A stretch of DNA of 64,000 bases from Caldisericota bacterium (lineage in GTDB: Bacteria; Caldisericota; Caldisericia; JAAYUI01), in assembly GCA_029548865.1 (NCBI GenBank), contig JAKPMO010000024.1, positions 99,256 through 163,255 of the forward strand, read 5' to 3'. How positions within the stretch are numbered: the first letter of the stretch is position 1; each line of letters begins with the position of its first letter. Shown here piece after piece: positions 1 through 64,000 of this stretch. The notes beneath the pieces are model-generated. The model had not been told where the DNA came from. It did no database searches and saw only the letters and a program-made list of their open reading frames with translations. The position numbers were made by a program, and so were the translations under genes.

Positions 1-419
1 CTCCAGGTACTTACAATTCTGCTTGAATAAAAATCGCTAACAAAATTTACCGGCACAACGCCATGCTTCACAAGCAAACCAAGTTTGTCAATGCTTCTAA
101 TCAACAGTATTATTCTTTTTTGTGTGATCTTGTTCTTATCTTTATCATCAACAATATCCAAGCTTTCATAGTTCTTTATGGTTGATGGTTCATCAAGCTC
201 TTTAAATGAATTGATCAATTCAATAGAATTGTCTTCATTCCAGGCGTTTTCCATCATATCAATTATTTTGGTGTAAGACTCCAGCCTCATGTTTTTTTCT
301 TGATTCGCATTGTTTTCATTTGATTTATCTATTGATTTTCGAATAAAAATCAGCGATATGACTGTTACAAAAAAGGTCAGGAGGGCTATTGCCACTCCAT
401 AAAATGTTAGTATCGACAT
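1..419 (-). CDS. Hypothetical N-terminally membrane-anchored protein, 3' end lies beyond the window start
   Basis: Reverse-strand ATG at 417-419 opens a frame with no stop down to base 1. Product starts MSILTFYGVAIALLTFFVTVISLIF (one TM helix) then a charged soluble region. AT-rich DNA. No recognisable family. Confidence 0.35.
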   Translation of the reverse strand, partial: MSILTFYGVAIALLTFFVTVISLIFIRKSIDKSNENNANQEKNMRLESYTKIIDMMENAWNEDNSIELINSFKELDEPSTIKNYESLDIVDDKDKNKITQKRIILLIRSIDKLGLLVKHGVVPVNFVSDFYSSRIVSTW

Positions 420-471
420 AATTGCATCATTTGCTTGCATTGGATCCTACCTCTTTCTAGATTCAATATTT

Positions 472-696
472 TCAATGTAAGAAATTGCATAAAGGTACAT
501 ACAATAAGAACAAACAAAAAATGAAAAGAACAAAGTAAGTGATATAGAAAAAAAATGAACGACCTGGATTGTTTCCATTGATTTTATCAAAACACCAGAA
601 AGACAAAACCATCCCCCCAATAATTAGCAACGCACCCAACAAACATAAAAAACTTTCGAAGTATATACCTGTGGTGTACATGGAACACCTCCCCAT
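472..696 (-). CDS. Small hydrophobic protein (2 predicted TM helices), hypothetical
   Basis: 74-aa ORF with two long hydrophobic stretches. Low-GC DNA. Could be spurious. Confidence 0.3.
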   Translation of the reverse strand: MGRCSMYTTGIYFESFLCLLGALLIIGGMVLSFWCFDKINGNNPGRSFFFYITYFVLFIFCLFLLYVPLCNFLH

Positions 697-716
697 CTTT
701 TAAAAGCTAGAGGGTA

Positions 717-1283
717 TTATATCCCAGTGTCAACAGTCAGATAAAGCTCTTTGTCGCCAGCCGGATTATCGCGGTAGGCATTTATGACCCAGCCGTAAGA
801 GGCACCCTCAACCACAAAGGCAAGAAAATATTTTTTGGGTTCGGATGTGACAATTGCCGGCTCCAGGCGTTTCAAGCCGGTTATCATTTCAATCTGCCTG
901 TTTATGCTCTCATCATTGCACAATGGATTGTCCCACCCGACAACAGCAATCGATTCCATTGGCGGAAGGGTTTTTTGTGTTATCTCGCCAATTTTTTTTG
1001 CTTCAAGGGTCGCTATAAGAAATCTGCCCTTTGGGGAATAAATCTCAGGAAAAGGACTTTGCTTGTCCGGATTGACAAGGCTGTAGTGGTCTTTTGCAGA
1101 GACAATCTTGGCCTGGAGGCCCGGCAATAGCTGGAAATCGGTTTGCGGGCCAGTATAAACAAAATCTGTCGATCTGGGAGTGTTTATCCTTTCAACATCG
1201 GGAGCAACAGAAGGGAGGCCTTTTGCCCCGCAACCCGCAAGAACAATAAACCCTCCAAGAAACAGCAATAAATACTTTTTCAT
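717..1283 (-). CDS. Lipoprotein, hypothetical
   Basis: N-terminus MKKYLLLFLGGFIVLAGC gives a signal peptide plus lipobox (LAGC). No family recognised. Confidence 0.5.
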   Translation of the reverse strand: MKKYLLLFLGGFIVLAGCGAKGLPSVAPDVERINTPRSTDFVYTGPQTDFQLLPGLQAKIVSAKDHYSLVNPDKQSPFPEIYSPKGRFLIATLEAKKIGEITQKTLPPMESIAVVGWDNPLCNDESINRQIEMITGLKRLEPAIVTSEPKKYFLAFVVEGASYGWVINAYRDNPAGDKELYLTVDTGI

Positions 1284-1828
1284 TCTTTTAGGTCAACAAC
1301 TGCGAGGCGCTGCTCCGGATCAGAAGCTGTAGAGATGATTTCGAGTGTGACACCCTTCATGTTCTGCTGGCAATCCATTAGAAGGAAACATTTTACTGGT
1401 TTTGTTATGTCATCTTTGATCTTTGTCAAAGATTTTACACCAAGGTTTTTTTCAGCGACCTGGATGGCCATTTCGTTTTTGGTTTCGTAATACCTGTTGC
1501 CATCAACATCGACGATCTCATACCTGGTAAACTTTGGCTGGAAAGTTGGCGTTTCACCTGGCTTGATTTCCATTTCCAGGAGGTAGAAAAATCCCTGCTC
1601 TGGCCACAGCGGGGAATCTGTTGTTCCATCTTTTTTGATTGCCCTGATGTCAACAGATTTTGTCAGCTTTGTGACATTGAAGGTGCAGCCTCTGACCTGA
1701 AACTCTTTTCCCATTACTTCGTATACTGAGCCACTGCCATCCTGACCCTGTTTGGATTGGCCACCACATGAAACCGCTGTGAAGGCAATTGCCAGACAAA
1801 CAAGCAATATCAAGGTTTTCTTTTCCAT
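1280..1828 (-). CDS. Lipoprotein, hypothetical
   Basis: N-terminus MEKKTLILLVCLAIAFTAVSCGG gives a signal peptide plus lipobox. 4-nt overlap with the downstream lipoprotein gene suggests co-transcription. Confidence 0.5.
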   Translation of the reverse strand: MEKKTLILLVCLAIAFTAVSCGGQSKQGQDGSGSVYEVMGKEFQVRGCTFNVTKLTKSVDIRAIKKDGTTDSPLWPEQGFFYLLEMEIKPGETPTFQPKFTRYEIVDVDGNRYYETKNEMAIQVAEKNLGVKSLTKIKDDITKPVKCFLLMDCQQNMKGVTLEIISTASDPEQRLAVVDLKE

Positions 1829-2166
1829 AATTCCTCCAGGTTATAATAAATCCTCTCCTCCTTGCCGAACAGGTGGACTATTAAGTCACCGAGATCGACA
1901 AGTATCCATTTTGAAGAAGCCCCGCCCTCAAGATTTCTTGGCATTTTTTGCTTTTTGCCAAACTGCTCCAGCCTGTCAACGATGGCCTGGCTCTGGAGCG
2001 GAGAAATGATTGTTGCGACGATAAAGTAATCGCACATTGGCGTCATTCCTTTGATATCCAGCAATACAATGTTCTCAGCCTTCAGCTCATCGAGAATTTC
2101 TACGACTTTTTTTGCCAATTCAAGGGGTTCCAGCTTTGGCCTCCTTGTAGAGTTTATTTTTTTCAA
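1810..2166 (-). CDS. rsfS: Ribosomal silencing factor RsfS (Iojap family)
   Basis: 118 aa. The LELAKKVVEILDELKAENIVLLDIKG...DYFIVAT region is typical of RsfS/Iojap, and the gene sits downstream of nadD as in many bacteria. Confidence 0.85.
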   Translation of the reverse strand: MKKINSTRRPKLEPLELAKKVVEILDELKAENIVLLDIKGMTPMCDYFIVATIISPLQSQAIVDRLEQFGKKQKMPRNLEGGASSKWILVDLGDLIVHLFGKEERIYYNLEELWKRKP

Positions 2167-2737
2167 TATACATCAAAACCTCGTTCGGAACTAGATATCT
2201 GCAGTCTAAACCTGCTTCTAGCCTTTCCCTGACGAGGGTCGAGGAAATATCAATCCTTGGGAAATCAAGCATGAATACTGTTTTGTCAGTCGCACCGCAC
2301 TCCATCAAAACAGATCTGGCCTCTTCAAAGCTTGCCCCAAATCTTGGGGCAACAATAAAATTGGTAAGTCTGGCAATCTTTTCTGGCTCCCGCCAGTTTT
2401 TAAAAGTGGCCATCAAATCTGAACCAGCAATGAAAAAGAACTCATTTTCAGGATCCCCTGATTTCAAGGCCGACAGGGTCTCTACTGTATAAATGGTCTC
2501 TGGGCCAATCTCTCTATCGCTTACCTTAAAAGATGGGTTGTCTTCACAGGCGATGCGGGCCATATTTAATCTATGGGAACCATCTATCTGTGGCCTGTTT
2601 TTGTTTGGAGAAAAAGTGGAACCAGGGACAATGACAATCTCATCAAGCTGGTATTGCTCCCTGGCAAAAACGCCAAGCAAGAGGTGCGCGTTGTGGGGTG
2701 GATTGAAGGTTCCACCCAATATCCCAATCCTACTCAA
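2120..2737 (-). CDS. nadD: Nicotinate-nucleotide adenylyltransferase
   Basis: N-terminal GILGGTFNPPHNAHL is the (H/T)xGH nucleotidyltransferase motif. Length 205 aa. Classic obg-nadD-rsfS arrangement. Confidence 0.9.
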   Translation of the reverse strand: MSRIGILGGTFNPPHNAHLLLGVFAREQYQLDEIVIVPGSTFSPNKNRPQIDGSHRLNMARIACEDNPSFKVSDREIGPETIYTVETLSALKSGDPENEFFFIAGSDLMATFKNWREPEKIARLTNFIVAPRFGASFEEARSVLMECGATDKTVFMLDFPRIDISSTLVRERLEAGLDCRYLVPNEVLMYIEKNKLYKEAKAGTP

Positions 2738-3983
2738 AAGTGAAGCGCTTTCCGGCGATGGTCACCTTGTCGCCTTCTTTTATGCCCATCTGCTTCAATT
2801 TTTTCTCAATGCCAAAGCGATTCATTTGTTTATAAACAAATGCTAGACCATCGAGGCTTTCAAGGTCGGTTTTTGCGACAATTCTCTCCAGGTATGAATT
2901 TTTGACCAGGAATTCCCCACCATCACTGCGCTCGATTTTTGTATCGGTCTGCACTTTCGAAACAATTATCACTTCTTCAGATTTTTTGGCCTGTGGTAGA
3001 GGAACGTCTTTGACTTTCTGCCAGAGTGTATCAATCAGATTTTCTGTGCCAATCCTCTCTTTTGCAGAGATTTTCAGGTATGGAATGTTTCTCTTTGAAA
3101 TAAAATCTTCCAGGGGATCTGGTTTTCCTTCCATAAGATCGATCTTGTTTCCAACAACAAAAGCTGGTTTTAAAAAAGTCTCTTCTGAATAAAGTTTGAC
3201 TTCTCTCCAGAGCATCTCCAGTGTTGCACATGGATCATCCGAGGCCAGGTCGATAAGATAAAGCAAAACTCTGCATCTTTCAACATGACGCAAAAATTCA
3301 AAACCAAGCCCCTTGCCCTGCGATGCACCCTCAATGAGACCTGGAATATCGGCGACAGTAAATCTGTTCCAGTCTTTGGTTGTTATGACCCCAAGCGACG
3401 GTTCAAGAGTAGTGAAAGGATAGTCGCCAACTTTTGGCGAAGCTCTTGAAATCGCACCAAGCAATGTTGATTTGCCGGCATTGGGCATTCCGACAAGTCC
3501 TACGTCGGCAAGTATTTTCAGCTCGATGATGAGCTTGGCTTTTTCGCCTCTCTCGCCGGCCGTGGCAATGTGCGGCGCTTGTCTCCTTGCATTGGCAAAA
3601 TTGGCGTTTCCAAGACCACCTCTTCCGCCTTTTGCAACAAGAAACTCCTGCTTGTCTTCCAGAAGCTCTGCGATCAGGTTGTCTTTGTCTTCCAGATAAA
3701 TGGCAACACCGACTGGAACTTTAATGTAAATATCATCACCAGCAGCACCGGTGCAATTTTCCGAAGAACCATTTACGCCATCTTCAGCTTTCCAGTTTAC
3801 ATGGTCGACAAGATAGGAAAGGTCCCTGAGGTTTGAATCTGCAACAAGATATACGTCACCCCCATGACCGCCCTTCCCTCCGGAAGGGCCGCCTCTGGGG
3901 ACAAATTTCTCTCGTCTGAAAGTAACGACACCATCGCCACCTTTTCCAGCAGCGACCTTAATCGTCACTTCATCTACAAACAT
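2730..3983 (-). CDS. obg: GTPase Obg/CgtA
   Basis: Glycine-rich Obg fold at N-terminus (AGKGGDGVVTFRREKFVPRGGPSGGKGGHGGDVY), G-domain GMPNAGKST, and a C-terminal OCT/TGS-like extension. Lies directly downstream of rpmA. Confidence 0.95.
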   Translation of the reverse strand: MFVDEVTIKVAAGKGGDGVVTFRREKFVPRGGPSGGKGGHGGDVYLVADSNLRDLSYLVDHVNWKAEDGVNGSSENCTGAAGDDIYIKVPVGVAIYLEDKDNLIAELLEDKQEFLVAKGGRGGLGNANFANARRQAPHIATAGERGEKAKLIIELKILADVGLVGMPNAGKSTLLGAISRASPKVGDYPFTTLEPSLGVITTKDWNRFTVADIPGLIEGASQGKGLGFEFLRHVERCRVLLYLIDLASDDPCATLEMLWREVKLYSEETFLKPAFVVGNKIDLMEGKPDPLEDFISKRNIPYLKISAKERIGTENLIDTLWQKVKDVPLPQAKKSEEVIIVSKVQTDTKIERSDGGEFLVKNSYLERIVAKTDLESLDGLAFVYKQMNRFGIEKKLKQMGIKEGDKVTIAGKRFTFE

Positions 3984-4243
3984 CAGTTGGCTTTTGGAAG
4001 AACCACCACACGCTTGCCGGTTTTTCCGACTCTCTGGAACTTGACTACTCCTTGTGTGATTGCAAAGATTGTGTAGTCTCTTCCAATGTCGGTGCCTTCA
4101 CCTGGGTGAAAATGGGTCCCGCACTGCCTGATGATTACTCCACCTGGTAAAACTTCCTGCCCGTCGGCGACTTTTACGCCCCTGTATTTCGGGTTGGAAT
4201 CCCTTCCGTTATGACCGGATCCACCTGCTTTTTTATGTGCCAT
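3983..4243 (-). CDS. rpmA: 50S ribosomal protein L27
   Basis: MAHKKAGGSGHNGRDSNPKYRGVK is a canonical L27 N-terminus. 86 aa. Confidence 0.95.
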   Translation of the reverse strand: MAHKKAGGSGHNGRDSNPKYRGVKVADGQEVLPGGVIIRQCGTHFHPGEGTDIGRDYTIFAITQGVVKFQRVGKTGKRVVVLPKAN

Positions 4244-4252
4244 GATATCCTC

Positions 4253-5407
4253 CTATACAAAAACTTTTTCAACAAAAGGCGAAGTTACAAGCGACAAAAG
4301 TGCACCGTAACCAGGCCTGAACCTGAGTATGTCTCCAACACTCAGACCTGTTGCATCTTCAACATCACATACGACATGGTCCGAAGAACCACCAAGAACA
4401 ATGACGCCCTCGTCAAGCGGCGCGAGGAGCTCCGGGATGCAATCTCCTCTTCCAATATTGATGATGGCGCGTTTTCTTGTTCCTCTATCCTCAAAAACCG
4501 GGTGTGAGCCGTACGCATCCTGCGAGACAATCCCTGTGGGTTTCGATGGTTTGGATTTGAGTTCAATTATCTCGCATGAAAGTTCTACAGTATCAACATC
4601 AAAACCGGGTAGCGGTGTCCTGTCAAGGACATTCATACCCAAAATAATCCCCTCGCCAATCCTGAAATCATTTATAGCCCTGGGGAGCTTGCCAGCCATT
4701 AGCATCGGAACGAAATTTGTTGCTGCAGGAGCAAGATACTTTATCTCCACCTTGTACTCGGAAGATATTTTTGAAGCGAGCTCAATGAACCTTGAGACGG
4801 TGTTTTGATCTGGGACAACACCTGCAAAGCACGTCAATACCGCTCCCAATCCTTCAAGTTCAATCCCAGGCGTCCTTAGCACTTCAAAAACATAAGGAGA
4901 AAGCTCTTCTTCTGTAACACCTTCGCGCAAATCGCCAAGCTCAACCATCAAAATGATCTTTTGGGTCCTGCCAATGGATGATGCAACTTCACCAAGGATT
5001 TTTATCGTTTCAAGGTCACTCTGGAGACTGACACAATCAATCTGTACAAGCTCTTTAAGTCTGCTCATCGAAGGCGGACGAATAAGAAGAAGTGGGGTCC
5101 TGGGGAAAGTTTGTCTAAGCTTCCTGAGACTCTCGATCCTGGAATCAGCCAAACCATCACACCCCCCCTGGAGCATTGATTTTGCAACAGCAACGTCACC
5201 CAAAACGACTTTGGTAACGCCCCAAAGCCTGGCCCCGTGCTCATGAACAAGGGTCGCCATCTTTTTGGCATTCTGCTCAATCTTTTTAGTGTTTATAGTT
5301 AAAAATGGAGTGTTTGGCATATTCCGAATTTTCAATAATACAATATAGTTCAATCCAGTCAATAAAGTCTCGTTCATAGCTGATTTATCCTTGACAATCA
5401 GAAACAC
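4253..5407 (-). CDS. PLP-dependent alanine-racemase-fold protein (COG3457-like putative amino-acid/ornithine racemase); true start probably ~5320
   Basis: TIM-barrel racemase N-domain signature (KIEQNAKKM...GARLWGVTKVVLGD...GCDGLADSRIESL) and length ~355-380 aa. Sits immediately upstream of rpmA, where rplU normally is. Confidence 0.6.
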   Translation of the reverse strand: MFLIVKDKSAMNETLLTGLNYIVLLKIRNMPNTPFLTINTKKIEQNAKKMATLVHEHGARLWGVTKVVLGDVAVAKSMLQGGCDGLADSRIESLRKLRQTFPRTPLLLIRPPSMSRLKELVQIDCVSLQSDLETIKILGEVASSIGRTQKIILMVELGDLREGVTEEELSPYVFEVLRTPGIELEGLGAVLTCFAGVVPDQNTVSRFIELASKISSEYKVEIKYLAPAATNFVPMLMAGKLPRAINDFRIGEGIILGMNVLDRTPLPGFDVDTVELSCEIIELKSKPSKPTGIVSQDAYGSHPVFEDRGTRKRAIINIGRGDCIPELLAPLDEGVIVLGGSSDHVVCDVEDATGLSVGDILRFRPGYGALLSLVTSPFVEKVFV

Positions 5408-5548
5408 CTTCCACTAATATAGTTAGGTTGTGTAACCATATTTATCTGACCTGGCAAGGTTTTATCGATGGTTGGAAAATATTGGAAATCGAAATAAAGG
5501 GCTTATTAAGCCCCTTAGGTCTAATGGCTAAATATGCTAATGAGGTGA

Positions 5549-6904
5549 GTGATGAAAAGTAACGACTATGTAAAGCTAGTTTTGATTTTGTTGATTGTAG
5601 CTTTCTCGGCGTTGATCGCATTTTTCCCGACAGCCTTCACAAAAGAAGCTACGATCGTTGACAGCAAGGGAACCCCCAAGACAATAACCGGCCCCGCCTT
5701 CCCTTACAGGCTCGGCCTGGATCTCAAGGGTGGAATCCATGTTGTGCTTGACGCTATTGATACGCCAGAACAACCAGTCACGGATGAGAAGATTGATCGT
5801 ACAATTGCTGTTCTCGAAAGCCGTATCAACAAACTTGGTCTTTCAGAAACAACTGTCCAGCGTCAAGGCAAACTTAACCGTATAGCGATCGACCTGCCAG
5901 GCTACCAGAACAAGGACGAGGCAATGGCAATCCTTGGCAAAACCGCTCTTCTCCAGTTCAAGGATGCTGATGGAAAGCTTATAATGACGGGTGATAAGGT
6001 CAAGGATGCACAGGCAGTTTACGGACAGGCTGGTAATAGTATAGGTCAGGAATGGCACATCGTTATGACCATGACCCCAGAAGGACAGCAAGCATTTACA
6101 AAAGCAACGGAAGAGGTAGTTGCAAGAACTGATGAAAAATCTCGTTATATTGCAATTTATCTCGACGATGAGCTCCTTATGAAACCAAACGTTAAAGAGA
6201 AGATTGATCTAGATACTGTCTCAATTACCTCAGGTGGTGGTGACCCAACAGAAAAACAGGCCTGGTCACAGCAGTACGCACTCCTTATCGCTGGTGGCGC
6301 ACTTCCGCTCAAATTGAGCTCGGATCCGGCAGAACTTCGCGTTGTTGGTGCTTCACTTGGTCAAGACACGGTGAACAATGTCATCATTGGGGCAATACTC
6401 GCAATGATCCTCGTTGGACTCTACATGCTTCTCTACTACAAAGGAATGGGTCTTGTTTCAATTCTTGCCCTTGGAATATACGTAGTAATTTACCTCACCA
6501 TCCTTCTGCTCGTTGGTCAAGTTTTCTCTCTGCCAGCAATCGGTGGTGCAATTATTTCCATTGGTATGGCTGTTGACTCCAACGTCATCATCTTTGAACG
6601 TGTCAGAGATGAAATCAATAAGGGCAAATTGCCAACCTCTTCAGTATCACAGGGATTTGGCAAGGCCCTCGGTACTGTTCTTGACTCCAACATCACAACT
6701 CTCATCGGTGCTGGCGTTCTTTACTGGCTTGGAACCGGCCCAGTCAAAGGTTTTGCAGTAACACTTGCACTTGGAATCTTCGCCTCATTCTTCACAGCAG
6801 TGTTCGTGACAAGATTTATCATGGACATGATAATAAGGTTCTGGAAACCAGAGCCAGGCTCGCCAATGTTTAGGTTCTTCTATGGCAATGGAGGTGCTGC
6901 ATGA
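5549..6904 (+). CDS. secD: Protein translocase subunit SecD
   Basis: N-terminal TM helix, LGLDLKGGIHVVL (SecD GLDLKGG motif), C-terminal 6-TM block. RBS GAGGTGAG upstream. 4-nt overlap with secF. Confidence 0.9.
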   Translation: MMKSNDYVKLVLILLIVAFSALIAFFPTAFTKEATIVDSKGTPKTITGPAFPYRLGLDLKGGIHVVLDAIDTPEQPVTDEKIDRTIAVLESRINKLGLSETTVQRQGKLNRIAIDLPGYQNKDEAMAILGKTALLQFKDADGKLIMTGDKVKDAQAVYGQAGNSIGQEWHIVMTMTPEGQQAFTKATEEVVARTDEKSRYIAIYLDDELLMKPNVKEKIDLDTVSITSGGGDPTEKQAWSQQYALLIAGGALPLKLSSDPAELRVVGASLGQDTVNNVIIGAILAMILVGLYMLLYYKGMGLVSILALGIYVVIYLTILLLVGQVFSLPAIGGAIISIGMAVDSNVIIFERVRDEINKGKLPTSSVSQGFGKALGTVLDSNITTLIGAGVLYWLGTGPVKGFAVTLALGIFASFFTAVFVTRFIMDMIIRFWKPEPGSPMFRFFYGNGGAA

Positions 6905-8319
6905 AATTTCTCAATCCAATACACTGGGATATTATCGGGAAACTCAAATGGCTTGTTATAACTTTTATAGCAGTCATCGCTTTCGGAATACTGATGATCG
7001 GATTCAGATGGCTCACAACCGGCTCCAGTGCAGATGTTGCCTACTTTATGTTTGAAAAGGCAATCCCTGGCCAGGTGACTGAAATCGCAAAGACAGTCTA
7101 TCAGTTCGAAGAAGTTCAGAAACTTTCAAACTTCTCAATTGAAGTCCCAGCACCAGATGCCAACTACAAAGAGCAGGTCAGGCTAAACATTAGGGCTGAC
7201 AAGCTCACCAATGATGAAGTAAAAAAGATTGGCGAAAAACTTTCTACAGAATATGGAAAACTTGCAAAGGACCCGGCCATTGAAACCATTTCTGTGCCAG
7301 GACAACCATTCAACTGGGGTCTTGATTTCACCGGTGGAACAATCGTTGAGATGAGTTTCAAGAATCCATTTGTCGACAACACCGGCAAAGCACTTCCAGA
7401 TGAAGAAGTAATCAGCAAGGTTAGAACAGCTTTTGCAAAAAATGGCGTCTCGCTCACAGTTGTTCAGGTTGAACGTCTGGCCTCAGAAGCTGAACAGGGC
7501 AAAGATATTGCCAATGCAATCCTCGTCCGTACACAAGAATCATCCACTGACAAACTAAACTCAGTAATAGCAGAACTCACCTCAACATTTGGTGAAGAAG
7601 ACGTAGCAAAGAGAAAGATCGACACAATAGGACCGGTTGTCGGACAGGAACTCAAAAGGTCCGCCATCATAGCACTGGTTATCGCTCTTTCAGTAGTCTT
7701 CATATATATCGCATTCAGATTCCAGGCCAGAATGGGTGTTGCCGCAATCGTGTGTCTGATCCACGACCTTTTGTTTGTTCTTGGCGTCCTCTCCCTGTCA
7801 TGGGTAGAAGTAAATTCAGCGGCGGTGGCAGCCTTGCTCGCAATGATAACGTATGACGTTCAGGACACTGTCGTTATTATGGATCGTGTCAGAGAGAATA
7901 CAAAGCTCTATCTTGGCAAGATACCTTACGACAAGCTCATCAACATGTCTGTGACCCAGACCTACATGAGGTCCTTCAATACACAGTTTGTCACTTTTAT
8001 GTGTGTCGTTGTCCTGCTTTTCTTTGGTGGAAAATCCATCATGGATTTCACCCTCATCTTCCTCTTCGGACAGATCGTTGGAACATACAGCTCAATTTAC
8101 ATTGCTGCCCCGATGCTTGTTGTCTGGAAAAACTTTGAAGACAGAACCAGCACAAAACAGCCTGGAAAAACCTATCAATTATCAACTCCAGAAGGCATTA
8201 AGATAGCAGTAAAGGAAACACAGCCACAGATTAACAAGCCAGTAGTTAAAGATAATCTTGCTGGTAAGCCGCCGGCCAAAAAAGGCCCGCCAAAGAAAAA
8301 ATCCAACAAAAGACGTTAG
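6901..8319 (+). CDS. secF: Protein translocase subunit SecF with ~140-aa N-terminal extension and Lys-rich C-terminal tail
   Basis: GLDFTGGTIVEMSF (SecF motif) followed by the 6-TM SecDF core. 472 aa versus ~300 typical. Tail reads KPPAKKGPPKKKSNKRR. Confidence 0.85.
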   Translation: MKFLNPIHWDIIGKLKWLVITFIAVIAFGILMIGFRWLTTGSSADVAYFMFEKAIPGQVTEIAKTVYQFEEVQKLSNFSIEVPAPDANYKEQVRLNIRADKLTNDEVKKIGEKLSTEYGKLAKDPAIETISVPGQPFNWGLDFTGGTIVEMSFKNPFVDNTGKALPDEEVISKVRTAFAKNGVSLTVVQVERLASEAEQGKDIANAILVRTQESSTDKLNSVIAELTSTFGEEDVAKRKIDTIGPVVGQELKRSAIIALVIALSVVFIYIAFRFQARMGVAAIVCLIHDLLFVLGVLSLSWVEVNSAAVAALLAMITYDVQDTVVIMDRVRENTKLYLGKIPYDKLINMSVTQTYMRSFNTQFVTFMCVVVLLFFGGKSIMDFTLIFLFGQIVGTYSSIYIAAPMLVVWKNFEDRTSTKQPGKTYQLSTPEGIKIAVKETQPQINKPVVKDNLAGKPPAKKGPPKKKSNKRR

Positions 8320-8349
8320 GATTTGAAAATACTATTCAGGGAGGCCTGA

Positions 8350-8733
8350 GTGAAAAAGCTGATCCTTGTTGCTCAAGAAACAGCTGATGCGAGAAAGGGC
8401 GTGTTAAACGCCCTTTCTCCATTATATGCAGAAGGATATTCAATCCTTACATGCATGAGTGGTGAAGAGCTCATCAAGAAGATGTCTCTCGGGCAGGCCT
8501 GTCTGGCCGTAGTCGACCTGACAATGCCTGAACTGAACGGGTTTGAACTCATCAACAAACTCACCTCGGATCCTTCTACGACAAATGTCCCAATAATGGC
8601 ACTCACCCCACCAACACTGGGAGTTTTCAAATATATCACAAGGTGCATGGGCGTTACCTATTTCTTCAACAGGCCCACATCACCAGTCAAAATCCTCGAA
8701 ATGGCAAGGGAATGTATGGGGAGGGCAGAATGA
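8350..8733 (+). CDS. Single-domain response-regulator receiver (CheY-like), atypical N-terminal acidic pocket
   Basis: 127 aa. VVDLTMPELNGFELINKL matches the receiver phospho-Asp and following helix, and the conserved Lys region is present. The N-terminal DD pair is not obvious. Confidence 0.7.
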   Translation: MKKLILVAQETADARKGVLNALSPLYAEGYSILTCMSGEELIKKMSLGQACLAVVDLTMPELNGFELINKLTSDPSTTNVPIMALTPPTLGVFKYITRCMGVTYFFNRPTSPVKILEMARECMGRAE

Positions 8734-9620
8734 ATTTCATATTTGAGAGACTGCCAAAAGGAGCAAAACCAAAACCACTGGCCCAAGAATTCACATCTTC
8801 CCCAAAAGACGCCATTTATACAATGAGAACATCCATGTTCTCGGGTTATCTTGAGGGTAATTTTGTAAACTCAAAATTAGGCATCTACTTTTACAAGGGA
8901 AGGCCCATATTCACCATATACCAGTCCAAAGACTGGTTCGAATTTGGGCAGAAAGCCATAGATTTTGCCACAAAGGACCAGGGATCATCCAGAAATTGCT
9001 ACTCAACAAGCGACGTTGATCCGGATATCCTGAAATGTTTTTGCTCGTTGCTTTCCCCATATCCAATATTCAGGAATTTCTACCCACAGATGCTTGTCAT
9101 TGACGAACTTTTCTCAAGAATGGTGCAGGAGAAATTCACCGGGTGTATATATATTTCAACACTGTCTGACCAAGTTCTGCTTTTTGTTCATGATGGCATG
9201 ATCCTTGAGTGGGAAGAGGGCAAGATAATCAACCGCTACCCGATCGATGAATCCCCGGTAACAAAAGACATGGCAAAAGCAGTCGCCCTGATGAGCGATG
9301 AAAGGGCAGGCATTGATATCTATGAAATGCCTGAAAATCTTTATTCAGACCTGACTTCTTTTGAGTATGGAGTAACATTCAAGACAACCAAAAGTTTGCT
9401 GATACTCAAGGATGCTTTGAGCAAAATCGCAGGTGACGAACTTAAAGGCAAGAGCGTCGATTTCGACAGAGCGCTTGACGAAAACTCAGCTGATATAAAC
9501 AACATTGAAGAGTTTGTCACCAATCTGGAAAAACATCTTACAGTCGATATTTCAAGAAAAATCCTTCAGGGATTGACCGAAAAATTGATGGTTGAGATAG
9601 CAGAGTTCAAAAAATCCTGA
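8730..9620 (+). CDS. Hypothetical protein translationally coupled to the receiver (possible duplicated DUF4388/PATAN-like module)
   Basis: ATGA start/stop overlap with the receiver gene, with GGGAGGG RBS 5 nt upstream. Two internal G-x-IY-x...DG-x-I motifs (GIYFYKGRPIF; GCIYIS...VHDGMIL). The ORF-track start at 8643 is rejected as an in-gene overlap. Confidence 0.5.
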   Translation: MNFIFERLPKGAKPKPLAQEFTSSPKDAIYTMRTSMFSGYLEGNFVNSKLGIYFYKGRPIFTIYQSKDWFEFGQKAIDFATKDQGSSRNCYSTSDVDPDILKCFCSLLSPYPIFRNFYPQMLVIDELFSRMVQEKFTGCIYISTLSDQVLLFVHDGMILEWEEGKIINRYPIDESPVTKDMAKAVALMSDERAGIDIYEMPENLYSDLTSFEYGVTFKTTKSLLILKDALSKIAGDELKGKSVDFDRALDENSADINNIEEFVTNLEKHLTVDISRKILQGLTEKLMVEIAEFKKS

Positions 9621-10443
9621 TTCTGTGGCAAGTATATTTTTTACCAAGCTCCAAAGCCGCTCCCAAAAGGGCGGCTTTTTGTTTGAAAAGGGCAAAAATC
9701 GAACTGCCTGAGCCACTCATACTGGCAATATTTGCACCGTGATCCAGAAGTGCATTTATTGCCTCGCCAATTTTGGGACATACCAAATTAGCCGCTTCAA
9801 AAAGATCATTTTGTGGTGATTTCAACCGATCTGACATACTGCCTGGTCTTGTTGAAACAGGTTTCTGATCCCAATTTGAATACACCCGTGGTGTGGGAAC
9901 ATGACAATCAGGACAAACAAGCAGTATCTCTTCTTCAAAACCCTTCAAAGGTTCAACGATTTCCCCCCTGCCAGTCATCCTTCTCCATCCCTCAAACAGA
10001 AACGATGGTACATCAGAACCAACCTTGGCGGCAATTTCAAACAAAAGGGTATTGTCCAAGCCAATAAAAGAACCAAGACAGGAAATTACTGCAGCTGCGT
10101 CTGATGAGCCACCACCAAGCCCTGCACCATGTGGTATGTTCTTCTTTATTTTTATCTCAACAGAAAAATTCCCATTAAAGGACTCCAGCAAGAGAGATGC
10201 GGCTTTGTATACCAGATTGTCTTTTCCTGGCGCCACTTCGCAGTCTACAGTGATCCCCTTGCCATTACTTATCAAAATGTCTATTTCATCATAAAGATCT
10301 ATTCTGGCAACAAGGGAATCTATTTCATGGTAACCATCCGGCCTTCTGGCCAGAACATGCAGGTCCCAGTTTATTTTTGCGTATGCCCTAGTGCGGAATG
10401 AAACCGGCAAGTCTCTTGAATTGATCGACATTGAGCGTTTCAC
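9607..10443 (-). CDS. ispE: 4-diphosphocytidyl-2-C-methyl-D-erythritol kinase
   Basis: AKINWDLHVLARRPDGYHEIDSL plus GHMP-kinase motif IPHGAGLGGGSSDAAAV. Downstream of ksgA as in Firmicutes. Confidence 0.9.
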   Translation of the reverse strand: MKRSMSINSRDLPVSFRTRAYAKINWDLHVLARRPDGYHEIDSLVARIDLYDEIDILISNGKGITVDCEVAPGKDNLVYKAASLLLESFNGNFSVEIKIKKNIPHGAGLGGGSSDAAAVISCLGSFIGLDNTLLFEIAAKVGSDVPSFLFEGWRRMTGRGEIVEPLKGFEEEILLVCPDCHVPTPRVYSNWDQKPVSTRPGSMSDRLKSPQNDLFEAANLVCPKIGEAINALLDHGANIASMSGSGSSIFALFKQKAALLGAALELGKKYTCHRIRIF

Positions 10444-11212
10444 CTCTCACATTGGGTTCCAGCCCGATGAATGACATTGCGCTTTTCACATCATCTGTAT
10501 CAAACCCCGCTTCAGAAAGTGAATTGACCATTGTTTTTCTTCTAAGCATGAAGGCACCTTCGACCACTCTGATGAAATGATCCTCGGCCCGTTTTGGTAA
10601 TCTTGGTGTCTTCGGTTGGTCGAATGAAACAAAAGCAGAACCGACATTCGGCCTTGGAAAAAATGATGATGGGTGCACTTCAAAAAGTTTTTTGAATGAA
10701 AAAGCATATTGGGCATAAACCGAAAAAGCTGTGTATGATGGATCTCCCGGCGATGCCAGCAGGTGTTTGACAACATCCTCTGGTAGCATAAAGAAAGCGG
10801 GTACATCTGGCGTCTGGTTCGCCCATCTCCGAAGTATTGCAGAAGAGCAGTAATAGGGGAGATTTCCAACGACAACTGTCGGTTTGAGTGATGACAGGTC
10901 CATCTCGAGGACATCGCCAAAAATGAGCTTTATATTTGAAGTAAGGCCGGTCGTTTTGAGCAAGAGTGGGCGAAGATCAGTGTCTATTTCAATGGCAGTT
11001 ACCTGGTGGGCATTTATAGCCAAAGCTGAAGTAAGATAACCAGACCCCGCACCAATCTCTACTACCCAGTCGGAATGTTTGATATTACAGGCATCCATGA
11101 TCCTGTTTATCGCAACAGGATCATGAAGAAAGTTCTGGCCAAAGCTTTTCTTGAGCCTTATCTCGAACTTTTGAAGATCATCTTTGAGATCTTTTAGGCC
11201 ATTCGAGGACAT
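10388..11212 (-). CDS. rsmA: 16S rRNA (adenine1518/1519-N6)-dimethyltransferase
   Basis: FGQNFLHDPVAINRI and SAM-binding EIGAGSGYLT, then NLPY. KsgA family. Confidence 0.9.
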   Translation of the reverse strand: MSSNGLKDLKDDLQKFEIRLKKSFGQNFLHDPVAINRIMDACNIKHSDWVVEIGAGSGYLTSALAINAHQVTAIEIDTDLRPLLLKTTGLTSNIKLIFGDVLEMDLSSLKPTVVVGNLPYYCSSAILRRWANQTPDVPAFFMLPEDVVKHLLASPGDPSYTAFSVYAQYAFSFKKLFEVHPSSFFPRPNVGSAFVSFDQPKTPRLPKRAEDHFIRVVEGAFMLRRKTMVNSLSEAGFDTDDVKSAMSFIGLEPNVRGETLNVDQFKRLAGFIPH

Positions 11213-12182
11213 ACATGTTTACCTTTCTTCTGCCCCATCTCATAGCCTCTTCAGGCTTGTAGAAGAAGACATCAATAATGTTGTTTTTTATTGCGCCACC
11301 GCAATCGCCGGCAATGGCATACCCATAACCTTCCACATACACCTTCGTATAATAGGGTATGACTGTTGGATCAACCGCAATAATTCCATAACCTGATCTC
11401 ATTCCGGTTGCTGTTGTCCATGGATCGGCATCGCATTCTGCAACAGTTGGAGAATAGGCAGTAGCTTCTACAAGAATCTTCTCGATTGCCCCACCAGGCA
11501 TCTCGGCCTCTCCTATTGCCATTTCTTCATGGATTGGTCTGTGGGAGGCTCTTGTTGAAACAAAAGTGGAGGTAACAAGTTTCCCATCCTCGTAAATCTC
11601 CCTGTAAAGATCTTCTCTTTCTCCGCCTGACCCTGGTTTCCACACCACAACCTTGCCCTGGTGGACCTGATTGTTCGGGACATAATCAATCTCGTAAGGT
11701 ATTCTTTCTTTCCTTTTTACAAGTTTGTGTTCCACTCTCACCACTCTTGTAAGCATTGCTCCTGGCCTATATGGGTCTTCTGATACCTGTACCCTATCCA
11801 GCGGGCCAAGTTTTATGCCAATCTTCGAAACGGCATTCCGCAGGTTCTTGCGTGTGCAAAGTATTTGCTTGCGCATGCCATCAAACTGGATAATAACTGG
11901 GTTTGCCTTTTCAAACTCTATTTTTTCGCCAGATCTGAATGTGGTGTCCATGTTTGAAACAACAAACCCCGCTGGTTTTATTACGACTCTGTCTGAGGGG
12001 TCAATCTTAACCCCCATCTCTTGCAGGGCGCCACTTATAGTTTTTTGAAAAGTGACTCCTACATGGAGTTCCTGGCCGATATAAACCGCTACCGCTTTTG
12101 AGCTGGCAAATCCTAAAATGACAAAAACAAAGCCCAGTACGGCAATAATCCAATAAGCTGTTTTGGTGTCTTCACAATTCAT
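11178..12182 (-). CDS. YabE-like cell-wall protein (TM anchor, G5-like domain, C-terminal 3D domain)
   Basis: C-terminus TVIPYYTKVYVEGYGYAIAGDCGGAIKNNIIDVFF is a 3D (MltA-like) domain. A G5-like stretch lies upstream. Start chosen at MNCEDT preceding the TM helix. Position next to ksgA matches B. subtilis yabE. Confidence 0.7.
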   Translation of the reverse strand: MNCEDTKTAYWIIAVLGFVFVILGFASSKAVAVYIGQELHVGVTFQKTISGALQEMGVKIDPSDRVVIKPAGFVVSNMDTTFRSGEKIEFEKANPVIIQFDGMRKQILCTRKNLRNAVSKIGIKLGPLDRVQVSEDPYRPGAMLTRVVRVEHKLVKRKERIPYEIDYVPNNQVHQGKVVVWKPGSGGEREDLYREIYEDGKLVTSTFVSTRASHRPIHEEMAIGEAEMPGGAIEKILVEATAYSPTVAECDADPWTTATGMRSGYGIIAVDPTVIPYYTKVYVEGYGYAIAGDCGGAIKNNIIDVFFYKPEEAMRWGRRKVNMYVLEWPKRSQR

Positions 12183-12204
12183 ACATTTTATGTAGTATAT
12201 ACTT

Positions 12205-13620
12205 GTGAACGTAATTCTGTCAAAGGAAACAATGATAAGAAAGGCCAGGGAAACCCTGGCCAATCATTTTCGGGGTATAAAGCTCCACGATGATGCAATG
12301 ATGGTTGGCGGAACCATCAGGGACATCCTCCTTGGAAGGACGCCAAAAGACATCGACATTGCAACCCCGAAAACTGCCGAACTTGTCCAGGGTTTTGTCG
12401 ACAAGGGATTCACCCATGTCCTGCTGGATGAACAGCGCGACATCCACAGGATGGTTGGGAATGGCGTGCACATCGACATCACCCCACTTCACCATGACCA
12501 TATCCATGACCTGATTGGGAGAGACTTCACCATCAACGCTATTGGGCTTGTTATAAGCACAGAGGAAGTTCTGGACCCGCAAGGTGGAATGAAAGATCTT
12601 TCCAAGAGCCTCGTCAGGGCGCTTTCAGAAGACAGATTTCTTGAAGACCCACTCAGGCTGATAAGGGCATTCAGGATAGCCGCAGACCTCTCCTTCTCCA
12701 TAGATCCTGTCACAAAACGCTTCATCACAAAACACGCCCATCTGATAAACAGGCCAAGCAAGGAAAGGATAAGGGACGAGATTTGCTGGACAATCGAGGC
12801 CCCAAGGTCATACCCGGTCATAGAGGAACTTACAAGGACGGGCATTCTAGGAAGAATACTGCCAGAATTTGCTTCCGTGTCGCAGGTAATAGCCCACAAA
12901 CCACATGCGCTTGGCCTGACCGAGCACCTTCTCTGGACATATAAATACCTTGAAGACATCCTGGAAGATCTCGACTCAATGCTTGGCGATTATGCCGACA
13001 ACGCAAGAGAATTGCTGTCAACAGTGATGGCCTCCGACAGAAGAATGTTCATTTGCACAAAATTGGCAGGTCTCCTTCATGACATAGGAAAACCCCAAAC
13101 AATAACCTACGAGGAAGAAGTTCATTTCCTTGAACATGACAGGGTTGGTTCTGAAATGGTCTCGAAGAGGATGGAAGAATTGAAGTTCTCATCCGCAGAA
13201 ACCAAAACAGTTTCCGGAATAGTTTTAAACCACATGAGGCCACACAACCTCCAGAAGCTGGATAGCGTAACTCCCAAGGCGGTCTTCAAGTATTTCAGGG
13301 ACCTTGAGCAGATAGCCATACCAACTCTTCTGGTTGCCGTGGCAGATGCCTATGCAACCCAGATGATGCCATACGGGTCTTTGGACGCATATCATGAATT
13401 TGTCAAATCAATGGTTGCCGAAAACCAGCAAATGGGCAAACCAAAACCACTCCTCACTGGAGATGAAATAATGAAGCTCCTTGGAATTGACCCTGGACCA
13501 GAGGTGGGACTCGCTGTCAGTTATCTTGCCGAGGCGCAGGCACTCGGTCAGATAACAACAAAAACACAGGCCAAAGAGCTAATAAAATCGAAAGGCTACC
13601 TAAATGAAGGAAACGCTTGA
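12205..13620 (+). CDS. cca: CCA-adding tRNA nucleotidyltransferase with HD domain
   Basis: PolyA-polymerase head (MVGGTIRDILLGRTPKDIDIAT) and a central HD motif (LAGLLHDIGKP). Confidence 0.85.
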   Translation: MNVILSKETMIRKARETLANHFRGIKLHDDAMMVGGTIRDILLGRTPKDIDIATPKTAELVQGFVDKGFTHVLLDEQRDIHRMVGNGVHIDITPLHHDHIHDLIGRDFTINAIGLVISTEEVLDPQGGMKDLSKSLVRALSEDRFLEDPLRLIRAFRIAADLSFSIDPVTKRFITKHAHLINRPSKERIRDEICWTIEAPRSYPVIEELTRTGILGRILPEFASVSQVIAHKPHALGLTEHLLWTYKYLEDILEDLDSMLGDYADNARELLSTVMASDRRMFICTKLAGLLHDIGKPQTITYEEEVHFLEHDRVGSEMVSKRMEELKFSSAETKTVSGIVLNHMRPHNLQKLDSVTPKAVFKYFRDLEQIAIPTLLVAVADAYATQMMPYGSLDAYHEFVKSMVAENQQMGKPKPLLTGDEIMKLLGIDPGPEVGLAVSYLAEAQALGQITTKTQAKELIKSKGYLNEGNA

Positions 13621-14635
13621 AAAATTCGTCCGGATAAGCTCTTCATCATGCCACGAGGAGAAAGTGGCAGAGCTTTTCCAGCAGACAATATCTGAAACAG
13701 GCTATGAAACCAGAACCGACAGAATGGGGAATGTTTATGCAGAAATCCCCTGTGGTGTTGATGGAGCAAAGAAAATCATGATCACCGCCCACAGCGACGA
13801 GCCTGCGCTGGCAGTCCAGGGGTTTACAGAAGACGGTTTTGTAAGAATATGGGACTGGTCGGGGGTTGACCATAAGGTGCTACCAGGACAGGAAGTTGTA
13901 ATACACGGCACTTGCGAAATTCCAGCCATAATAGGAATCCTACCTCCACACCTGACAAAACCGGGTGACAAAAAAGCTGTCCCAATAACAAAACTCTACG
14001 CCGACACCGGCATGCCAGCAGACTGGGTTACCGGAAAGGTAAAAATCGGCGACCAGGTGACATTCAAGAAACGCTTTTCCGAGCTCAAGAATGGCCGTGT
14101 TGCAGGTTGTGCGCTCGATAATAGATTAAGTGTCACAATGCTGCTTGAACTGGCCAAAAAGCTCAAGAGGGTGAAACTGGATGTCGATGTCGTCCTGGTG
14201 TGCACCACACAGGAAGAAATCGGTGCGTACGGAGGCTTTGCTGCTGCAACTGAAGTAAGGCCTGATCTTGCAATAGCAATGGACACTACAATCGCCGAAC
14301 AGCATGGAGAATCTGGCAAGTCATATCTGCCGCTTGACAAGGTCTGCTTGGACAATGGGCCGATAATAAATCCGAAAGTCAGAGCGGCGTTTTTGGGTTC
14401 GGCTGAGAAATTAAACATAAAAACATCTGAGTACATATTCTCTTCGGGTAGCCAAACCGAAGCTGATTCAGCATGGGAAGCGGGGCTCGGAAGGCCAATA
14501 GCTGTTGTCTCGATACCGGTCAGGTACCTCCACCAGCCAGTTGAGACTGTTGACCTTTCGGTTGCAGAAAGCGGCGTTGACATGATGTGCGAGTTTCTGA
14601 TGGGGTTGCCGGCAAGCCTGGAAGGGGTGATCTAA
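13604..14635 (+). CDS. M42 family aminopeptidase (FrvX/TET-like), paralogue 1
   Basis: M42 signatures (ITAHSDEPALAVQG, metal ligands HxDE, catalytic EE). First of three adjacent paralogues. Confidence 0.85.
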   Translation: MKETLEKFVRISSSSCHEEKVAELFQQTISETGYETRTDRMGNVYAEIPCGVDGAKKIMITAHSDEPALAVQGFTEDGFVRIWDWSGVDHKVLPGQEVVIHGTCEIPAIIGILPPHLTKPGDKKAVPITKLYADTGMPADWVTGKVKIGDQVTFKKRFSELKNGRVAGCALDNRLSVTMLLELAKKLKRVKLDVDVVLVCTTQEEIGAYGGFAAATEVRPDLAIAMDTTIAEQHGESGKSYLPLDKVCLDNGPIINPKVRAAFLGSAEKLNIKTSEYIFSSGSQTEADSAWEAGLGRPIAVVSIPVRYLHQPVETVDLSVAESGVDMMCEFLMGLPASLEGVI

Positions 14636-15660
14636 TGGAACTCCTGAAAAAACTTTGCAATGCTTCCGGTGCACCCGGCGACGAGAGTGAAATAAGACAA
14701 GTATTGACGGATTTCTATTCCCAAATGGGCATTGCTCCAACAACAGACCATGTTGGCAACATTTTCTTTGTAAAAGAAGGGAAACCAGGCAAGCCAATAA
14801 TCATGCTTGATGCCCACATGGACGAGGTGGCCCTGCAGGTCATAGGCCATACCTCTGAAGGCGAGCTGAAAATTGCACAGCTTGGCGGGATTGACGACAG
14901 GGTGCTGGCATCCAAGCATGTTCTTGTTGGAAAAGAAAAAATAAGAGGCGTTATAGGGTTAAAACCAATTCACAACCAGAAACATGAAGAATGGGACGTT
15001 GTAACACCAACAAACGCCCTCGTCGTTGATGTGGGTTGCAAGGACAAGGCAGAGGCTGAAAGAACAGCTCCACTTGGGACCACAATAGTTTTTGACACTG
15101 AATTCGAGGACTGGGGCGAGGTCATAAAAGCAAAATCTTTTGATGACAGGGCTGGGTGCTGGGCCGTGTGCAAAACAATGGAAATGGAAACAGAATGCAC
15201 ACTTGTCGGATCATTCACTTTTGGTGAAGAGATAGGCATGAAAGGGGCTGTCTTCGCAGTCAGAAGGTTCATGCCCGATCTGGTTGTTTCACTCGAGGGG
15301 ACATCTGCAGGTGACATGCCAGAGGTTCCAGAACACCAGAATTGCGCAAGGTTCAGATATGGCCCAGTAATAACATTTGAAGATCGCAGTGTTATCATCC
15401 CGAGAAATTACCGTCTTCTGCTTGAAGACACTGCCCAGAAAAACGACATCCAGTACCAGTACAAGGGGACAGTCACTGGTGGAACAAACGCAGGAAGGAT
15501 GCAATTCGAAAACGGTGGCACCCCATGCGTGGTCATCGCCGCACCCTGCAGATATATCCATTCGCCAGTCTCGCTGGCCGCAAAATCAGACCTTGAGGCA
15601 ATGGTCAAACTTTCAAAAACATTCATACAAAGAATTGACAAGGAAGGACTTCCGCAATGA
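14635..15660 (+). CDS. M42 family aminopeptidase, paralogue 2
   Basis: Start set at MELLKKL (TAATG overlap with the previous stop). LDAHMDEVALQV and EEIGMKGA motifs. Confidence 0.85.
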   Translation: MELLKKLCNASGAPGDESEIRQVLTDFYSQMGIAPTTDHVGNIFFVKEGKPGKPIIMLDAHMDEVALQVIGHTSEGELKIAQLGGIDDRVLASKHVLVGKEKIRGVIGLKPIHNQKHEEWDVVTPTNALVVDVGCKDKAEAERTAPLGTTIVFDTEFEDWGEVIKAKSFDDRAGCWAVCKTMEMETECTLVGSFTFGEEIGMKGAVFAVRRFMPDLVVSLEGTSAGDMPEVPEHQNCARFRYGPVITFEDRSVIIPRNYRLLLEDTAQKNDIQYQYKGTVTGGTNAGRMQFENGGTPCVVIAAPCRYIHSPVSLAAKSDLEAMVKLSKTFIQRIDKEGLPQ

Positions 15661-16637
15661 AAGATATAATCCAAAAGCTGGTTTCAATCCCATCTCCATC
15701 AGGTTTTGAGGAAAAGCTCAGGGAACAGGTCACAAAACTCCTTGAGGGCAAAATTGGGGAAGTTGATTTCATGGGCAACCTCGTGGTCAAGCACCCTGGC
15801 AAAGGCCCAAAAATCCTTGTTGAAGCCCAGATGGACGAAGATTCGATAATTGCAAACCACATCGATAAAAATGGTTTTATCAGGTTTTATCCTTCAACTG
15901 CAATGAAGGAAGCAGACATCCTGAACCGTCAGGTCATTTTCCCAAGCGGGGCCTGTGGCTACATCGGAGCTGAGGAAGTAGCAGAAGGGACCGTGCTTGG
16001 TTTTGATAAAATGTTCGTAGATGTTGGAGCACACGATAAAAAAATCGCAATGAAAATGGTCCAGATTGGAGATCATGCATCCTTCCACACGGAATCCAGA
16101 CTTGAAGGTGGAAGAGTCATTGGAGCTTCAAACTGCAAGGTTCCAGTTGCAGTATTGACATGGCTTGTAAACGAATATGATGGCGATGCCAATCTTGTAT
16201 ATGCATTCACCGCACAGGGAAGACTCGGTGGCAGGGGCGCCGCAGCCATCATCACAAGGGAAAATCCGGATATTATCGTTACGATAGATTCAACACCAGC
16301 CACCGACACACCAAACTGCCCCGACAAGGCAAAGATTGATCTGGATGCTGGTCCAGTCCTTGTTGTAAAAGGAAACATTGTCCCAAGAGATATGAACGCC
16401 ATCTCCATTTTTGAGGAAGTGGCAGAGACTTCCGGAATCCAGACCCAACGGACCGTGAAAGATGTCTACGACATGCATGATATGCGCATCGCACGACTTG
16501 TCTCCTCAGCATCAATCATAACCGTTGGTATACCAGCTAGAAGGTTTGGGATGTTTGGCTCGGTTTCTTCAGTTTCTGATGCACAGGCTGCAGGAAAACT
16601 GCTCTCCAAAGCTTTGCGCAAAAAACTCGTCAAATAG
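15657..16637 (+). CDS. M42 family aminopeptidase, paralogue 3
   Basis: MKDIIQKLVSIPSPSGFEE N-terminus typical of M42, with 4-nt overlap onto paralogue 2. Divergent in the metal-site region (QMDEDS). Confidence 0.8.
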   Translation: MKDIIQKLVSIPSPSGFEEKLREQVTKLLEGKIGEVDFMGNLVVKHPGKGPKILVEAQMDEDSIIANHIDKNGFIRFYPSTAMKEADILNRQVIFPSGACGYIGAEEVAEGTVLGFDKMFVDVGAHDKKIAMKMVQIGDHASFHTESRLEGGRVIGASNCKVPVAVLTWLVNEYDGDANLVYAFTAQGRLGGRGAAAIITRENPDIIVTIDSTPATDTPNCPDKAKIDLDAGPVLVVKGNIVPRDMNAISIFEEVAETSGIQTQRTVKDVYDMHDMRIARLVSSASIITVGIPARRFGMFGSVSSVSDAQAAGKLLSKALRKKLVK

Positions 16638-16681
16638 GTTGAAATTTTCCAGCCCACAACTAGACTCGCTTCGGAGGAAAA

Positions 16682-17779
16682 ATGAAAAGAACACCGCTTT
16701 ATGAAAAACATGTAGCACTAGGGGCACAGATTGTCCCATTCGCAGGTTACGAGATGCCGATCCAGTACACGTCAATTCTTGACGAACACAAAACTGTAAG
16801 GGAAAATGCAGGCTTGTTTGATGTATCGCACATGGGCGAGATTGAGATCAAGGGGCCCGAAGCTGTTGCCCTGACTGACCAGATCATGTCAAACAATGTC
16901 GCTGATATGAAACCTGGCACAGCGGAATACACTGTCATGTGCAAGGAAGATGGTGGAATCATTGATGACCTGTTTATCCACTACATCAGCAAAGACCACA
17001 TATTCTTGGTAGTCAACGCATCCAATGTCGACAAGGATTTTGCCTGGATAAAGTCCCACGAACGCCCGGGAGCGCAAGTGACAAACCTTTCCGACCAGTA
17101 TGCCGAAATCGCCCTCCAGGGTCCAAAAGCAGAAGACATCATCAGAAAAGTTGCTGAATTCCCGGTATGGGACCTCCCGTACTTCCATTTTGGGTATGGA
17201 AAAGTGGCAGGCAGGGAAGTCATGGTGGCAAGAACTGGCTATACTGGCGAAGATGGGTTTGAAATCTATACAAGCAACCAGGACGCCCCGCATGTCTGGG
17301 ACGAGCTCCTGAGGGTTGGCAAAGAATTTGGAATTAAACCAATAGGCCTTGGGGCAAGAGATACCCTAAGGTTCGAAGTTTGCTATTGGCTCTATGGCAA
17401 TGAGCTTGACGAGACAATCAATCCTCTCGAGGCTGGACAGAAATTTGTTGTAAAATTCGAAAAGGACTTCATTGGAAAAGAAGCTCTTCTAAAGGCTGAA
17501 GCTGATGGAATCAAGAGAAAACTCGTTTGTTTGAAAATGCTTGAAGAGGGCGGGATTCCAAGGAGCCACTTCAAGGTGTTTGATGGAAGCACGGAAATCG
17601 GGTTTGTGACATCCGGTGGAATGCTCCCAACTGCAGGTTATGTGGGTGCAATGGCCTATGTTCCAACAACATACAAGGTGGGGACAAAGGTAAGCGTTGA
17701 AATAAGGGGAAGAAAACTGGCAGCCGAAATCATCAAAAAACCATTCTACAAGGGAACTTCTGGCAAAAAGAGGGAATAA
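16682..17779 (+). CDS. gcvT: Glycine cleavage system T protein (aminomethyltransferase)
   Basis: TPLYEKHVALGAQIVPFAGYEMPIQY...GLFDVSHMGEIEIKG is a canonical GcvT N-terminus. 365 aa. Confidence 0.9.
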   Translation: MKRTPLYEKHVALGAQIVPFAGYEMPIQYTSILDEHKTVRENAGLFDVSHMGEIEIKGPEAVALTDQIMSNNVADMKPGTAEYTVMCKEDGGIIDDLFIHYISKDHIFLVVNASNVDKDFAWIKSHERPGAQVTNLSDQYAEIALQGPKAEDIIRKVAEFPVWDLPYFHFGYGKVAGREVMVARTGYTGEDGFEIYTSNQDAPHVWDELLRVGKEFGIKPIGLGARDTLRFEVCYWLYGNELDETINPLEAGQKFVVKFEKDFIGKEALLKAEADGIKRKLVCLKMLEEGGIPRSHFKVFDGSTEIGFVTSGGMLPTAGYVGAMAYVPTTYKVGTKVSVEIRGRKLAAEIIKKPFYKGTSGKKRE

Positions 17780-17820
17780 AAAGCCCAAAAAGCAATACAA
17801 AATAAAACAAACGGAGGAAA

Positions 17821-18639
17821 GTGATGCGCGACATCATCCAGCTCGAGAAGGTTGGAAGACAGATAAGAAGGGACATCATCCAGATGACTGCACTGGCAGG
17901 GTCCGGCCATCCAGGCGGATCCCTCTCTGCCACTGACCTGATGGCAGCACTTTACTTCGAGATAGCAAACGTGGACCCATCCAACCCCATGAAAGAAGAC
18001 AGGGACAGGATTATATACTCCAAGGCTCACGTGACCCCGCTCATTTACTCGGTACTTGCAAGGAGGGGATTCTTTGATCCCGAACTCCTCAAGACCTTCA
18101 GAAAACTTGGATCACCCCTTCAGGGCCACCCACATATACACTGCGTTCCTGGGATAGAAATGTCCGGTGGATCACTCGGCCAGGGGATTTCCATAGCCCT
18201 CGGCACAGCAATCGCCGGAAAAATGGACAAGGCACCTTGGAGAGTCTACTGCCTGATGGGTGATGGCGAATTGCAAGAAGGCCAGGTTTGGGAAGCGTTC
18301 ATGGCCGCGGCCCACTACAAGGCAGACAACCTGACTGCAATCATTGACAAGAACGGCCTGGAGATTGACGGCACAACCAAGGATGTCATGAACATTGACC
18401 CGCTCGAAAAAAAGCTGGAGGCCTTCGGATGGCACATCATTGAGTGCGATGGCCACGATTATGGCCAGATACTCTACGCTTTTGACCAGGCAAAACAGAT
18501 AAAAGGAAAGCCGCAGGCCGTCATTGCTCACACAGTAAAAGGCAAGGGTGTTTCCTTCATGGAAAACAACGCCGAGTGGCACGGCAAAGCCCCAAACCAG
18601 GTCGAAACCGAAAAGGCGCTTCTGGAGCTGGCAGACTAA
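17821..18639 (+). CDS. Transketolase, N-terminal (TPP-binding) subunit of a split transketolase
   Basis: GSGHPGGSLSATDLMAALYF and GDGELQEGQVWEAF are TPP-binding motifs. 272 aa and ends cleanly. No C-terminal subunit follows. Confidence 0.85.
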   Translation: MMRDIIQLEKVGRQIRRDIIQMTALAGSGHPGGSLSATDLMAALYFEIANVDPSNPMKEDRDRIIYSKAHVTPLIYSVLARRGFFDPELLKTFRKLGSPLQGHPHIHCVPGIEMSGGSLGQGISIALGTAIAGKMDKAPWRVYCLMGDGELQEGQVWEAFMAAAHYKADNLTAIIDKNGLEIDGTTKDVMNIDPLEKKLEAFGWHIIECDGHDYGQILYAFDQAKQIKGKPQAVIAHTVKGKGVSFMENNAEWHGKAPNQVETEKALLELAD

Positions 18640-18664
18640 TAAATTGGCATTTCCTCAAATATAC

Positions 18665-18696
18665 AAAAACCCCTGGTTTGTCCAGGGGTTTTTGTT
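18665..18696 (+). terminator. Rho-independent terminator after the transketolase N-subunit gene
   Basis: AAAAACCCCTGG-tttgt-CCAGGGGTTTTTG: GC-rich 7-bp stem followed by a T-run. Confidence 0.7.
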
Positions 18697-18789
18697 GTTT
18701 ACCCCAACAGAACCAGGTTGTCTTCTTTTTAGTATCTGCTAAAATAATTCCAGATATCATTCATGCATGTGCAATGGGGAGGTCATGCG

Positions 18790-21700
18790 ATGAAGACAAA
18801 ATCAGGTTTTATTGTCTTGTTTCTCATCATGGCAATCATTTGCCAACAAACCGTAGTGTTTGCGGAATTTGGGCCTGTAAAAGTGGTGCCAGGGGGCCAA
18901 CCAATGCAGACAACGCAAAGGGCCTGCAGGGCAAACCAGCCAACAGCTTTCAGCATAAATTTCAGGCATACTGAAACAATCAATTTTCACGACTGGATCA
19001 AAGTCTGGTTCCCCGCAAATGAAACATTGTGTAGCATTGAAGATGCCTGCGATGGGATACCAGGAATTAGCGGCACGTTAGAAAACGCCAGATTTATTCC
19101 ATGCAAAGATTATTTTGAAAAATATAAGGATAGTAAAGAATCTGATCTTGGCAAGCTCTATAGGATAACAAACAGCGAAACTGCTGATACAGAATTTTTC
19201 GATTGCGAGAGTAACCAGGAACAGAAATCCGATTGTAAGATGATAAAAGACCCATCAGGATTAGGCTATTGGCTGACTGGAACGGTAATGCCAGCGCTTC
19301 CAAAAAACGACGCAAAAAGGGTGGAAAAACTAGGAAACCTAGATCATAAAATAAGATTGGCCGGCATTGATTGCGGTTGTAGCCCTGTCTATCCTGTTAT
19401 TGTAAACATACCTGAAGAGCGCTCACTCAAAATAACAAGTAGCTTTCAGATTTGGAAGGGGAATGGCCCATTCAGAAACAACGATGATTACATCAATCTT
19501 TTTATCCAAAAGGATGTCGGGATAATTTCGCCAATGAGCCCTGGCAAATACTCTGTAATGGTTGCCACAAAACCAGAGCCGATACCTATTGAATCCGAAA
19601 TGTTTGTTATTCCATGCTCATCAATATCAAAACCGGTGGTTTCATTTGAGACAAGTGATATAGAAAGTGCTTCACAGGTCAAAATCAATTTCAGTACTGG
19701 CGAAGGTGGGGCGCTGGACAAAGGCATTTCAAAAATATGGCTGGAATTTCCAGAAGGGTTTTCGCTCCCCAAAGAAGTATTGCCCCAAAATATGAAAATA
19801 AATGGGAAACCATGTCCTAAAAACACGTCCTTGATTGCGACTGACACTCAAACAATCTCGGTTGTTTTGCCAATAGATATAAACAACTCATCAGAAATCG
19901 AAATCGTCTTTTCAAAACTGGCAGGCATAAGGACACCTGGCAAAAAAGGCACCTATACAATCAACGCCTGGACAGACCCCGAACCAGAAAAAGTCGAATC
20001 GGAACCTTTTTTAATTCAAACCAGAACAAGGGTCGAAGTAGAGCCAAACCTGTACATGCATAATGCCAAGTACCTTGCAGTATTTAACATGGATGACAAT
20101 CAGCAGATACGCCTGAATCAGGAAATAATGATCACTTTTCCAGAAGGAACAATACTTCCGGCAACTGCAAAGCAGGGAACAGTTTTGATCAACGAAATAG
20201 GGTATGCACAATCAATATCCATAGAGAACAAAAAAGTCACAATAAAAGCTCCTTTTGAAATCTCAAAAATGCTCAAAATCGAGTTTTCAAAAGAGTTTGG
20301 GATAAAAAACCCTCCAGAAGGTGAGCATGAGCTGTTTTTTACGATTGGCGGCAAAACAAATTCTTATGGCAAATTTACCATCATCTCAAAACCATTGGTC
20401 TCAGATTTGATTCTTTCAGACTACAAGGCCAAAGAAGTATCAGGGTTTTCATTTAAATATTTTCCTTCAGCAACAGGCAATCTTTCACCAGGAGATATCA
20501 TGACCCTGATTTTTCCTGAGGAATATGCGATTCCAGAAAAAATAGCACCTGAAAACATAAAGATTAAAGGTCATCCATCCAGAAATGTCCTTATACAAAA
20601 AAATGAGATCACTCTGACTCTGAATGACGAAGTAGACCTGGAAGACAATGGCACATTAGTCGAGATCTCAAGTGGCGCTGGAATAACAAACCCCGAGAGG
20701 CGAGGTACTTACAGGATAACTGTAAAAACAAGCAAGGATGAAAAGACTGAATCTAATGAGTATTCGACCAAAGAAGCAAAGTTGCTTACCCAGCTTGTTT
20801 TTGAAGACCCATCTGAACCGGATGGCCTTGAATATGATGGGTGGAAATGGTTCAAGAAACCGCCAAAAGTAAAAATCCTTTCATGGAATCCCGATGCTAC
20901 TGTATATTTCTGGTTTGATAACAACGAAGCCCATAAAACTTCACTTGATGAATATCCAAACATAGATTTTGGAGAATATGTACAACTCCAGTCAACATTT
21001 TCTTATTGCTCAGAGCTCGATGATGAGAAAGAGGAGGCCAAATCTGTTAAATTATGGGTTGACAATATTCTTCCAAAGATTTGGGTACAAAGTCCTGAGA
21101 AAAATATTCTGATTACAAATAAAAAGACAATAACAATAGTCGGGAATCGCGCACCAGGAGAATTAAGAGTATACGGAGACCGGAAGTACACACTCGATGG
21201 TGTTTCAATTAATGGCGAAACAATCCTCCAGCCAGAAATTGTAGAAAAAAACTTGTTAAATTCTGCAAAAATGGAATTTGAAAAACAAATTCTGCTAACA
21301 GAGGGAGACAATAAAATAAAAATAAGAGGTTTTGATTTGGCTGGCAACGAGAAAATAATTACCAAAATAGTCACTCTGGATACTACCTCACCTGAAATAG
21401 AAATTGTGACCCCTAATCCCAAAAAACCACAGAAAATTGGTGAAAGTATTGCCATTCAGATCAAAACCGAGACTGGCGCCCTAGTTTACATCAATGGGCA
21501 ATTGGCGGAAAAAATAAAGGAACTTCCCTGGGGGATAGCTGTTTTTGAGGGAAACTGGAATGTTGTGAAAGGCGAGAACAAGATTGAAATAAACTCCACA
21601 GACATGGCAGGCAATGCCAATACAATATTTCTCACTTTCGAGGGAAGCCTCTACGAAAGTATTATTGAATTCTGGATTGGAAAAACCGAATTTTACGTAA

Positions 21701-22092
21701 ATGGTGAGAAAATGCCAAATCCTTCTTCAGCTCCAACTTGCTCTTCTCCGCCCTTGCCAAAAGATTTCAAGGGAACCGCATTTTTACCAATTCAATATCT
21801 GTTAACTAACGCTCTTTATACCAGTGCTTCCTATGATGGAGACACAAATAAAATTACGATCACACAATCTAGCGAGAACGAAATTATCACAGTTATTGAG
21901 CTGGGCATAGGGGAAAAACAAGCCAAAGTTAATGGGGTGGAAGTATGGATTGACAAGAATAAGATCCTATACCCCATAATCATTTCAGGAAGTGTCTTTT
22001 TCCCTCTCAGATTTATGGCCGAGAACTTGAATTGCGATGTTAAGTATGATCCAAAAACCAAGAAAATTACTCTGGCTTATCCAAAACAATAA
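18790..22092 (+). CDS. Large secreted protein (~1100 aa) with C-terminal copper-amine-oxidase-N-terminal-like (CuAO-N) stalk domain
   Basis: GGAGG RBS then MKTKSGFIVLFLIMAIICQQTVVFA signal peptide. Cys-containing N-region, multiple Ig-like/beta-rich segments. C-terminus (GTAFLPIQYL...ITIT...KVNGVEVW...FFPLRFMAENLNCDVKYD) matches the CuAO-N domain used for cell-envelope attachment in Clostridia. Confidence 0.75.
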   Translation: MKTKSGFIVLFLIMAIICQQTVVFAEFGPVKVVPGGQPMQTTQRACRANQPTAFSINFRHTETINFHDWIKVWFPANETLCSIEDACDGIPGISGTLENARFIPCKDYFEKYKDSKESDLGKLYRITNSETADTEFFDCESNQEQKSDCKMIKDPSGLGYWLTGTVMPALPKNDAKRVEKLGNLDHKIRLAGIDCGCSPVYPVIVNIPEERSLKITSSFQIWKGNGPFRNNDDYINLFIQKDVGIISPMSPGKYSVMVATKPEPIPIESEMFVIPCSSISKPVVSFETSDIESASQVKINFSTGEGGALDKGISKIWLEFPEGFSLPKEVLPQNMKINGKPCPKNTSLIATDTQTISVVLPIDINNSSEIEIVFSKLAGIRTPGKKGTYTINAWTDPEPEKVESEPFLIQTRTRVEVEPNLYMHNAKYLAVFNMDDNQQIRLNQEIMITFPEGTILPATAKQGTVLINEIGYAQSISIENKKVTIKAPFEISKMLKIEFSKEFGIKNPPEGEHELFFTIGGKTNSYGKFTIISKPLVSDLILSDYKAKEVSGFSFKYFPSATGNLSPGDIMTLIFPEEYAIPEKIAPENIKIKGHPSRNVLIQKNEITLTLNDEVDLEDNGTLVEISSGAGITNPERRGTYRITVKTSKDEKTESNEYSTKEAKLLTQLVFEDPSEPDGLEYDGWKWFKKPPKVKILSWNPDATVYFWFDNNEAHKTSLDEYPNIDFGEYVQLQSTFSYCSELDDEKEEAKSVKLWVDNILPKIWVQSPEKNILITNKKTITIVGNRAPGELRVYGDRKYTLDGVSINGETILQPEIVEKNLLNSAKMEFEKQILLTEGDNKIKIRGFDLAGNEKIITKIVTLDTTSPEIEIVTPNPKKPQKIGESIAIQIKTETGALVYINGQLAEKIKELPWGIAVFEGNWNVVKGENKIEINSTDMAGNANTIFLTFEGSLYESIIEFWIGKTEFYVNGEKMPNPSSAPTCSSPPLPKDFKGTAFLPIQYLLTNALYTSASYDGDTNKITITQSSENEIITVIELGIGEKQAKVNGVEVWIDKNKILYPIIISGSVFFPLRFMAENLNCDVKYDPKTKKITLAYPKQ

Positions 22093-22104
22093 ACTTTTCG
22101 AGCA

Positions 22105-25100
22105 TCAATTTGAGCGTTTCAGGTGCTTTTCCTGATACTCCCTGACAACATCCACGGTGGCAGGGGCATTCATGGCTGAAAAAACAAACTCTGCCTCAAA
22201 AAAGAACTTCTCTGCGTCCTCAGCATCATATGGTTTTTTGTGTTTTGAGTTGTTCCTTTCACAATAGGCTTTGCCAAGATTGAATGCTGATAAAGCCATG
22301 TAAATTTTGTTTCCCTTTTGAAGCGCGAGTTCCCTGGCATGAACAAACCATCTGATTGCATGATCAAATTCCCTGAAATCTTTTTCAGCCCTGTAAAGAT
22401 AAACATAACCCGCAACAACTGCATGCTCATATTTTTGGGCGTAGCCACCAAAAAGTCCCTCCTCATCAGTAATCAAATTGGCTATAGAAGGATATTTTGC
22501 AATGATTTTTTTGTAGGAAAGGATTGAAACGCCCCAATATGCACAATCAAGCATATATTCTTCAATGCCCAAATTACATGAAATAGTCCAGGCCTTCGCA
22601 AAATACTCCATTGCGTCATCAAACCTTTTCTGTTTTGAAAGCCAATAACAATAAACCTCGTATGGCAATATTTTGCATGCCTCACATTCCTGGAACTCAG
22701 CAAGTCCTATCAAGCGCTCCGTTCTGGGGCCAGATTTTTCCCAGCCATGCGCCAATGTGATAAAAAGAGATTTGTATACAAGCTTCTCCAATTCAACACG
22801 ACTCACTTCAGCACCATCTGGAATGCTTAATTTATTAACGCTTTCAATCGCTTCGTCGAATTTGCCAAGAGCATAAAATGATTTTGATTTAAGTATGGCA
22901 GATTTGGTTTTGTCCCGGAATGTAAGCAAGCCCTTGTCCATATTACTCAACATTTCAATTGTCTTACCATAATTGCCCATGTTGTACTCGAACAATGCAA
23001 GCTCAATCGCATGCCTCTCCGCAACATCCGGGTTCAATTCGGCAACTTCTGACTCAATTTCTTTTGCCATTTCAGATGCATCATCCATCTTCATGTCTCC
23101 AAGAAGGCATGAAAAAAGAACGGCTTTTCCTTCTGCAACTTTGTCTGGCAAGGAGCATTGAGCGATATAGAGCGCCTCTTTCGCAATGTCTTCGGCTTCT
23201 GAAAAGTTTGAATTCTCTTTCAGGGAGAGCGCCAAGTATTCAAAAACCACAAATCTTTCTGATGGTAGACCCATAAGAGCTGGCGTTTTGGCTTCCTTAG
23301 AGCCGATTTTCTGTAATTCACTGTATTCACCAATCTCAAAAAGAAACTTGAGATAATGAATCAATATTAATGAGTATTCCGTATTTACCCCTATTTTTTT
23401 TGCCTGACCAAGCGCTTCCAAAAATAAAGCTTTTGCCTTCTCAAAATCCCCTTTTGCATAAAAAATATCAGAGAGGACCCTCTTTGCCTTAACATCATAA
23501 ACAGGATTGGATTCGCTCACTCCCACGCTATGTATATAATCAATCCATTCGGAATAGGTTTGGGAGCCAAGTGCAATCAATCTTTTTGCACACTCTTCAG
23601 CCCATATTACCGCTTTGTCTATTTCTCCGGCCATTTTGTAGTGTTTTGCTATCTGGCAGGCAATTTCATCAGTTACTTCATCGCTAAATTCTAGGATCTG
23701 CGCAATCAGTTTGTGTGTTTCGTGCTTTTCTGTATCTGGTATCCTAGATTTTACTGTCTCTTTCATAGATGGATAAGCAAACTCATACGTACTCTTGTAA
23801 AAACCATTCCTTTGCTTTAAAAGTGATGACGATATAAGTTCGTAAAAAGCATTCACGCATTGACGTCTTGTGAGACCAAGCGATTTCATAACAATTTCCA
23901 TTTCAAATGGTTCTTCGAAAAGGCACGCAAACTCAAGGATTTTTATGGATATTTGGGAGAGTGAGGAAAGGTGTTGCGATAAAATTGAGCCGGATACATC
24001 TTCAAAGGAAATAGGCCTTTTATAAACAAGCCTTCCACTATCAAGCGCAAGCATTTTTTGTGAAACAAACGTTCTTATGTTGTTTATCAATAGATAGGGA
24101 ACACCACCGAATCTCTCCCAGAGGTCGTTTAAGAAATCATTTGGCACTTCATGACCTCTTAGCATTGATTCCATCATCATTTTTACATTAGATTTCTTAA
24201 GGTTTTTGAGATCAATAAACCTCAAATCGCTCATTCTATGCAATTTCAATCCAATAGCTGCATTGGATCTAAATGTTGGTTCGAGACACGTAAAAACGAC
24301 TATTATCTTCAATTCTGGATTAGAGGAAAGTTCAAAACATACATCAAGGGTTTCCTTGTCAAGATGCTCTATGTCCTCAAGGATGATAACAATGGGCGCT
24401 TCAAACGATATTGCCTTCAAAAATTTCAAAAAAGCGAAAGAGCATGCGCTCTGATTTGGAAAAGATTGGGCAGATTTTCTTTTTGATTTACACAATTGTT
24501 GGCTGAAAAACCCGAGCTCTTTTGAATTTTGCTCTATTAAATCAGAATATTGGTCCAGATTATAGTGTGCAAGATGAAAAGCAAGCTGTTTGAGACCATC
24601 CATCGGTAATGAGTTTGTCGAACCATGTCCCCTTGCCCTCAAAAGCATTTTCCCTGATAACTGCACTATGGAAGCAAATTCATCAACAAGTCTGGTTTTT
24701 CCAATTCCAAATGGCCCAGCAACACAGACTGTTACTGATTGAGTTTGTGAGCTGTTCCAAGAATCAATAAGGTACTGCATCTCAAACTCACGACCCACCA
24801 TATTGGGTTCACAAAGAACCAGCCCAGCAGGTTTATTACTCTTTTCATCTGTGGTGATTGACTGCATTAATGATAGTAATTCTGAAGCGCTTTGTATCCT
24901 TTCGTTTGGGTCTTTTCTCAAGAGACAAAGAATAACGTTGTCGAGCTCTTCCGGGATATCACCATTAAAATGTGATGGAGGGTCGCAAGAAGCATTTATC
25001 AGTTGATAGGCAATTTTTTTCGGGTCTGGAGAGCCAAAGGGTAGGGATTCCGTCAAAGTGTTATACATCGTTGCACCAAAAGAATATAAATCCGCCCTCA

Positions 25101-25671
25101 TATCAATAGCTCCACCCATCAATTGTTCAGGGGCCATATAGTTAAAGGTACCAACCACCATGCCCGTACTCGTTATGCGCCCATTTACAACATTTTTTGC
25201 CAAACCAAAATCAATGAGTTTTACTCTTATTCCGGTTTTGATATCCGGGGAGTCGAGCACAATAAGATTACCTGGTTTAATGTCTCTGTGCACAACGGAC
25301 CTCGAATGGATGTGCGAAAGTATCCCGGCAACATCATAAAAAATACCCAACGCCTGCTCTATGCCGACGTTATGAAGTTTTGAAAGGGGAGTTCCTTTCA
25401 CATACTCCATTATGTAGTAATAATCTTCGCCTTCTCTACAGCAATCCCATACTTTCGGGATACCTGGATGATCAAGGGAGGCCAAGATGGAAGCTTCTGA
25501 AAGAAATCTGTTTTTCTCAACATTGTCCCAGTCATCATCTTTAAAATGTGAAATTTTAATAATCACATCTTCATTACTCTGAAGATCCAGCGCAGCGAAG
25601 ACTTCACCCATTCCTCCGCTTCCAATTTTTCTAAGTAGTCTATAGCGACCAAAAATCAGCCGTTCTTCCAT
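22105..25671 (-). CDS. Ser/Thr protein kinase fused to STAND/AAA NTPase and TPR repeats (PknK/MalT-like architecture)
   Basis: Hanks kinase motifs (GSGGMGEVF; HRDIKPGNLIV; DFGLAK; APE). After the kinase, Walker A GPFGIGKT and Walker B IVIILEDIEHLD. C-terminal ~600 aa are TPR-like helical repeats. Confidence 0.85.
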   Translation of the reverse strand: MEERLIFGRYRLLRKIGSGGMGEVFAALDLQSNEDVIIKISHFKDDDWDNVEKNRFLSEASILASLDHPGIPKVWDCCREGEDYYYIMEYVKGTPLSKLHNVGIEQALGIFYDVAGILSHIHSRSVVHRDIKPGNLIVLDSPDIKTGIRVKLIDFGLAKNVVNGRITSTGMVVGTFNYMAPEQLMGGAIDMRADLYSFGATMYNTLTESLPFGSPDPKKIAYQLINASCDPPSHFNGDIPEELDNVILCLLRKDPNERIQSASELLSLMQSITTDEKSNKPAGLVLCEPNMVGREFEMQYLIDSWNSSQTQSVTVCVAGPFGIGKTRLVDEFASIVQLSGKMLLRARGHGSTNSLPMDGLKQLAFHLAHYNLDQYSDLIEQNSKELGFFSQQLCKSKRKSAQSFPNQSACSFAFLKFLKAISFEAPIVIILEDIEHLDKETLDVCFELSSNPELKIIVVFTCLEPTFRSNAAIGLKLHRMSDLRFIDLKNLKKSNVKMMMESMLRGHEVPNDFLNDLWERFGGVPYLLINNIRTFVSQKMLALDSGRLVYKRPISFEDVSGSILSQHLSSLSQISIKILEFACLFEEPFEMEIVMKSLGLTRRQCVNAFYELISSSLLKQRNGFYKSTYEFAYPSMKETVKSRIPDTEKHETHKLIAQILEFSDEVTDEIACQIAKHYKMAGEIDKAVIWAEECAKRLIALGSQTYSEWIDYIHSVGVSESNPVYDVKAKRVLSDIFYAKGDFEKAKALFLEALGQAKKIGVNTEYSLILIHYLKFLFEIGEYSELQKIGSKEAKTPALMGLPSERFVVFEYLALSLKENSNFSEAEDIAKEALYIAQCSLPDKVAEGKAVLFSCLLGDMKMDDASEMAKEIESEVAELNPDVAERHAIELALFEYNMGNYGKTIEMLSNMDKGLLTFRDKTKSAILKSKSFYALGKFDEAIESVNKLSIPDGAEVSRVELEKLVYKSLFITLAHGWEKSGPRTERLIGLAEFQECEACKILPYEVYCYWLSKQKRFDDAMEYFAKAWTISCNLGIEEYMLDCAYWGVSILSYKKIIAKYPSIANLITDEEGLFGGYAQKYEHAVVAGYVYLYRAEKDFREFDHAIRWFVHARELALQKGNKIYMALSAFNLGKAYCERNNSKHKKPYDAEDAEKFFFEAEFVFSAMNAPATVDVVREYQEKHLKRSN

Positions 25672-25799
25672 TATGTCTAAATTCTAAAACAACAATGAAA
25701 CCAGTCAATCTTGACATATCAGGAACCTAACCTAACATTTATTTTTTAGTTGCACCTTCTGGTCAATAAAAATTGACCCACAAGCCCAAAGGAGGAATT

Positions 25800-26228
25800 G
25801 TGAAGAATTACGAGCAGATGTTTGTTTTGAATCCAGCTCTCGACGAAGAAGCAGAAAAAGCTCTCGCAGAGAAACTCGCCACGATCGTAACAAATGATGG
25901 TGGTGAAGTGCTGGACCTCAAGAAATGGGGAAAAAGAAGGCTGGCCTATGAGATTAAAGGCCAGACTGAAGGTTCCTACTGGGTCCTCACATTCAAGGCC
26001 CCACCCCAGGTACCGCTTGAGCTGAGAAGGATCGTCAAAATCACTGAAGGTTTCCTCAGAGACATCCTTGTTGACCTTACTGACTCAATCAAGGCCCAGA
26101 AAAATCGCGAAGTGCACATGAAGGCCGCCGAAGCACGCAGGGCAGCCAAGGCACTCGCAAGGGACAGAGAAAGAGAGCAGAAACAGGAAACCGAACAGCA
26201 AGTTGAAGAACCCCCCAAGGAGGCCTGA
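25800..26228 (+). CDS. rpsF: 30S ribosomal protein S6
   Basis: AAAGGAGG RBS 5 nt before GTG. VKNYEQMFVLNPALDEE...RRLAYEIKG is canonical S6. The ORF-track start at 25773 has no RBS. The acidic C-tail is common in S6. Confidence 0.9.
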   Translation: MKNYEQMFVLNPALDEEAEKALAEKLATIVTNDGGEVLDLKKWGKRRLAYEIKGQTEGSYWVLTFKAPPQVPLELRRIVKITEGFLRDILVDLTDSIKAQKNREVHMKAAEARRAAKALARDREREQKQETEQQVEEPPKEA

Positions 26229-26671
26229 TGTACAATAAGGTTCTGCTTATAGGCAACCTTACTGCCGACCCAGAAATCCGTTACACTCCCTCAGGTGCCC
26301 CGGTAACAACAATCAGGCTCGCCTGTACAGAAAAGTACAGGTCAAAAAGCTCTACGGAGCTCAAGGAAGAAACGCTCTTCATAAACTGCATTGTGTGGGG
26401 AAATCAAGCCACATCAGCACACCAGTACCTCAAAAAAGGCAGCAAATGCTTTGTCGAAGGGAAACTGGTCATCAGGGAATATGAAAAAGACGGAATCAGG
26501 CGTTGGGTCACAGAAGTAAGGGTGCAGAACCTTAAATTCCTCGGATCACCAACAAAAGGCACATCATTTGAAAACAAGGGACAACCATCCCAGCAACAAC
26601 ATGCGGCCGAGGCCGAGGAAGACGAATTCATGCCGCCAGATTTCAATGACGAAGACATTCCGTTTTCATGA
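26228..26671 (+). CDS. ssb: Single-stranded DNA-binding protein
   Basis: MYNKVLLIGNLTADPEIRYTPSGAPVT OB-fold N-terminus. Acidic C-terminal tip DIPF. Confidence 0.9.
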   Translation: MYNKVLLIGNLTADPEIRYTPSGAPVTTIRLACTEKYRSKSSTELKEETLFINCIVWGNQATSAHQYLKKGSKCFVEGKLVIREYEKDGIRRWVTEVRVQNLKFLGSPTKGTSFENKGQPSQQQHAAEAEEDEFMPPDFNDEDIPFS

Positions 26672-26689
26672 AGAGAGGAGAACTGAAAA

Positions 26690-26962
26690 ATGGATAAAAT
26701 GATGGATGACGATCGCAAAGGCAGAAGAATGGGAAAGGGACGCAAGTTCAGCAAACCCAGAAGAAAAGTCTGCATCTACTGCGCTGACCATAATGACTAT
26801 GTTGACTATAAGGATGTGGCCAGACTTCAAAAATATGTTACCGACACTGGTAAAATCCTTCCAAGGCGTGCCACAGGCATGTGCGCAAAACACCAGAGGA
26901 GACTCTGCACGGCAATAAAGAGGGCAAGAGAAATAGCCCTTCTACCATTTTCTGCGAGGTAG
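26690..26962 (+). CDS. rpsR: 30S ribosomal protein S18
   Basis: RRKVCIYC...[31 protein letters not shown] is the S18 signature. Confidence 0.9.
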
Positions 26963-26968
26963 CTTCGG

Positions 26969-27427
26969 ATGAAAACAAAAGTCATACTTCTTGCAGATGT
27001 ACCAGGTGTTGGTAAAAAAGGTACAGTAGCAGAGGTTGCATCAGGTTACGCAAGAAACTACCTTGTTAAAAACAGTCTTGCACAGATAGCAACCACATCT
27101 TCAATTTCCAACCTTGCATACAATGTTGAGCAAGCAGACAAAAAATCTGCAAAAGCCAAAGCAAGGGCAGAAGAGATAAAGCAGAAGATTGAGGAAAAGA
27201 CAATAACAATTTCGGCAAAAGCGGGCCCAAGTGGAACATTATTCGGTTCAATAACCGCAGACATGATCTCAAAAGCCATGAAGCGCGACCTCAATATCGT
27301 AATGGACAAAAAATCCGTAGATCTTGATGAACCAATCAAAAGCACTGGAATCCATACAATTCCGGTGAAGCTCCATCACGAAGTTGTCGCCGAGCTGAAG
27401 CTCGAAATAGTACCTCAGTCCAAGTAA
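26969..27427 (+). CDS. rplI: 50S ribosomal protein L9
   Basis: MKTKVILLADVPGVGKKGTVAEVASGYARNYL is a canonical L9 N-domain. 152 aa. Confidence 0.9.
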   Translation: MKTKVILLADVPGVGKKGTVAEVASGYARNYLVKNSLAQIATTSSISNLAYNVEQADKKSAKAKARAEEIKQKIEEKTITISAKAGPSGTLFGSITADMISKAMKRDLNIVMDKKSVDLDEPIKSTGIHTIPVKLHHEVVAELKLEIVPQSK

Positions 27428-28491
27428 GGAATCTTCCAGGCGCCGATGATGCCAGATTCAGTTATATACCCGGTCACAAGATCAAAGGGTGCAACATCAA
27501 AGGCCGGGTTAAAAACTGAAATGCCGTCCGGCGCCATTTTTATTCCATTAAAGACAACCAGCTCTTCAGCTGGTCTTTCTTCTATCGGTATTTCTTTCCC
27601 ACTCTCAATCGTCAGATCAAACGTGGAACGCGGCGCAGCCACATAGAACGGTATGTCATATTGGTGGGCGGAAATCGCAAGTTGTAAAGTTCCAATTTTA
27701 TTTGCCACATCACCATTTCTTGCAATCCTGTCTGCTCCAACAATTATCAAATCAACCATTCTCTTGCTCATAAGAAGAGATGCTGCCATATCTGGTATCA
27801 GTGTGTCAGGAACACCAGCACTGACAAGCTCAAAACTTGTGAGTCTTGAACCCTGGAGATATGGCCTGGTTTCAGTATTAAAAACAGATACTTCTTTGCC
27901 ATCGATCAGCTTCGCCCATACGATACAACCCAGTGCCGTACCAAATCCTCCTGCGGCAAGCGACCCGGAATTGCAATGGGTGAGAATTCTCATTCCAGGT
28001 TTGATGAGCGTTGAGGCATTCTTGGCAATCAGAAAGCTCTTCTCGTGGTCCTCAACTTCAATTTTCTTGGCTTCCTCAATTGCTTTTGTAAGGTCGCTTC
28101 TTGCAATTCCCAATATTCTATCAACTGCCCACGGGAGATTTACTGCAGTTGGTCTTGCTTTTTTTAGTTCAATGGCGGCTTTTTCAATGTTCCCTGGGTC
28201 TTTCATGACTGCCAGTGCCATTCCATAGGCACCTGCTATCCCTATCATGGGAGCACCCCTGACCATCATATTTTTTATCGCAAGTGCAACTTCTTCCCAA
28301 TTATCAACGTTAACGTAGACAATTTTGCCAGGCAAAGCGCGCTGGTCCAATATTTTCAAGATACTGTCTTCAAAGACCAACGGCCTTGGAATTTTTGACT
28401 GAGCAAGAAGCCATGAAAGTTCTTCCCTTGAAAATGCTGATTCTTCTTCCATAATCTTGACCTCCTTCTTATCAGATGGTCGATACACCAA
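27415..28491 (-). CDS. mtnA: S-methyl-5-thioribose-1-phosphate isomerase (eIF2B-like family)
   Basis: WEEVALAIKNMMVRGAPMIGIAGAYGMALA plus C-terminal GADRIARNGDVANKIGT. Start uncertain (MEEES at ~28452 also possible). Confidence 0.8.
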   Translation of the reverse strand: MVYRPSDKKEVKIMEEESAFSREELSWLLAQSKIPRPLVFEDSILKILDQRALPGKIVYVNVDNWEEVALAIKNMMVRGAPMIGIAGAYGMALAVMKDPGNIEKAAIELKKARPTAVNLPWAVDRILGIARSDLTKAIEEAKKIEVEDHEKSFLIAKNASTLIKPGMRILTHCNSGSLAAGGFGTALGCIVWAKLIDGKEVSVFNTETRPYLQGSRLTSFELVSAGVPDTLIPDMAASLLMSKRMVDLIIVGADRIARNGDVANKIGTLQLAISAHQYDIPFYVAAPRSTFDLTIESGKEIPIEERPAEELVVFNGIKMAPDGISVFNPAFDVAPFDLVTGYITESGIIGAWKIPYLD

Positions 28492-29227
28492 GACAAGACA
28501 ATCTTAGGACTTCCGAGATGATCTCCATTCTCGCGTTAAAGATGTCAAGCACTTCTTGGTGTGAAATTAGGGCAGTGCTGACTCCGGCAGCCAGGTTTGT
28601 TATCACTGCCAGCGAAGCAAAATTTATCCCAAATTCTCTGGCCAAGGCAATTTCTGGACAACCTGTCATTCCTACAATATCTGCCCCAATAATTGAATAT
28701 GCTTTTATTTCAGCGGGCGTTTCAAACCTTGGCCCCTGAGTACAAATATAAACCTGGTTTTCATAAAAACGCTGGCCAAGTTTCTGAAGCGAGTTCTTCA
28801 GTACCTCTGACAATTTTTTAGAGTAAGGCTCTGACATATCGGTGTGGACAACGGAGCCAGGCTTGTCATGAAAGGTGCCATTACGCCCCCATGTAAAATC
28901 AATAAACTGTCCAATTATGGCAAAATCACCTGGTTTAAACTTTGGATTTATTCCCCCTACTGCATAAGTTGAGAAAATATTTCTCACACCAGAATCGTAT
29001 AGGGCCTTGATGTTTGCTCTGTAATTTATTGCCGCAGGCTGTATTGAATGTGTCCTGCCGTGTCTTGCAAGAAAAACAATTTCGAGAGAGCCAACATGAC
29101 CTTTTTTCAGCTTTGCTTCACCATATTCATTCTCTGCAATCAGCTCAACTGCATTCTCAATCCATGGGATGTCATAGATACCAGAGCCACCTATGATGCC
29201 AATCATATCAGGCAAAACCCTTTGCAA
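28472..29227 (-). CDS. mtnP: 5'-methylthioadenosine/methylthioinosine phosphorylase (PNP/MTAP family)
   Basis: MIGIIGGSGIYD N-terminus and the PNP-family phosphate/ribose-binding region. 251 aa. Confidence 0.85.
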   Translation of the reverse strand: MQRVLPDMIGIIGGSGIYDIPWIENAVELIAENEYGEAKLKKGHVGSLEIVFLARHGRTHSIQPAAINYRANIKALYDSGVRNIFSTYAVGGINPKFKPGDFAIIGQFIDFTWGRNGTFHDKPGSVVHTDMSEPYSKKLSEVLKNSLQKLGQRFYENQVYICTQGPRFETPAEIKAYSIIGADIVGMTGCPEIALAREFGINFASLAVITNLAAGVSTALISHQEVLDIFNARMEIISEVLRLSCLGVSTI

Positions 29228-30476
29228 ATTCGTTGACTTTTTCTATTGTTTCCTGGACATCAAAGGTTGTTATTTTTCTGTTCCAAACTACAAATTCACC
29301 ATCAACCATTACATGCATGACATCACTTGGGTCTCCAGCGTAAACAACGTGTGAAAGACAGGAATATACAGGATTCAGTCTTGGTGATGAATAATCGAGT
29401 ATCACAATATCAGCGATCTGTCCTGGTGCAATTATCCCAAGGTTTTTCCAGCCCATCGCATGCGCACCATTTTTGGTTGCCATTTCAAGGGCCCTGTAAG
29501 CAGGAACAGATTGTGGATTACCAGTGACCTTCGCACAGAAACTTGTCCATCTCATTTCTTCAAACATGTTAAGGTCATTATTGCTGGCAGGGCCATCAGT
29601 CCCAATTGTCATCCTTAAACCAGCTTTTTCCATGGCTTCAACCCTTGGCATACCAGAGGCAAGCTTGAAGTTTGAACTTACGTTTAAGGCAGGAACAACG
29701 CCTTTTTTTGCCATTATCTCCATGTCTTCATCTTCAAGATGAACGCAATGGGCGGCAATGAACGGGACCTCAAACGCTCCAAGTTTGTTTAAAACAGCAA
29801 CTGGTGTTCCACCATTTTTGGAAATGCAGTCCGAAACCTCTTTTTTCGTTTCAGAAACATGCATGTGGATTGGGATATGCCTGTCAGAAGCAACCCTAAC
29901 AACTTTTTCCATGTATGCAGGAGGGCAGGTGTAGATTGCGTGGGGGCCAAGCATCGTATGTATCCTGCCTTTCCCCTGGCCTTGCCATCTTTGACAAAAT
30001 GCCCTGCCTACTTCTATTTCTTTTTCTCCGGAGGAGCTGACCAGTCCCTTTGAAAGACAAGCCCTTATTCCAGTCTCCGAGACGGCTTTGGCCACTTCAT
30101 CCATAAAGAAGTACATATCGGCAAAACAGGTTACGCCACCCAAAAGAAGCTCTGCTATGGCAAGTTTTGTTGCCCAATAAACGATCTCATCGGTCAGCTT
30201 GTCTTCTCTGGGAAATATTTCTTTTTCAAGCCAGGTCTGGAGCTGGAGATCGTCTGCCACTCCCCTAAACATTGACATGGCCGCATGGGTATGAGTGTTT
30301 GTAAGCCCAGGAATAACCACCTGTTTTGGTCCATCTACAACTTTGTCAAAATAGCCATCCGGCTGTCCTATGCCGACATCTATTATCTGGTTTTCCTCTA
30401 CGATCACATATCCATCAAACTCTTCAGGCATTGTTGGGACGAGCGGTATGATTTTCCCCACTATGGCGGTTTTCAT
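29208..30476 (-). CDS. mtaD: 5-methylthioadenosine/S-adenosylhomocysteine deaminase (amidohydrolase)
   Basis: HTHAAMSMFRGVADDLQLQTWL, HVSE and the DG/HCVH amidohydrolase metal ligands. 422 aa. Confidence 0.85.
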   Translation of the reverse strand: MKTAIVGKIIPLVPTMPEEFDGYVIVEENQIIDVGIGQPDGYFDKVVDGPKQVVIPGLTNTHTHAAMSMFRGVADDLQLQTWLEKEIFPREDKLTDEIVYWATKLAIAELLLGGVTCFADMYFFMDEVAKAVSETGIRACLSKGLVSSSGEKEIEVGRAFCQRWQGQGKGRIHTMLGPHAIYTCPPAYMEKVVRVASDRHIPIHMHVSETKKEVSDCISKNGGTPVAVLNKLGAFEVPFIAAHCVHLEDEDMEIMAKKGVVPALNVSSNFKLASGMPRVEAMEKAGLRMTIGTDGPASNNDLNMFEEMRWTSFCAKVTGNPQSVPAYRALEMATKNGAHAMGWKNLGIIAPGQIADIVILDYSSPRLNPVYSCLSHVVYAGDPSDVMHVMVDGEFVVWNRKITTFDVQETIEKVNEFAKGFA

Positions 30477-32050
30477 TGGCTAAGTACCTCCTGGATCGCT
30501 TTCGGGATCGAATTGGCAACATCCGTTGACATGGTTCCATACTCGGTGTGCTCTTTTGAGGTCATCTCACCAGCAAACCCAAAAAGATGGCAACCCAAAA
30601 CACTGGCATCGAAAGGAGAAAGACCCTGCGAAACAAGGGAAGCTATAAAACCTGAAAGAACATCGCCAGAGCCACCCTTTGACAAGGCCGAGTTGCCAGT
30701 TGTATTTATGTAATACTGGCCAGATGGGGACGCAATTATTGTCCTGGCAGATTTGAGCACTGTAATAGAACCATATCTATTTGAAAATCTTCTGGCAGTA
30801 GCAATCGGGTCAGTTGTAACATCACTTGCAGCAGTGCCAAATCTTCCGGCCTCGCCCCAATGTGGCGTCAAGATTGTTGGCCAGCCATGCTCCGCCCTTA
30901 AAAGAAGTGATCCTGGAGATTTTGACAGCACATTCAATGCATCCGCATCAACTATTACAGGGATTTCTATCTTCCCAAGCACTTCCCCAATGAAATGGGA
31001 AAGGCCTGGGGCCCTTGAAAGGCCTGGACCAATAACTATGCAACTCGCATCGAAAGCTGCTTTTAGGACATGCTCTGCGGCATGTTCGGAAAATGCGCCA
31101 TACTCATCGGAAGGCGCCCCTTTTACGATCATTTCCGGATATCTTCCAGCAACGCTTTGGTATATAGATTCAGGCACAATAACAGTTGTCAGGCCAGAGC
31201 CACCACGTAATGAGCCAAGCCCTGAAAGAATCGGTGCCCCTGGGAATTCTGCAGACCCCCCAACAATCAGGATTTTGCCAAAAGACCCCTTATGGCCTGA
31301 CTGTGTTCTTTCAGGCAAGAGCCACGATGCCTCTTGCGCTGTCAAAACATTGGCCTCTATGTACGGATCATCGAGTAGAACTTTTGGAAATCCAACATTT
31401 GTAAGCAAAAGCTTTCCCACCATTGAAGCACCCGGATAAAGCAGGTGGCCAATCTTTGGCAAGCCAAAAGTGCATGTAACATCGGCCTGTACAGCAAGAC
31501 CCGGTACTTTACCGGTTGAACCATCGACACCGCTTGGTATATCGCAGGAGAGGACTGGAAGATTGACAGAATTTACAAGTTCGATTGCCTGGGCAATCGC
31601 TCCTTTTGGAGCTTCCAAAAGCCCGGTTCCCAACAGGCAATCTATTATTAAATCAGCTTTTTTAACAGCTTGTGACAATTTTCCAAGGTTTTGATCAGTT
31701 TCGCCAACATGGAGTTCTATAAAACCAGAAAATCCCTTCGCCAGAATCCCGAAATTGATTGCCTGGTCACCTGTCAATTCTTCGGATTTGCAGAGTAGAA
31801 AAACCTTTGTTTGGATACCCTCCATGGCCAGGTGTCTTGCGCAAACAAAACCATCACCACCATTGCCACCTTTTCCGCAAACAATCACAGGACTTTTTGT
31901 TGAAAATTCGCTCATGGCAATATCGCAAAGAGAAGCCCCGGCATTTTCCATAAGAAGCATGGATGGAACGCCAAACCTTGCGGATGTTTGTTCGTCAATC
32001 TCTCTCATCTGGGCTGAAGTTACGGTTTTCATTGATTCCTCCAAGTCCAT
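30473..32050 (-). CDS. nnr: Bifunctional NAD(P)H-hydrate repair enzyme (YjeF-N epimerase + YjeF-C dehydratase)
   Basis: N-domain GKGGNGGDGFVCARHL. C-domain GPGL...GSGDVLSGFIASL. 525 aa. Confidence 0.9.
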   Translation of the reverse strand: MDLEESMKTVTSAQMREIDEQTSARFGVPSMLLMENAGASLCDIAMSEFSTKSPVIVCGKGGNGGDGFVCARHLAMEGIQTKVFLLCKSEELTGDQAINFGILAKGFSGFIELHVGETDQNLGKLSQAVKKADLIIDCLLGTGLLEAPKGAIAQAIELVNSVNLPVLSCDIPSGVDGSTGKVPGLAVQADVTCTFGLPKIGHLLYPGASMVGKLLLTNVGFPKVLLDDPYIEANVLTAQEASWLLPERTQSGHKGSFGKILIVGGSAEFPGAPILSGLGSLRGGSGLTTVIVPESIYQSVAGRYPEMIVKGAPSDEYGAFSEHAAEHVLKAAFDASCIVIGPGLSRAPGLSHFIGEVLGKIEIPVIVDADALNVLSKSPGSLLLRAEHGWPTILTPHWGEAGRFGTAASDVTTDPIATARRFSNRYGSITVLKSARTIIASPSGQYYINTTGNSALSKGGSGDVLSGFIASLVSQGLSPFDASVLGCHLFGFAGEMTSKEHTEYGTMSTDVANSIPKAIQEVLSQ

Positions 32051-32168
32051 TCTATGTAAATGGAGTCTAAAGGCAACCTTGAAAAGAGAGATTTGGAACC
32101 TAGAATCTAGGAAAAGATTTGTAAAAACGAATTTATCATGTTGGTGTCAAAGGGCTTAAGGAGGTTTA

Positions 32169-32618
32169 ATGATCTGGTTTACATGGCAGATGTGGTTGAT
32201 TGTGGCGCTTATTTTTGGAATCATCGAGATAGCAACGGTGAATTTTTATACGATATGGCTGGCTATCGCTGCTGTAATAACTGCAATTCTGTCAGTTTTT
32301 GGTCTTGGCATTCCAGGGCAAATACTCGCATTTTCTTTAATATCACTCCTTTTAGTACTTCTTTCTGAGGCAATAGTAAGGAAGGTCATTTTTGGGGGAC
32401 ACCAGGAGATAAAAACAAATGTCGATGCACTTAAAGGCCAGGAAGGAATAGTAACTTTCAAGATTGACAATCGAAGGGGTGAGGGTATTGTAAAAATAAG
32501 GGGAACGGATTGGTCGGCAAGGTCAGACGATGACGAGTCAATACCTGAAGGAACCATTGTAATAATACAAAGGATTGAGGGTGTAAAAGTCATCGTAAGA
32601 TCAAAGGAAACAAAATGA
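32169..32618 (+). CDS. NfeD-family membrane protein (short form, OB-fold C-domain)
   Basis: Two N-terminal TM helices plus a C-terminal beta-rich domain (GIVKIRGTDWSARSDD...GTIVIIQRIEG). Upstream of an SPFH gene. AAGGAGG RBS. Confidence 0.75.
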   Translation: MIWFTWQMWLIVALIFGIIEIATVNFYTIWLAIAAVITAILSVFGLGIPGQILAFSLISLLLVLLSEAIVRKVIFGGHQEIKTNVDALKGQEGIVTFKIDNRRGEGIVKIRGTDWSARSDDDESIPEGTIVIIQRIEGVKVIVRSKETK

Positions 32619-32746
32619 AAAAATTTTTCTGGATAATCACATTACTTTCGGCAATCTTTCTAGGTTTTTGGTTTGGTTCTAATATGGCCTTCGACAAAGC
32701 CATATATGACGATGAAGATTAGAAAAAATCATTTTTTAAATATAAA

Positions 32747-33688
32747 TTGGAGGGAATTGTACAAATGACCACAGAGAGCGTAATTGGTTACATTATTTTA
32801 GCCTTCGTAATTATTTTTGTACTGTCAACAATCATCAGATCGGTAAGAATGGTCCACCAATCAAAAGTGATGATAGTTGAAAGACTCGGGCGTTATTCAA
32901 GGACCCTCAGGCCTGGGCTCCACGTTCTTATCCCATTCATTGACTCGGTAAGAGCAGAGGTTGACCTCAGGGAACAGGTGCTGGATTACCCACCGCAATC
33001 AGTCATCACAAAAGACAACGTCTCAGCAGAGATCGATACTGTAATTTACTACTACATTACAGACCCGGTAAAGGCCATATATGAAATAATCGACCTCAAC
33101 CAGGCCATACTGAAACTCTCAATGACAACGATAAGAAACATCATCGGTGACCTTGACCTCGACAGGTTGCTTACCTCTAGAACTCAGGTTAATACAGAAC
33201 TTAGGGCAATCATCGATGAAGCAACCGATCCATGGGGTGTAAAGGTCAACAGGATAGAGCTGAAATCCATTGAGCCACCATCGGAAATCGTTGACGCCAT
33301 GACCAAACAGATGAAGGCCGAGAGGGATAAAAGGGCTGTAATCCTAGAATCTGAAGGCATCAAGCAATCCAGGATACTTGAAGCAGAGGGCCTCAAGCAG
33401 TCCAAAATACTCGAAGCAGAAGGGCAGAAGCAGGCAGACATCCTCAAGGCAGAGGGTGAGGCAAAAGCTTGGGAAACCCTGTGGACAGCAAAATCGGGCT
33501 CGATAAAGATGTATCTTGACGCAATCAAGCAATCGGGTATTGATGAAAAAGTCCTCGCGGTAAAATACCTCGAATCACTTGGCGAAATAGCCAATGGACA
33601 AGCAAACAAGGTCTTCATTCCCTATGAGGCCACTGGAATGCTCTCTTCGCTGGGCGCAATAAAAGAACTGTTCACTAAAGAAAAATAA
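32747..33688 (+). CDS. SPFH/band-7 (stomatin-like) protein
   Basis: N-terminal TM, SPFH core (DLREQVLDYPPQSVITKDNV..), and coiled-coil repeat ILEAEGLKQSKILEAEGQKQADILKAEGEAKA. Confidence 0.85.
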   Translation: MEGIVQMTTESVIGYIILAFVIIFVLSTIIRSVRMVHQSKVMIVERLGRYSRTLRPGLHVLIPFIDSVRAEVDLREQVLDYPPQSVITKDNVSAEIDTVIYYYITDPVKAIYEIIDLNQAILKLSMTTIRNIIGDLDLDRLLTSRTQVNTELRAIIDEATDPWGVKVNRIELKSIEPPSEIVDAMTKQMKAERDKRAVILESEGIKQSRILEAEGLKQSKILEAEGQKQADILKAEGEAKAWETLWTAKSGSIKMYLDAIKQSGIDEKVLAVKYLESLGEIANGQANKVFIPYEATGMLSSLGAIKELFTKEK

Positions 33689-33753
33689 CCATCTTTTTGT
33701 GGCATAAGACTTGCAGGACGGGGGCCACCATGTTAACATAAGCCCCTGTCCTG

Positions 33754-34632
33754 ATGAATAGAACTTTGATAATAGTCTGTGGCTTATCAGGCGCAGGCAA
33801 ATCACGCTCTTTAGCAGCCTTTGAGGATATTGGTTATTTCACTGTCGAGAACCTTCCACTCGAGCTTCTTTCAAAATTTGTCAGCCTTGGCATTGATGCC
33901 AAGGACAATATGGAACACATGGCAGTAACGCTCCGGCTCCCGGAAGAAGAAAACTACATCGATACACTCAAAGAGCAAATAGACACCATTTCTGCAAGTG
34001 GCGTAGATGTTGGTGTGCTCTATCTTGAAGCAAATACTGACACACTCATCCGCAGATATCAGGAAACCAGGCGCAAGCATCCACTCTTAAACTCGGACAC
34101 CAATGGAAGCATTTTTGATGCGATTCAAAGGGAAAGACTCTTGCTTAGATCGCTCAAAAAGATCGCTACACAAATAATTGACACCTCAGCACTCACCCCA
34201 CAGGACTTGAAGGTCAGAATATCAAAGATATACACAATAAAAAGTGGCAAAGCCAATCTCACGATAACTTTTCTGTCCTTTGGATTCAGGTATGGTGTGC
34301 CATCTGAGGCTGATCTTGTCATGGATGTCCGTTTTATCAACAATCCCTATTACGATGAATCTTTAAGGGAACTCGATGGAACAAATGTGAAAATAGCAAA
34401 CTTTGTTCTCTCGGACGAATCGGCACAAAATTTTCTTTTGGAATTTACAAACCTTCTCAAATTCCTCCTCCCGCAATATCTTGCAAAAGAGGGCAAAAGC
34501 CATCTCACCGTTGCATTCGGCTGCACAGGCGGAAAGCATCGCTCTGTGGTAATAGCCTCTGAAATGGCCAACAGGTTAAAGCAGGAAGGCTATGATGTAA
34601 CCGTGGTTCATAGGGACAAAGACAAGCAATGA
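33754..34632 (+). CDS. rapZ: RNase adapter protein RapZ (YvcJ/YhbJ)
   Basis: P-loop IIVCGLSGAGKS near N-terminus and C-terminal GCTGGKHRSV. 292 aa. Confidence 0.9.
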   Translation: MNRTLIIVCGLSGAGKSRSLAAFEDIGYFTVENLPLELLSKFVSLGIDAKDNMEHMAVTLRLPEEENYIDTLKEQIDTISASGVDVGVLYLEANTDTLIRRYQETRRKHPLLNSDTNGSIFDAIQRERLLLRSLKKIATQIIDTSALTPQDLKVRISKIYTIKSGKANLTITFLSFGFRYGVPSEADLVMDVRFINNPYYDESLRELDGTNVKIANFVLSDESAQNFLLEFTNLLKFLLPQYLAKEGKSHLTVAFGCTGGKHRSVVIASEMANRLKQEGYDVTVVHRDKDKQ

Positions 34633-35912
34633 CAACCAAAGAGCTCGTTAGGATTGTCTATCGCCCTGGTGCAGGCGTGAAGAGGTGGTTCCTCCTGACA
34701 CTTCTTGCTGGAATGATCATTTCCTTTGGGATACTGACTCTCGATTGGGCCTCGGGTTCCCAAAGGATAATGGGCTGGATCGGCGAGCTGTTTGCCAGAA
34801 TTACCGATAATACCAATCTCCCATCCTGGTTCCTGCCTGTTATTGGGTGGTTGATGATAGGTGTCGGCACTGCTATTGCCGTATCTTCCCTGATCCAGTC
34901 GATAATCTCGATGCTCAGGATAGTTGGCCAGCCTTCCACAAAAATTACCAAAAGCAGTGGCCCCAAGGTCGTTGTTCTCGGTGGTGGCACAGGCATCCAT
35001 CCAGTTCTTCTGGCACTCAAATCAATCGGCACCTCGGTCACAGCCGTTGTCACAGTCGCCGATTCTGGTGGTTCAACCGGAAAATTGAGGCAGGAATTTT
35101 CAATGCTAGCGCCCGGAGATATAAGGCAGTGTCTCCTTGCATTGTCCGATCAGCCATTGTTCGACAAAATCATAAGATACAGATTTACAGGACAGGACTC
35201 TTCCCTCGCCGGACATTCAATGGGCAACCTTGTCATTGCAGCACTCACTGACACCGAAGGCGATTTTACAGAAGCAGTGTTCAGGCTCTCGAAACTCATG
35301 GCAACAAAAGGCACGGTCATTCCTTTCACGATTGATGACGTTTCACTTTGCGCAAAGTATGAAGATGGCACTGTTGTTTCCGGTGAAGCCAACATTCCAA
35401 AAATCAACAAACCAATAAAAAATGTCTTCTTTAACCCACCCTATGCCAAGCCATACGTCAGGGTCATAGAGGCCATCGCTGAAGCAGATTTTGTTATTGT
35501 TGGCCCAGGAAGTCTCTATACATCAATAATGCCAACACTCCTTCTTGCACCAATTGTTGACACAATGATAAACTCAAAAGCAAAGAAGATTTTTATGGCA
35601 AATGTGATGACTGAATCAGGCGAAACAAATGATTACACAATTCTTGATCATCTTGAAGCCATCAAAAAACATACAAATGCCGACATTTTTGATATGGTAA
35701 TTTCCAGCAACACTCCACTCCCAGAAGAAGTATTGGAAAAATATAGCCAATCAAACGCATCTCCCTTATATGCAAGCCCAGAAGACATGGCCCTGATAGA
35801 GAACCTTCTGACCGAAGATCTTGCAACCATCGATGATGGCCTTGCAAGACATTCAGTGCAGAAACTTTCAAGGGTTTTGTCAAAAATCATCTTTAAAGGA
35901 AGAAAGAAGTAG
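34629..35912 (+). CDS. yvcK: YvcK/CofD-family gluconeogenesis/morphology factor with ~95-aa N-terminal membrane extension
   Basis: VVVLGGGTGIHPVLLALK...VVTVADSGGSTGKLR are UPF0052 signatures. Two predicted TM helices precede the domain. 4-nt overlap with rapZ. Confidence 0.85.
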   Translation: MTTKELVRIVYRPGAGVKRWFLLTLLAGMIISFGILTLDWASGSQRIMGWIGELFARITDNTNLPSWFLPVIGWLMIGVGTAIAVSSLIQSIISMLRIVGQPSTKITKSSGPKVVVLGGGTGIHPVLLALKSIGTSVTAVVTVADSGGSTGKLRQEFSMLAPGDIRQCLLALSDQPLFDKIIRYRFTGQDSSLAGHSMGNLVIAALTDTEGDFTEAVFRLSKLMATKGTVIPFTIDDVSLCAKYEDGTVVSGEANIPKINKPIKNVFFNPPYAKPYVRVIEAIAEADFVIVGPGSLYTSIMPTLLLAPIVDTMINSKAKKIFMANVMTESGETNDYTILDHLEAIKKHTNADIFDMVISSNTPLPEEVLEKYSQSNASPLYASPEDMALIENLLTEDLATIDDGLARHSVQKLSRVLSKIIFKGRKK

Positions 35913-35914
35913 CA

Positions 35915-37258
35915 ATGCCCAGTCAATCAGTTCGTGTATCAGGCACTATCAAACTCAAGACAAACCTCAGGGGAGTCCTCAAACTCCATGAAGCATTAAA
36001 AATTCTTTCGATGCCAGCCGCCGACCTCAGGGAAACAATCCAGGGTTATCTGGCATCAAACCCTATTTTGGAAGAAGAACCATACAAGCCAGATCCGGAG
36101 GCAGAAATCCGCGATCGCATCGAGTACAAGACCAGGGCAACAGATGCCGAAGGACTTTTTTCAGAAGAACAGATAAAATCTCATGAAAAAACCCTGTATG
36201 ACATTTTAATGGAAGAACCCCAACTGTCATTTGATGATGAGGAAAAAGCAACCATAAAAGAATTCCTCATTGGAAACATTGACGATGACGGATACCTGCT
36301 CTGCTCGATAGAAGAAGTTGCAGACCAGCTTGAAGTTCCGGAAGGGACTGTAGAGGAAGTTCTAAATTGCATTCAGGAAGCTGCTCCGCCTGGTGTCGGT
36401 GCCAGAAACCCCCAAGAAGCATTGGTGTTGCAAATTAAGCATGATTTGGATGATGAAGAAGACAGAAAAATTGCAATATCCCTGGTCATGGAACACTACC
36501 AAAACCTCAAGAGGAGAAAAATAGGCGAGGTAGCCCAGAACCTCAACGTATCTACTGAAAAAATTGGCGAATTGTGGGACAGGATTGCGAAATACTCCCT
36601 GTCACCAGGAGCCAATTACGCCCCAAAGGCAGACTACATAACACCTGAAATACAAGTCAGGGCACTCGGCGACCAACTCCAGGTGCTTCCACTAAGGGAC
36701 GGTATTCCAAACATAGTAATAAACCAGGAATACGCCCAAATACTGAAAGATAATCATGAAGATGATGAAACCTCAAACTATCTTAAAGACAAAATGCAAG
36801 AGGCCAAATGGCTTATAAGAGCCATTGACCAGCGCAAAAAAAACATGATGAGAATAGTGACCGAGGTATCCAAGGTCCAGGGGGAATTTTTCAAGGGCCC
36901 GACAACCGAAATCAGGCCGCTCACACTAAAAGATATCGCTGACAAGCTAAAACTTTCCCCATCAACAATATCAAGGGCTATCAATTCAAAGTATGTATTA
37001 ACAGCAAAGGGCACCTACCCGTTAAAGCATTTTTTCACAGGTGGCTTCAGCAATGGCAAGACCATGGTTTCAAATCTGACAGTGAGGGAAATGGTAAAAG
37101 AGATTTGCGCAAAGGGGTGCCTTACTGACAAGGAAATCGCAGATGAAATCGGCAAACAGCTCTCAATCAAGCTCTCAAGAAGGGCCGTCGCACAATACAG
37201 GAGCGATATGGGAATTCCGTCCTCACTCGAGAGAAAGAAGCGGCTTCCTAAAGAATAA
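35915..37258 (+). CDS. rpoN: RNA polymerase sigma-54 factor
   Basis: Region I (LKLHEALKILSMPAADLRETIQGYLASNPILEEE), C-terminal HTH, and RpoN box SRRAVAQYR. Confidence 0.9.
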   Translation: MPSQSVRVSGTIKLKTNLRGVLKLHEALKILSMPAADLRETIQGYLASNPILEEEPYKPDPEAEIRDRIEYKTRATDAEGLFSEEQIKSHEKTLYDILMEEPQLSFDDEEKATIKEFLIGNIDDDGYLLCSIEEVADQLEVPEGTVEEVLNCIQEAAPPGVGARNPQEALVLQIKHDLDDEEDRKIAISLVMEHYQNLKRRKIGEVAQNLNVSTEKIGELWDRIAKYSLSPGANYAPKADYITPEIQVRALGDQLQVLPLRDGIPNIVINQEYAQILKDNHEDDETSNYLKDKMQEAKWLIRAIDQRKKNMMRIVTEVSKVQGEFFKGPTTEIRPLTLKDIADKLKLSPSTISRAINSKYVLTAKGTYPLKHFFTGGFSNGKTMVSNLTVREMVKEICAKGCLTDKEIADEIGKQLSIKLSRRAVAQYRSDMGIPSSLERKKRLPKE

Positions 37259-38255
37259 GCATCGCATCGCCAAAACTGTAGAATCTGAAACGCTTTTCAA
37301 TGGCGTATTCATAGGCTCCGAATATCTTTTCTCTTGAGGCAAGCGCCGAAACCAGAAGAAGCAGCGTTGACCCCGGGAGATGGAAGTTTGTTATCAGATG
37401 GTCAATAATTTTGAAGTTGTATCCAGGTTTTATAAAAAGGTTCGTTTCTCCTGAACCAGGCACAACAAGACCATCTTTATCAGATGCAGATTCCAGCGTC
37501 CTCACAACAGTCGTTCCACAGGCAAAAATACTGCCCCCTGTTTTTTTGGCTGAATTGATGGTCGAGGCTGCTTCCTCTGAAACACTGTACCATTCAAATT
37601 CCATCTTGTGTTCATCAATATTGTTCGTTTTCACCGGTCTGAATGTACCAATTCCAACATGCAAGGTGACTTTTACAATTGAAACACCCCTAGATGAAAG
37701 CTCCTGCAAAAGTTGTTCTGTAAAATGAAGACCGGCAGTAGGCGCAGCAACAGCCCCCGGGACCTTTGCATACACCGTCTGGTATCTGCCAGGATCAATT
37801 TTTTCATTGTGGACATACGGAGGAAACGGTATTTTCCCAAGTTCCAGGATTTTCTCGTCCTCCATTTCGAACTTCACAATCCTGCCGCCGTCGGATGTTC
37901 TTTCCATAATAATGGCCCTGTGTCCATCAATGATTACCTCGGCCCCCTCTTTAAGCCTCGAGCCAGGCTTTACAAGACATTTCCATGTCGAAGGGGCCTC
38001 CCATTTAAGCAAAAATACTTCCACGTTCCCGCCTGTAGGTTTTTTGCCAAAAATCCTGGCAGGAATGACTTTTGTATCATTCAGAACAAGGACATCCCCT
38101 TTTCCAAAATAAGACAGAACATCCCTGAAAATCCCTTCTTTCAAATTTCCTGTCGACCTGTCAAGGACAAGCAGCCTCGACATATCACGGACATCTGAGG
38201 GTTTTTGGGCAATCAGTTCCTTGGGGAGTTCATAAATAAAATCCTTGAGTTCCAT
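37248..38255 (-). CDS. queA: S-adenosylmethionine:tRNA ribosyltransferase-isomerase
   Basis: MELKDFIYELPKELIAQKPSDVRDMSRLLVLDRSTG is a canonical QueA N-terminus. The ORF-track upstream extension to 38453 is rejected. 11-nt tail overlap with rpoN. Confidence 0.9.
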   Translation of the reverse strand: MELKDFIYELPKELIAQKPSDVRDMSRLLVLDRSTGNLKEGIFRDVLSYFGKGDVLVLNDTKVIPARIFGKKPTGGNVEVFLLKWEAPSTWKCLVKPGSRLKEGAEVIIDGHRAIIMERTSDGGRIVKFEMEDEKILELGKIPFPPYVHNEKIDPGRYQTVYAKVPGAVAAPTAGLHFTEQLLQELSSRGVSIVKVTLHVGIGTFRPVKTNNIDEHKMEFEWYSVSEEAASTINSAKKTGGSIFACGTTVVRTLESASDKDGLVVPGSGETNLFIKPGYNFKIIDHLITNFHLPGSTLLLLVSALASREKIFGAYEYAIEKRFRFYSFGDAMLIL

Positions 38256-38295
38256 TATCGAGAAGAGCATAGCAAAAATTGCAACATGTTCTAGA

Positions 38296-38916
38296 ATGGT
38301 TTGTGTGAGGACAATAAAAATCCCGGTCTGCTCGTCAACCCAGGATGTGGCAAAAGAGCTGGCCGAAAAAGGCACCGAGGACATGACTGTCATTGTTGCC
38401 GAAGACCAGACTGCTGGCAGGGGGAGACAGGGAAAAACATGGGCTTCGTCCATCGGCGGGCTCTGGACAACAATAATTCTGCGCCGCGAGGTTCCTCTGG
38501 ACCTTGTTCCTTATATCGCACTGGCATCAGGATTGGTAATAAAGAAAGCTCTTCTGGAGAGAGTGGGCATAAACGCGACAATCAAATATCCAAACGACCT
38601 GCTTTTTGACTGTAATGGCGAGTGGAAAAAGCTCTGTGGAATACTTTGCCAGTCATCAATTGTTTCCGGGCAGCTCCGATATGTTCTGGTTGGCGTGGGA
38701 TTGAATGTAAACAACAAAACCCCTTCTTATGCAACCTCCCTGAAACAGATAACTGGAAAAGAGCATGATCTTGATTTGATGGCAAAAATCGTCTCCGAGG
38801 CCGTGTCTTTCGGAACATTAAAATTGGTTGAACACGGAAAAATGAAGGTCATTAAAGACCTTTTTAACGATGGAGCAATCGAAATGCCACTTGACAATAT
38901 TTTTGAAAATGAATAG
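38296..38916 (+). CDS. birA: Biotin--[acetyl-CoA-carboxylase] ligase (group I, no HTH)
   Basis: GRGRQGKTWAS motif and BPL catalytic domain. Start chosen at MVCVRTIKIP. ATG at 38245 is possible but would overlap queA. Confidence 0.8.
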   Translation: MVCVRTIKIPVCSSTQDVAKELAEKGTEDMTVIVAEDQTAGRGRQGKTWASSIGGLWTTIILRREVPLDLVPYIALASGLVIKKALLERVGINATIKYPNDLLFDCNGEWKKLCGILCQSSIVSGQLRYVLVGVGLNVNNKTPSYATSLKQITGKEHDLDLMAKIVSEAVSFGTLKLVEHGKMKVIKDLFNDGAIEMPLDNIFENE

Positions 38917-38928
38917 TAAATTATCACC

Positions 38929-39147
38929 ATGCCTATATATGAATACACTTGCCCAAAATGCGGACACGACTTCGAAGTGTTCACAGTAAAGATAGAAGAA
39001 GGAACACCATCCTGCCCAAAATGTGGCTACGAAAAAACAAAAAAGAGAATATCAATGCTTGGCTACCTGAAGCATCCGGATCACGGTGGACAAGGGAAGC
39101 TCACATCCGGGAGCACCGGCTGTAGCGATGGCTCCTGTTCAAAATAA
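38929..39147 (+). CDS. FmdB-family zinc-ribbon protein
   Basis: MPIYEYTCPKCGHDFEV...CPKCG is the FmdB/CxxC-x17-CxxC signature. Gly/Ser/Cys-rich tail. Confidence 0.7.
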   Translation: MPIYEYTCPKCGHDFEVFTVKIEEGTPSCPKCGYEKTKKRISMLGYLKHPDHGGQGKLTSGSTGCSDGSCSK

Positions 39148-40387
39148 AACAAAAGCGCAAAAAAAAGAAAACCCTTATCTTAAGGCATTTCTTTCATGGT
39201 TCGGAAAAGAGCTGGGCAAAAGCCCGAATTCAGTAAAAGCTTACCACTGGGAACTTTCCCGCTTTTTCAATTACCTTGGCCAAAACGACATCACCATTCC
39301 AGAGTGCAAAAGATTGCACATAAGAGATTTTCTCACAGAACTCAACCAGGACAATTCATCACACACAAGGGCCAGAACGCTTTTTTGCATCAAAACGTTC
39401 TTCAGGTTCCTCTACAGGGAAGGATACATACCGTCAAACCCTGCCGAAACAATTGATCCACCCAAGCAGACCCAGAAAGTGCCAAAATTTTTGCTTGCAA
39501 ACCAGTTTCGAAAGCTGATAAAAGAGCTCTGCCTTGAGGCTGAGAAAGAAAACAACACACAAAAGAAGGTCCTGAAGGTTGCCTATGAATCGGAGCCTGG
39601 CCCAGATTCATTTTTTATTCTTCTGAGAATGCTTGGATTGAACATGGAAGAAATATCCTCACTCTCTGTTTCAAAAATAAACATCAGGAGCAAAACCATT
39701 TCTCTTAATGAAAACAAAAAAATCCTGCTGGACCAAAAATCATCTGCTTGTGTGGCCCAATTCATAAACAATCAGGAACTGCAAAAATCTTTTTTTGAAG
39801 GTAACAGCAGAAAAAAAGCTTTCAAAAACCATATTTCATGGCTTGAATCAAATGGCGCCACTCAAGAAGAAGCAACCCATGGACTGGAAAGTTTTCGGGT
39901 AAACCCGGCCAAAAGGGACCTGGCGATCATAAGCCTTTTGCTGGGAACTGGAATCAGGCGAAGCGAGCTGGTTGGCCTGAACAGGCAAAACTACAATGAA
40001 GAATCGAAAACCATCATGGTCACAAGAAAAGGTGGCGACCAGCAGATTGTCGAGGTCGGCGATGAAGTCTGTGTTGCGCTTTCTCGCTACCTTGGTACAC
40101 GCAGGGACAACCTTGACCCAATGTTTCTTTCTGCAAAAGGAAAAAGGCTCAGCAATGAAGGTCTCTGGCTGATTACCAAGAAAATCCTTGGAAAATTTGG
40201 GCTTGAAGGTTCCACACATACACTCAGGCACACGTTTGTAACCGAACTCGTCAGGCAGGGAGTTCCTGTGGCAATCGTTCAATCTGTGGTCGGACACAAA
40301 AGCGCACAAACCACGATGAGATACACTCATATCATATCTTCAGACAGAAGAAATGCCATTTCCAAGATCAAGCTCGGCATAAAATAG
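39128..40387 (+). CDS. Tyrosine-type site-specific recombinase (XerC/XerD-like, with ~100-aa insertion)
   Basis: N-terminal SAM-like core-binding region (SPNSVKAYHWELSRFFNYL). C-terminal catalytic RHTF...GHKSAQTTMRYTHI (R-H-R-Y). About 420 aa versus ~300 for Xer. Start chosen at MAPVQN. Confidence 0.75.
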   Translation: MAPVQNKTKAQKKENPYLKAFLSWFGKELGKSPNSVKAYHWELSRFFNYLGQNDITIPECKRLHIRDFLTELNQDNSSHTRARTLFCIKTFFRFLYREGYIPSNPAETIDPPKQTQKVPKFLLANQFRKLIKELCLEAEKENNTQKKVLKVAYESEPGPDSFFILLRMLGLNMEEISSLSVSKINIRSKTISLNENKKILLDQKSSACVAQFINNQELQKSFFEGNSRKKAFKNHISWLESNGATQEEATHGLESFRVNPAKRDLAIISLLLGTGIRRSELVGLNRQNYNEESKTIMVTRKGGDQQIVEVGDEVCVALSRYLGTRRDNLDPMFLSAKGKRLSNEGLWLITKKILGKFGLEGSTHTLRHTFVTELVRQGVPVAIVQSVVGHKSAQTTMRYTHIISSDRRNAISKIKLGIK

Positions 40388-40397
40388 GGCCACTCCG

Positions 40398-40425
40398 TTT
40401 ACAACAGCTCTTTATGATGTATAAT
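40398..40425 (+). promoter_or_regulatory. Sigma-70-type promoter upstream of the FHA-kinase operon
   Basis: TTTACA-16 nt-TATAAT, followed by GGAGG RBS and ATG at 40443. Confidence 0.5.
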
Positions 40426-40442
40426 TCGAGGATGGAGGTAAA

Positions 40443-40958
40443 ATGATCGAATGTCCCGTTTGCGGCAGAGCAAACCTTGGTGGTGTTTTGTGTTGCGAAT
40501 CGTGCGGAGCAAAGCTCGAGCAGAAAGATGAACATTTTGAAAATGTCCTCCAGAACCCGAACCTGATAAGGTTCCCGCACCCTCCAAGCACTGTAACTTC
40601 ATCGCATCCTGCCATCAAAACACAGGTGGAGATGGTTGGAAGGTTAGCACTTAATGACGAGCACCAGTTCATCCTTGATGGCAAAAACGAATATCTGATA
40701 GGCAGAGCTGACAAATTGGCAGGGATAGTTCCTGAGATCGACCTTACTAATTTCGACAAGGAGATGGTAACATCAAGAAGGCACGCCTGTGTGACAAAAA
40801 AAGGCGACTCATACATAATTGAAGATCTTGGCTCAACAAATTTTACCTATCTGAATGGAAGAATGCTCTCCCCAAAAACCCCCACAAAGCTTGATGACGG
40901 GGACGTTATCAGGATAGGAAAAGTTTATCTGGTGTTTTCAAGAATAAAGAAAAACTAG
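40443..40958 (+). CDS. Zinc-ribbon + FHA domain protein
   Basis: N-terminal CPVCGRANLGGVLCCESCG zinc ribbon. FHA core YLIGRADK...SRRHACV...EDLGSTNFTYLNGRML...GDVIRIG. Confidence 0.8.
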   Translation: MIECPVCGRANLGGVLCCESCGAKLEQKDEHFENVLQNPNLIRFPHPPSTVTSSHPAIKTQVEMVGRLALNDEHQFILDGKNEYLIGRADKLAGIVPEIDLTNFDKEMVTSRRHACVTKKGDSYIIEDLGSTNFTYLNGRMLSPKTPTKLDDGDVIRIGKVYLVFSRIKKN

Positions 40959-40979
40959 GATTTTTATTGGAGGAAACCT

Positions 40980-43385
40980 TTGGAAAACAGGGTTATAGTC
41001 AAGAAATACAAATTGCTTGAACCTCTGGCATCTGGTGGAATGGCAACTGTTCACTTGGCAAAAAATCTTGCCACAGACGAGATTGTCGTGGCAAAAATAC
41101 CCAATTTCTCGGGGCTTCCAAATAAGGAAAAGTTCGAAAGAAGGTTTCTGAGAGAAGCCCAGATACTCTCAAAAATAAACAGCAGGTATGTTGTCAAAAT
41201 ACATGATTTTGGCAAAGAGGAGTCAACTGGAGAGTACTTCCTTATTCTAGAATACCTCCATGGCAAAACACTCGAGGAGATAGCTCAAGGGAAAGAAAGG
41301 ATTCCAGTTCCAACAGTTGTTGACCTCACAATGCAAATTGCAGAGGTACTGGGTGACCTGCACGATCAAGGAGTTGTCCACAGGGACATAAAAAGCTCCA
41401 ACATCAAAATATCTTCCGAAGGCAACATCAAGCTCTTCGATTTTGGAATAAGCAAGGGCGAGGACCTCCCAAGCATGACCAGGTCTTCTGACTTCCTGGG
41501 AACACTCCAGTACATGTCGCCAGAGCAGACTGATGGAAGGGAAGTCGACATAAGGTCTGACATATACTCGACCGGCATCGTCATTTATGAAATGCTGTTT
41601 GGCAAGTTGCCTTTTGATGCGCCATCGCCTGTTGAAGTAATCGAAATGCAGAGACACAAACAACCAAAGATACCCCCCGAAGCCAAAGAAAGGGGCATTC
41701 CAGCTTCTCTGCTGTCCTTGATGTTCAGATGTCTTGAAAAAAATCCTGCCGACAGGTTTCAAACCCCCCAAGAGCTGGCCGCAGCATTGAGGGCAGTTTC
41801 CGAAGATTTGGGGATGACCCAATCTGAAAGGGACGCCTATAGAAAAACCAAACTCACTCAGATAGCCCTTTCTTCTCCGCAATCAACTTTTAGAACACGG
41901 GCAAGAAGAAAACAAACCATGACAATAGCCCTCACAGTCGCAGGGATTATTGCCATATCTTCAGGTATCTGGCTATCAAGGGGTTGCACAAAACCACTGG
42001 AACCAGACTTTCTGGTTGCCCAGGGCGAACTTGTGCAATACCAGATTCCGCTTGCAACACCACCTGGAACAAAAGATATAGAAGCCACAATAAGTAAGTC
42101 TCCGGATGGATTGTCAGTAAAGCTTGAAAAGCAAATGGAAAACGAGGGTGAAAATTGGGTCCTCTCAATATATTCCAACCTCACAATGCCCATAGGTGTT
42201 TATGAAATAAAGCTTGGCGTACAATACACAAGAGATAACGATCTCAAAGAAAATGAGGAGACAAGCTTCAATGTTGGGGTAATAAAAGGCAATCTTGGCA
42301 ACAAAGCAATCAGGTTGATCAGTTCGGATGAAATCCCCAACGATCCGAACTCAAAGGTCGAGAATGCCGTCAAAATCAATGGAAAAATCTTTGTGCCTGT
42401 TGAAACAATTGCATCAGGGACAAAAGCTCAGACCGAATGGGACAGGGAATCCGGAAAGCTGACATACTGGACCCCAGACAAGACAATCGAGCTCAAAAAA
42501 GGTGAAAAAACTCTGAAAGAAAATGGCTCGGAGAAGCCATTGAATGAAGCGCCTGTTGTGCTCAATGACTCAATGATGGTCTCCGGTAATGTTGCCGAAA
42601 CGTACATGGACACAGCTGTGACATCAAAAAATGATTCTGAAATTGAATTGACATTCAAACAGTCCACGCCTGGCTCAAAAATTTCAATAAGCACCAAAGA
42701 CGAAAAGGGCAATGACATCAAAGGCGCAATTGTATTGATAAACCAGAACTACAAGGGCAAAACACCAATAAAAATAGAACTTCCGAATGGCGTCTACCAG
42801 ATAAAGATACAAATGGGCGGTTTTAACGATATAAACGACGAGATAAAACTTGTGACAACCAAAACCCTTGATTTGAGCTATCCACTGGTCGCAATACAGC
42901 AAAAACCGCCAGAGCAGGAAAAGAAACCGCCAGTAGAAACGAAACCCAAGCAAAACGGGTTTCTTGATCTTAGCGTCAATGTCCCATGGGGCTCTTTCAT
43001 TGTTGACGGAAAAACCCAGCAAAATATTACAAGCCTTTCACTGGAGCTTGCACCGGGCAAACACAAGGTTGTATACAGGCTAAAAGATTTCCCCGACCAG
43101 ACAAAAGATGTCCAGATCGAACCAGGGCGAAGAAACTCAGTCAAATTCCAGATTTCCTCAGGCATCCTCAAGGTGACATGCAATGTGGTAGGCATTGTAT
43201 ACATAGACAACATTGAGTTCTCGGACAGGATTTTCACAAGTCCCAAGGAACCATACATAAGGGAAGTGGCCGCAAAAACGTATATAATCCGCGTCGACAA
43301 AAGTGGATACAAGATGCAGACGAAATCTGTAAAAGTTGAGCCTGGCAAAACCACAACAGTGGAGTTTAACCTGGAACCAAAATGA
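40980..43385 (+). CDS. Hanks-type Ser/Thr protein kinase with TM segment and extracellular CuAO-N-like + PEGA domains
   Basis: TTG start 5 nt after GGAGGA. Kinase motifs ASGGMATVH, HRDIKSSNIKI, DFGISK, SPEQ. One TM helix (~res 305-325). Ectodomain carries a CuAO-N-like segment (KINGKIFVPVETIA...) and two PEGA-like modules (LPNGVYQIKI; LAPGKHKVVY). Confidence 0.85.
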   Translation: MENRVIVKKYKLLEPLASGGMATVHLAKNLATDEIVVAKIPNFSGLPNKEKFERRFLREAQILSKINSRYVVKIHDFGKEESTGEYFLILEYLHGKTLEEIAQGKERIPVPTVVDLTMQIAEVLGDLHDQGVVHRDIKSSNIKISSEGNIKLFDFGISKGEDLPSMTRSSDFLGTLQYMSPEQTDGREVDIRSDIYSTGIVIYEMLFGKLPFDAPSPVEVIEMQRHKQPKIPPEAKERGIPASLLSLMFRCLEKNPADRFQTPQELAAALRAVSEDLGMTQSERDAYRKTKLTQIALSSPQSTFRTRARRKQTMTIALTVAGIIAISSGIWLSRGCTKPLEPDFLVAQGELVQYQIPLATPPGTKDIEATISKSPDGLSVKLEKQMENEGENWVLSIYSNLTMPIGVYEIKLGVQYTRDNDLKENEETSFNVGVIKGNLGNKAIRLISSDEIPNDPNSKVENAVKINGKIFVPVETIASGTKAQTEWDRESGKLTYWTPDKTIELKKGEKTLKENGSEKPLNEAPVVLNDSMMVSGNVAETYMDTAVTSKNDSEIELTFKQSTPGSKISISTKDEKGNDIKGAIVLINQNYKGKTPIKIELPNGVYQIKIQMGGFNDINDEIKLVTTKTLDLSYPLVAIQQKPPEQEKKPPVETKPKQNGFLDLSVNVPWGSFIVDGKTQQNITSLSLELAPGKHKVVYRLKDFPDQTKDVQIEPGRRNSVKFQISSGILKVTCNVVGIVYIDNIEFSDRIFTSPKEPYIREVAAKTYIIRVDKSGYKMQTKSVKVEPGKTTTVEFNLEPK

Positions 43386-46045
43386 GAAGAAACTTTCTTC
43401 TATTAGCAGTTATTTCATGTCTCTTTGCAACGGGTATATCACTTGCCAAACCATCTTTCGACTGGTGGCCAATGATAGGGCATGACAATCTTAAAAGTGG
43501 TATAAGCAAGGATAATTATCTCCCTTTCACGCTACCTTTTAGTGAAAGCAAAAAGGGGTCCTGGGACGTATCACTTTCAAATCTCGGTGGGCTGGGAACA
43601 CCGGTCGTAAAAGATGGAGTTTTATATATTGTCCAACAGGGTTTTTACGACAAAAGGAGTGGCAATAGGCAAGAGGGAACTCTCAGACAGTATGACATAT
43701 TTACCGGGAACCTTCTCCTAGAACAAACTTTCAATGCCGTGGATGTACCAGAGCCAGGAGTGGTTGGGAGTCCTGCCATCTGGGGAGGAAATGAAGAAAA
43801 AACAGTCGTGGTTGGAGATTATCTTGGAAACATAGTCTATTTCAGGGGTATTTTCCCAAAAAAACTTGTTGATGCAGGCGGGGAGAGAACACCAATCACT
43901 TCGTCGCCAACCATATACGACAATACCTGTTACATTGGTTCCGATTCAGGAAATGTCTATGCCTTCGATCTTGCCGAATTAAGAATAACAGATTCATTCA
44001 AGGCAAAAGGAAAGATAACAACTTCGCCATCTGCGTTGAAAGATCTCATTGTTTTTGGCGATGATTCGGGGAGTTTTTTTGCATACAACAGAAAAACCGG
44101 CAAGCAGATCATAAATGCCCAGCCATCAACAAGAGATGACATATCAATAACTTCATCATCATGTATTACTGAATCACAAGGAAAAACATATGCGATTTTT
44201 GGTTCCTCAAAAGGTTTTGTGCACCGAATAACAATAGGCGGAAGTAATATCGGGCAAATTGTAAGTTTCAGGACAAGCCCCGACAGGAGAACACAGAGGC
44301 CAACTTTCTGGGCAACGCCAACCGTTGTGGATGACCAGATTTATGCAGGCGCAGACGATGGCAACTTGTACAGAATAGACCTGGGAACAATGAAATCGGC
44401 CGGAATGATAGATTTGAAAAATCCAATTTTTGCGCAAGCAACCTCGGCAGGCAAATACCTCTATGTTTGCACTGCATCGCTTGACAGCGAAGAAAATCCT
44501 GCCAGAGAGGGAAGCCTGTATACAATTGATCTTGATACATTCACAATCAATCAAACCAATGACAGTGGTATTGAGATCAAGGGTGGCTCCCTCACACAAC
44601 CGGTGATAGCTGGCGGATATATGTTTGTGGCCTCCAGGTCGGGCAAAATTTACCGTTTTGAGGGCGCCAGGCCACAGCTAATGGTTTCACCAACCCAAAT
44701 CAATTTTGGTACCATAAAATTCGGCACAGCAGGACAAAAGGATATTGTCATTAGTAATAATGGTCCTGGCGACCCGCCACTTGTCGGTGAAATCCTGGTG
44801 GATGAACAGTCGAAACTATGGCTTTCAGTCGACAAGTCGGAGTTCAAAACTTCTGGAGAAACAAAATTAACAGTAAAAGCAAGTTCTTCTAATATCAAAG
44901 ACATCAGGGAGACAGAGTATTCAGGCACTATAAGTATTGAAACCAACGCCGGAATACAAACCATTGAAGTAAAAGCAACTTTTGCGCCTGATTTGCCAAG
45001 AATACAAGTCTCAAGCTCCCAAATTGATTTCATGGACACATACAGAGGACGAAAAAATTTGAGAGAGTTTACTGTAAGCCTGGCAAAAGGATCAATGGCA
45101 ACTCTTGATTTCAAACCCTCCGAAAACTGGCTCGAATGCTCTCCACAATCAGCAACCCTCTCTGAAGGGAAAAAAAGCATAAAAATATCAGTGACTGCTT
45201 CAACTGAGAACCTTCCCATAGGGAAATATGCGGCAACAATCCAGATCGGGGACCAGAAAACAATTGCCAATCCAGTCACACTGCCAGTAACAATCAATGT
45301 TGTTCCCCAACCTGCAAGACCGAGCATAGTTAACTCCTCAGTAGAAGTTGTTTTCCAGGACTGTTTTGTGGACAAACCAAAAGAAGCGGTCTTCCAGATA
45401 CTAAACTCCGGCGACAATGATTTGAAGGAGGGCATAAAACCAATACTTTCAACCTCGTGGCTTTCAAACCCGCGCTTTGTCAAAAACAAAGGTAATTCAT
45501 GGCTATACATATGCACGATCTCACCTTCAACATTCTGGCCAAATCAACAATATACAGCATCTATCAACACCATGATAAGCTCGACGCCAATTACGCTAAA
45601 AATTACTGTAAAAACAATGCACATACCCGAATGCAAGATAGAATTTTCAATAGGATCAAAGCAGTACATTGTGAATGGAAGATCTCTACCAATGGATGCT
45701 CCGCCTTATGTTTCCAAAAATGGCAGCACTATGGTTCCAATCAGATATATAGGGGACCCACTTGGTTATTTCTACAAAGCACAGACGGAATGGGTAAAAG
45801 AGCTGAAAACGGTATTGTTTACGCTGGCTGGAACAACACTAAGGCTCATAGTGGACTACCAGAATGCCATAGTGGAAAGGGCCGATGGCTCCATAGACAC
45901 GGTAAAACTGGCTTCTCCCCCAGAGATAAAAAATGGCAGGACATTCATCCCGCCAAGAATTATTGGTGAAACGTTTGGTGCAAAAATATCTTGGGACGAC
46001 AGAACCAGAAAAGCCACCCTCGTATTTAACCAACCACCACCCTGA
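43382..46045 (+). CDS. Secreted PQQ-like beta-propeller protein with C-terminal CuAO-N-like domain
   Basis: 4-nt overlap with kinase gene. Signal peptide MRRNFLLLAVISCLFATGISLA. Repeated propeller-blade motifs (G.vYa.D...G) and Ig-like middle region. C-terminus IVNGRSLPMDAPPYV..GSTMVPIRYI...TFIPPRIIGETFGAKISWD is CuAO-N-like. Confidence 0.7.
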   Translation: MRRNFLLLAVISCLFATGISLAKPSFDWWPMIGHDNLKSGISKDNYLPFTLPFSESKKGSWDVSLSNLGGLGTPVVKDGVLYIVQQGFYDKRSGNRQEGTLRQYDIFTGNLLLEQTFNAVDVPEPGVVGSPAIWGGNEEKTVVVGDYLGNIVYFRGIFPKKLVDAGGERTPITSSPTIYDNTCYIGSDSGNVYAFDLAELRITDSFKAKGKITTSPSALKDLIVFGDDSGSFFAYNRKTGKQIINAQPSTRDDISITSSSCITESQGKTYAIFGSSKGFVHRITIGGSNIGQIVSFRTSPDRRTQRPTFWATPTVVDDQIYAGADDGNLYRIDLGTMKSAGMIDLKNPIFAQATSAGKYLYVCTASLDSEENPAREGSLYTIDLDTFTINQTNDSGIEIKGGSLTQPVIAGGYMFVASRSGKIYRFEGARPQLMVSPTQINFGTIKFGTAGQKDIVISNNGPGDPPLVGEILVDEQSKLWLSVDKSEFKTSGETKLTVKASSSNIKDIRETEYSGTISIETNAGIQTIEVKATFAPDLPRIQVSSSQIDFMDTYRGRKNLREFTVSLAKGSMATLDFKPSENWLECSPQSATLSEGKKSIKISVTASTENLPIGKYAATIQIGDQKTIANPVTLPVTINVVPQPARPSIVNSSVEVVFQDCFVDKPKEAVFQILNSGDNDLKEGIKPILSTSWLSNPRFVKNKGNSWLYICTISPSTFWPNQQYTASINTMISSTPITLKITVKTMHIPECKIEFSIGSKQYIVNGRSLPMDAPPYVSKNGSTMVPIRYIGDPLGYFYKAQTEWVKELKTVLFTLAGTTLRLIVDYQNAIVERADGSIDTVKLASPPEIKNGRTFIPPRIIGETFGAKISWDDRTRKATLVFNQPPP

Positions 46046-46134
46046 TCAAACCAGGAAAATAACGTCTCCCAGTCTCATTAGAACTCACCCAAAAATAACT
46101 TGAATGCAACCTAACATTTCATATATTCGAAATC

Positions 46135-46476
46135 ATGAAATATTTGGATGAAGAAAATGAAAGAGAACTTCAGGAAATTTCAGACATATTCTCGGCTCTG
46201 TCTTCCCCAAAGAGGCTCAAAATAATCTCCTTAATCGAAGATGGACCCTTATCAGTCACTGAAATAGCCCAGAAAATGAAGTGCAGGCCACCATGTGTTT
46301 CACAACACCTCTCGGTTCTCAAATCATGCAAAATAGTTGATTGTGAGAGAACTGGTCATGAAATGGTCTACAAATTGGCACTTTCGTGCGTCAAATCATT
46401 CATATCTTGTCTGCTAGGAAAATGTGATAGCAACGATTCTGGGTGTTCAATTGTAAAATCAGTCCATGCAAAATAA
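46135..46476 (+). CDS. arsR: ArsR/SmtB-family transcriptional regulator
   Basis: Winged-HTH LSALSSPKRLKIISLIEDGPLSVTEIAQKMKCRPPCVSQHLSVLK with Cys residues for metalloid sensing. 113 aa. Confidence 0.8.
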   Translation: MKYLDEENERELQEISDIFSALSSPKRLKIISLIEDGPLSVTEIAQKMKCRPPCVSQHLSVLKSCKIVDCERTGHEMVYKLALSCVKSFISCLLGKCDSNDSGCSIVKSVHAK

Positions 46477-46493
46477 CAAAACAGGAGGAAATG

Positions 46494-46733
46494 ATGAAAA
46501 TACAAGTGCTAGGAATGGGATGCGCAAAATGCCACTCCCTCGAAGCAAATGTCAGAGAAGCTGTTGCAAAGATGGGCATCGATGCTGAAATTGAGCCAAT
46601 CAAGGACATACAGAAAATCGTCGAGATGGGTGTTATGGCAACACCAGCAATCGCAATTGATGGAAAAGTTGTCTCTTCAGGAAGGATGCTCTCTCCATCG
46701 CAGATAACGGAGCTCATAAAACAAAACCAATAA
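46494..46733 (+). CDS. Redox-active disulfide protein 2 (small thioredoxin-fold protein, TIGR00412-like)
   Basis: AGGAGG RBS. MKIQVLGMGCAKCHSLEANVREA...GVMATPAIAIDGKVVSSG matches the ~78-aa CxxC family often found in ars operons. ATG at 46491 also possible. Confidence 0.8.
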   Translation: MKIQVLGMGCAKCHSLEANVREAVAKMGIDAEIEPIKDIQKIVEMGVMATPAIAIDGKVVSSGRMLSPSQITELIKQNQ

Positions 46734-48217
46734 TGAAGAATACAACAAAAATTCTCCTTTCCATACTTGTGCTCGTGATTGCCATTGTGAATACAAACGC
46801 GATGTTTCAACCAGGAATACCTGACAATGGTCTGGTAGCAAACGATGATTGGGCCTCATCTCCACAGTCGCAAGTCTGGGAAAAACAGTTGCAAACAGAT
46901 ATCGTCTCCGGACCCGTTTTTATCGGCTCAAGAGTAGCTGTGGCGCTTGGAAACTCGCAAGTAAATGCTTTCAGCATCTATTCAGGAAAGCTGGCCTGGT
47001 CATACAAGCTTGACCAGAAACCAAACCAGATAGCCTCAGGTAGTGATTCGGTTTTTGTCAAAACAGCCAGGCAGGTCACTTCCATTGGAGATGGCGGGCA
47101 AAAAAACTGGATATTCCAGACAGAGGCGAACATAACTACGGATTTGGCAATCCTTGGCAATATGCTATTTTTTGGGTGTGCTGACGGGAATTTCTACTGT
47201 GTTAACACCAAAAATGGCAAAAAAATCTGGCTATCTGCTTTCAAGTCAATACCAAATATAGGCCCGAAAATGCTTGGTGAAGATTACCTGTTTTTTGCAT
47301 CCACAGACAAAAAGCTCTATTGCCTCAACACATCGTCAGGAAAACAGAAGTGGGAACTTGCCCTGGATGACTCGCCAGAATGGATTTTTGCCGACCAGAA
47401 CAGGGTACTTGCGCAAGAAGGCAAATATCTTTTTGCAATCGAGGCCCAAAGCGGAAACCCAAGATGGAAATATGAAACAGGCACTGGCTCTTTACAGGCG
47501 GTTTCGTCAAAAGGCAAGTTTTTTGTCACGACTCCGGCTTTGGCGATAGATTGCTTTGATGCCAACTTCTTTGGCAAGGCATGCTGTATATCGACAGGCA
47601 AAAGATTGTGGCTGTCACAACTGGATTCTTTCCCGACAACAAGATTGTTCTGTTCCGAAGAAACAATTTTTGTCCCAAAAGGCAACTTGATTGAAAAAAT
47701 ATCTGTGGCTGATGGCTCAAAACAGGGCAATATCACGCTTGACAAGAAGATTGAATCGATTGACCTGCAAGGAGACAACATTGCAATAATCTCTGGGAAC
47801 ACGATTTCCCTCTTCAATAAAGTGCCGGAAAAAATCACATTCGTGGTTGGACAAAAAGAACTGGGCAGAGATTCTTTTGCTGTTGAGATGGACGTTGCAC
47901 CAGTCATAATTGATGGTAAATCATTCCTGCCAGCAAGGTATGTTTGCGAACCTTTTGGCGGCTCGGTCTCATGGGACCAGGGATCAAAAAAGACAACTTG
48001 CCAGCTGAATGGCAAAACATTGAGTCTATGGGTCGGGAAAAATACCGCCAGAACAAGCGGCGGTGACAAGCAGATCGACAGCAACCCCAAAATAATCCCA
48101 TTCATACAAAATGGAAGAGTAATGCTACCAATGAGATTTTTAGCAGAATCACTTGGATTAAAAGTAGGCTATGAAAACAAAAAGATAAGTATTGAAAATG
48201 AAAGAGGCCAAAAATGA
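46733..48217 (+). CDS. Secreted PQQ-like beta-propeller protein with C-terminal CuAO-N-like domain (shorter paralogue of 43382..46045)
   Basis: TAATG coupling to the upstream gene. Signal peptide MKNTTKILLSILVLVIAIVNTNA. Blade motifs (NGKKIWL; SGKQKWEL; GNPRWKY; GKRLWLS). C-terminus IIDGKSFLPARYVCEPFGGSVSWD...GRVMLPMRFLAESLGLKV. Confidence 0.7.
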   Translation: MKNTTKILLSILVLVIAIVNTNAMFQPGIPDNGLVANDDWASSPQSQVWEKQLQTDIVSGPVFIGSRVAVALGNSQVNAFSIYSGKLAWSYKLDQKPNQIASGSDSVFVKTARQVTSIGDGGQKNWIFQTEANITTDLAILGNMLFFGCADGNFYCVNTKNGKKIWLSAFKSIPNIGPKMLGEDYLFFASTDKKLYCLNTSSGKQKWELALDDSPEWIFADQNRVLAQEGKYLFAIEAQSGNPRWKYETGTGSLQAVSSKGKFFVTTPALAIDCFDANFFGKACCISTGKRLWLSQLDSFPTTRLFCSEETIFVPKGNLIEKISVADGSKQGNITLDKKIESIDLQGDNIAIISGNTISLFNKVPEKITFVVGQKELGRDSFAVEMDVAPVIIDGKSFLPARYVCEPFGGSVSWDQGSKKTTCQLNGKTLSLWVGKNTARTSGGDKQIDSNPKIIPFIQNGRVMLPMRFLAESLGLKVGYENKKISIENERGQK

Positions 48218-48636
48218 GAAGAAACATTTTATCAAGCTTTGTTTTATTGGCGGTTTTTGCAGGCTCCATTTTTCTAGCATCATGTGGAAGCAATGGGAAT
48301 CTTCCTTGTGTTAGTGAGGGGGAAACTGGTAATGGCACCATTTCGATCAAAAATGATTCTGGAATGCCAATGGTGGTCAAGGTTGGAAGGGCAACCTGCA
48401 AACCCTGCATAGTAATGACAGACACAGTCAATGAGATCGGCAAGGAGCTTGAAGGAAAAATCCAGATCGCAATTGTCGACATTGACGAAGACCCTGAAGC
48501 AGTGGAGAAGTTTCAGATACAGGGTATTCCAACAACATTCGTATTTGATGCGTCAGGCAACCAGACTTTCAGGAAAACCGGCATCGCAACAAAGGATGAG
48601 CTTGTAAGTGAGCTCAAGAAAGCAGGAATGCAGTGA
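48214..48636 (+). CDS. Thioredoxin-fold lipoprotein (TlpA/ResA-like)
   Basis: Lipobox LASCGS. CxxC as ATCKPC. Thioredoxin-fold spacing of the downstream Pro (GIPTTFVF). Confidence 0.7.
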   Translation: MRRNILSSFVLLAVFAGSIFLASCGSNGNLPCVSEGETGNGTISIKNDSGMPMVVKVGRATCKPCIVMTDTVNEIGKELEGKIQIAIVDIDEDPEAVEKFQIQGIPTTFVFDASGNQTFRKTGIATKDELVSELKKAGMQ

Positions 48637-49037
48637 AAAACAATATCACAAACACAATCATTCTTGTCATAGTGGCCCTTGCCGCACTGGGTCTTCTATC
48701 GTACAAACTCTTTTTCGAGAAGGGATCCGATTTTCCAAAACCTCAAAAAGGTGAGGTCACAATCGTCGAGCTTGGGGCAGACCTTTGTGAACCATGCACA
48801 AAACTCCGCCCCATAATGGAAGACCTGAAAAAAGAACTTGAGGGAAAAGCTGTTCTAAACAGCCTTCTTATAGATAATTCAATGAAATCTTTCTACAACG
48901 TGAAAGTAATCCCGGTCATCATCATCTTCGACAAAGAAGCAAATGAGGTAGCTAGAAGAATATTTTCACTTGAAGAAGTAGATGATGCCAGAAACTGGAT
49001 AAAAGAGAAAACTGAACCCCTGGGGGTGCAGTGGTGA
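48633..49037 (+). CDS. Membrane-anchored thioredoxin-fold protein
   Basis: N-terminal TM helix then GADLCEPCTKLRP (CxxC) and the VIPVIIIF cis-Pro region. 4-nt overlap on each side. Confidence 0.7.
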   Translation: MKNNITNTIILVIVALAALGLLSYKLFFEKGSDFPKPQKGEVTIVELGADLCEPCTKLRPIMEDLKKELEGKAVLNSLLIDNSMKSFYNVKVIPVIIIFDKEANEVARRIFSLEEVDDARNWIKEKTEPLGVQW

Positions 49038-49717
49038 TCGAGTCCCTCCTCCAGTCAATACAAAGCAACCCCTGGATTGCACCATTTACGGTGTTTTTCA
49101 CCGGGTTTCTCACGGCTTCCAATCCTTGCGTTCTTGGCATGATACCCCTCATGATCGGGGCATCAGGGGCATACCAGGGCGAAGACAAGTCCTACTGGAA
49201 AGCTGCAAAGTTCTCTCTGCTATTTGTCCTCGGCCAGTCAATCTCTTTCATGGTGCTGGGGATAATCGCAGCACTCATTGGTCAGCAGGCAACGCTGACC
49301 GGCCCCTGGTGGACATACTTCATGGCTTTCCTCTGCATTCTGATGGGACTAATGTTCGCTGATATAGTCAAATTCAACATCCCAGTGCCAAAGATACTGA
49401 CAAAACCAAGAACAGGGCTCTTCGGGGCTTTTATCCTGGGCGTTCTTTTTGGCTTTGTCTCAACACCCTGTGCTGTACCGATTCTTTCAGTATTGCTCGC
49501 TTTGATAGCAACAGGCGGAAACACATATTTTGGCGGCCTTCTCCTGCTCTGCTATGCCCTCGGGCATTCAGCTCTTCTTCTTGTGGCAGGCATCTCGATA
49601 GGTGCCGCGCAGGCCTTCATAAACAATCGGAACTTGAGAACAACTTCTCTTGTTCTCAGAAAAGTATTTGGACTTCTAATCATCGGCTTTGGGTTCTACC
49701 TGCTCTATATAGCCTAA
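49031..49717 (+). CDS. ccdA: Cytochrome c biogenesis/thiol-disulfide transporter CcdA (DsbD TM-domain family)
   Basis: Six TM helices. First Cys in NPCVLGMIPLMIG, second in STPCAVPIL. This is a DsbD_2 signature. Confidence 0.8.
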   Translation: MVIESLLQSIQSNPWIAPFTVFFTGFLTASNPCVLGMIPLMIGASGAYQGEDKSYWKAAKFSLLFVLGQSISFMVLGIIAALIGQQATLTGPWWTYFMAFLCILMGLMFADIVKFNIPVPKILTKPRTGLFGAFILGVLFGFVSTPCAVPILSVLLALIATGGNTYFGGLLLLCYALGHSALLLVAGISIGAAQAFINNRNLRTTSLVLRKVFGLLIIGFGFYLLYIA

Positions 49718-49732
49718 ATTTCTGGAGGAAAA

Positions 49733-50701
49733 ATGGACATCTTCGCACCAGTAAACTGGTTTGCAAAATGGCTCACATACGACATTTTCAGAATACAGCA
49801 CGAATCACTGCTTGGAGAAGCTGTCAGTTTCTTTGTTTTTGACACCATAAAAGTCTTCATGCTTCTCATCGCAATCATATTTGTGGTTTCCTACCTGAGA
49901 ACATACCTGCCACCAGAGAAAGTCCGGTTCTTTATCTCAAAGAGAAACAAAATAACTGGACACATTATGGCTGCAGCCTTCGGTATCATAACGCCATTTT
50001 GCACCTGCAGTGCGATCCCGCTCTTTCTGGGCTTCCTGGAAGCCGGTGTCCCGCTTGGCGTGACATTCTCATTCCTCATAGCCTCGCCAATGATAAACGA
50101 GGTGGCACTGGTAATGCTCCTTGGCATGTTTGGGTGGAAGGTGGCTCTGATTTACATTGCATCAGGAATGATAATTGCCATTGTGTCAGGACTCGTCATC
50201 GGCCAGCTCAAGGTGGAAAACCTGGTCCAGCAATTTGGGACCGGGAAAAAAGCCTGTGCCTGCGCAGAAGATGGGATGCCTCTAAAAGCAAAGGACAGGG
50301 CATCATACGCCTGGAGCTATGTTGTGGATGTCCTAAAAAAGGTTTGGCCATTCATCGTTGGCGGAATAGCTGTCGGGGCCTGGATACATGGTTATGTTCC
50401 TGTTGACTTCATGGCAAAAATTGCCGGTGGAAACAACTGGTGGGCAGTTCCAGTAGCCACGCTGATCGGGATTCCCCTTTACAGCAATGCCGCAGGCATC
50501 ATCCCGCTTGTTTCTGTTCTTACAGAAAAGGGCGTCAGCCTCGGGACAACCCTTGCCTTCATGATGGCTGTTACCGGCCTTTCGCTCCCCGAGTTCCTGA
50601 TCCTGAGGACCGTCATGAAAACCAAACTAATCCTTATTTTCGCTGGCATTGTTGGTATCGGGATAATCCTCACAGGCTATCTGTTCAACGCAATATTGTA
50701 G
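49733..50701 (+). CDS. arsP: ArsP-like permease (DUF318/COG0701), putative trivalent organoarsenical efflux
   Basis: Polytopic membrane protein with the family-specific TPFCTCSAIP motif (the TPFcSCS motif of ArsP) in the first half. Confidence 0.75.
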   Translation: MDIFAPVNWFAKWLTYDIFRIQHESLLGEAVSFFVFDTIKVFMLLIAIIFVVSYLRTYLPPEKVRFFISKRNKITGHIMAAAFGIITPFCTCSAIPLFLGFLEAGVPLGVTFSFLIASPMINEVALVMLLGMFGWKVALIYIASGMIIAIVSGLVIGQLKVENLVQQFGTGKKACACAEDGMPLKAKDRASYAWSYVVDVLKKVWPFIVGGIAVGAWIHGYVPVDFMAKIAGGNNWWAVPVATLIGIPLYSNAAGIIPLVSVLTEKGVSLGTTLAFMMAVTGLSLPEFLILRTVMKTKLILIFAGIVGIGIILTGYLFNAIL

Positions 50702-50717
50702 AAAAAGGGACTCAAAC

Positions 50718-51785
50718 ATGAGTGATACAACTGAACCAAAATTGTCTCTTCTGGACAAGCTTTTACCCCTCTGGATAGTGGCCGCAATGCTTCTGGGGGT
50801 GGCCATCGGTAAACTGTTTCCATCCCTTGGACCGGTGTTGAACTCGATAAAAATCGCCGATGTTTCACTGCCAATAGCCATTGGCCTCCTCTGGATGATG
50901 TATCCAGTATTGACAAAAGTAAAATACGAAAAGATCTCCAGTTTGGTATCCAACAAAAAAATATTCTCATACTCGATTGTATTAACCTGGGTCATAGGCC
51001 CCGCCCTAATGTTTGGGCTAGCATGGCTAATGCTTCCAGATATGCCAGAGTACAGAACAGGGATAATCCTCGTAGGATTGGCACCTTGCATTGCAATGGT
51101 GCTCGTCTGGAACATGCTGGCCAAAGGAAGCGGTGAAATAGCAGCAATTCTTGTGGCCATAAATTCAGTTATCCAGATATTCATGTATTCAGTTCTCGGA
51201 TTCTTCTATCTCGAAGTTTTGCCTGGATGGCTTGGCCTCAACCAGACGCAAATACAGATTTCAATGTGGCAAATAGCAAAAAGCGTTCTCATTTATCTTG
51301 GCATACCGCTTCTTGCAGGCTACCTTACCAGAAAAATCCTGATCCAGAAAAAAGGTGAGGCATGGTTTGAAAAACACTTTTTGCCAAAGTTGTCACCAAC
51401 AGCACTTGTGGCATTGCTTTACACAATCGTTCTCATGTTCTCAATGCAGGGTGAAAAAATCATTTCTTTGCCATTTGACGTATTGAGGATTGCACTACCT
51501 CTTCTGTGCTACTTCCTTATTATGTGGTTCGGCACATTCTTTGGAGCAAAAACACTAAAATTCAATTACAGTGAATCGGCATCGGTGGCATTCACTGCCG
51601 CTGGGAACAATTTTGAACTGGCAATCGCGGTTTCGGCAGGAATTTTTGGCATTGCCTCCGGGCAGGCGCTGGCAGCTGTTGTTGGGCCACTCATTGAAGT
51701 TCCGATCCTTGTTTCGCTTGTGTATGTCTCGCTTTGGGCGCAAAGATTTTTCAAGGAAAGATCTGCTAACTCGGCATTGGGTTAA
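50718..51785 (+). CDS. acr3: Arsenite efflux transporter ACR3
   Basis: LSLLDKLLPLWIVAAMLLGVAIG N-terminus and 10-TM BART-superfamily profile. 355 aa. Confidence 0.9.
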   Translation: MSDTTEPKLSLLDKLLPLWIVAAMLLGVAIGKLFPSLGPVLNSIKIADVSLPIAIGLLWMMYPVLTKVKYEKISSLVSNKKIFSYSIVLTWVIGPALMFGLAWLMLPDMPEYRTGIILVGLAPCIAMVLVWNMLAKGSGEIAAILVAINSVIQIFMYSVLGFFYLEVLPGWLGLNQTQIQISMWQIAKSVLIYLGIPLLAGYLTRKILIQKKGEAWFEKHFLPKLSPTALVALLYTIVLMFSMQGEKIISLPFDVLRIALPLLCYFLIMWFGTFFGAKTLKFNYSESASVAFTAAGNNFELAIAVSAGIFGIASGQALAAVVGPLIEVPILVSLVYVSLWAQRFFKERSANSALG

Positions 51786-51792
51786 ATTTCGC

Positions 51793-51832
51793 AAAAAAGC
51801 ACGAGAGAAGCATTATAAAATCCTCTCGTGCT
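51793..51832 (-). terminator. Intrinsic terminator between convergent acr3 and M23-peptidase genes
   Basis: AGCACGAGAG-15 nt loop-CTCTCGTGCT. On the minus strand it is followed by TTTTTT, so it is strongest for the M23 gene. Possibly bidirectional. Confidence 0.65.
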
Positions 51833-51845
51833 TCAAGCACATAAT

Positions 51846-53024
51846 TTACTCAGCAAGCATAACCAGATTCGGGTCTGTTATTTGTTCAATCTTGCCGCCT
51901 ACAAAATCCTTGAGGTTTGTGAATTTCATGGGCAATCCCCTTGAATCAAGTACCGACGGGCCATTCATGATGTGAAAATGCAGGTGTGGAGCATCCGAGT
52001 TGCCAGAATTGCCGCAAAGTCCCAATACCTGTCCCTGTTTCACAATGTCGCCCTTTTTGACCTTCACCGAGCCATTTATCAAGTGGGCGTAGAACGTGAA
52101 CTCGCTTCCGGAGTGTTCCAGAATGACATAGTTCCCACCAGCCATTGCCACTGCGCCAAATTTCTCCATGACTTTCTCCAGCTCCTCCTTGGACAGTCTT
52201 GAGCCGAGATACGGCGGGTTGTTTGGCACACCGTCAACACAATCAACAACCACACCATCTGCGGAAGCAATAACCGCCTTGCCCCAGCAACCATAGTCTT
52301 CGTTCTTGCCAGATGGAGGGTACATCATCAGGTTAGGTTTCTGGATCATCAAATCAAAAGCAAATTCCTGGCTGCTGTTGACCCTGTGGCCATAGTTGGC
52401 ATTGTATGTATTGATGGCCATCCATATACCTTTGGCAGGGAAAATATACTTGTTTTTCAAAACATATTCTGCAACTTGCAAGCCCAGGTCTCTGGAGAAG
52501 GTCTTGTTACCCTTCTGGAATTCAATATGGATGTTGCATTTTGTTGCCGGATTGTCCGAGTAAAACCTGAAGGGAATGTTTATAATTGCGGCCTCCTGGC
52601 CGGGCTCTATTACAACAGATTTGGACGTCTTTTTCAGATCAACAAAGCCCGATGTTCCAAGAAAAATGCCCTCCTGGAAATCATATGTCATCTTCTCAAA
52701 TTTCTCTACATATTTCCCAAAAAGTGAGTTCAGTTCTTCACCTTTATAAATCAAACTGAAGATTTCTCGCTCATTTGCAAAAATCGTAAAAGTCATTGAT
52801 TTTACTTCAATGACTTCTTTGCCATCGTTTGCAATTTTCACTGCTTTCAAAAGGAAATCAGATTCAATACCAAGCTTTACGTCTCTTGTTGCATTGTAAA
52901 TAACATCTGCAGGAAGTGTTGTAATAAAAAGATTTTCACCAGAACCAGCATTTTCGTTTGTCATGCCACACCCCAATGAACAAATGGCCAGCAAAATAGT
53001 CAACGCAAAAGGCATCAGTTTCAT
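51846..53024 (-). CDS. M23-family metallopeptidase lipoprotein (LytM-like)
   Basis: Start at MKLMPFALTILLAICSLGCG (lipobox). C-terminal HSGSEFTFYAHL...GNSGNSDAPHLHFH M23 motifs. The ORF-track start at 53120 is rejected. Confidence 0.85.
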   Translation of the reverse strand: MKLMPFALTILLAICSLGCGMTNENAGSGENLFITTLPADVIYNATRDVKLGIESDFLLKAVKIANDGKEVIEVKSMTFTIFANEREIFSLIYKGEELNSLFGKYVEKFEKMTYDFQEGIFLGTSGFVDLKKTSKSVVIEPGQEAAIINIPFRFYSDNPATKCNIHIEFQKGNKTFSRDLGLQVAEYVLKNKYIFPAKGIWMAINTYNANYGHRVNSSQEFAFDLMIQKPNLMMYPPSGKNEDYGCWGKAVIASADGVVVDCVDGVPNNPPYLGSRLSKEELEKVMEKFGAVAMAGGNYVILEHSGSEFTFYAHLINGSVKVKKGDIVKQGQVLGLCGNSGNSDAPHLHFHIMNGPSVLDSRGLPMKFTNLKDFVGGKIEQITDPNLVMLAE

Positions 53025-53082
53025 TTCGACCTCCTGTCTACAAATTATAGCGACAGGGTGGGCCCACGTCAAAATTGGCACA

Positions 53083-53119
53083 TGCCTGACGAAACCGAGA
53101 GACGGGGTTTCGTCAGGCA
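53083..53119 (-). terminator. Stem-loop downstream of the giant repeat-protein gene
   Basis: TGCCTGACGAAACC-9 nt-GGTTTCGTCAGGCA (14-bp stem), 12 nt after the stop of 53132..56968. The T-tract is weak. Confidence 0.5.
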
Positions 53120-53131
53120 CTGGTATGGAAA

Positions 53132-56100
53132 CTATTTGATATGGATAACTCTGGACTGTCTTGCTGATCTACCAAAGGAATCAACGCAGGTTATCAGGAC
53201 CTCAAAATCACCCTGACTTGAATAGGAATTCTCAAAACTGACCAGATTGTCTTTGCTCTGTATCGTTTTGGTGGATTTGGTTCCATTGCCCCAATTCACT
53301 GTGATTTCATATGGTGGGGCCCCACCCTCGACGGAGAGGTCAAGTTTTATTTCTTCATTTACTCTTGCTTCGTTTGTCTTTGTATTAATACCCTTCCAAG
53401 TTGCGTCAAGAACAATCTCTTTCGTCGGTGGCTGTTTGCAAACACTTATCGTGGCATAATCTGTGACTGCTTCTGCGGAATCGGACACAGCGCTGGCCTT
53501 GTTGGTTATCGTCAGACAATTTCCGGCGAAAGACAAGGATTTTGCAAGACTGAATTTCAGCAAATAGGTCTTTGACTGACCCGGTGACAAACTCCCAACC
53601 TGGTACCTGATTTTGGAAGGGCCAGCAGCGCCGGACGGGAGTGAAGAAACATATTTGAGCTCCCTTGGGAAAACATCATCGAGAACAACGTTTGTGGCAT
53701 CAAGATTGCCGATATTTCTGATGGTTATCTGGAACGCAAATATGTCATCAATGTTGTACTGGAAAGCTTTTGCTTTCTTTGTGACTTCCAGAATAGCTTT
53801 TTTTACAGGTTTTTTTGTGTTGACTGCAACATTGTTTGACAACGCCGGCACTCCCTGGTCCAGTGCGTGCCTTGAAAAAGCCTGGTTGTTTATCTGTGAA
53901 TCTACCGGTGTTTCTTCAACTATTGCAGAAAAACCGAACGAACGCGGTGCCGTGGGTGGGAGATATTTTATAAGCGAGGCCGTGTAAAGATCAGGTGTTT
54001 GATTGTACCACCCAATGAACGGCTCATCGAAATTGTCCTCCATTGCCATTGATACGGCATTGGCAAAATTTGTATACTGTGCGTCAAACCCTCCACCGGT
54101 ATAGGCATTTGCACCGGTGATCGGGTCGAATGGCTGCTTGTTTCCCCCAATCCACCTTGTTCCGTCCCATCTGGCAAAATATATACCCCTGTTTCCGGCA
54201 ATGTTGCCCCACCAGGAAACACACTGGTTGCCAGTTTTATCAACATCTATGCACGTTATTTTAGCCGCAAGGCGCGTTGGGCTGGATGGCCCTCCACCAA
54301 TAACAGCATTCATAGCAACGATGCCATTGGCACCAGTCGCCGGATTATAAGGCATTCCATTGGCCCCAACCCATTGGGTGCCATCCCATTTTACAGAAAC
54401 TATTGCAGTCCCGCCATAAGAGTAGTCGTGCCAGACAATGTTCGGGTTGTCGAATCCATCCAGGCAAAGTGAAGGATAGCTCGAATAGCCACCGTTTCTG
54501 CTAACATTTGCATTTGCGCCGGTGACCGGATCATAGGGGAGACCATTTGCTCCAACCCAGGTGGCGCCATTCCATTTGATGTACACAACATCATAGCCAC
54601 CATAGGAACCTTCTGACCATGAAACACACGGATTTCCAGAACTGTCAAGCCTCAAGACTGGAAATTCCGAGCTGCTGCTTGTTTTGCTTATATCAGCATT
54701 TGCGCCATTATATGGAACACCCTGCACGTTTACCCAGGCAGTTCCATCCCATTTCAGGAAATTGACATCAAAGCTGTATGGAGGCCCGTAATAGTCATAC
54801 CAAACGAGGTTTGGGTTGTTCTGGCCATCTATTGCAAGGGAAACACCGTAAGAAGTGCTTGGCGTATTGCTCACATTGGCATTGGAGCCATCATACTGCT
54901 CGCCCTGAGCATTGACCCACATGTAACCATTCCATCTTACAAAGAATATGTCCCAGCTTGAAACAACGTCCGGGTGGATTTTCTCGCCCCAGGCAATGCA
55001 CGGATACCCATATTTATCAATTGCCAGCGAGGCACCATCTGAATCAGTAATGCTCTTGCTCACATTGGCATTTGCACCGGTCAGCGGATCGTAGGGCTGG
55101 CCATTCACACCAACCCACCTGGCGCCGTCCCATTTAACAAAAAATATGTCATACCTGAAATCATCATGGCCAACATAATCTGAAAATGCCAGGCAAGGAC
55201 GCCCATTAGGACCAAGCGCAAGCGAAACCTGGGCAGCAGTGCCGCTCACAAGCGCATTGTCTGCTACAGGGTCAAAAGGGATGTTGTCGGCTGTGGTCCA
55301 CCCTTGCGGTATTGGCCCCCAGCGAAGCATTGTTCCTGCCTGCGAACCATCCGGTGGCTCTCCAGGGGTCCAGCTCGAACCATTGTCCGTGGAGTATGAA
55401 AGGTCATTGAGCGGGGTTGCGCTCCCCGCAAGATAGTGCGTTCCAGCAGGGACTGTATCATAAACATAAGGGTCAATTAGAGGATCGTTGTTTGGATTGT
55501 TAAAGCTCCAGTCAATCTTGTAATGGAGTGTATCCCCTACCTTCACCTGCTTGCCTGAGTCGTCATATGCACCATCTCCATTTGTGTCCACTGATTTCGT
55601 GATGGTGAAACTGCCGTCGAAACTTGATGTCCACCTGGTAAATAAGATCTCAGGATCACCAGAAGTGTAGTCCATCCATGCAATGCAGGGGTTGCCTGAC
55701 GGGTCAATGGCAAGAGAAGACGAATATGAATCTCCTGAATTGTTGCTCACATTTCCGTTTGTGGCAGTTAGTGCTGCACCTGAAACATTCACCCATGAGG
55801 AGCCGTTCCACCTGGCAAATAAGATCTCATAATTGCCAAGTGTATTATCGTACCATGTAATGCAGGGATTGCCAGAAGGATCGAGAGTAAGACTAGGATA
55901 CCATGAATATCCCGAATTATTGCTTACGTTCCCGTTGGTGGCTGTAAGTGTTGTACCTGAAACATTCACCCATGAGGATCCATTCCATCTGGAAAAAAAG
56001 ATCTCATAATTGCCAGGGGTGTTGTCACACCATGCGATACAGGGGTCGCCAGATGGATCGAGAGTAAGAATAAGATACCATGAACATCCCGAATTACTGC

Positions 56101-56968
56101 TTACATTGCTATTTGTAGCTGTAAGTACTACTCCAGATGCATTGACCCATGATGCGCCATTCCATCTAGTAAAGAAGATTTCGTAATTGCCTGGTGTGTT
56201 GTCCTCCCACGCAATGCAGGGGTTGCCAGAAGGATCAAGAGCAAGGGAAGGATACTCTGACCACCCTGAATTGTTGCTCACATTGGCATTGGTTGCCGTG
56301 ATTATGGCACCCGAAACATTCACCCATGAGAAGCCATTCCATCTGGCAAAGAAGATTTCATCATTGCCAGGGGTGCGGTCTGTCCATGCAATGCAAGGGT
56401 TACTGGAGGAGTCTAGGACAAGGGAAGGCCCATATGAATCTCCTGAATTATTGCTTACGTTCCCATTGGTGGCTGTAAGTGTTGCACCCGAAACATTCAC
56501 CCATGAGGAGCCATTCCATCTGGCAAAAAAGATTTCAGAATTGCCAGGGGTGTAGTCGCTCCATACAATGCAAGGGTTACTGGAGGAATCTAGGGCAAGG
56601 AAAGGCCGATATGAACCTCCTGAATTGTTGCTCACATTGGCATTGGTTGCCGTGAGCGTTGCACCTGAAGCATTCACCCATGAGGAGCCATTCCATCTGG
56701 CAAAGAAGATTTCATCATTGCCTGGTGTGTTGTCTTCCCACGCAATGCAGGGGTTGCCAGAAGGATCAAGAGCAAGGGAAGGACCCCATGAACCTCCTGA
56801 ATTGTTGCTCACGCTTATGTCTATTGGCTGTGGGTTTGCATTTCCAATATATGGTGATCCACCGGCGCCAACCCATCCAACCACTGCCTCTGCCGTCTTT
56901 GGTGCAGGTACAACTGCAAAGCAAGCAAACATAATCGATACAGCAAGCAAAACCCTAATCATCTTCAT
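53132..56968 (-). CDS. Giant secreted repeat protein: ~7 near-identical 60-aa blade repeats + ~7 degenerate 65-70-aa repeats, DUF11-like and PKD/Ig-like C-terminal domains
   Basis: Signal peptide MKMIRVLLAVSIMFACFAVVPAPKTAEA. Repeat unit NVSNNSG.S..PSLALDPSGNPCIAW.D.TPGN.EIFFARWNGSSWVNVSGATLTATN. Second series has ...W.G..WVG.NG.PYDP.TGANA. C-terminus LDATNVVLDDVFPRELKYV (DUF11-like) and a PKD-like final module. Confidence 0.8.
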   Translation of the reverse strand: MKMIRVLLAVSIMFACFAVVPAPKTAEAVVGWVGAGGSPYIGNANPQPIDISVSNNSGGSWGPSLALDPSGNPCIAWEDNTPGNDEIFFARWNGSSWVNASGATLTATNANVSNNSGGSYRPFLALDSSSNPCIVWSDYTPGNSEIFFARWNGSSWVNVSGATLTATNGNVSNNSGDSYGPSLVLDSSSNPCIAWTDRTPGNDEIFFARWNGFSWVNVSGAIITATNANVSNNSGWSEYPSLALDPSGNPCIAWEDNTPGNYEIFFTRWNGASWVNASGVVLTATNSNVSSNSGCSWYLILTLDPSGDPCIAWCDNTPGNYEIFFSRWNGSSWVNVSGTTLTATNGNVSNNSGYSWYPSLTLDPSGNPCITWYDNTLGNYEILFARWNGSSWVNVSGAALTATNGNVSNNSGDSYSSSLAIDPSGNPCIAWMDYTSGDPEILFTRWTSSFDGSFTITKSVDTNGDGAYDDSGKQVKVGDTLHYKIDWSFNNPNNDPLIDPYVYDTVPAGTHYLAGSATPLNDLSYSTDNGSSWTPGEPPDGSQAGTMLRWGPIPQGWTTADNIPFDPVADNALVSGTAAQVSLALGPNGRPCLAFSDYVGHDDFRYDIFFVKWDGARWVGVNGQPYDPLTGANANVSKSITDSDGASLAIDKYGYPCIAWGEKIHPDVVSSWDIFFVRWNGYMWVNAQGEQYDGSNANVSNTPSTSYGVSLAIDGQNNPNLVWYDYYGPPYSFDVNFLKWDGTAWVNVQGVPYNGANADISKTSSSSEFPVLRLDSSGNPCVSWSEGSYGGYDVVYIKWNGATWVGANGLPYDPVTGANANVSRNGGYSSYPSLCLDGFDNPNIVWHDYSYGGTAIVSVKWDGTQWVGANGMPYNPATGANGIVAMNAVIGGGPSSPTRLAAKITCIDVDKTGNQCVSWWGNIAGNRGIYFARWDGTRWIGGNKQPFDPITGANAYTGGGFDAQYTNFANAVSMAMEDNFDEPFIGWYNQTPDLYTASLIKYLPPTAPRSFGFSAIVEETPVDSQINNQAFSRHALDQGVPALSNNVAVNTKKPVKKAILEVTKKAKAFQYNIDDIFAFQITIRNIGNLDATNVVLDDVFPRELKYVSSLPSGAAGPSKIRYQVGSLSPGQSKTYLLKFSLAKSLSFAGNCLTITNKASAVSDSAEAVTDYATISVCKQPPTKEIVLDATWKGINTKTNEARVNEEIKLDLSVEGGAPPYEITVNWGNGTKSTKTIQSKDNLVSFENSYSSQGDFEVLITCVDSFGRSARQSRVIHIK
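55400..56850. repeat. Tandem ~180-bp coding repeats (about 7-8 copies, >85-95% nucleotide identity) inside the giant protein gene
   Basis: Recurring cattcacccatgaggagccattccatctggcaaagaagatttcat at ~55789, 55965, 56140, 56318, 56498 and 56678 (period 176-180 bp). Also visible as repeated peptides in the spurious plus-strand ORFs 56187..56555 and 56568..57074. Confidence 0.8.
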
Positions 56969-57070
56969 GGCTTCTACTCCCTCGAGCAAGCATGTAATTA
57001 ACCAAAAGGCAATGTTACTCTTCTATCGTTATAAGTCAAACAACCATATTATTTATAATATATGTAAAAA

Positions 57071-57490
57071 TTAATTTTTTATAGACTCATTTATATTCAA
57101 AAATGGGCATAGATCAAAATTGTCATGGGATTGTTTATTATCTGGAGATAAAACGTATCCTAGTTCAGAGTGCAAGTCATTCTTTCTAAAGCTGTCGCAG
57201 GAAACTACAGATCCAGGCAAAACAATTTTCTCTAATTCTGTGTTATTTTTTATATTATTATATATTGTTAAATTATCTTGATACACATAAGCTGGTCTAA
57301 AATCAAAACCATCGATGGCTGATCCAACCATTATTCCCATTGGTCTTTTGTCAGTTACATCTGCGATGCTAACTCCAACTTTGTGATCACCAAAATTCAC
57401 CACTACAGTGTTTTCTTGAGCAAGATAACACATGGCAACAATAGGAAGCAACACTCCTATTATGATTAAAATAACACTTCTTCTCTTCAC
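57071..57490 (-). CDS. Small membrane-anchored hypothetical protein; first gene of the low-GC island
   Basis: MKRRSVILIIIGVLLPIVAMCYLA is an N-terminal TM helix. 139 aa. AT-rich. Confidence 0.4.
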   Translation of the reverse strand: MKRRSVILIIIGVLLPIVAMCYLAQENTVVVNFGDHKVGVSIADVTDKRPMGIMVGSAIDGFDFRPAYVYQDNLTIYNNIKNNTELEKIVLPGSVVSCDSFRKNDLHSELGYVLSPDNKQSHDNFDLCPFLNINESIKN

Positions 57491-57531
57491 AAGTTTTTTG
57501 CTAACAACATCTTTTCTTCAAATTGACAAAA

Positions 57532-58752
57532 TTACATTTTCACCGAATATGTACCCCTATTGGTCAGAAAATAGAGTGCACCATCGCGATCTTCATAACG
57601 GGCCAAATAAACCTCAGTTCCATTTTCAAAAGGTTGGATATTATCAACAGTGAACTCGGCCGAACCAGCTACTCCCTCTTTCACTCTAACTATTTTGTAT
57701 CCATCACCAATTTTGAACAGGTAGGATTTATACAAAAAATCTTTAGGTGCATGACCACTATCGTTATTTCTGTTCAATTGCAATGGTGTTACTGCTTCAT
57801 ATCCCTTGCCATCGATCACCTTAACAAATTTCGCTCTATCGCTTTTGCGCTTGGCATCCTTGATCCAACAAATACCGTCAGAATATGGGAAAATCATATC
57901 ATCAGAGAACCCTGGCCTTACATTTTCAACTGGTAGTTTGAAATTGTTGCCTACATCAAAATCACGGACATGCGCAAAAGTGCTTGACGAAAGCAGAAAT
58001 TTACCATCAGAAAAAACGTAGGAGTAATCCTCATATGGGTCATCTTTAGCATTCATTGATTCTATCTTGTTCGGTTCCAAACATGGATCAGAAGCTATTT
58101 TCTCAAAAATTTTCGCTATTCCGTCCTTCTGATCAATCGTGTAATATCTTAATTTGCAGCCATCATTGACTATAAATAATGGAAACTCCGGAAAGATGTC
58201 GTATCCATTATTTACTTTCATTATGCCAAGATCCAGCCCACTATATAAAAGTTTTGCCTCGATAAATCCATTACCTCTAAGAACTAATTGCCGATCTTCA
58301 ATATCAGATGATGGTTCATGTATGGTTTTCTTGCTTATTATCACATCTGATTTGGTTTTTGTTTCCCACAATATCTTCTTTTTCGGTATATCATAACAAG
58401 CAAGATAATTGGAATCTTCCATCTTGCTTAAAACTGACAGAACAAGGGTGCCACCGGTAAAAAATAATGAGTGGTCAATATATTTGCCGCTTAATTCTGT
58501 TTCCCAAACCGGCATTTTTCTTGTTATGTCCTCATAACCAAACATTCTGGTGCCATCTTTGCTGACGGTCAGCAAAAACCTGTCACTTTTAAATGGAGCC
58601 TTATCAACATAACTTATTGGCTTTTCTTCAAAGGGTTTGTTATCGATGAGGTTCCATTTGATATAATTTTCTGGCGCTCCACAGGAAATCAAAGCGGCTG
58701 CAATCAACAAAACAATGGACGATTTTAGGGATATACAGCTCATGGCCACCAA
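57532..58752 (-). CDS. Lipoprotein, hypothetical (possible beta-propeller; ~406 aa)
   Basis: Lipobox LISCGA. PQQ/propeller-like KKILWETK motif. Low-GC DNA. Confidence 0.5.
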   Translation of the reverse strand: MVAMSCISLKSSIVLLIAAALISCGAPENYIKWNLIDNKPFEEKPISYVDKAPFKSDRFLLTVSKDGTRMFGYEDITRKMPVWETELSGKYIDHSLFFTGGTLVLSVLSKMEDSNYLACYDIPKKKILWETKTKSDVIISKKTIHEPSSDIEDRQLVLRGNGFIEAKLLYSGLDLGIMKVNNGYDIFPEFPLFIVNDGCKLRYYTIDQKDGIAKIFEKIASDPCLEPNKIESMNAKDDPYEDYSYVFSDGKFLLSSSTFAHVRDFDVGNNFKLPVENVRPGFSDDMIFPYSDGICWIKDAKRKSDRAKFVKVIDGKGYEAVTPLQLNRNNDSGHAPKDFLYKSYLFKIGDGYKIVRVKEGVAGSAEFTVDNIQPFENGTEVYLARYEDRDGALYFLTNRGTYSVKM

Positions 58753-59984
58753 AAATTATGTGAGTCTTTGTTTCCTCTTATTAGTCGTACGTTGGTTGTA
58801 TAAATACCTTCGTTTGTAAAAAGTGTTATTTTTGAATTTGTAGCGCGCGCGGAATAGGATCTAACATTTTTTATAATCCCGTTAATAGGAGTAAAACCTA
58901 TCTCTGTGTATCCTTTATCAGACATCCAGTAGCCTTTCAGCGTGTATCTACCACCCATCTGTTTTCCAAACAAATAAAAACTCTCCTGAATACCCAGAGA
59001 GAAATCTATTATACCAATACATTCCAGACCAGGGTCATTTATCGAATAGGAAACATCCCCATTCTTTTTCGACACAGCTATAATGCCAGTGTCATTATAG
59101 AAAAACTCATTGGCCATCCAGTGATTCTCTTCAACAGCTTTAGGCCAACATTGTTTTAACAATGAATGTTTCTTTTCCCACACAATCTTGCCAGAAATCA
59201 AATCTATGCTGTAAACAGAGTTGCCATTATAGAACATGAAAGCCCTTGTATCGTCAATTACATTCCTTGCTATTGTACTTACAAAAAACGTTTTTTCTAT
59301 TTCCCCACCAGGAATACTGATGGTTCTTTCCAACTTCAGGTTATTATAAACAAACATATTGTTTCCATCATAACAAACAAACCTGAAATTGCTGCCATAA
59401 TCACCGAATTTGCATAATGCAACTTTTTGGCCAAAATCTTTTTCGAGTATCAATTCTCCATACAAGTCATATACTTGCAGATGTTTCCCATCTTCTGAAA
59501 GACACATGATTTTTTCAAGCTGTTTGTCATCATTGATATAAAAAGAATTAACAATTTTTGCAGATTTGGTGTCTTTTTCCCAGAACAAATAGGCCTCAGA
59601 CCAATCACTTTTACACACCCTTATAACGTCAACAATTTTATTGCCAGCGTTTGTACGTATAATTGCAAGCAAATGCTCTGAGTCATATTTGGTAAAACAG
59701 TCCTGTTTATAGTAAACACCGGCAAGCTCACAACCTGATGCTGTCCATGCTATCGAAAGTATCTCGCCACCAACATCAAACTCGCGAATTCTAGATAACA
59801 CCTTATTAACCAGGACCAGTTTACTTTCTTCAGCCACAACGACCTCACCACCATACAAAACAAGTAAAGGCTTAAATACTTCGTCACTTACTTTCTGCAC
59901 GCTGTTGATTTTCAATATGCATCCTCCAACAGAAGCACAAAATATGATTATTAATATTACCGGAATTGATATTGCCTTTTTCAT
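58740..59984 (-). CDS. Lipoprotein, hypothetical (possible beta-propeller; ~414 aa)
   Basis: Signal peptide with ASVGGC lipobox. ISGKIVWEKK motif. 13-nt overlap with the downstream lipoprotein gene. Confidence 0.5.
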   Translation of the reverse strand: MKKAISIPVILIIIFCASVGGCILKINSVQKVSDEVFKPLLVLYGGEVVVAEESKLVLVNKVLSRIREFDVGGEILSIAWTASGCELAGVYYKQDCFTKYDSEHLLAIIRTNAGNKIVDVIRVCKSDWSEAYLFWEKDTKSAKIVNSFYINDDKQLEKIMCLSEDGKHLQVYDLYGELILEKDFGQKVALCKFGDYGSNFRFVCYDGNNMFVYNNLKLERTISIPGGEIEKTFFVSTIARNVIDDTRAFMFYNGNSVYSIDLISGKIVWEKKHSLLKQCWPKAVEENHWMANEFFYNDTGIIAVSKKNGDVSYSINDPGLECIGIIDFSLGIQESFYLFGKQMGGRYTLKGYWMSDKGYTEIGFTPINGIIKNVRSYSARATNSKITLFTNEGIYTTNVRLIRGNKDSHNFWWP

Positions 59985-60108
59985 GCTCCTCCTTTAGCTA
60001 AAAGTTTCCTTTTCCATGGCCTCAGTGTTCTTAGATTGAGAGACGGATTTTTCCCACACTCTCCTACTTGTTTTTTTGGAACTATCAGATCTTCGAGAAT
60101 TTATAATA

Positions 60109-61362
60109 TCATTTGAATACAATCTTGAATGGACGTTTGATGCTGTATTGGTAAACACGGCTGTGAGTCAAGAATACATGATTTTCTATATAATTTTCAT
60201 AACCATTTTGGTTTGTATCCAAAAGAAAAATATATCCTCTATATTCACCCTCAAAGGATTCACAGGTGACAACCTTGGCTTTGCCTTCTGTGGCAAGGAT
60301 AAGGACAGGTTCATATTTGTTGCCACCAAGTTGTCTGAGGAAAATGGCCGTATTTACTGAAGAGAATACATTGTTCTCATTATTATTTAAGCTATCTATC
60401 AGCTTCCATCCATCACCATCAACAATTAACTTTGTTTCTCCGGTGCTGGAGGATATGGCCATTATGCCTTGTTTTGTTGGGACAAAGTAGCATCCCAATC
60501 TGTCTACTCCGTTCCCAATGATGTCAATCTGTTTTTTCCATAATACTTTCTTCTCTTTGAATGATACACTCCAGGCATTGGAGCCATCATAGAACAATAC
60601 TTCATTGTTGTCTCTTACATTGAAGTAACCTATGAGTATCATTCTGTCATTGATTGGAACATCATCCAGTTTGATTGTTCCATCAATAGAGCCATCATCG
60701 TTGTAATGTGTAAGGAATTGGCCATCGAAAATGTATAATGATTCGGTAAAATATTCCCTCTCTGGACCTGAGATAAATGATGGTTTGTCCAATTTGAGTA
60801 TTTTCGGTTCGTCTTTTAAATTCGATGTAAGATACATGTAAATTGTGTCGTTTTTTGATGTAGTACAAAATAGGTGATATGGGGAGAGGTACAATATGCG
60901 ATTGCAGGGTGTTTTTGTGCATCCTGATATAGTGAATTTGTCACCCTGTTCGTTTATTTTGCATATGTAATTGCCATCCTCTTTTTGAATCAAAAAGAAG
61001 TATTTGCCGAGTTGTGATATTATTTTGCCTGGAAACTCCAGATAATTGTCTTTATTTGTAATGGCATCAAGCAATTCATTGGTTATGTAGCCGTCATCTC
61101 CTATCTTGAGTTTCGCTATGCCGTTACCATAAAAATAGTATCCAGGATATCCCCATGCCCATCCACATATTTCTTTGATTTCCTTTTTTATGCTGGTGCT
61201 ATCAAGGTGGTTGGTTCGATTGATGATGAAAGCATCGTTGGATTTTTTCCCAAAGGTATTGATGATGCCCACCTCCTTTTGACACAAGACACAAGAGGCT
61301 ATGAAGAGGAGGGCCAGTACAGCAGCAACCACCGTTACAACAACCCACATTTTCTTATTCAT
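60109..61362 (-). CDS. Tandem-array lipoprotein paralogue 1 (417 aa)
   Basis: MNKKMWVVVTVVAAVLALLFIASC (lipobox IASC). AGGAGG RBS 10 nt upstream. Shares long identical blocks with paralogues 2 and 3 (e.g. FLTHYNDDGSIDGTIKLDDVPINDRMILIGYFNVRDNNEVLFYDG; RVYQYSIKRPFKIVFK C-terminus). Confidence 0.6.
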   Translation of the reverse strand: MNKKMWVVVTVVAAVLALLFIASCVLCQKEVGIINTFGKKSNDAFIINRTNHLDSTSIKKEIKEICGWAWGYPGYYFYGNGIAKLKIGDDGYITNELLDAITNKDNYLEFPGKIISQLGKYFFLIQKEDGNYICKINEQGDKFTISGCTKTPCNRILYLSPYHLFCTTSKNDTIYMYLTSNLKDEPKILKLDKPSFISGPEREYFTESLYIFDGQFLTHYNDDGSIDGTIKLDDVPINDRMILIGYFNVRDNNEVLFYDGSNAWSVSFKEKKVLWKKQIDIIGNGVDRLGCYFVPTKQGIMAISSSTGETKLIVDGDGWKLIDSLNNNENNVFSSVNTAIFLRQLGGNKYEPVLILATEGKAKVVTCESFEGEYRGYIFLLDTNQNGYENYIENHVFLTHSRVYQYSIKRPFKIVFK

Positions 61363-61588
61363 TTTATCAGTACCTCCTCTTCATGTTCTCTGTTATGATT
61401 TTATACCACTGTCAAGGTATTGGTTTTTTGTAGTTCTTGCCAACTTTGCTTTTTGCAGAAACGGTACCTTTGAGAGAATGCATAGTATACCTATCATCAT
61501 TACCGTTAGTTGTGACTATAAGATCATCAATTGTTTTCCCAAGATTTTCAAAAGCTTTTCCAAAAGCATTCTGTGAGGATTTATGACA

Positions 61589-62833
61589 TCATTTAAACAC
61601 GATCTTGAATGGACGCTTGATGCCGTATTGGTAAACACGATCGTGGGTGAGGAAAACGAAATTATATTGATCATTTGGAGTGCCACCATCGCGATGTATG
61701 TCTATCAAGAAAAAGTACCCTTTGTATTCACCCTCAAAGGGTTCACAGGTAACAACCTTGGCTTTGCCTTCTGTGGCAAGGAGAAGGACAGGTTCATATT
61801 TGTTGTTGCTGAGTTGTCTAAGAAAAGCAAAAACGTCACCGGAAGAATATGTGTTGCGCTCGTTATCATTTGCACTGTCTACCAGTTTCCACCCATCACC
61901 ATCAACAATTAATTTTGTTTCTCCGGTACTGGAGGATATGGCCATTATACCTTGCTTTGTTGGTGCAAAGTAGCATCCCAATCTGTCTGCTCCCTGACCG
62001 ATGATGTCAATCTGTTTTTTCCATAGCACTTTTTTATCTTTAAAAGAGATGCCCCAGGCATTGAAACCATCATAGAAGAGGACTTCGTTGTTGTCTCTTA
62101 CGTTAAAGTAGCCTATAAGTATCATTCTGTCATTGATTGGAACGTCATCCAGTTTGATTGTTCCATCAATAGAACCATCATCGTTGTAGTGGGTGAGGAA
62201 TTGGCCATCGAAAATGTATAATGATCCCCTGAAGTGATTTCTCTCCGGACTCGAAATGAATGAAGGTTTGTTGAGTTTCAATATCTTTGGAGTGTTTTTC
62301 AAATCAAATGCAGGATACATATAGATCACATCATTGTCAGATGTTGTGCAGCATAAATAATCCTGAATATAACATACTATGCGACTGCAGGGTGTTTTTA
62401 TATATCCTGATATAATGAATTTGTCATCCTGTTCGTTTATTCTGTATAAATAATTGCCATCACTACGTTCAATCAAAAAATCATTCCACATTCGTGATAT
62501 TATCTTCCCTGAAAATCCGATATAATTATTTTTATTTATGATCGTATCTAATAGATCATCAGTTATATAGTCACCTCTTATTTTGAATTTCGATATGCTG
62601 TTAGCATAAGAATAGTATCCAGGGTATTCCCATCCATATACTTCTTTGATTTCCTTTTTTATGCTGGTGCTCCCAAGGTGGCTGGTTCGGTTTACGATGA
62701 AGGTCATATCAGATCTTTCTCCAAAGGTATTGATGATACGCACCTCCTTTTGACACAAGACACAAGAGGCTATGAAGAGGAGGACCAGTACAGCAGCAAC
62801 CACCGTTACAACAACCCACATTTTTTTATTCAT
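61589..62833 (-). CDS. Tandem-array lipoprotein paralogue 2 (414 aa)
   Basis: Identical signal peptide/lipobox, conserved central and C-terminal blocks, divergent in residues ~40-230 and ~330-400. Confidence 0.6.
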   Translation of the reverse strand: MNKKMWVVVTVVAAVLVLLFIASCVLCQKEVRIINTFGERSDMTFIVNRTSHLGSTSIKKEIKEVYGWEYPGYYSYANSISKFKIRGDYITDDLLDTIINKNNYIGFSGKIISRMWNDFLIERSDGNYLYRINEQDDKFIISGYIKTPCSRIVCYIQDYLCCTTSDNDVIYMYPAFDLKNTPKILKLNKPSFISSPERNHFRGSLYIFDGQFLTHYNDDGSIDGTIKLDDVPINDRMILIGYFNVRDNNEVLFYDGFNAWGISFKDKKVLWKKQIDIIGQGADRLGCYFAPTKQGIMAISSSTGETKLIVDGDGWKLVDSANDNERNTYSSGDVFAFLRQLSNNKYEPVLLLATEGKAKVVTCEPFEGEYKGYFFLIDIHRDGGTPNDQYNFVFLTHDRVYQYGIKRPFKIVFK

Positions 62834-63038
62834 TTTATCAGTACCTCCTCTTCATGTTCTCTGTTATGATTTTATACCACTGTCAAGGTATTGGTTTTTT
62901 GTAGTTTTTGCCAACTTTGCCTTTTTCAGAAACAGCGCCTTTGAGGGAATGCATAGTATACCTATCATCATTACCATTAATTGTAACTATACGATCTTTA
63001 TCTCCCAATCTTGCAAAAGCACTTCTAAGTTTCTAATA

Positions 63039-64000
63039 TTATTTAAATACATACTTAAACGGATGCCTAATACTGTATTGATAAACACAGCATTGAGTCA
63101 AGAATACATTGTTATCTATATAATTTTCATAACCATTTTGGCTTGTATCCAAAAGATGAATGTATCCTCTATATTCACCCTCAAAAGGCGCACAGGTGAC
63201 AACCTGGGCTTTGCCTTCTGTGGCAAGGATAAGGACAGGTTCGTATTTGTTGTTGCTGAGTTGTCGGATAAAAACGAAAATATCACCGGAGGAGTATGTT
63301 CCATGCTCATTATCACCCCAGCTGTCTACTAGCTTCCATCCATCACCATCAATAATTAACTTTGTTTCTCCGGTATTGGAGGATATGGCCATTATGCCTT
63401 GCTTTGTTGGGACAAAGTAACACCCCAATCTGTCTACTCCGTTCCCAATAATGTCAATCTGTTTTTTCCATAGAACTTTTTTATCTTTAAAAGAGATGCC
63501 CCAGGCATTGAAACCATCATAGAAGAGGACTTCGTTGTTGTCTCTTACATTGAAGTAGCCTATGAGTATCATTCTGTCATTGATTGGAACATCATCCAGT
63601 TTGATTGTTCCATCAATAGAGCCATCATCATTGTAGTGTGTAAGAAATTGGCCATCGAAAATGTATAATGATTCGGTAAAATATTCCCTCTCTGGACCTG
63701 AGATAAATGAAGATTTACCCAACTTGAGTATTTTTGGTGCGTCTTTTAAATAATCCCATTTATCCATTCTTGGATACATGTAAATCGTGTCGTTCTTTGA
63801 TGTAGTACAAAATAGGTGATATGGGGAAAGGTACAATATGCGATTGCAGGGTGTTTTTATGTATCCTGATATAGTGAATTTGTCATCCTGTTCATTTATT
63901 CTGCATATGTAATTGCCATCCTCTTTTTGAATCAAAAAGAAGTATTTGCCGAGTTGTGATATTATTTTGCCTGGAAACTCCAGATAATTGTCTTTATTTG
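63039..64000 (-). CDS. Tandem-array lipoprotein paralogue 3, N-terminus beyond window end
   Basis: Frame stays open to base 64000. 63936-64000 matches 60985-61060 of paralogue 1. The ORF-track Met at 63935 is internal. Confidence 0.55.
   Translation of the reverse strand, partial: NKDNYLEFPGKIISQLGKYFFLIQKEDGNYICRINEQDDKFTISGYIKTPCNRILYLSPYHLFCTTSKNDTIYMYPRMDKWDYLKDAPKILKLGKSSFISGPEREYFTESLYIFDGQFLTHYNDDGSIDGTIKLDDVPINDRMILIGYFNVRDNNEVLFYDGFNAWGISFKDKKVLWKKQIDIIGNGVDRLGCYFVPTKQGIMAISSNTGETKLIIDGDGWKLVDSWGDNEHGTYSSGDIFVFIRQLSNNKYEPVLILATEGKAQVVTCAPFEGEYRGYIHLLDTSQNGYENYIDNNVFLTQCCVYQYSIRHPFKYVFK

What the first reader, a model, noticed from the sequence alone, without database searches (positions are those of the whole stretch)
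22105..25671. 1188-aa Ser/Thr kinase - STAND/AAA NTPase - TPR fusion (PknK/MalT-like) in accessory context
The N-terminal Hanks kinase is fused to a P-loop NTPase (GPFGIGKT; hhhhLEDIEHLD) and ~600 aa of TPR-like repeats. This is the domain logic of STAND signalling switches. Such proteins (Mtb PknK-like) act as regulated signalling hubs. STAND+TPR architectures are also the scaffold of Avs-type antiphage sensors. The gene is convergent, tail-to-tail with only 12 bp spacing, with a 1100-aa secreted protein and is followed by the rpsF operon. Both large genes look inserted between core genes (tkt-N ... rpsF).
Basis: partly seen in the sequence, partly recalled or inferred. Interest (0 to 1): 0.6.

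Follow-up and report, generated by a model that had tools for sequence, protein, structure and literature searches.

The report
Conserved STAND-regulated protein kinase beside rpsF
This is a real 1188-residue bacterial Ser/Thr kinase fused to a MalT-type ATP-driven switch and a TPR sensor, but it is a fixed, vertically inherited gene next to a ribosomal-protein operon in Caldisericia bacteria, not an inserted or antiphage gene.

Summary

In all 11 Caldisericia lineages recovered (kinase identity down to about 29%), the gene lies head-to-head with rpsF-ssb-rpsR-rplI. The window shows back-to-back -35 boxes there, and an apparently leaderless kinase mRNA. None of 76 Bacillota/other rpsF loci has a homologue within 10 kb.

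dN/dS is 0.08, in the range of the housekeeping neighbours. PADLOC finds no defence-STAND match outside the kinase domain. The nearest relatives of the switch module carry cyclase, HTH or kinase outputs.

What does vary is the slot after the kinase stop codon. The large secreted protein there is the ancestral neighbour (7 of 11 lineages). A Type ISP restriction enzyme replaces it in the two closest relatives.

Verdict: a new member of the known PknK/MalT-like STAND-kinase kind. Signal and substrates are unknown. A functional tie to the ribosomal operon is possible but unproven.

The parts
22105..25671 (-). Whole gene: 1188-aa Ser/Thr kinase - STAND NOD - TPR sensor
   Evidence: ORF and translation. 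Pfam Pkinase and AAA_16. dN/dS 0.08. Orthologues in 11 Caldisericia lineages.
24832..25671 (-). Hanks-type kinase domain, residues 1-280
   Evidence: Pkinase E 1.3e-46. K39, E59, H128, D130, N135, D154-F155-G156 and P181-E182 are invariant in 15 family members; R129 is conserved in 90% or more. dN/dS 0.03.
23773..24831 (-). STAND nucleotide-binding oligomerisation module (NBD-HD-WHD), residues 281-633
   Evidence: AAA_16 above the gathering score. The AF2 model shows five-strand alpha/beta NBD, helical domain and winged helix. Foldseek top hit is 6MFV (PH0952 STAND-TPR, E 2.5e-12), followed by NLRs, CED-4, Apaf-1 and ORC/Cdc6.
24694..24717 (-). Walker A GPFGIGKT (residues 319-326)
   Evidence: G319, G322, G324, K325 and R327 are invariant in the family alignment.
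24358..24393 (-). Walker B and following acidic motif IVIILEDIEHLD (residues 427-438)
   Evidence: The hhhh[ED][DE]xxxxD pattern is kept in all 15 sequences; D438 is invariant.
24097..24105 (-). GxP motif of the helical domain (G523-V-P525)
   Evidence: G523 and P525 are invariant. The GxP motif of HD helix H7 contacts the P-loop in STAND proteins (PMC6468293).
22108..23772 (-). Arm plus TPR-like sensor, residues 634-1188, with a conserved C-terminal FFEAEF motif (D1149, F1158, E1161, F1162)
25672..25800 (.). 129-bp divergent control region shared by the kinase and rpsF
   Evidence: Sequence. Motifs conserved across lineages.
25681..25708 (-). Putative kinase promoter: TTGACT-N16-TAGAAT. The -10 element ends 9 nt before the ATG, so the mRNA would be leaderless or nearly so, with no Shine-Dalgarno sequence
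   Evidence: Consensus scan. The same geometry occurs in 6 of 8 lineages scored. Inference only; no transcript data.
25711..25738 (+). Putative rpsF promoter: TTGACA-N16-TAACAT. Its -35 box abuts the kinase -35 box (AGTCAA-TC-TTGACA)
   Evidence: The (G/A)TCAA-N(2-11)-TTGACA arrangement is seen in 7 of the 8 lineage sequences that show this stretch (TTGCAA in L007).
25750..25800 (+). rpsF 5' leader. CCUUCUGG pairs with the CCAAAGGAGG Shine-Dalgarno region around a variable hairpin
   Evidence: Resembles the published S6:S18 leader (PMC3895269). Rfam gave no hit at E <= 1.
25801..27427 (+). rpsF-ssb-rpsR-rplI operon, the invariant divergent neighbour
   Evidence: NCBIfam S6, SSB, S18 and L9. 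The GTG start at 25801 follows AGGAGG.
18790..22092 (+). Convergent 1100-aa secreted protein (Glucodextran_B and Cu_amine_oxidN1 domains), the ancestral 3' neighbour of the kinase
   Evidence: Pfam. Homologues of 31-39% identity occupy the same position in L006, L007, L011, L013/L095 and L015; L094 carries a 1098-aa gene with the same Pfam domains there.
18702..22113 (.). Replaceable cassette slot. DNA homology to L005 stops at 18701 and resumes at 22114
   Evidence: blastn. A Type ISP/MmeI-like RM gene fills the slot in L005 and in L092/L093. dS is discordant across the slot.

Best explanation
The gene encodes a soluble signalling kinase of the MalT/AAA_16 clade of STAND proteins, the same kind of protein as M. 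tuberculosis PknK. It is a vertically inherited core gene of Caldisericia. Proposed mechanism, inferred from the family: in the resting state the NOD holds ADP and is clamped shut by the arm and the TPR sensor. An unknown cytoplasmic ligand binds the MalT-domain-III-like sensor and releases the clamp. ATP replaces ADP and the NOD multimerises. The N-terminal kinase domains are then brought together, trans-autophosphorylate on the activation loop, and phosphorylate targets. Shown here: the three-part architecture, intact catalytic and nucleotide-binding motifs, purifying selection on all three parts, fixed position head-to-head with rpsF-ssb-rpsR-rplI, and restriction of full-length relatives to this lineage. 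Inferred: the switch mechanism, the leaderless transcript, and any role in growth or translation control.

For: Clade: the non-orthologous relatives of the NOD-TPR module carry class 3 cyclase (about 30), wHTH (about 13), kinase (about 11), BTAD, LuxR, GGDEF or XRE outputs. The literature places PknK-type kinases with MalT in one STAND subfamily (PMC4381067; PMC6468293).

Core gene: 11 of 11 lineages have the gene divergent from rpsF. None of 76 non-Caldisericia rpsF loci has a homologue within 10 kb. dN/dS is 0.08 overall (0.03 kinase, 0.08 NOD, 0.11 TPR), against 0.00-0.12 for the neighbours. The promoter geometry is conserved. The GC deficit recurs in 6 of 7 lineages.
Against: No biochemical or expression data exist for any family member, and neither the ligand nor the substrates are known. 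The protein diverges about twice as fast as its housekeeping neighbours (72% against 85-99%, and 34% against 58-82%). The TPR part is fastest, at 21-25% identity or undetectable. That pattern would also suit an arms-race sensor. As a result most lineages were found through the kinase itself, which cannot reveal genomes that lack it. The cultured species Caldisericum exile was not examined. Orthology to PknK itself was not tested.
Confidence: 0.72

Rival explanations
1. It is an Avs-like antiphage sensor. The TPR domain would recognise a phage protein, the STAND module would oligomerise, and the kinase would act as an abortive-infection effector by mass phosphorylation of host proteins, in the manner of staphylococcal Stk2.
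For: The TPR sensor is the fastest-evolving part. The slot just after the gene holds a Type ISP restriction-modification gene in two close relatives. Other RM-type genes lie near the locus in L009 and L010. PADLOC kinase models (PD-T4-6, mad6, MkoA) match the kinase domain.
Against: The PADLOC matches cover only the generic kinase domain. Residues 281-1188 alone give 0 hits at E <= 1. The gene is at the same position in 11 of 11 lineages across deep divergence, the opposite of the patchy distribution of defence genes. dN/dS is 0.11 even in the sensor, and 20 sensor positions are at least 90% conserved. The nearest NOD relatives all carry signalling outputs, with no nuclease, protease, TIR or SIR2 among them. 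The best structural match of the sensor is the small-ligand sensor of MalT.
Confidence: 0.08
2. One reading: an accessory, horizontally acquired signalling gene inserted with its large neighbour between core genes (tkt-N and rpsF).
For: GC is 0.40 against 0.46-0.49 in the flanks. The neighbouring cassette 18702-22113 is truly exchangeable, and dS discordance marks a recombination breakpoint there.
Against: Homology between the window and L005 resumes inside the last three codons of the kinase, so the kinase lies outside the swapped cassette. The kinase-rpsF junction is kept in 11 of 11 lineages. The low GC recurs in 6 of 7 lineages. No integrase, tRNA gene or repeat flanks the gene. Full-length relatives are confined to this lineage.
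Confidence: 0.03
3. The same STAND kinase, but functionally coupled to its fixed neighbours. It would control, or be co-controlled with, the rpsF-ssb-rpsR-rplI operon, for example by phosphorylating S6, S18, L9 or SSB, or by sharing the overlapping promoter region. That would tie an intracellular signal to ribosome or replication output.
For: The kinase-rpsF junction is the only junction at the locus kept in all 11 lineages. The rplI side and the kinase 3' side are both broken in several. The -35 boxes are back-to-back within a 129-bp spacer. The title of a PknK study links that kinase to translation control (reference 48 in PMC4381067; the paper itself was not available).
Against: Adjacency alone is weak evidence. 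A 129-bp spacer filled by two promoters is a small target for rearrangement, so the junction could persist neutrally. The genes are divergent, not co-transcribed. No substrate data exist. STAND kinases in other phyla are not next to rpsF.
Confidence: 0.17

Closest known systems
Mycobacterium tuberculosis PknK (STAND Ser/Thr kinase)
   Same: Soluble protein of about 1100-1200 aa with an N-terminal Hanks kinase, an AAA_16-type NOD and a MalT-like helical-repeat C-terminus. The literature groups it with MalT as one STAND subfamily (PMC4381067).
   Different: Sequence relationship to PknK itself was not tested. The lineage is Caldisericia, not Actinomycetota. The sensor has no detectable sequence relatives outside its own small family. 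The fixed position next to rpsF is specific to this lineage.
E. coli MalT (STAND transcription activator)
   Different: The output is an N-terminal kinase rather than a C-terminal LuxR DNA-binding domain. The sensor is longer, about 550 aa against about 370. The ligand is unknown.
Pyrococcus horikoshii PH0952 (PDB 6MFV), a STAND with a TPR sensor
   Same: Best whole-module fold match (Foldseek E 2.5e-12 over 784 columns). It supplies the double-autoinhibition model, in which arm and sensor clamp the NBD (PMC6468293).
   Different: PH0952 has an ArsR-type DNA-binding effector and only six TPRs. Sequence identity is 15%. Its authors place it between the Apaf-1 and MalT clades.
Avs antiviral STAND NTPases
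   Same: STAND NTPase with a TPR-like sensor and an N-terminal effector; large single-gene system.
   Different: No match to any PADLOC defence STAND model. Conserved position rather than patchy islands. Kinase effector. Strong purifying selection on the sensor.

Membership tests
Hanks-type (eukaryote-like) Ser/Thr protein kinase | Match to the protein kinase domain profile above the curated threshold | tested here: met
   PF00069: 159.6 bits against a cut-off of 31.7, residues 10-265.
Hanks-type (eukaryote-like) Ser/Thr protein kinase | Catalytic residues: VAIK Lys, alphaC Glu, HRD, catalytic-loop Asn, DFG, APE | tested here: met
   K39, E59, H128, D130, N135, D154-F155-G156 and P181-E182 are invariant in 15 family members. 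R129 is conserved in 90% or more; one member has HYD.
Hanks-type (eukaryote-like) Ser/Thr protein kinase | Phosphotransfer to Ser/Thr | not testable with these tools
   Needs an in vitro kinase assay.
STAND NTPase, MalT/AAA_16 clade | P-loop NTPase with Walker A GxxGxGK[ST] and Walker B hhhh[DE][DE] | tested here: met
   GPFGIGKT at 319-326 and IVIILED at 427-433, conserved across the family. AAA_16: 42.3 bits against a cut-off of 32.6.
STAND NTPase, MalT/AAA_16 clade | NOD made of NBD, helical domain with GxP motif, and winged-helix domain | tested here: met
   G523 and P525 are invariant. The AF2 model shows alpha/beta NBD, HD and a WHD with a beta-hairpin. Fold matches: 6MFV, NLRs, CED-4, Apaf-1 and ORC/Cdc6.
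STAND NTPase, MalT/AAA_16 clade | C-terminal repeat sensor of the MalT domain III / TPR type | tested here: met
STAND NTPase, MalT/AAA_16 clade | Inducer-dependent ADP/ATP exchange and multimerisation | not testable with these tools
   Needs nucleotide-binding and oligomerisation assays.
PknK-type STAND kinases | N-terminal kinase followed by an AAA_16 NOD and a MalT-like repeat region in one soluble polypeptide | tested here: met
PknK-type STAND kinases | Specific sequence relationship (orthology) to M. tuberculosis PknK | not tested
   No PknK sequence or model was available in the tools used. No PknK-named NCBIfam model matched.
Avs antiviral STAND | Similarity of the NTPase or sensor to known defence STAND families | tested here: not met
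   PADLOC on residues 281-1188: 0 families at E <= 1. Full-length PADLOC hits cover only residues 1-284.
Avs antiviral STAND | Patchy, island-like distribution among related genomes | tested here: not met
   Same position in 11 of 11 lineages. Only the adjacent slot varies.
Avs antiviral STAND | Recognition of a phage protein and protection from infection | not testable with these tools
   Needs phage challenge experiments.

The most novel reading that the evidence does not exclude
A class-wide, positionally fixed STAND kinase whose leaderless gene shares an overlapping back-to-back promoter region with rpsF-ssb-rpsR-rplI. It would act as a dedicated regulator of ribosome, translation or single-strand DNA-binding functions in Caldisericia. 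A lineage-specific MalT-like sensor would read an intracellular metabolite and set phosphorylation of S6/S18/L9/SSB or of factors that control them. If so, the PknK-translation link would have an independent, genomically hard-wired counterpart in a deep-branching phylum.
Probability: 0.15. Interest if true: 0.55.

Novelty: new member of a known kind. Interest (0 to 1): 0.3.

Why it matters
STAND kinases are common in genome annotations, but almost none has a known signal or substrate. This one comes with an unusually clean comparative handle. It is a single-copy family confined to one poorly studied phylum. It stays fixed beside a ribosomal-protein operon while everything else around it rearranges. 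All three of its parts are under purifying selection. That narrows the search for its function to housekeeping control rather than defence and gives concrete candidate substrates to test. For the scan itself the lesson is practical: low GC, large size and STAND-TPR architecture did not indicate an island here. The truly mobile element is the neighbouring cassette slot.

Tried and rejected
- A single-sequence search of residues 281-1188 against PDB sequences gave nothing significant. A family profile was needed.
It returned mostly Bacillota and only four Caldisericota loci. It served as an outgroup control but not as the intended unbiased presence/absence survey.
- The word-indexed homologue searches with the C-terminal region, or with its profile, failed to return the distant orthologues P0003-P0013. 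The exhaustive phmmer search did return the distant-orthologue clusters, as their 50%-identity representatives (P0003, P0005, P0007, P0013 among them).
- Rfam at E <= 1 found no family in the rpsF leader. It found only a sub-threshold palindromic 'rimP leader' hit, which turned out to be the tkt-N terminator.
- RNAalifold on the leader gave only the invariant outer helix, because MAFFT misaligned the variable inner hairpin. There is therefore no formal covariation support.
- The promoter regex did not fit L009 or L010, and L015 failed the N-terminal motif search.
- The PknK translation-control paper (PMC3416233) is not held, so only its title, as cited in PMC4381067, is used.
- A full-length AF2 run was not made, because the tool returns no contacts and so could not show how the kinase docks on the NOD.
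- Considered and rejected: a transmembrane receptor kinase (no hydrophobic segment); a pseudogene or decaying gene (dN/dS 0.08); a prophage or integrative element (no tRNA gene in the window; no integrase within 10 kb of the gene; the only recombinase gene found lies about 13 kb away at 39086-40387).
Full report
**Observation**

The ORF at 22105-25671 on the minus strand is real and encodes 1188 residues. It ends 12 bp from the stop codon of a convergent gene for a large secreted protein. That gene spans 18763-22092, or 18790-22092 as called by gene finders. On its other side the kinase gene is divergent from rpsF-ssb-rpsR-rplI. The genes gcvT, a transketolase N-terminal subunit and three M42 peptidase genes lie beyond the secreted protein. 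NCBI names on identical proteins place the organism among uncultured Caldisericia/Caldisericales, phylum Caldisericota, and several source samples are metagenomes.

**Anatomy of the protein**

- **Kinase domain.** Pfam finds a protein kinase domain at residues 10-265 (E 1.3e-46). In an alignment of 15 family members the catalytic residues K39, E59, H128, D130, N135, DFG 154-156 and P181-E182 are invariant. R129 is conserved in 90% or more.
- **NTPase module.** Pfam finds AAA_16 at 291-455, above its gathering score. The Walker A residues (G319, G322, G324, K325) are invariant. So are D438, which closes the Walker B motif IVIILEDIEHLD, and G523/P525 of the GxP motif.
- **Structure model.** An AlphaFold2 model of residues 281-1188 has mean pLDDT 86.8. 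It shows an alpha/beta nucleotide-binding domain, a helical domain, a winged helix with a beta-hairpin, and then about 26 helices of solenoid.
- **Profile match.** A profile of nine family sensors also hits MalT domain III by sequence (E 2.3e-9).
- **Solubility.** No segment looks transmembrane.

Its first refutation condition, fortuitous Walker motifs, is not met.

**Which STAND clade**

PADLOC models of defence proteins match only the kinase domain. The 908 C-terminal residues alone match none at E <= 1. A profile search with the NOD-TPR part recovers, beyond the orthologues, proteins whose extra domains are signalling outputs. These are class 3 nucleotide cyclases (about 30), winged-helix DNA-binding domains (about 13), kinases (about 11), and BTAD, LuxR, GGDEF and XRE domains. 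No nuclease, protease, TIR or SIR2 effector appears. This is the signalling subfamily that the literature describes as containing MalT-type activators and PknK-type kinases (PMC4381067; PMC6468293).

An exhaustive phmmer search of 1.84 billion cluster representatives gave 11,800 hits at E <= 1e-3 but only five at E <= 1e-30. Only a handful of proteins align well beyond the NOD; the orthologues among them are 1163-1191 aa with the match starting near residue 285. The sensor is therefore specific to this small family.

**Genomic context, the decisive test**

I recovered the gene's relatives with their flanks. The loci are:

- window = L001-L004
- L092/L093 (93% identical)
- L005 (72%)
- L006 (34%)
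- L007/L008 (32%)
- L009 = L012 (30%)
- L010 (29%)
- L011/L014 (30%)
- L013/L095
- L015
- L094

In every one the gene lies divergently next to rpsF. The called gaps are 24-186 bp, and the smallest come from over-extended S6 calls. As an outgroup control, none of 76 rpsF loci from Bacillota and other groups has a homologue within 10 kb.

Both other junctions at the locus are broken in some lineages. The rplI side has insertions in L009 and L010 and a different neighbour in L011. The kinase 3' side has three different occupants. The low GC of the gene relative to the ribosomal operon recurs in 6 of 7 lineages, so it is not a sign of recent transfer.

**Selection**

Against the 93%-identical relative, dN/dS is 0.08 for the whole gene: 0.03 for the kinase, 0.08 for the NOD and 0.11 for the TPR part. 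Thirteen neighbouring genes give 0.00-0.12.

The protein nevertheless diverges about twice as fast as those neighbours in amino-acid identity, with a gradient from kinase to NOD to TPR. Twenty sensor positions remain at least 90% conserved. They include a GW pair (976-977) and a C-terminal FFEAEF motif. This pattern fits a constrained sensor for a conserved signal better than an arms-race receptor.

**Control region**

The 129-bp spacer holds two sigma-70-like promoters whose -35 boxes abut (AGTCAA-TC-TTGACA). The kinase -10 box ends 9 nt before the ATG and there is no Shine-Dalgarno sequence, so the mRNA would be leaderless or nearly so. The same geometry is found in 6 of 8 lineages scored.

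Downstream of the rpsF promoter lies a conserved leader. In it CCUUCUGG pairs with the CCAAAGGAGG ribosome-binding region around a variable hairpin. This matches the description of the S6:S18 autoregulatory leader (PMC3895269). These promoter and leader assignments are inferences from sequence only.

**What really is variable**

DNA homology between the window and L005 stops at 18701, just after a strong terminator hairpin that follows tkt-N (18663-18695; z -4.5 for the 136-nt stretch folded). It resumes at 22114, inside the last three codons of the kinase.

The 3.4-kb segment between those points carries the secreted-protein gene. L005 and L092/L093 carry a Type ISP/MmeI-like restriction-modification gene there instead.

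Synonymous divergence is discordant across the slot. For the window against L005, dS is 0.20-0.37 on the tkt-N side but 0.5-3 on the kinase side. For the window against L092 it is 0.1-0.5 on both sides. This indicates a recombination breakpoint.

The secreted protein is nonetheless the ancestral neighbour. Homologues of 31-39% identity sit convergent to the kinase in L006, L007, L011, L013/L095 and L015, and L094 has a 1098-aa gene with the same Pfam domains there. Counting the window, that is 7 of 11 lineages.

**Mechanism**

The most likely mechanism is the STAND switch worked out for MalT and PH0952.

1. At rest, the ADP-bound NOD is clamped shut by the arm and the sensor.
2. Inducer binding releases the clamp.
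3. ATP binding follows and the protein multimerises (PMC4381067, PMC6468293).
4. Here the recruited output would be the N-terminal kinase, activated by proximity.

All parts needed for this are present and conserved. None of the steps has been shown for this protein.

The fixed pairing with the ribosomal operon suggests a link to translation or replication control. The title of a PknK study cited in PMC4381067 points the same way. I rate that link as a minority possibility, because a short spacer filled with promoters could keep the junction intact without any functional coupling.

**Verdict**

This is a new member of a known kind, a PknK/MalT-like STAND kinase. It is a core gene of its lineage, not an accessory or defence gene. 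Interest is modest. Its value lies in the clean comparative framing and in the testable candidate substrates next door.

Noticed in passing
window 18702-22113; L005 13559-17192; L092 13574-17212: A one-gene cassette slot between the tkt-N terminator and the kinase stop codon. It holds a 1100-aa surface protein in the window, but a Type ISP/MmeI-like restriction-modification enzyme in the two closest relatives. Synonymous divergence is discordant on the two sides, which indicates a recombination breakpoint.
   Followed up: yes
window 25750-25800 (+): Conserved rpsF 5' leader. An invariant CCUUCUGG pairs with the Shine-Dalgarno region CCAAAGGAGG around a hairpin whose stem changes in a compensatory way between lineages. 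It fits the published S6:S18 autoregulatory leader, but Rfam did not detect it at E <= 1.
   Followed up: partly
window 18663-18695: A perfect 14-bp GC-rich hairpin flanked by an A-tract and a U-tract, apparently a bidirectional terminator, directly after an orphan transketolase N-terminal subunit gene. No transketolase C-terminal subunit turned up among the window ORFs scanned.
   Followed up: partly
window 40443-46045 (+): A second Hanks kinase gene (801 aa; kinase, Cu_amine_oxidN1, two PEGA and CarboxypepD_reg domains). An FHA-domain gene precedes it and a PQQ beta-propeller/Cu_amine_oxidN1 protein follows it. The same trio lies about 3 kb from the STAND kinase in L009 and L010, so the two kinase loci are neighbours in some lineages.
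   Followed up: partly
window 39086-40387 (+): A tyrosine recombinase (Phage_integrase with an N-terminal SAM-like domain) lies between queA and the FHA/kinase cluster. Gene order at this point differs from L009 and L010.
   Followed up: no
window 57532-62833 (-): Four consecutive ORFs of 406-417 aa with no Pfam match, in a stretch of low GC (0.36-0.38). They may be a paralogous family or an acquired region.
   Followed up: no
window 18790-22092, 40980-43385, 43382-46045, 46733-48217: The Cu_amine_oxidN1 domain recurs at or near the C-terminus of four large secreted or membrane proteins in this window, and in many neighbours of the related loci. In this phylum it may serve as a cell-envelope anchoring module.
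   Followed up: no
window 53132-56989 (-): A 1285-aa protein with DUF11 (CLIPPER-type) and BNR-like repeats, next to an M23 peptidase gene. It is probably another surface protein.
   Followed up: no

Follow-up and report, generated by a model that had tools for sequence, protein, structure and literature searches.

A putative Ser/Thr signaling operon conserved across the Caldisericia, with genes for a PknB-like receptor kinase, an FHA protein, and a secreted beta-propeller protein

In a 64,000-nucleotide stretch of a Caldisericota genome (hereafter, the window), we found three adjacent genes that may well form a eukaryotic-like Ser/Thr signaling operon of the class Caldisericia. They encode a predicted receptor kinase, a putative FHA-domain reader, and a secreted beta-propeller protein. 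We propose that this system senses the cell envelope, with the FHA protein as the readout, and we give this reading a probability of about 55%. As judged from sequence comparisons, the triad itself is real, is conserved as a unit across the class, and is specific to this lineage. To our knowledge, the Caldisericota have just one cultured species and their signaling is a blank. The triad is a compact and strongly conserved candidate for their central envelope- or growth-sensing pathway. (The window's genome is of the Caldisericales and was found in anaerobic digesters.)

The three open reading frames are tightly packed on the + strand, at 40443-40958 (FHA protein), 40980-43385 (kinase), and 43382-46045 (propeller protein), which reproduces the coordinates of the initial annotation. 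The reported 4-nucleotide overlap is also correct: the ATG of the propeller gene and the stop codon of the kinase gene share the nucleotides ATGA, and the propeller gene is predicted to be translationally coupled to the kinase gene. Across seven lineages, the gap between these two genes is -4, 0, 1, 0, 10, 1, and 29 nucleotides. Upstream of the FHA gene, at 40398-40425 on the + strand, there is a sigma-70-type promoter, TTTACA-16-TATAAT. It scores 11/12 and is the top-scoring site within 14 kb; over the same 14 kb, the total count of promoter-like sites is no higher than in shuffled sequence. We compared the promoter across the window, L006, L007, L008, L011, L029, L031, L034, L010, and L012, plus L032, which has a variant. 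TTTACA-16/17-TATAAT precedes the FHA gene in all of the lineages examined, except for variants in L029 (TATACT) and L032 (TTTGCA-18-TATACT). In these roughly 10 loci, the hexamers are kept while the spacers have diverged, which makes the promoter a phylogenetic footprint. Both the score and the conservation support the earlier proposal that this promoter leads three tandem genes. From the gene spacing and the conserved promoter, we infer that the triad is co-transcribed.

We found the triad in L001-L005, L006, L007, L008, L010-L012, L029, L031, L032, and L034, and its order, spacing, and promoter are kept in at least eight diverged lineages of Caldisericia. The initial annotation would have been undermined if the triad were not conserved, but wherever the available context was sufficient, the lineage has the triad. 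Every full-length ortholog of the propeller protein with upstream context sits directly downstream of the kinase. In L032, the triad is intact even though there is no recombinase gene upstream and no ars/redox locus downstream (see below), so we consider the triad to be the unit. The catalytic domain of the kinase is 78-97% identical between lineages, which is higher than for the neighboring ribosomal and housekeeping proteins (39-75%), and the FHA domain is 67-90% identical. Values from the same genomes include 61-75% for RapZ, 50-68% for RpoN, 61-63% for QueA, and 56-57% for S6/L9. By these measures, the kinase and FHA domains are under very strong purifying selection and the extracellular parts are fast-evolving. 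Such high conservation suggests that the kinase, like PknB, has a core role.

The FHA protein (171 amino acids, ATG start, with GGAGG 5 nucleotides upstream) has a CxxC...CxxC zinc ribbon at residues 4-21, a linker motif at residues 42-51, and, from residue 84 to 159, an FHA domain (Pfam, E = 4.5e-16; 59.5 bits for PF00498, versus a cutoff of 20.7). Among the orthologs, the invariant residues are C4, C7, C18, C21, G87, R88, S111, H114, N133, N138, and G139. These include the complete set of phosphothreonine-binding loops (G87-R88, S111-x-x-H114, N133, and N138-G139). All of the canonical binding residues are thus present, in agreement with the initial suggestion that this protein is a likely phosphothreonine reader. 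The linker motif, IRFPHPPSTV (nucleotides 40566-40595), is identical in seven lineages while its flanks diverge. The orthologs form about 20 clusters of 171-174 amino acids, and those with a named source are from Caldisericia or Caldisericales. The protein does not belong to the GarA/OdhI equivalog family (44 bits for NF041660, versus a cutoff of 200) and lacks its ETTS motif. We also considered the PpkA/TagH threonine-phosphorylation pathway of type VI secretion, which we ruled out: the match to TagH (Fha1) was below the cutoff (35.6 versus 120 bits for TIGR03354), and no type VI secretion families were found in the neighborhood of the triad.

The kinase is a Hanks-type receptor Ser/Thr kinase of 801 amino acids. 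Its TTG start codon lies 8 nucleotides downstream of GGAGG and aligns with ATG starts in its relatives. The catalytic domain (residues 10-264; Pfam Pkinase, E = 2.8e-47; 161.7 bits for PF00069, versus a cutoff of 31.7) is followed by a juxtamembrane segment (276-312) and, by hydropathy, a single transmembrane helix (313-333), which is the Stk1/PknB-type layout. The catalytic residues (G19-G20, K39, E59, H134-R135-D136, N141, D154-F155-G156, and S180-P181-E182) are present, are invariant in the orthologs, and align with those of PknB, and we predict that the kinase is catalytically intact. In the activation loop, T167 and S169 align with T171 and T173 of PknB. The closest solved structures are PknB from S. 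aureus and from M. tuberculosis (PDB 4eqm and 1mru; E = 1e-50 to 1e-55). Outside the membrane are an invariant cysteine (Cys336), a beta-sandwich (about 344-435), a Cu_amine_oxidN1 domain (463-553; E = 1.9e-14), and three sandwiches that resemble PEGA or CarboxypepD_reg (about 566-800). Pfam matched PEGA in two stretches (E = 4.2e-20), and the CarboxypepD_reg-like sandwich is at the C-terminus. The AlphaFold2 model has low confidence (pLDDT of 56), but the beta-sandwiches are visible nonetheless. No PASTA repeats were found by Pfam, and NCBIfam's model for PASTA kinases (NF033483, PknB_PASTA_kin) matched at 266 bits, below its cutoff of 450, across profile positions 3-304 only, which leaves the C-terminal half of the profile unmatched. 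The TTG start, the single transmembrane helix, and the Cu_amine_oxidN1 and PEGA content of the ectodomain all agree with the initial annotation. Of the families it named for checking, FHA, Pkinase, PEGA, PQQ_2, and Cu_amine_oxidN1 were each matched by Pfam. In the database search that we ran, a Cu_amine_oxidN1 domain within a kinase ectodomain was seen in this lineage only.

The propeller protein (887 amino acids, ATG start) was described initially as a secreted PQQ-propeller. The signal peptide, Pfam, and Foldseek bear out that it is secreted and has a propeller, but we see no sign of PQQ chemistry, and we use "PQQ" as the label of a repeat family only. It comprises a signal peptide (residues 1-22), an 8-bladed BamB-like propeller (about 34-430; Beta-prop_ACSF4/PQQ_2 in Pfam), three Ig-like domains from two Pfam families (431-749), and a Cu_amine_oxidN1 tail (750-887; E = 9e-34). 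The site for signal peptidase I (A-x-A|KP) is conserved, while Cys13 is not. Given the AlphaFold2 model (pLDDT of 80.2), Foldseek found the designed propellers Cake8 (TMt of 0.85) and Tako8 (0.82) and BamB (0.72-0.74), and the stalk resembles HYDIN-type Ig domains. A tetrathionate hydrolase propeller appeared at ranks 48-50 for the propeller head. Among 1.84 billion representatives, the full-length orthologs fall into about 5 clusters, all within this lineage, which matches the distribution of the kinase. The tail is 50-65% identical between lineages and the remainder is 20-52% identical (25-50% for the head). The invariant residues are structural Gly, Trp, Pro, and Asp positions in the blades. 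If the protein were a PQQ-dependent periplasmic dehydrogenase, then the kinase might monitor its activity or its product. The PQQ_2 repeats and some very weak profile matches to quinoprotein ethanol dehydrogenases (E = 1e-3) point that way. But the protein does not match PF01011 or TIGR03075, a vicinal Cys pair is absent from its invariant residues, and the top 50 Foldseek hits of the head in the PDB include BamB and designed Cake and Tako proteins and no quinoprotein dehydrogenases. We consider this reading to be very improbable.

It had also been proposed that the kinase and the propeller protein form a complex because they share the Cu_amine_oxidN1 domain. This is not specific evidence. The domain is promiscuous: four proteins in the 64 kb carry it, namely the kinase, the 887-amino-acid protein, a shorter propeller protein (46733-48217), and a 1109-amino-acid secreted protein that is unrelated to the triad and has the domain at its end (18763-22092). 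Also, a stalk of Ig-like domains and Cu_amine_oxidN1 is common to many unrelated proteins of 700-800 amino acids, and the Cu_amine_oxidN1 domains of the kinase and the 887-amino-acid protein are barely similar (E = 0.015). Since the module is common on surface proteins here, sharing it is no proof of a specific complex. The "anchoring" role of Cu_amine_oxidN1 is an inference in the literature, which associates the domain with peptidoglycan hydrolases (PMC4137172), and its sole demonstrated role is in dimerization, in the PaSOD homodimer (PMC10432803). Nor is the shorter protein a close paralog of the 887-amino-acid protein, as had been thought: what they have in common is Cu_amine_oxidN1, at 30% identity, plus a single stretch the size of one blade, and nothing more.

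We suggest the following mechanism. The kinase would sense a cue from the cell envelope or the exterior, with the co-expressed propeller protein at the surface as a ligand-binding or scaffolding partner, and would autophosphorylate in the activation loop, at T167/S169. The FHA protein, which is predicted to be cytoplasmic, might then dock on phosphothreonine of the kinase, or be phosphorylated within RFPHPPSTV in the linker (T50 is a candidate), or both. A phospho-switch like that of GarA or OdhI could relay the signal to a cellular target, probably a central one. Among database relatives, fusions of kinases to PQQ repeats are the next-best matches of the propeller, and the existence of such fusions implies that propellers serve as partner domains of kinases (PMC1262709). 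By eye, two of these fusions (P0008 and P0009) have no obvious hydrophobic transmembrane segment between the kinase and the propeller and look cytosolic, so they parallel a pairing outside the cell only weakly.

The main alternative is that the functional module is just the FHA protein and the kinase, and that the propeller protein is an unrelated surface protein (an adhesin, or a protein that binds a substrate or polymer) that rides along in the operon. Surface proteins with propellers, Ig-like domains, or Cu_amine_oxidN1 are a multigene family here, as illustrated by the shorter propeller protein in the window, by another protein of this type in L032 (19923-20525), and by the widespread stalk; the extracellular domains evolve quickly; and FHA-kinase pairs without a propeller are common (PMC1262709). 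Yet the propeller gene immediately follows the kinase gene, with near-zero spacing, in 7 of the 7 lineages examined, despite the divergence of the head. The same placement holds for all of the full-length orthologs with upstream context, and the few ortholog clusters are confined to this lineage, as the kinase is. We think that this alternative is unlikely, but it deserves more weight than the others. A somewhat less likely alternative is that the triad does the sensing for the ars/redox locus next to it: the kinase would sense metalloid stress or extracytoplasmic thiol/redox stress, for instance via Cys336, and would work together with ArsR, the exported thioredoxins, CcdA, ArsP, and ACR3. 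This locus (46135-51785, + strand; identified with Pfam and NCBIfam) encodes, in order, ArsR, an MTH895/ArsE-type thioredoxin, the shorter propeller protein (494 amino acids, secreted, with a Cu_amine_oxidN1 tail and an invariant C...CC motif), two exported thioredoxins, CcdA/DsbD_TM, an ArsP_1 permease, and ACR3 (420 bits, above the cutoff). In most lineages it adjoins the triad despite a reshuffling of the genes within it, arsR begins just 12 nucleotides past the propeller stop codon in L008, no + strand terminator is predicted beyond 46045, and Cys336 lies just outside the membrane. But the adjacency, which was noted initially and which holds in the window and in most lineages, is not obligatory: L032 has the whole triad with no ars/redox genes nearby, the locus in L029 is reduced (it lacks arsR, the short propeller gene, and ACR3), and in L007 an unrelated Rce1-like gene separates the two. 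The ars locus also has its own regulator and a weak promoter-like site (46100-46127), and the conservation of the kinase and FHA domains suggests a core role rather than an accessory stress role.

It is far less likely again that a mobile element brought in the 40.4-51.8 kb block as cargo, by way of the recombinase upstream, or that the block is an anti-phage kinase system. As the initial annotation stated, the block lies directly after a tyrosine recombinase gene (39086-40387, + strand; Phage_integrase and Phage_int_SAM_1 in Pfam), but this gene does not mark an island. The recombinase is Xer-like, with an insertion between its SAM-like and catalytic domains, and it scores 173-188 bits against the XerD, XerA, and XerC models, which is below their cutoffs. 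It is syntenic with queA-lipB in most lineages (L006, L007, L008, L029, and L031 among them), where it lies between lipB (plus a small Zn_ribbon_8 open reading frame in several lineages) and the FHA gene. Around the block there is no tRNA and no change in GC content or skew, and flanking direct repeats are at chance level. Together with the persistence of the triad in L032, which has no recombinase upstream, these observations (including synteny in at least five lineages) led us to reject an integrase-borne island. The flanks are housekeeping genes: rapZ, rpoN, and queA are upstream, and grpE-dnaK-dnaJ are found past the locus in relatives. As for defense, the kinase domain is matched by PADLOC's PD-T4-6 and mad6 models, but these matches are generic: they cover the catalytic domain only and are equally good for an unrelated kinase at 22105-25671 in the window. 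PADLOC matched neither the FHA protein nor the propeller protein, and a defense island is hard to square with the conserved core synteny.

If our preferred reading of an envelope-sensing operon is correct, then the triad would exemplify a PknB-like kinase that uses a non-PASTA ectodomain along with a secreted propeller from its own gene. Should the pairing be real, acquisition in trans, instead of by fusion, would join the ways in which bacterial receptor kinases gain sensor domains, and Cu_amine_oxidN1, a widespread module whose function is undefined, would gain a testable role. Because the parts are well known, the triad extends existing biology rather than altering it. A bolder and tentative proposal, which we hold with much less confidence, is that this is a "split" receptor kinase in a deep-branching phylum that reportedly lacks LPS: Cu_amine_oxidN1 and PEGA domains would replace PASTA, a separately secreted, wall-tethered propeller would be the ligand-binding subunit and pair with the kinase via Cu_amine_oxidN1, the zinc-ribbon FHA protein would carry the output, with RFPHPPSTV as a GarA-like switch, and the system would be the master regulator of growth and of the envelope in Caldisericia. 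That nearby ribosomal proteins are less conserved than the kinase domain fits this proposal.

Among known systems, the catalytic domain is closest to the Stk1-family PASTA kinases of Actinobacteria and Firmicutes (PknB, PrkC, and StkP), which have the same juxtamembrane segment, single transmembrane helix, and extracellular repeats. The activation-loop Thr and Ser of the Caldisericia kinase are at the positions of T171 and T173 of PknB. These kinases have FHA partners (FhaA, FhaB/FipA, and GarA/OdhI), and here too the kinase gene has a gene for a small FHA protein beside it; the best NCBIfam matches of this protein are OdhI and FhaB, far below the cutoffs. Unlike GarA, it has an N-terminal zinc ribbon and the RFPHPPSTV motif in place of ETTS. 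Unlike the PASTA kinases, the Caldisericia kinase has an ectodomain of a beta-sandwich, Cu_amine_oxidN1, and three PEGA-like sandwiches. And unlike in PknB loci, a secreted propeller is co-encoded, and domain searches of the neighborhood found no PP2C phosphatase, rodA, pbpA, or obvious substrate gene linked to the triad.

The AfsK-type kinases with PQQ repeats, PknD of M. tuberculosis (with an NHL propeller), and PDB 7eq5/7dxn (described as a membrane-associated kinase that has a beta-propeller domain) likewise join a Hanks kinase with a propeller as a non-catalytic module for interaction or sensing. The propeller of the Caldisericia is of the PQQ_2/BamB-like kind. In contrast to those fusions, several of which appear to be cytosolic, it is a separate protein that has a signal peptide, an Ig stalk of its own, and Cu_amine_oxidN1 as its tail, and operon coupling is the only link to the kinase.

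BamB (YfgL), an outer-membrane lipoprotein of the BAM complex, has the same 8-bladed fold and belongs to the same PQQ_2 repeat family. The 887-amino-acid protein is 500 amino acids longer, due to the stalk and the tail, and has no conserved lipobox. We rejected it as a BamB: it scores 45.6 bits against TIGR03300 (the cutoff is 285), and it has the A-x-A|KP site instead of a lipoprotein signal. Caldiserica reportedly lack the LPS core genes (PMC5007114) and have been discussed among the lineages that lost the outer membrane (bioRxiv 10.1101/2021.05.31.446380). Finally, Firmicutes have surface proteins and hydrolases of the cell wall with PF07833 tails, which are the same C-terminal module, likewise on exported proteins. 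In the Caldisericia, Cu_amine_oxidN1 also lies inside the ectodomain of a kinase.

The initial annotation proposed that the genes for a Zn-ribbon/FHA protein, a Hanks-type receptor Ser/Thr kinase, and a secreted propeller protein form one coupled operon. The three open reading frames are as it described: 40443-40958 (171 aa), 40980-43385 (801 aa, with a TTG start), and 43382-46045 (887 aa). The third gene's ATG overlaps the kinase's stop codon by 4 nt (ATGA), and GGAGG lies at Shine-Dalgarno distance before the FHA gene and likewise before the kinase gene. The proposed promoter, TTTACA-16-TATAAT (40398-40425), matches 11 of 12 positions and is the top promoter-like site in 14 kb. The number of such sites in the region was not above that in shuffled sequences, so the lone match proves little. 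The promoter is convincing through comparison across lineages instead: TTTACA-16/17-TATAAT lies in the short intergenic region 5' of the FHA gene in the window and at nine loci from other Caldisericia lineages (L006, L007, L008, L010, L011, L012, L029, L031, and L034), with the -10 variant TATACT in L029. Another locus, L032, has TTTGCA-18-TATACT. The hexamers are kept across lineages; the spacers and flanks have diverged.

Conservation was the suggested check on this operon, and the triad is conserved. The identical 887-aa protein is found on anaerobic-digester metagenome contigs and in the NCBI MAG GCA_017992475.1, and there are near-identical loci in GTDB representative genomes labelled Caldisericia or Caldisericales. 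A scan of genome contigs with the propeller alignment gave full-length matches in very close relatives only, along with unrelated Clostridia proteins that contain Cu_amine_oxidN1 (CuAO-N). Diverged orthologs were reached via the propeller (retrieved proteins P0002, P0005, and P0006), the kinase ectodomain (P0024 and P0025), and the FHA protein (P0185 and P0191). A word-indexed search with the kinase ectodomain found only 4 clusters, and the breadth of the family came from FHA orthologs and context look-ups. The FHA orthologs form ~20 clusters (171-174 aa). Those with a named source all bear a Caldisericia or Caldisericales label, and the next matches are Zn-ribbon-FHA proteins from Chloroflexota (43% identity or below). 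When 1.84 billion representatives were searched exhaustively with a profile, only ~5 clusters of full-length propeller orthologs emerged, while the Ig and Cu_amine_oxidN1 stalk alone is common to many proteins of 700-800 aa.

At every locus with enough context (L006, L007, L008, L029, L031, L032, and L034), the order FHA-kinase-propeller is kept. The kinase-to-propeller spacing in seven lineages is -4, 0, 1, 0, 10, 1, and 29 nt. In L032, the triad is intact, with a creatininase gene upstream on the opposite strand and a DUF11/CLIPPER protein downstream; neither a recombinase nor any ars/redox gene lies by it. This locus is decisive: the conserved unit is the triad, and the refuting condition set by the initial annotation, a triad that is not conserved, does not hold.

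The kinase contains a Pkinase domain (2.8e-47 in Pfam), a single transmembrane helix by hydropathy (residues 313-333), Cu_amine_oxidN1 at residues 463-553, two stretches of PEGA, and a C-terminal sandwich that resembles CarboxypepD_reg. The catalytic domain is nearest to StkP and to PknB from S. aureus and M. tuberculosis (E = 1e-42 to 1e-55). All of the catalytic residues are present and are invariant among orthologs, and T167/S169 align with the activation-loop phospho-sites T171/T173 of PknB. Against the Stk1 PASTA-kinase model, the kinase aligns over the first 304 positions, but its score of 266 bits is below the cutoff of 450 bits because the protein has no PASTA repeats (none by Pfam or NCBIfam). 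Cys336 (nt 41985-41987) is invariant in all orthologs and follows the transmembrane helix by two to three residues on the outer side, in the context R/K-G-C. It could take part in an intermolecular disulfide or in redox sensing.

In the FHA protein (Pfam FHA, 4.5e-16), the four Cys of the ribbon are invariant, and the Gly-Arg, Ser-x-x-His, and Asn-Gly loops are canonical. The best NCBIfam matches of this protein, GarA/OdhI, are sub-threshold. The linker is otherwise variable, but it holds I-R/K-F-P-H-P-P-S-T-V in seven lineages, with only the second position varying (R/K). Purely by analogy with GarA/OdhI, we infer that this Ser-Thr motif might accept a phosphate or serve for docking.

The 887-aa protein has Beta-prop_ACSF4/PQQ_2 repeats, two Ig-like families, and a C-terminal Cu_amine_oxidN1 (9e-34 in Pfam). 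Hydropathy indicates an N-terminal signal sequence. Since the cleavage site A-x-A|KP is kept among orthologs and Cys13 is not, the protein is secreted and is not a lipoprotein. Its AlphaFold2 model (pLDDT 80.2) has a propeller head, three Ig-like domains, and a terminal domain. The head superposes on the 8-bladed Cake8 (TMt 0.85), Tako8 (0.82), and BamB (0.72-0.74), and the stalk matches HYDIN-type Ig domains. No quinoprotein model in Pfam or NCBIfam matches, so "PQQ" is a repeat-family name only; the family models and the structure matches together reject a quinoprotein. BamB has the same fold as the head, but the protein scores far under the BamB cutoff, lacks a lipobox, and has an Ig stalk. 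LPS genes are also reported to be missing from the host phylum (PMC5007114). We conclude that it is not BamB.

We compared the window's proteins to those of six other lineages, one of which (L011) is near-identical to the window. The kinase catalytic domain is 78-97% identical and the FHA domain is 67-90% identical. The kinase's juxtamembrane segment is at 32-70% and its ectodomain modules are at 28-93% (28-60% without L011). In the propeller protein, the head is at 25-87% (25-52% without L011), the Ig stalk is at 20-91% (20-45%), and the Cu_amine_oxidN1 tail is at 50-96% (50-65%). Neighbouring housekeeping proteins from the same genomes, all of them less conserved than the kinase domain, are at 61-75% (RapZ), 50-68% (RpoN), 61-63% (QueA), 56-57% (ribosomal S6/L9), and 39-56% (LipB). 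Constraint on the cytoplasmic signalling core is thus unusually strong, as would be expected for a central regulator, while the exposed parts evolve quickly.

A tyrosine recombinase gene before the triad had been noted, which might mark an island. The recombinase is Xer-like (173-188 bits against the XerD, XerA, and XerC models) and is syntenic after queA and lipB in L006, L007, L008, L029, and L031. The region has no shift in GC content, no tRNA, no Rfam match, and no flanking repeats, so we reject the island reading. A defence role is very unlikely as well: PADLOC's matches to the kinase are generic only. The triad is neither a quinoprotein system nor an island, nor is it recognisable as a defence system. 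The recombinase itself (39086-40387, forward strand, 433 aa) has ~150 extra residues between its SAM-like (34-113) and catalytic (275-416) domains. A 72-aa Zn_ribbon_8 (FmdB-like) ORF at ~38930-39150 precedes and overlaps its gene, contains a duplicated CPKCG-coding repeat (38950-38969 and 39013-39032), and is kept beside it in L006, L007, and L031.

The initial annotation took the Cu_amine_oxidN1 domain in both the kinase and the propeller protein as a sign of a complex. This reads too much into the domain, which is not specific to these two and whose copies in them are barely similar. It also ends the 494-aa propeller encoded downstream (46733-48217) and an unrelated 1109-aa secreted protein (18763-22092, forward strand) that has a Glucodextran_B-like domain, which shows that surface proteins of this organism use the tail as a general module. 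The literature only associates Cu_amine_oxidN1 with cell-wall hydrolases (PMC4137172; bioRxiv 10.64898/2026.09.23.753664) and gives one dimerising example (PMC10432803). Nor is the 494-aa protein a close paralogue of the 887-aa protein: in BLASTP, nothing aligns beyond the tail (30% identity) and a blade-sized stretch of 38 residues.

The ars/redox locus, described as abutting the triad, is its usual neighbour, but it is rearranged in some lineages, reduced in L029, and absent in L032. The junction varies between lineages. In L007, a gene for a Rce1-like CPBP protease (12691-13299) separates the ars locus from the propeller gene, and in L008, arsR begins 12 nt past the propeller stop (12664-12677), which would allow co-transcription. 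A functional link is therefore possible but is not required. Within the locus, ArsR (46135-46476) has a conserved C-R-P/L-P/S-C motif instead of the classical CVC site. The secreted 494-aa propeller (forward strand; orthologs at L006 14722-15969, L007 14381-15844, and L008 14776-16275, 31-33% identity) has a near-invariant C274-x-D-A-N-F-F-G-K-A-C284-C285-I-S-T-G-K-R-L-W, with three invariant cysteines including a vicinal pair. It is encoded amid exported thioredoxins, CcdA, ArsP, and ACR3, and could be a surface protein that binds metalloids or is redox-active. A thioredoxin with a lipobox-like LASC and a CKPC site, a membrane-anchored thioredoxin with CEPC, and CcdA/DsbD_TM (48214-49717, forward strand) resemble an extracytoplasmic thiol-reducing set.

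The window encodes a second, cytoplasmic Ser/Thr kinase (22105-25671, reverse strand; 1188 aa, Pkinase + AAA_16 + TPR) that adjoins rpsF and rplI. In the distant lineage L032, a Pkinase + AAA_16 kinase (3280-6735; TPR not recorded) lies beside the same ribosomal genes (rpsF-ssb-rpsR-rplI was called in L032 only). Caldisericia thus seem to conserve this kinase too. Four consecutive ORFs of ~410 aa (57532-62833, reverse strand) have signal- or lipoprotein-like N-termini and no Pfam match, and they occupy a stretch of lower GC (0.36-0.42). Tandem paralogues, 75% identical, make up the last two (60109-61362 and 61589-62833).

The best-supported model is that the triad is an envelope-sensing receptor kinase module. 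One conserved promoter would yield the kinase and the secreted propeller protein in coupled amounts. The propeller protein, perhaps held at the surface by its conserved Cu_amine_oxidN1 tail, would be a ligand-binding or scaffolding partner. The kinase would autophosphorylate, and the FHA protein would read and relay the signal. The analysis establishes the genes, their conservation, and their intact key residues; we infer that kinase and propeller interact, and likewise the signal, the target, and the phospho-sites. The propeller's next-ranked database matches are kinase-PQQ fusions (PMC1262709; bioRxiv 10.1101/2025.01.12.632604), but the Rosetta-stone argument for pairing is weak because the two that we inspected have no obvious hydrophobic transmembrane segment and look cytosolic. 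Among the 45 ORFs scanned against Pfam, out of the window's 62 of at least 150 aa, none was a PP2C phosphatase, and no phosphatase or substrate gene linked to the triad was found. The AlphaFold2 model of the full kinase, built with 5 sequences, is of low confidence (pLDDT 56), below what a fold search needs. These points count against a firmer claim.

Among known systems, those that the triad would resemble in operation are PknB/PrkC-type receptor kinases and their FHA partners, although it falls outside the PASTA-kinase family. BamB shares the fold of the propeller head, but not the Ig stalk, and the host reportedly lacks LPS genes. The triad joins a lineage-restricted ectodomain architecture to a secreted propeller through operon coupling, in a phylum that has been little studied.

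Follow-up and report, generated by a model that had tools for sequence, protein, structure and literature searches.

Several described systems bear on the locus analysed here. Among the members of the ArsP_1 permease family are metal exporters with a CSC motif, namely SaoE and the copper/zinc exporter SO_0444 (bioRxiv 10.1101/2022.07.06.499078). NCBIfam lists ArsG, which has a DsbD fold, as an aromatic aminoarsenical efflux permease and TIGR00412 as the "MTH895/ArsE family", so that the pairing of a Trx_3 protein with a DsbD-like protein has precedent in an arsenical resistance cluster. A 2010 survey reports arsC in seven of the eight instances of the cluster. In ArsI and in the MAs(III)-selective ArsR, the reported MAs(III) sites are vicinal cysteine pairs (as cited in PMC6514093). 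Here we analyse an eight-gene locus from a Caldisericia bacterium, located in a window (the whole stretch of DNA analysed) of 64 kb.

Results

The locus comprises eight tightly packed open reading frames on the + strand (46135–51785; Table 1), each present where the earlier note had placed it, in the order ArsR, Trx_3, propeller, Trx lipoprotein, membrane-anchored Trx, CcdA, ArsP_1, and Acr3. Profile searches bore out all eight of the family assignments made in that note. Its proposal of translational coupling, with overlaps of 1–7 nt at most junctions, agrees with the arrangement at four of the seven: trx3/propeller (1 nt), propeller/trxL (4 nt), trxL/trxM (4 nt), and trxM/ccdA (7 nt). Gaps of 14–16 nt are present at arsR/trx3, ccdA/arsP, and arsP/acr3. 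Inside the operon, no + strand site resembling a terminator has a stem of more than 7 pairs, and promoter-like matches within the operon are not enriched (13 versus 8.8 ± 3.0 in shuffles). As had been claimed, arsC, arsA, and arsD were not found inside the operon (46135–51785); a search of the whole window with the ArsC profile yielded no arsC, the one match being a spurious 23-bit hit to Acr3. At least five independent public contigs hold the identical cluster. The origin of the host bacterium is anaerobic digesters.

Table 1. Features of the locus and the evidence on which each call is based
Feature	Position	Strand	Evidence
Candidate arsR promoter/operator	46100..46150	+	Consensus matches only
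Candidate sigma-70-like TTGAAT-16-TATATT	46100-46127	+	Consensus match
ArsR/SmtB-family repressor, 113 aa	46135..46476	+	Profiles, alignment
Trx_3, small cytoplasmic thioredoxin fold, 80 aa, CAKC	46491..46733	+	Profile, structure match
PQQ_2/BamB-like 8-bladed β-propeller, secreted or anchored, 494 aa	46733..48217	+	Profiles, AF2
Invariant Cys loop Cys274-x9-Cys284-Cys285 (DCFDANFFGKACC)	47552..47587	+	Alignments
Trx lipoprotein, 140 aa, CKPC	48214..48636	+	PF00085, lipobox
Membrane-anchored Trx, 134 aa, CEPC	48633..49037	+	PF00085, N-terminal signal-anchor helix
CcdA/DsbD-type membrane thiol-disulfide transporter, 228 aa (alternative start 49034)	49031..49717	+	PF02683, 73 bits
ArsP_1-family permease "type A", 322 aa, TPFCTCS	49733..50701	+	PF03773, 251 bits
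Acr3 arsenite efflux permease, 355 aa	50718..51785	+	TIGR00832 equivalog

The ArsR product matches the ArsR/SmtB helix-turn-helix profile PF01022 (46 bits) and NF033788 (78 bits, cut-off 55). Alignment shows that the canonical CVC As(III) site is missing from it, and that the classic xCVCE motif is present in the ArsRs of canonical clusters; this lack is, as far as the aligned proteins indicate, a Caldisericia-specific feature. Cys50-x3-Cys54 in the recognition helix, Cys85, and Cys92 are kept across the Caldisericia orthologs. The recognition-helix pair resembles that of CmtR (35 bits with the CmtR model; the BigR model matches weakly), which, together with the missing CVC site, means that the effector could be another soft metal. 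An imperfect palindrome (46107–46150), with the core ATTTCAT (46116–46122)/ATGAAAT (46135–46141), overlaps the candidate promoter.

At the distal end, Acr3 scores 420 bits with its equivalog model (cut-off 282.8) and has the segments GLAPCIAM and GPLIEVP. The ArsP_1 permease is 50–56% identical to the copies in ars clusters of other phyla.

Trx_3 scores 101 bits with Thioredoxin_3/TIGR00412 (cut-off 62) and matches MTH895 (PDB 1ILO) with an E value of 3e-20. Its CxxC is invariant in alignment and it has no signal peptide. The true start is the ATG at 46491 or 46494, preceded by AGGAGGA, and the GTG at 46443 was rejected. We propose Trx_3 as the cytoplasmic partner of CcdA and/or the permease. 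Its retention with Trx-CcdA in seven loci that lack ArsP_1 would tie it to the relay; it usually follows a type-B ArsP_1 permease directly, so that its partner may be the permease and not CcdA.

The Trx lipoprotein has the lipobox LASC (Cys24) and an additional Cys32 within an LPCVS motif that is common to several Caldisericia orthologs. In the membrane-anchored Trx, a short positive N-terminus followed by a hydrophobic helix predicts that the domain faces outward. Other phyla have a single exported CIPC thioredoxin ahead of CcdA, and its position marks the membrane-anchored Trx as the ortholog of that protein. Almost all CcdA-adjacent thioredoxins combine an N-terminal hydrophobic anchor or lipobox with a CIPC/CxPC site, and the presence of one or more extra exported thioredoxins is, on present comparisons, a Caldisericia-specific add-on. 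The catalytic Cys33 (SNPCVL) and Cys147 (STPCAVP) of CcdA are both invariant in 15 homologs, and both align in a profile match to the Thermus thermophilus CcdA structure 5VKV (E 3e-13). Assignment of CcdA as ArsG was rejected (37.8 bits, cut-off 200); DsbD models score 61–82 bits, above ArsG.

The propeller protein has a predicted N-terminal signal/anchor and matches PQQ_2 (83 bits) and Cu_amine_oxidN1 (93 bits). The latter domain had been described as an anchor of the propeller; its presence holds, and its position is corrected to the C-terminus (residues 383–487). The AF2 model (pLDDT 86.9) gives BamB, tetrathionate hydrolase, and YxaL as the top Foldseek matches. In alignments, the FFGKACC segment is an insertion in the propeller that is missing from non-ars paralogs outside the cluster. 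The C-x9-CC motif is kept among the propeller orthologs though these are only 25–33% identical, and is found in the further orthologs P0174, P0191, P0201, and P0206. The family is tiny: an exhaustive profile search gave seven full-length single-stretch matches among the best 150, the six of these that were aligned or read having the loop, and the seventh belonging to an alignment in which the loop cysteines are invariant. All propeller-anchored contexts lie inside an ars-type cluster, among Trx genes; the propeller is a lineage-specific add-on, seen in Caldisericia-type clusters only. The loop is likely a binding site for trivalent arsenicals, in line with the vicinal cysteine pairs reported for ArsI and the MAs(III)-selective ArsR.

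The closest CcdA relatives were surveyed in 80 species representatives from more than 8 phyla. Their gene order is near-constant, ArsR-ArsP-Trx_3-exoTrx-CcdA-Acr3, often with arsC. Within 7 kb of CcdA in the 42 other-phyla loci with enough flanking sequence, ArsR was present in 39, Trx_3 in 39, an exported Trx in 38, Acr3 in 33, ArsP_1 in 32, and an LMWP-type ArsC in 19; 40 have at least one of ArsP_1, Acr3, and ArsC. A separate tblastn census placed a Trx immediately upstream of CcdA in 48/61 cases and Acr3 immediately downstream in 38/54. Four loci have Trx_3 and CcdA without an exported Trx, and a control Trx-CcdA pair from Acetoanaerobium (37% identical) has no ars neighbours. About half of the Caldisericia clusters (6/10) lack Acr3, including two (L018 and L020) in a single MAG, and two relatives (L014 and L015) carry LMWP-type arsC. 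By gene neighbourhood, the Trx/CcdA module belongs integrally to the ars-type cluster. Absence of arsC, which had been taken as a defining trait, does not hold as one, given the 19 other-phyla clusters and the two Caldisericia relatives that have the gene; it is a trait of the lineage and not a property of the system.

Discussion

We consider it somewhat probable that the locus is an arsenical-responsive efflux operon in which a Trx_3-CcdA-exoTrx relay keeps external cysteines reduced, the propeller loop being a client of this relay and likely a trivalent-arsenical site. The whole unit would be under the control of the ArsR/SmtB repressor; Acr3 would expel As(III)/Sb(III), and the probable substrates of the TPFCxC ArsP_1 permease are trivalent organoarsenicals. 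A cytoplasmic CxxC protein, for which the co-encoded Trx_3 is the likeliest candidate, would hand reducing equivalents to the two cysteines of CcdA in the membrane; these would in turn supply the exported CxPC thioredoxins, of which the first is a lipoprotein and the second is held by a membrane anchor, so that extracytoplasmic cysteines may be held as dithiols while thiol-reactive arsenicals are expelled. In Caldisericia, the cell-surface propeller may have been acquired as a dedicated client, with an inserted C-x9-CC loop that would have to be kept reduced and whose most plausible role is to bind extracellular As(III) or R-As(III) as a trap, hand-off point, or shield. As(III) does not oxidise thiols, so the benefit of extra reducing power is not obvious, and the relays of other phyla have no obvious exported client gene; both points count against this reading, as do the four loci without an exported Trx and the Caldisericia clusters without Acr3.

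The regulator raises the alternative that the Caldisericia system is not primarily for arsenic. The ArsR-like protein, which pairs C-x3-C in the recognition helix with C-terminal cysteines, as in CmtR-type sensors, and has no CVC, could sense another thiophilic stress (Cd, Pb, Cu, Hg, sulfane sulfur, or disulfide stress), with ArsP_1 exporting the sensed species, the relay guarding envelope thiols, and Acr3 an optional passenger. The clusters without Acr3, among them both of those in one MAG, and the Cu/Zn and SaoE exporters of the ArsP_1 family are in keeping with this. We regard it as unlikely, since the local operon ends with a high-scoring Acr3 and has a TPFCxC type-A ArsP, related Caldisericia clusters add arsC, the other-phyla CcdA subfamily sits with CVC-type ArsR, Acr3, and arsC, and As(III) fits a trigonal three-cysteine site as well. 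It is also unlikely that the CcdA-like protein itself carries As(III)/R-As(III) on its two membrane cysteines in a ligand-exchange rather than an electron relay, given that the window already encodes two dedicated efflux permeases, that CcdA falls below the ArsG cut-off, scores higher as DsbD, and aligns with a bona fide CcdA, and that the near-obligate exported CxPC Trx directly upstream of CcdA is the classic electron-relay architecture. Such a system, with Trx_3 as cytoplasmic arsenic chaperone and the exported Trx and CC-loop propeller as external acceptors, would resemble the MerP-MerT thiol relay turned to face outward and be functionally near ArsG. It draws on the ArsG/ArsE precedent, on the dithiol site suited to R-As(III) in every component (CxxC, PC...PC, CxPC, CC), on the four loci with ArsR-ArsP-Trx_3-CcdA and no exported Trx, and on the Caldisericia clusters that have the module and lack Acr3.

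Chemistry outside the cell, in which the exported Trx and propeller enzyme would reduce pentavalent (organo)arsenicals or thioarsenates or transform arsenic-sulfur species, has little chance of being the correct reading. Tetrathionate hydrolase, a structural neighbour of the propeller, is itself an 8-bladed propeller enzyme that lacks a cofactor and acts on sulfur compounds; the match is one of general fold, with BamB equally good at 12–20% identity, and an arsenate-reductase motif is not recognisable. The reducing relay does terminate in an exported protein whose cysteine triad is invariant, and the window has no cytoplasmic arsC, but in many phyla the relay occurs without the propeller, often alongside cytoplasmic arsC, and it is hard to see what a cell would gain from generating the more toxic trivalent form externally. 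Chance adjacency of arsR-arsP-acr3 to a housekeeping cytochrome-c maturation or sporulation (ResA/StoA-type) locus, which the earlier note had named as the finding that would overturn its interpretation, is hardly credible. System II cytochrome-c maturation does employ CcdA and membrane-anchored CxPC thioredoxins, and the CEPC motif is identical to that of Bacillus subtilis ResA. These genes, however, score far below the cut-offs (ResA, 20 bits versus 170; StoA, 17 versus 210; DsbE also far below), no ResB/CcsA genes occur in nine annotated contexts, and the Trx/CcdA genes, with overlaps of 1–7 nt, are enclosed by arsR and the efflux genes, an interleaving repeated in more than 8 phyla. The neighbourhood census, the ResA/StoA scores, and the absence of ResB/CcsA thus contradict such a locus. 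That the Trx/CcdA/PQQ module is separate cargo under ArsR control, the third hypothesis of the earlier note, is disfavoured because in many phyla this CcdA subfamily sits in the midst of ars genes.

The earlier note did not recognise the gene combination as a described system and suggested a search for co-occurrence of ArsP/Acr3 with CcdA, thioredoxins, and propellers. Its view of the combination is not supported: the six-gene core proved widespread, recurring in dozens of species; the propeller was found in Caldisericia-type clusters only. The best explanation, with function predicted from gene content, is that the locus represents, in Caldisericia, a form of an ars-type detoxification operon that is widespread among anaerobes.

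The ars-Type Operon

All eight ORFs that the earlier note had described are present in succession on the + strand, and its gene calls, for which profile searches had been suggested, were each borne out by family scores (see table). The genes are joined by four overlaps (1, 4, 4, and 7 nt) and three gaps (14–16 nt), and the gene downstream of the operon is in convergent orientation. The true start of gene 2 (trx3) has an AGGAGGA site ahead of it. A scan identified no + strand terminator-like sites of more than seven stem pairs within the operon; the promoter and terminator scans of the operon gave no enrichment over shuffles and so provide no evidence for internal promoters. The operon is devoid of arsC, arsA, and arsD, and the ArsC profile detects no arsC in the whole 64-kb window, the sole match (23 bits) being a spurious one to Acr3 itself. 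At least five public contigs that are independent of one another, MAG GCA_017992475.1 among them, carry the identical cluster, and several MAG and contig names of Caldisericia or Caldisericales sources indicate anaerobic or sludge digesters.

Positions and family assignments of features in the window
Position	Strand	Feature	Assignment and details
18763-22092	+	Large secreted protein	Glucodextran_B and Cu_amine_oxidN1 domains
22105-25671	-	1188-aa protein, adjoins the Glucodextran_B protein	Ser/Thr kinase-AAA-TPR
40443-46045	+	FHA protein, Ser/Thr kinase, and 887-aa propeller, immediately ahead of the ars-type cluster	Kinase with extracellular Cu_amine_oxidN1 and PEGA domains; propeller with Cu_amine_oxidN1
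46100-46127		Candidate sigma-70-like site	TTGAAT-16-TATATT, overlapped with an imperfect palindrome just ahead of arsR
46135-51785	+	ars-type cluster	Eight successive ORFs
	+	ArsR/SmtB regulator, first in operon	PF01022, 46 bits; NF033788, 78 bits (cut-off 55)
ATG 46491/46494 (start)	+	Trx_3, small thioredoxin-like protein	TIGR00412 (NCBIfam name 'MTH895/ArsE family'), 101 bits (cut-off 62)
	+	Propeller	PQQ_2 with C-terminal Cu_amine_oxidN1 domain
48214-48636	+	Thioredoxin 1	PF00085; active site CKPC
	+	Thioredoxin 2	PF00085; active site CEPC
	+	CcdA	DsbD_TM domain, ~230 aa; PF02683, 73 bits; PF13386, 50 bits
	+	ArsP_1 permease	PF03773, 251 bits (cut-off 32.3), 293/294 profile positions; motif TPFCTCS
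	+	Acr3 arsenite efflux permease	TIGR00832 equivalog, 420 bits (cut-off 282.8)
53132-56989	-	1285-aa secreted protein	59-aa repeats
55676-56812		Repeat array of the 1285-aa protein	177-nt period, 6.4 copies, 78% matches
57532-62833	-	Four tandem ORFs, 406–417 aa	Called hypothetical genes on public contigs; no Pfam match

Conservation of the Redox Module in ars Clusters

CcdA homologs were searched and their contexts inspected, after which the CcdA alignment was scanned over one genome per GTDB species, yielding 80 loci (L-numbers denote loci around CcdA relatives) in which all ORFs were classified with profiles built for the analysis. The closest CcdA relatives (45–96% identity) are from Caldisericia, Aminicenantes/Acidobacteriota, Desulfobacterota/Syntrophia, WOR-3, Stahlbacteria, Planctomycetota, Gemmatimonadota, Myxococcota, and others. 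A recurrent order, ArsR > ArsP_1 > Trx_3 > Trx > CcdA > Acr3, was observed, often with an LMWP-type arsC (e.g. L023, L025, L031, L034-L036, L066, L070, L072, and L090). Of the loci from other phyla, 42 had sufficient flanking sequence, and in these, partners were counted up to 7 kb from CcdA: ArsR and Trx_3 are each present in 39, a thioredoxin in 38, Acr3 in 33, ArsP_1 in 32, and LMWP-type ArsC in 19, with at least one of ArsP_1, Acr3, and ArsC in 40. A tblastn census placed Trx directly upstream of CcdA in 48/61 other-phyla and 11/11 Caldisericia loci and, in agreement with the profile census, Acr3 directly downstream of CcdA in 38/54 loci. As a control, the Trx-CcdA pair of Acetoanaerobium noterae (37% identical) is without ars genes nearby; a plasmid collection searched for annotated relatives returned distant CcdA genes only (≤37% identity), that of Acetoanaerobium being the best.

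The Trx/CcdA block is thus an integral, conserved component of the ars-type cluster. The earlier note was right to treat the module as part of the cluster, the order being conserved across phyla, and the co-occurrence of ArsP/Acr3 with CcdA and thioredoxin that it had proposed to look for is recurrent in other phyla. The propeller, which it had included in that combination, is confined in this sample to Caldisericia, with 8 of the 10 species loci carrying it versus 0 of the 42 other loci. Nor is the missing reductase a property of the system, as the note had supposed: besides the ArsC-containing loci of other phyla, L014 and L015 (both Caldisericales) have arsC after acr3, and its absence is a trait of the window lineage's copy.

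Canonical clusters of other phyla (L008, L009, L010, L032, L052, L061, L077, and L082) often contain additional conserved genes, including a PF04060 Fe-S protein that separates ArsP_1 from Trx_3, an ArsP_1 split into a pair (~160 + 170 aa) immediately ahead of the exported Trx, and, following CcdA, DUF5714 (68 bits, distantly MbdU-like), as well as radical SAM/SPASM genes and ferredoxins.

CcdA, the Thioredoxins, and Trx_3

In CcdA, the PC-motif cysteines of TM1 and TM4, C33 (SNPCVL) and C147 (STPCAVP), do not vary among 15 homologs. Single-sequence PDB searches with CcdA, ArsP, and Acr3 returned nothing; the CcdA profile alone reached a structure, the solved Thermus CcdA (PDB 5VKV; E 3e-13), with both cysteines aligned. 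CcdA scores 61 bits against the DsbD model. An identity as ArsG was rejected for the CcdA-like gene (NF040495, 37.8 bits versus an equivalog cut-off of 200), a relative from another phylum scoring 42.9 bits.

Thioredoxins encoded immediately upstream of CcdA bear, in nearly every locus, either a short charged N terminus that leads into a hydrophobic helix or a lipobox; their active sites read CIPC in most phyla and, in Caldisericia, CxPC. The combination of N-terminal anchor or lipobox with CxPC is the signature of a predicted exported reducing thioredoxin. Two or three exported thioredoxins are encoded per cluster in Caldisericia, whereas there is usually one in other phyla. In the window, thioredoxin 1 is a lipoprotein (lipobox LASC) with an additional cysteine, Cys32, in an LPCVS motif, and thioredoxin 2 is signal-anchored. 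The conserved third cysteine of the window lineage, in LPCVS, lies close to the mature N terminus, and the motif is common to several relatives; the exported thioredoxins of the L019-L021 lineage have a third cysteine in a C-terminal GCEV or EC. Together with the CxPC site, a third cysteine would make a three-thiol site. Electron transfer from CcdA to an exported thioredoxin-like partner is putative, gene adjacency being what points to it.

Trx_3 has no signal sequence, its CxxC is invariant, and it matches MTH895 (1ILO) with 75 bits (E 3e-20). Because Trx_3 is present in nearly all of the other-phyla loci and is retained with Trx-CcdA in seven loci without any ArsP_1, we propose that it is the cytoplasmic partner of CcdA. 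Its usual position is directly after a permease, so that it may equally well work with the permease instead.

Permeases and Regulator

The ArsP_1 permeases divide by motif into two types. Type B ([IV]L[AS]VCSCT) is the ArsR-adjacent permease normally found ahead of Trx_3. The window permease is type A (TPFC[ST]CS), is positioned after CcdA, and is 50–56% identical to type-A copies from Aminicenantes and others; the ITPFCTCSAI motif at its residues 86–95 is the same in these copies from other ars clusters. The membrane CxC pair of its TPFCxC motif is, we assume, linked to the cysteine pair of C. jejuni ArsP. The permease reached none of the NCBIfam equivalog models (SaoE, 123 versus 325; SO_0444, 94 versus 300). 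L006, from a related Caldisericia MAG (CcdA 71% identical), lacks type A and has type B where it normally lies; the window lineage has therefore exchanged its permease, type A replacing type B. Acr3 is missing from 6 of the 10 Caldisericia clusters. A single Caldisericales MAG (CAZTGD01) contains two paralogous ArsR-ArsP-Trx_3-Trx-(propeller)-Trx-CcdA clusters, L018 and L020, both without Acr3.

The ArsRs of the canonical clusters in other phyla have the classic xCVCE arsenite-binding motif. The CVC As(III) site (helix α3) is absent from the window ArsR, which has LSVTEIA at the position of xCVCE. Conserved cysteines of the Caldisericia ArsRs are instead C50-x3-C54, in the recognition helix, and the C-terminal C85 and C92; their arrangement is reminiscent of CmtR-type sites, and the window ArsR may have an S3 site of a different kind.

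The Propeller

Orthologs of the propeller are 25–33% identical, whereas those of CcdA are 56–71% identical. Cys274-x9-Cys284-Cys285 (DCFDANFFGKACC) is nonetheless invariant across the propeller orthologs, and Caldisericia paralogs outside the cluster lack the inserted FFGKACC segment. The family is tiny, with 38 matches among 5.8 billion proteins. An exhaustive profile search of 1.84 billion representatives gave seven full-length, single-stretch matches among the best 150; the loop is present in six of the seven, as aligned or read, and the seventh, the propeller-family protein P0126, is a member of the alignment in which the loop cysteines are invariant. In two more contexts, found from the propeller side, the propeller again lies amid the cluster's Trx genes.

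The AF2 model (pLDDT 86.9) comprises an eight-bladed propeller and a C-terminal domain, with BamB, tetrathionate hydrolase, and YxaL (12–20% identity), all generic eight-bladed propellers, as Foldseek neighbors. An assignment as a PQQ dehydrogenase was rejected (TIGR03075, 31 versus 480; TIGR03074, 16 versus 833; PF01011, 22 versus 26.7); by its sequence the propeller is classed as PQQ_2-type, with a cofactor not indicated. Despite a strong fold resemblance (Foldseek E ~1e-17, 12–14% identity), the scores likewise argue against BamB (TIGR03300, 70.8 versus 285; PRK11138, 47.8 versus 423). Close paralogy between the upstream 887-aa propeller and that of the cluster (gene 3) was rejected, the C-terminal Cu_amine_oxidN1 domain (30% identity) being the only part in common.

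Other Features of the Window

At least four proteins in the 64 kb carry Cu_amine_oxidN1, which appears to be a common surface module of the organism. The FHA-kinase-propeller block is syntenic with the cluster in L006, L011-L013, L017, L018, L092, and L093, and is not beside it in L007, L014-L016, L019, and L020, with L021 assigned to neither set. The 1285-aa secreted protein has repeats of the type WNGSSWVN.SG..LTATN.NVSNNSG.S..PSLALDPSGNPCIAW; in the otherwise near-identical contigs L001-L004 its length is 1122, 865, and 1278 aa, and because of this variation it looks like a hypervariable surface protein.

Proposed Mechanism and Alternatives

We propose an ArsR-controlled efflux operon combined with a reducing relay and a propeller client. 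ArsR would control the unit; As(III)/Sb(III) would leave through Acr3, and trivalent organoarsenicals through the type-A ArsP, of which they are the predicted substrate. Electrons would pass from Trx_3 via CcdA to the exported Trx, and the relay would hold envelope cysteines as free dithiols during the expulsion of thiol-reactive arsenicals. In Caldisericia, the surface propeller would be a dedicated client of the relay, with its reduced C-x9-CC loop plausibly offering an S2/S3 site to R-As(III) or As(III); pairs of vicinal cysteines are reported as the MAs(III) sites of ArsI and of MAs(III)-selective ArsR in work cited within PMC6514093. Gene identities, packing, neighborhood conservation, invariant cysteines, and export signals are established by the analysis, whereas we infer what induces the operon, which way and between which partners electrons flow, that the propeller is a client, and that it binds arsenicals. 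Taken whole, we rate it at somewhat better than even. Its weak points are that As(III) binds thiols and does not oxidise them, and that the clusters of other phyla have no obvious exported client.

A role of the Caldisericia cluster in non-arsenic soft-metal or thiol stress is unlikely in our judgment. In a ligand-exchange 'bucket brigade', which we consider distinctly unlikely, CcdA and the thioredoxins would carry the arsenical itself, and it is quite improbable that the Trx_3-CcdA-exported-Trx chain, with the CC-loop propeller at its end in Caldisericia, passes (organo-)As(III) across the membrane by ligand exchange and parks it on that surface protein. Such an arsenic-carrying chain would explain the module's persistence in clusters without Acr3 or exported Trx and, if true, would amount to efflux or sequestration without a conventional permease, a mirror image of the MerP-MerT uptake relay. 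That the propeller is an enzyme acting on As(V) or thioarsenic species outside the cytoplasm seems highly improbable. Chance adjacency of a cytochrome-c or sporulation locus, against which the first reading of the cluster had been set, is effectively refuted by the conserved interleaving with ars genes, by scores of the thioredoxins that reject a ResA/StoA/CcmG identity (ResA, 19.6 versus 170; DsbE, 18 versus 123; StoA, 16.6 versus 210), and by the neighbors, the ResB/CcsB and ResC/CcsA Pfam families being absent in nine annotated contexts of the cluster; a cytochrome-c maturation locus was rejected on these scores and neighbors.

Standard models of arsenic resistance are cytoplasmic, with reduction followed by pumping. 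A putative outward thiol-reducing pathway (Trx_3, CcdA, and an exported CIPC thioredoxin) is encoded within ars clusters of uncultured anaerobes that number in the dozens and span at least eight phyla; if, as in the relay that we favor, it protects or exploits envelope cysteines during efflux, there would be an extracytoplasmic layer of arsenic detoxification in sulfidic, anoxic habitats. In such habitats, digesters and sediments among them, trivalent and methylated arsenicals predominate. What makes the Caldisericia variant useful is the candidate client that it supplies, a propeller family of small size and sharp definition in which C-x9-CC is invariant; a vague gene association thereby becomes testable by binding, redox state, and mutagenesis.

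Comparison with Known Systems

CcdA-dependent exported-thioredoxin systems include CcdA-Etrx-MsrAB2 of S. pneumoniae and CcdA-ResA/StoA of B. subtilis, and TlpA (CVPC) of Bradyrhizobium keeps the metal-binding cysteines of ScoI/CoxB reduced. In common with these systems, the window has a small CcdA, a lipoprotein or anchored CxPC thioredoxin, a (here putative) exported client needing reduced cysteines, and co-transcribed genes, as judged here from gene packing. Their clients, however, are methionine sulfoxide reductase, apocytochrome c, and spore or copper proteins; none is known to lie in an ars operon or to have a propeller client, and the window thioredoxins are PF00085-type, far under the ResA and StoA cut-offs. 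The Scs copper-tolerance system of Salmonella/Proteus (ScsB DsbD-like, ScsC/ScsD thioredoxin-like) is similar in being a metal-stress locus in which a DsbD-family membrane reductase and periplasmic or anchored thioredoxin-fold proteins guard envelope thiols. In contrast to the window cluster, Scs answers copper rather than arsenic, ScsB is a three-domain DsbD-like protein and not a minimal CcdA, and the operon is not known to include efflux permeases or a propeller.

In 2019, Chen, Zhang, and Rosen reportedly described ArsEFG of Shewanella putrefaciens. NCBIfam applies the name ArsE to the TIGR00412 protein and ArsG to a DsbD-fold aromatic aminoarsenical efflux permease, and by these names the Shewanella cluster, like that of the window, combines a TIGR00412 small protein with a DsbD-fold membrane protein in an arsenical resistance cluster; ArsG is annotated as a permease, whereas the window protein resembles true CcdA/DsbD. 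The ArsD-ArsA arsenic metallochaperone pair is cytoplasmic, and the Mer relays (MerP/MerT vicinal cysteines) run inward. These share with the window thioredoxin-fold or small proteins with cysteine pairs or triads, including vicinal CC, by which a soft metal(loid) is bound and passed on, but the propeller loop has no known sequence relationship with ArsD or the Mer relays.

A close precedent is a bioinformatic report of CcdA along with thioredoxin plus redox-active disulfide protein 2 in ars operons (Castillo and Saier, 2010; PMC2963123); the earlier note had not recognized the combination as a described one. That report covers eight instances in seven organisms, with arsC in seven of the eight; it proposed CcdA as a mover of electrons across the membrane, guessed at a link to ArsC, and called transmembrane electron flow odd for a cytoplasmic enzyme (Castillo and Saier, 2010; PMC2963123). 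Its gene set is represented in the window by TIGR00412, two PF00085 proteins, and PF02683 between arsR and arsP/acr3. Given this prior description, the core combination is a known, uncharacterized association, for which we found no functional study of the Trx_3/CcdA/exported-Trx pathway in the searchable literature; with our census, the eight known instances grow into an order of six genes that recurs across many phyla. Common to both are the three redox components in an ArsR/ArsP/Acr3 context. Whereas the genes of Castillo and Saier (2010) were tied to cytoplasmic ArsC, the window cluster is without arsC, its CcdA-adjacent thioredoxin is exported (two exported thioredoxins in all), and a type-A ArsP_1 downstream of CcdA takes the place of the usual type B; the new element is the inserted CC-loop propeller.
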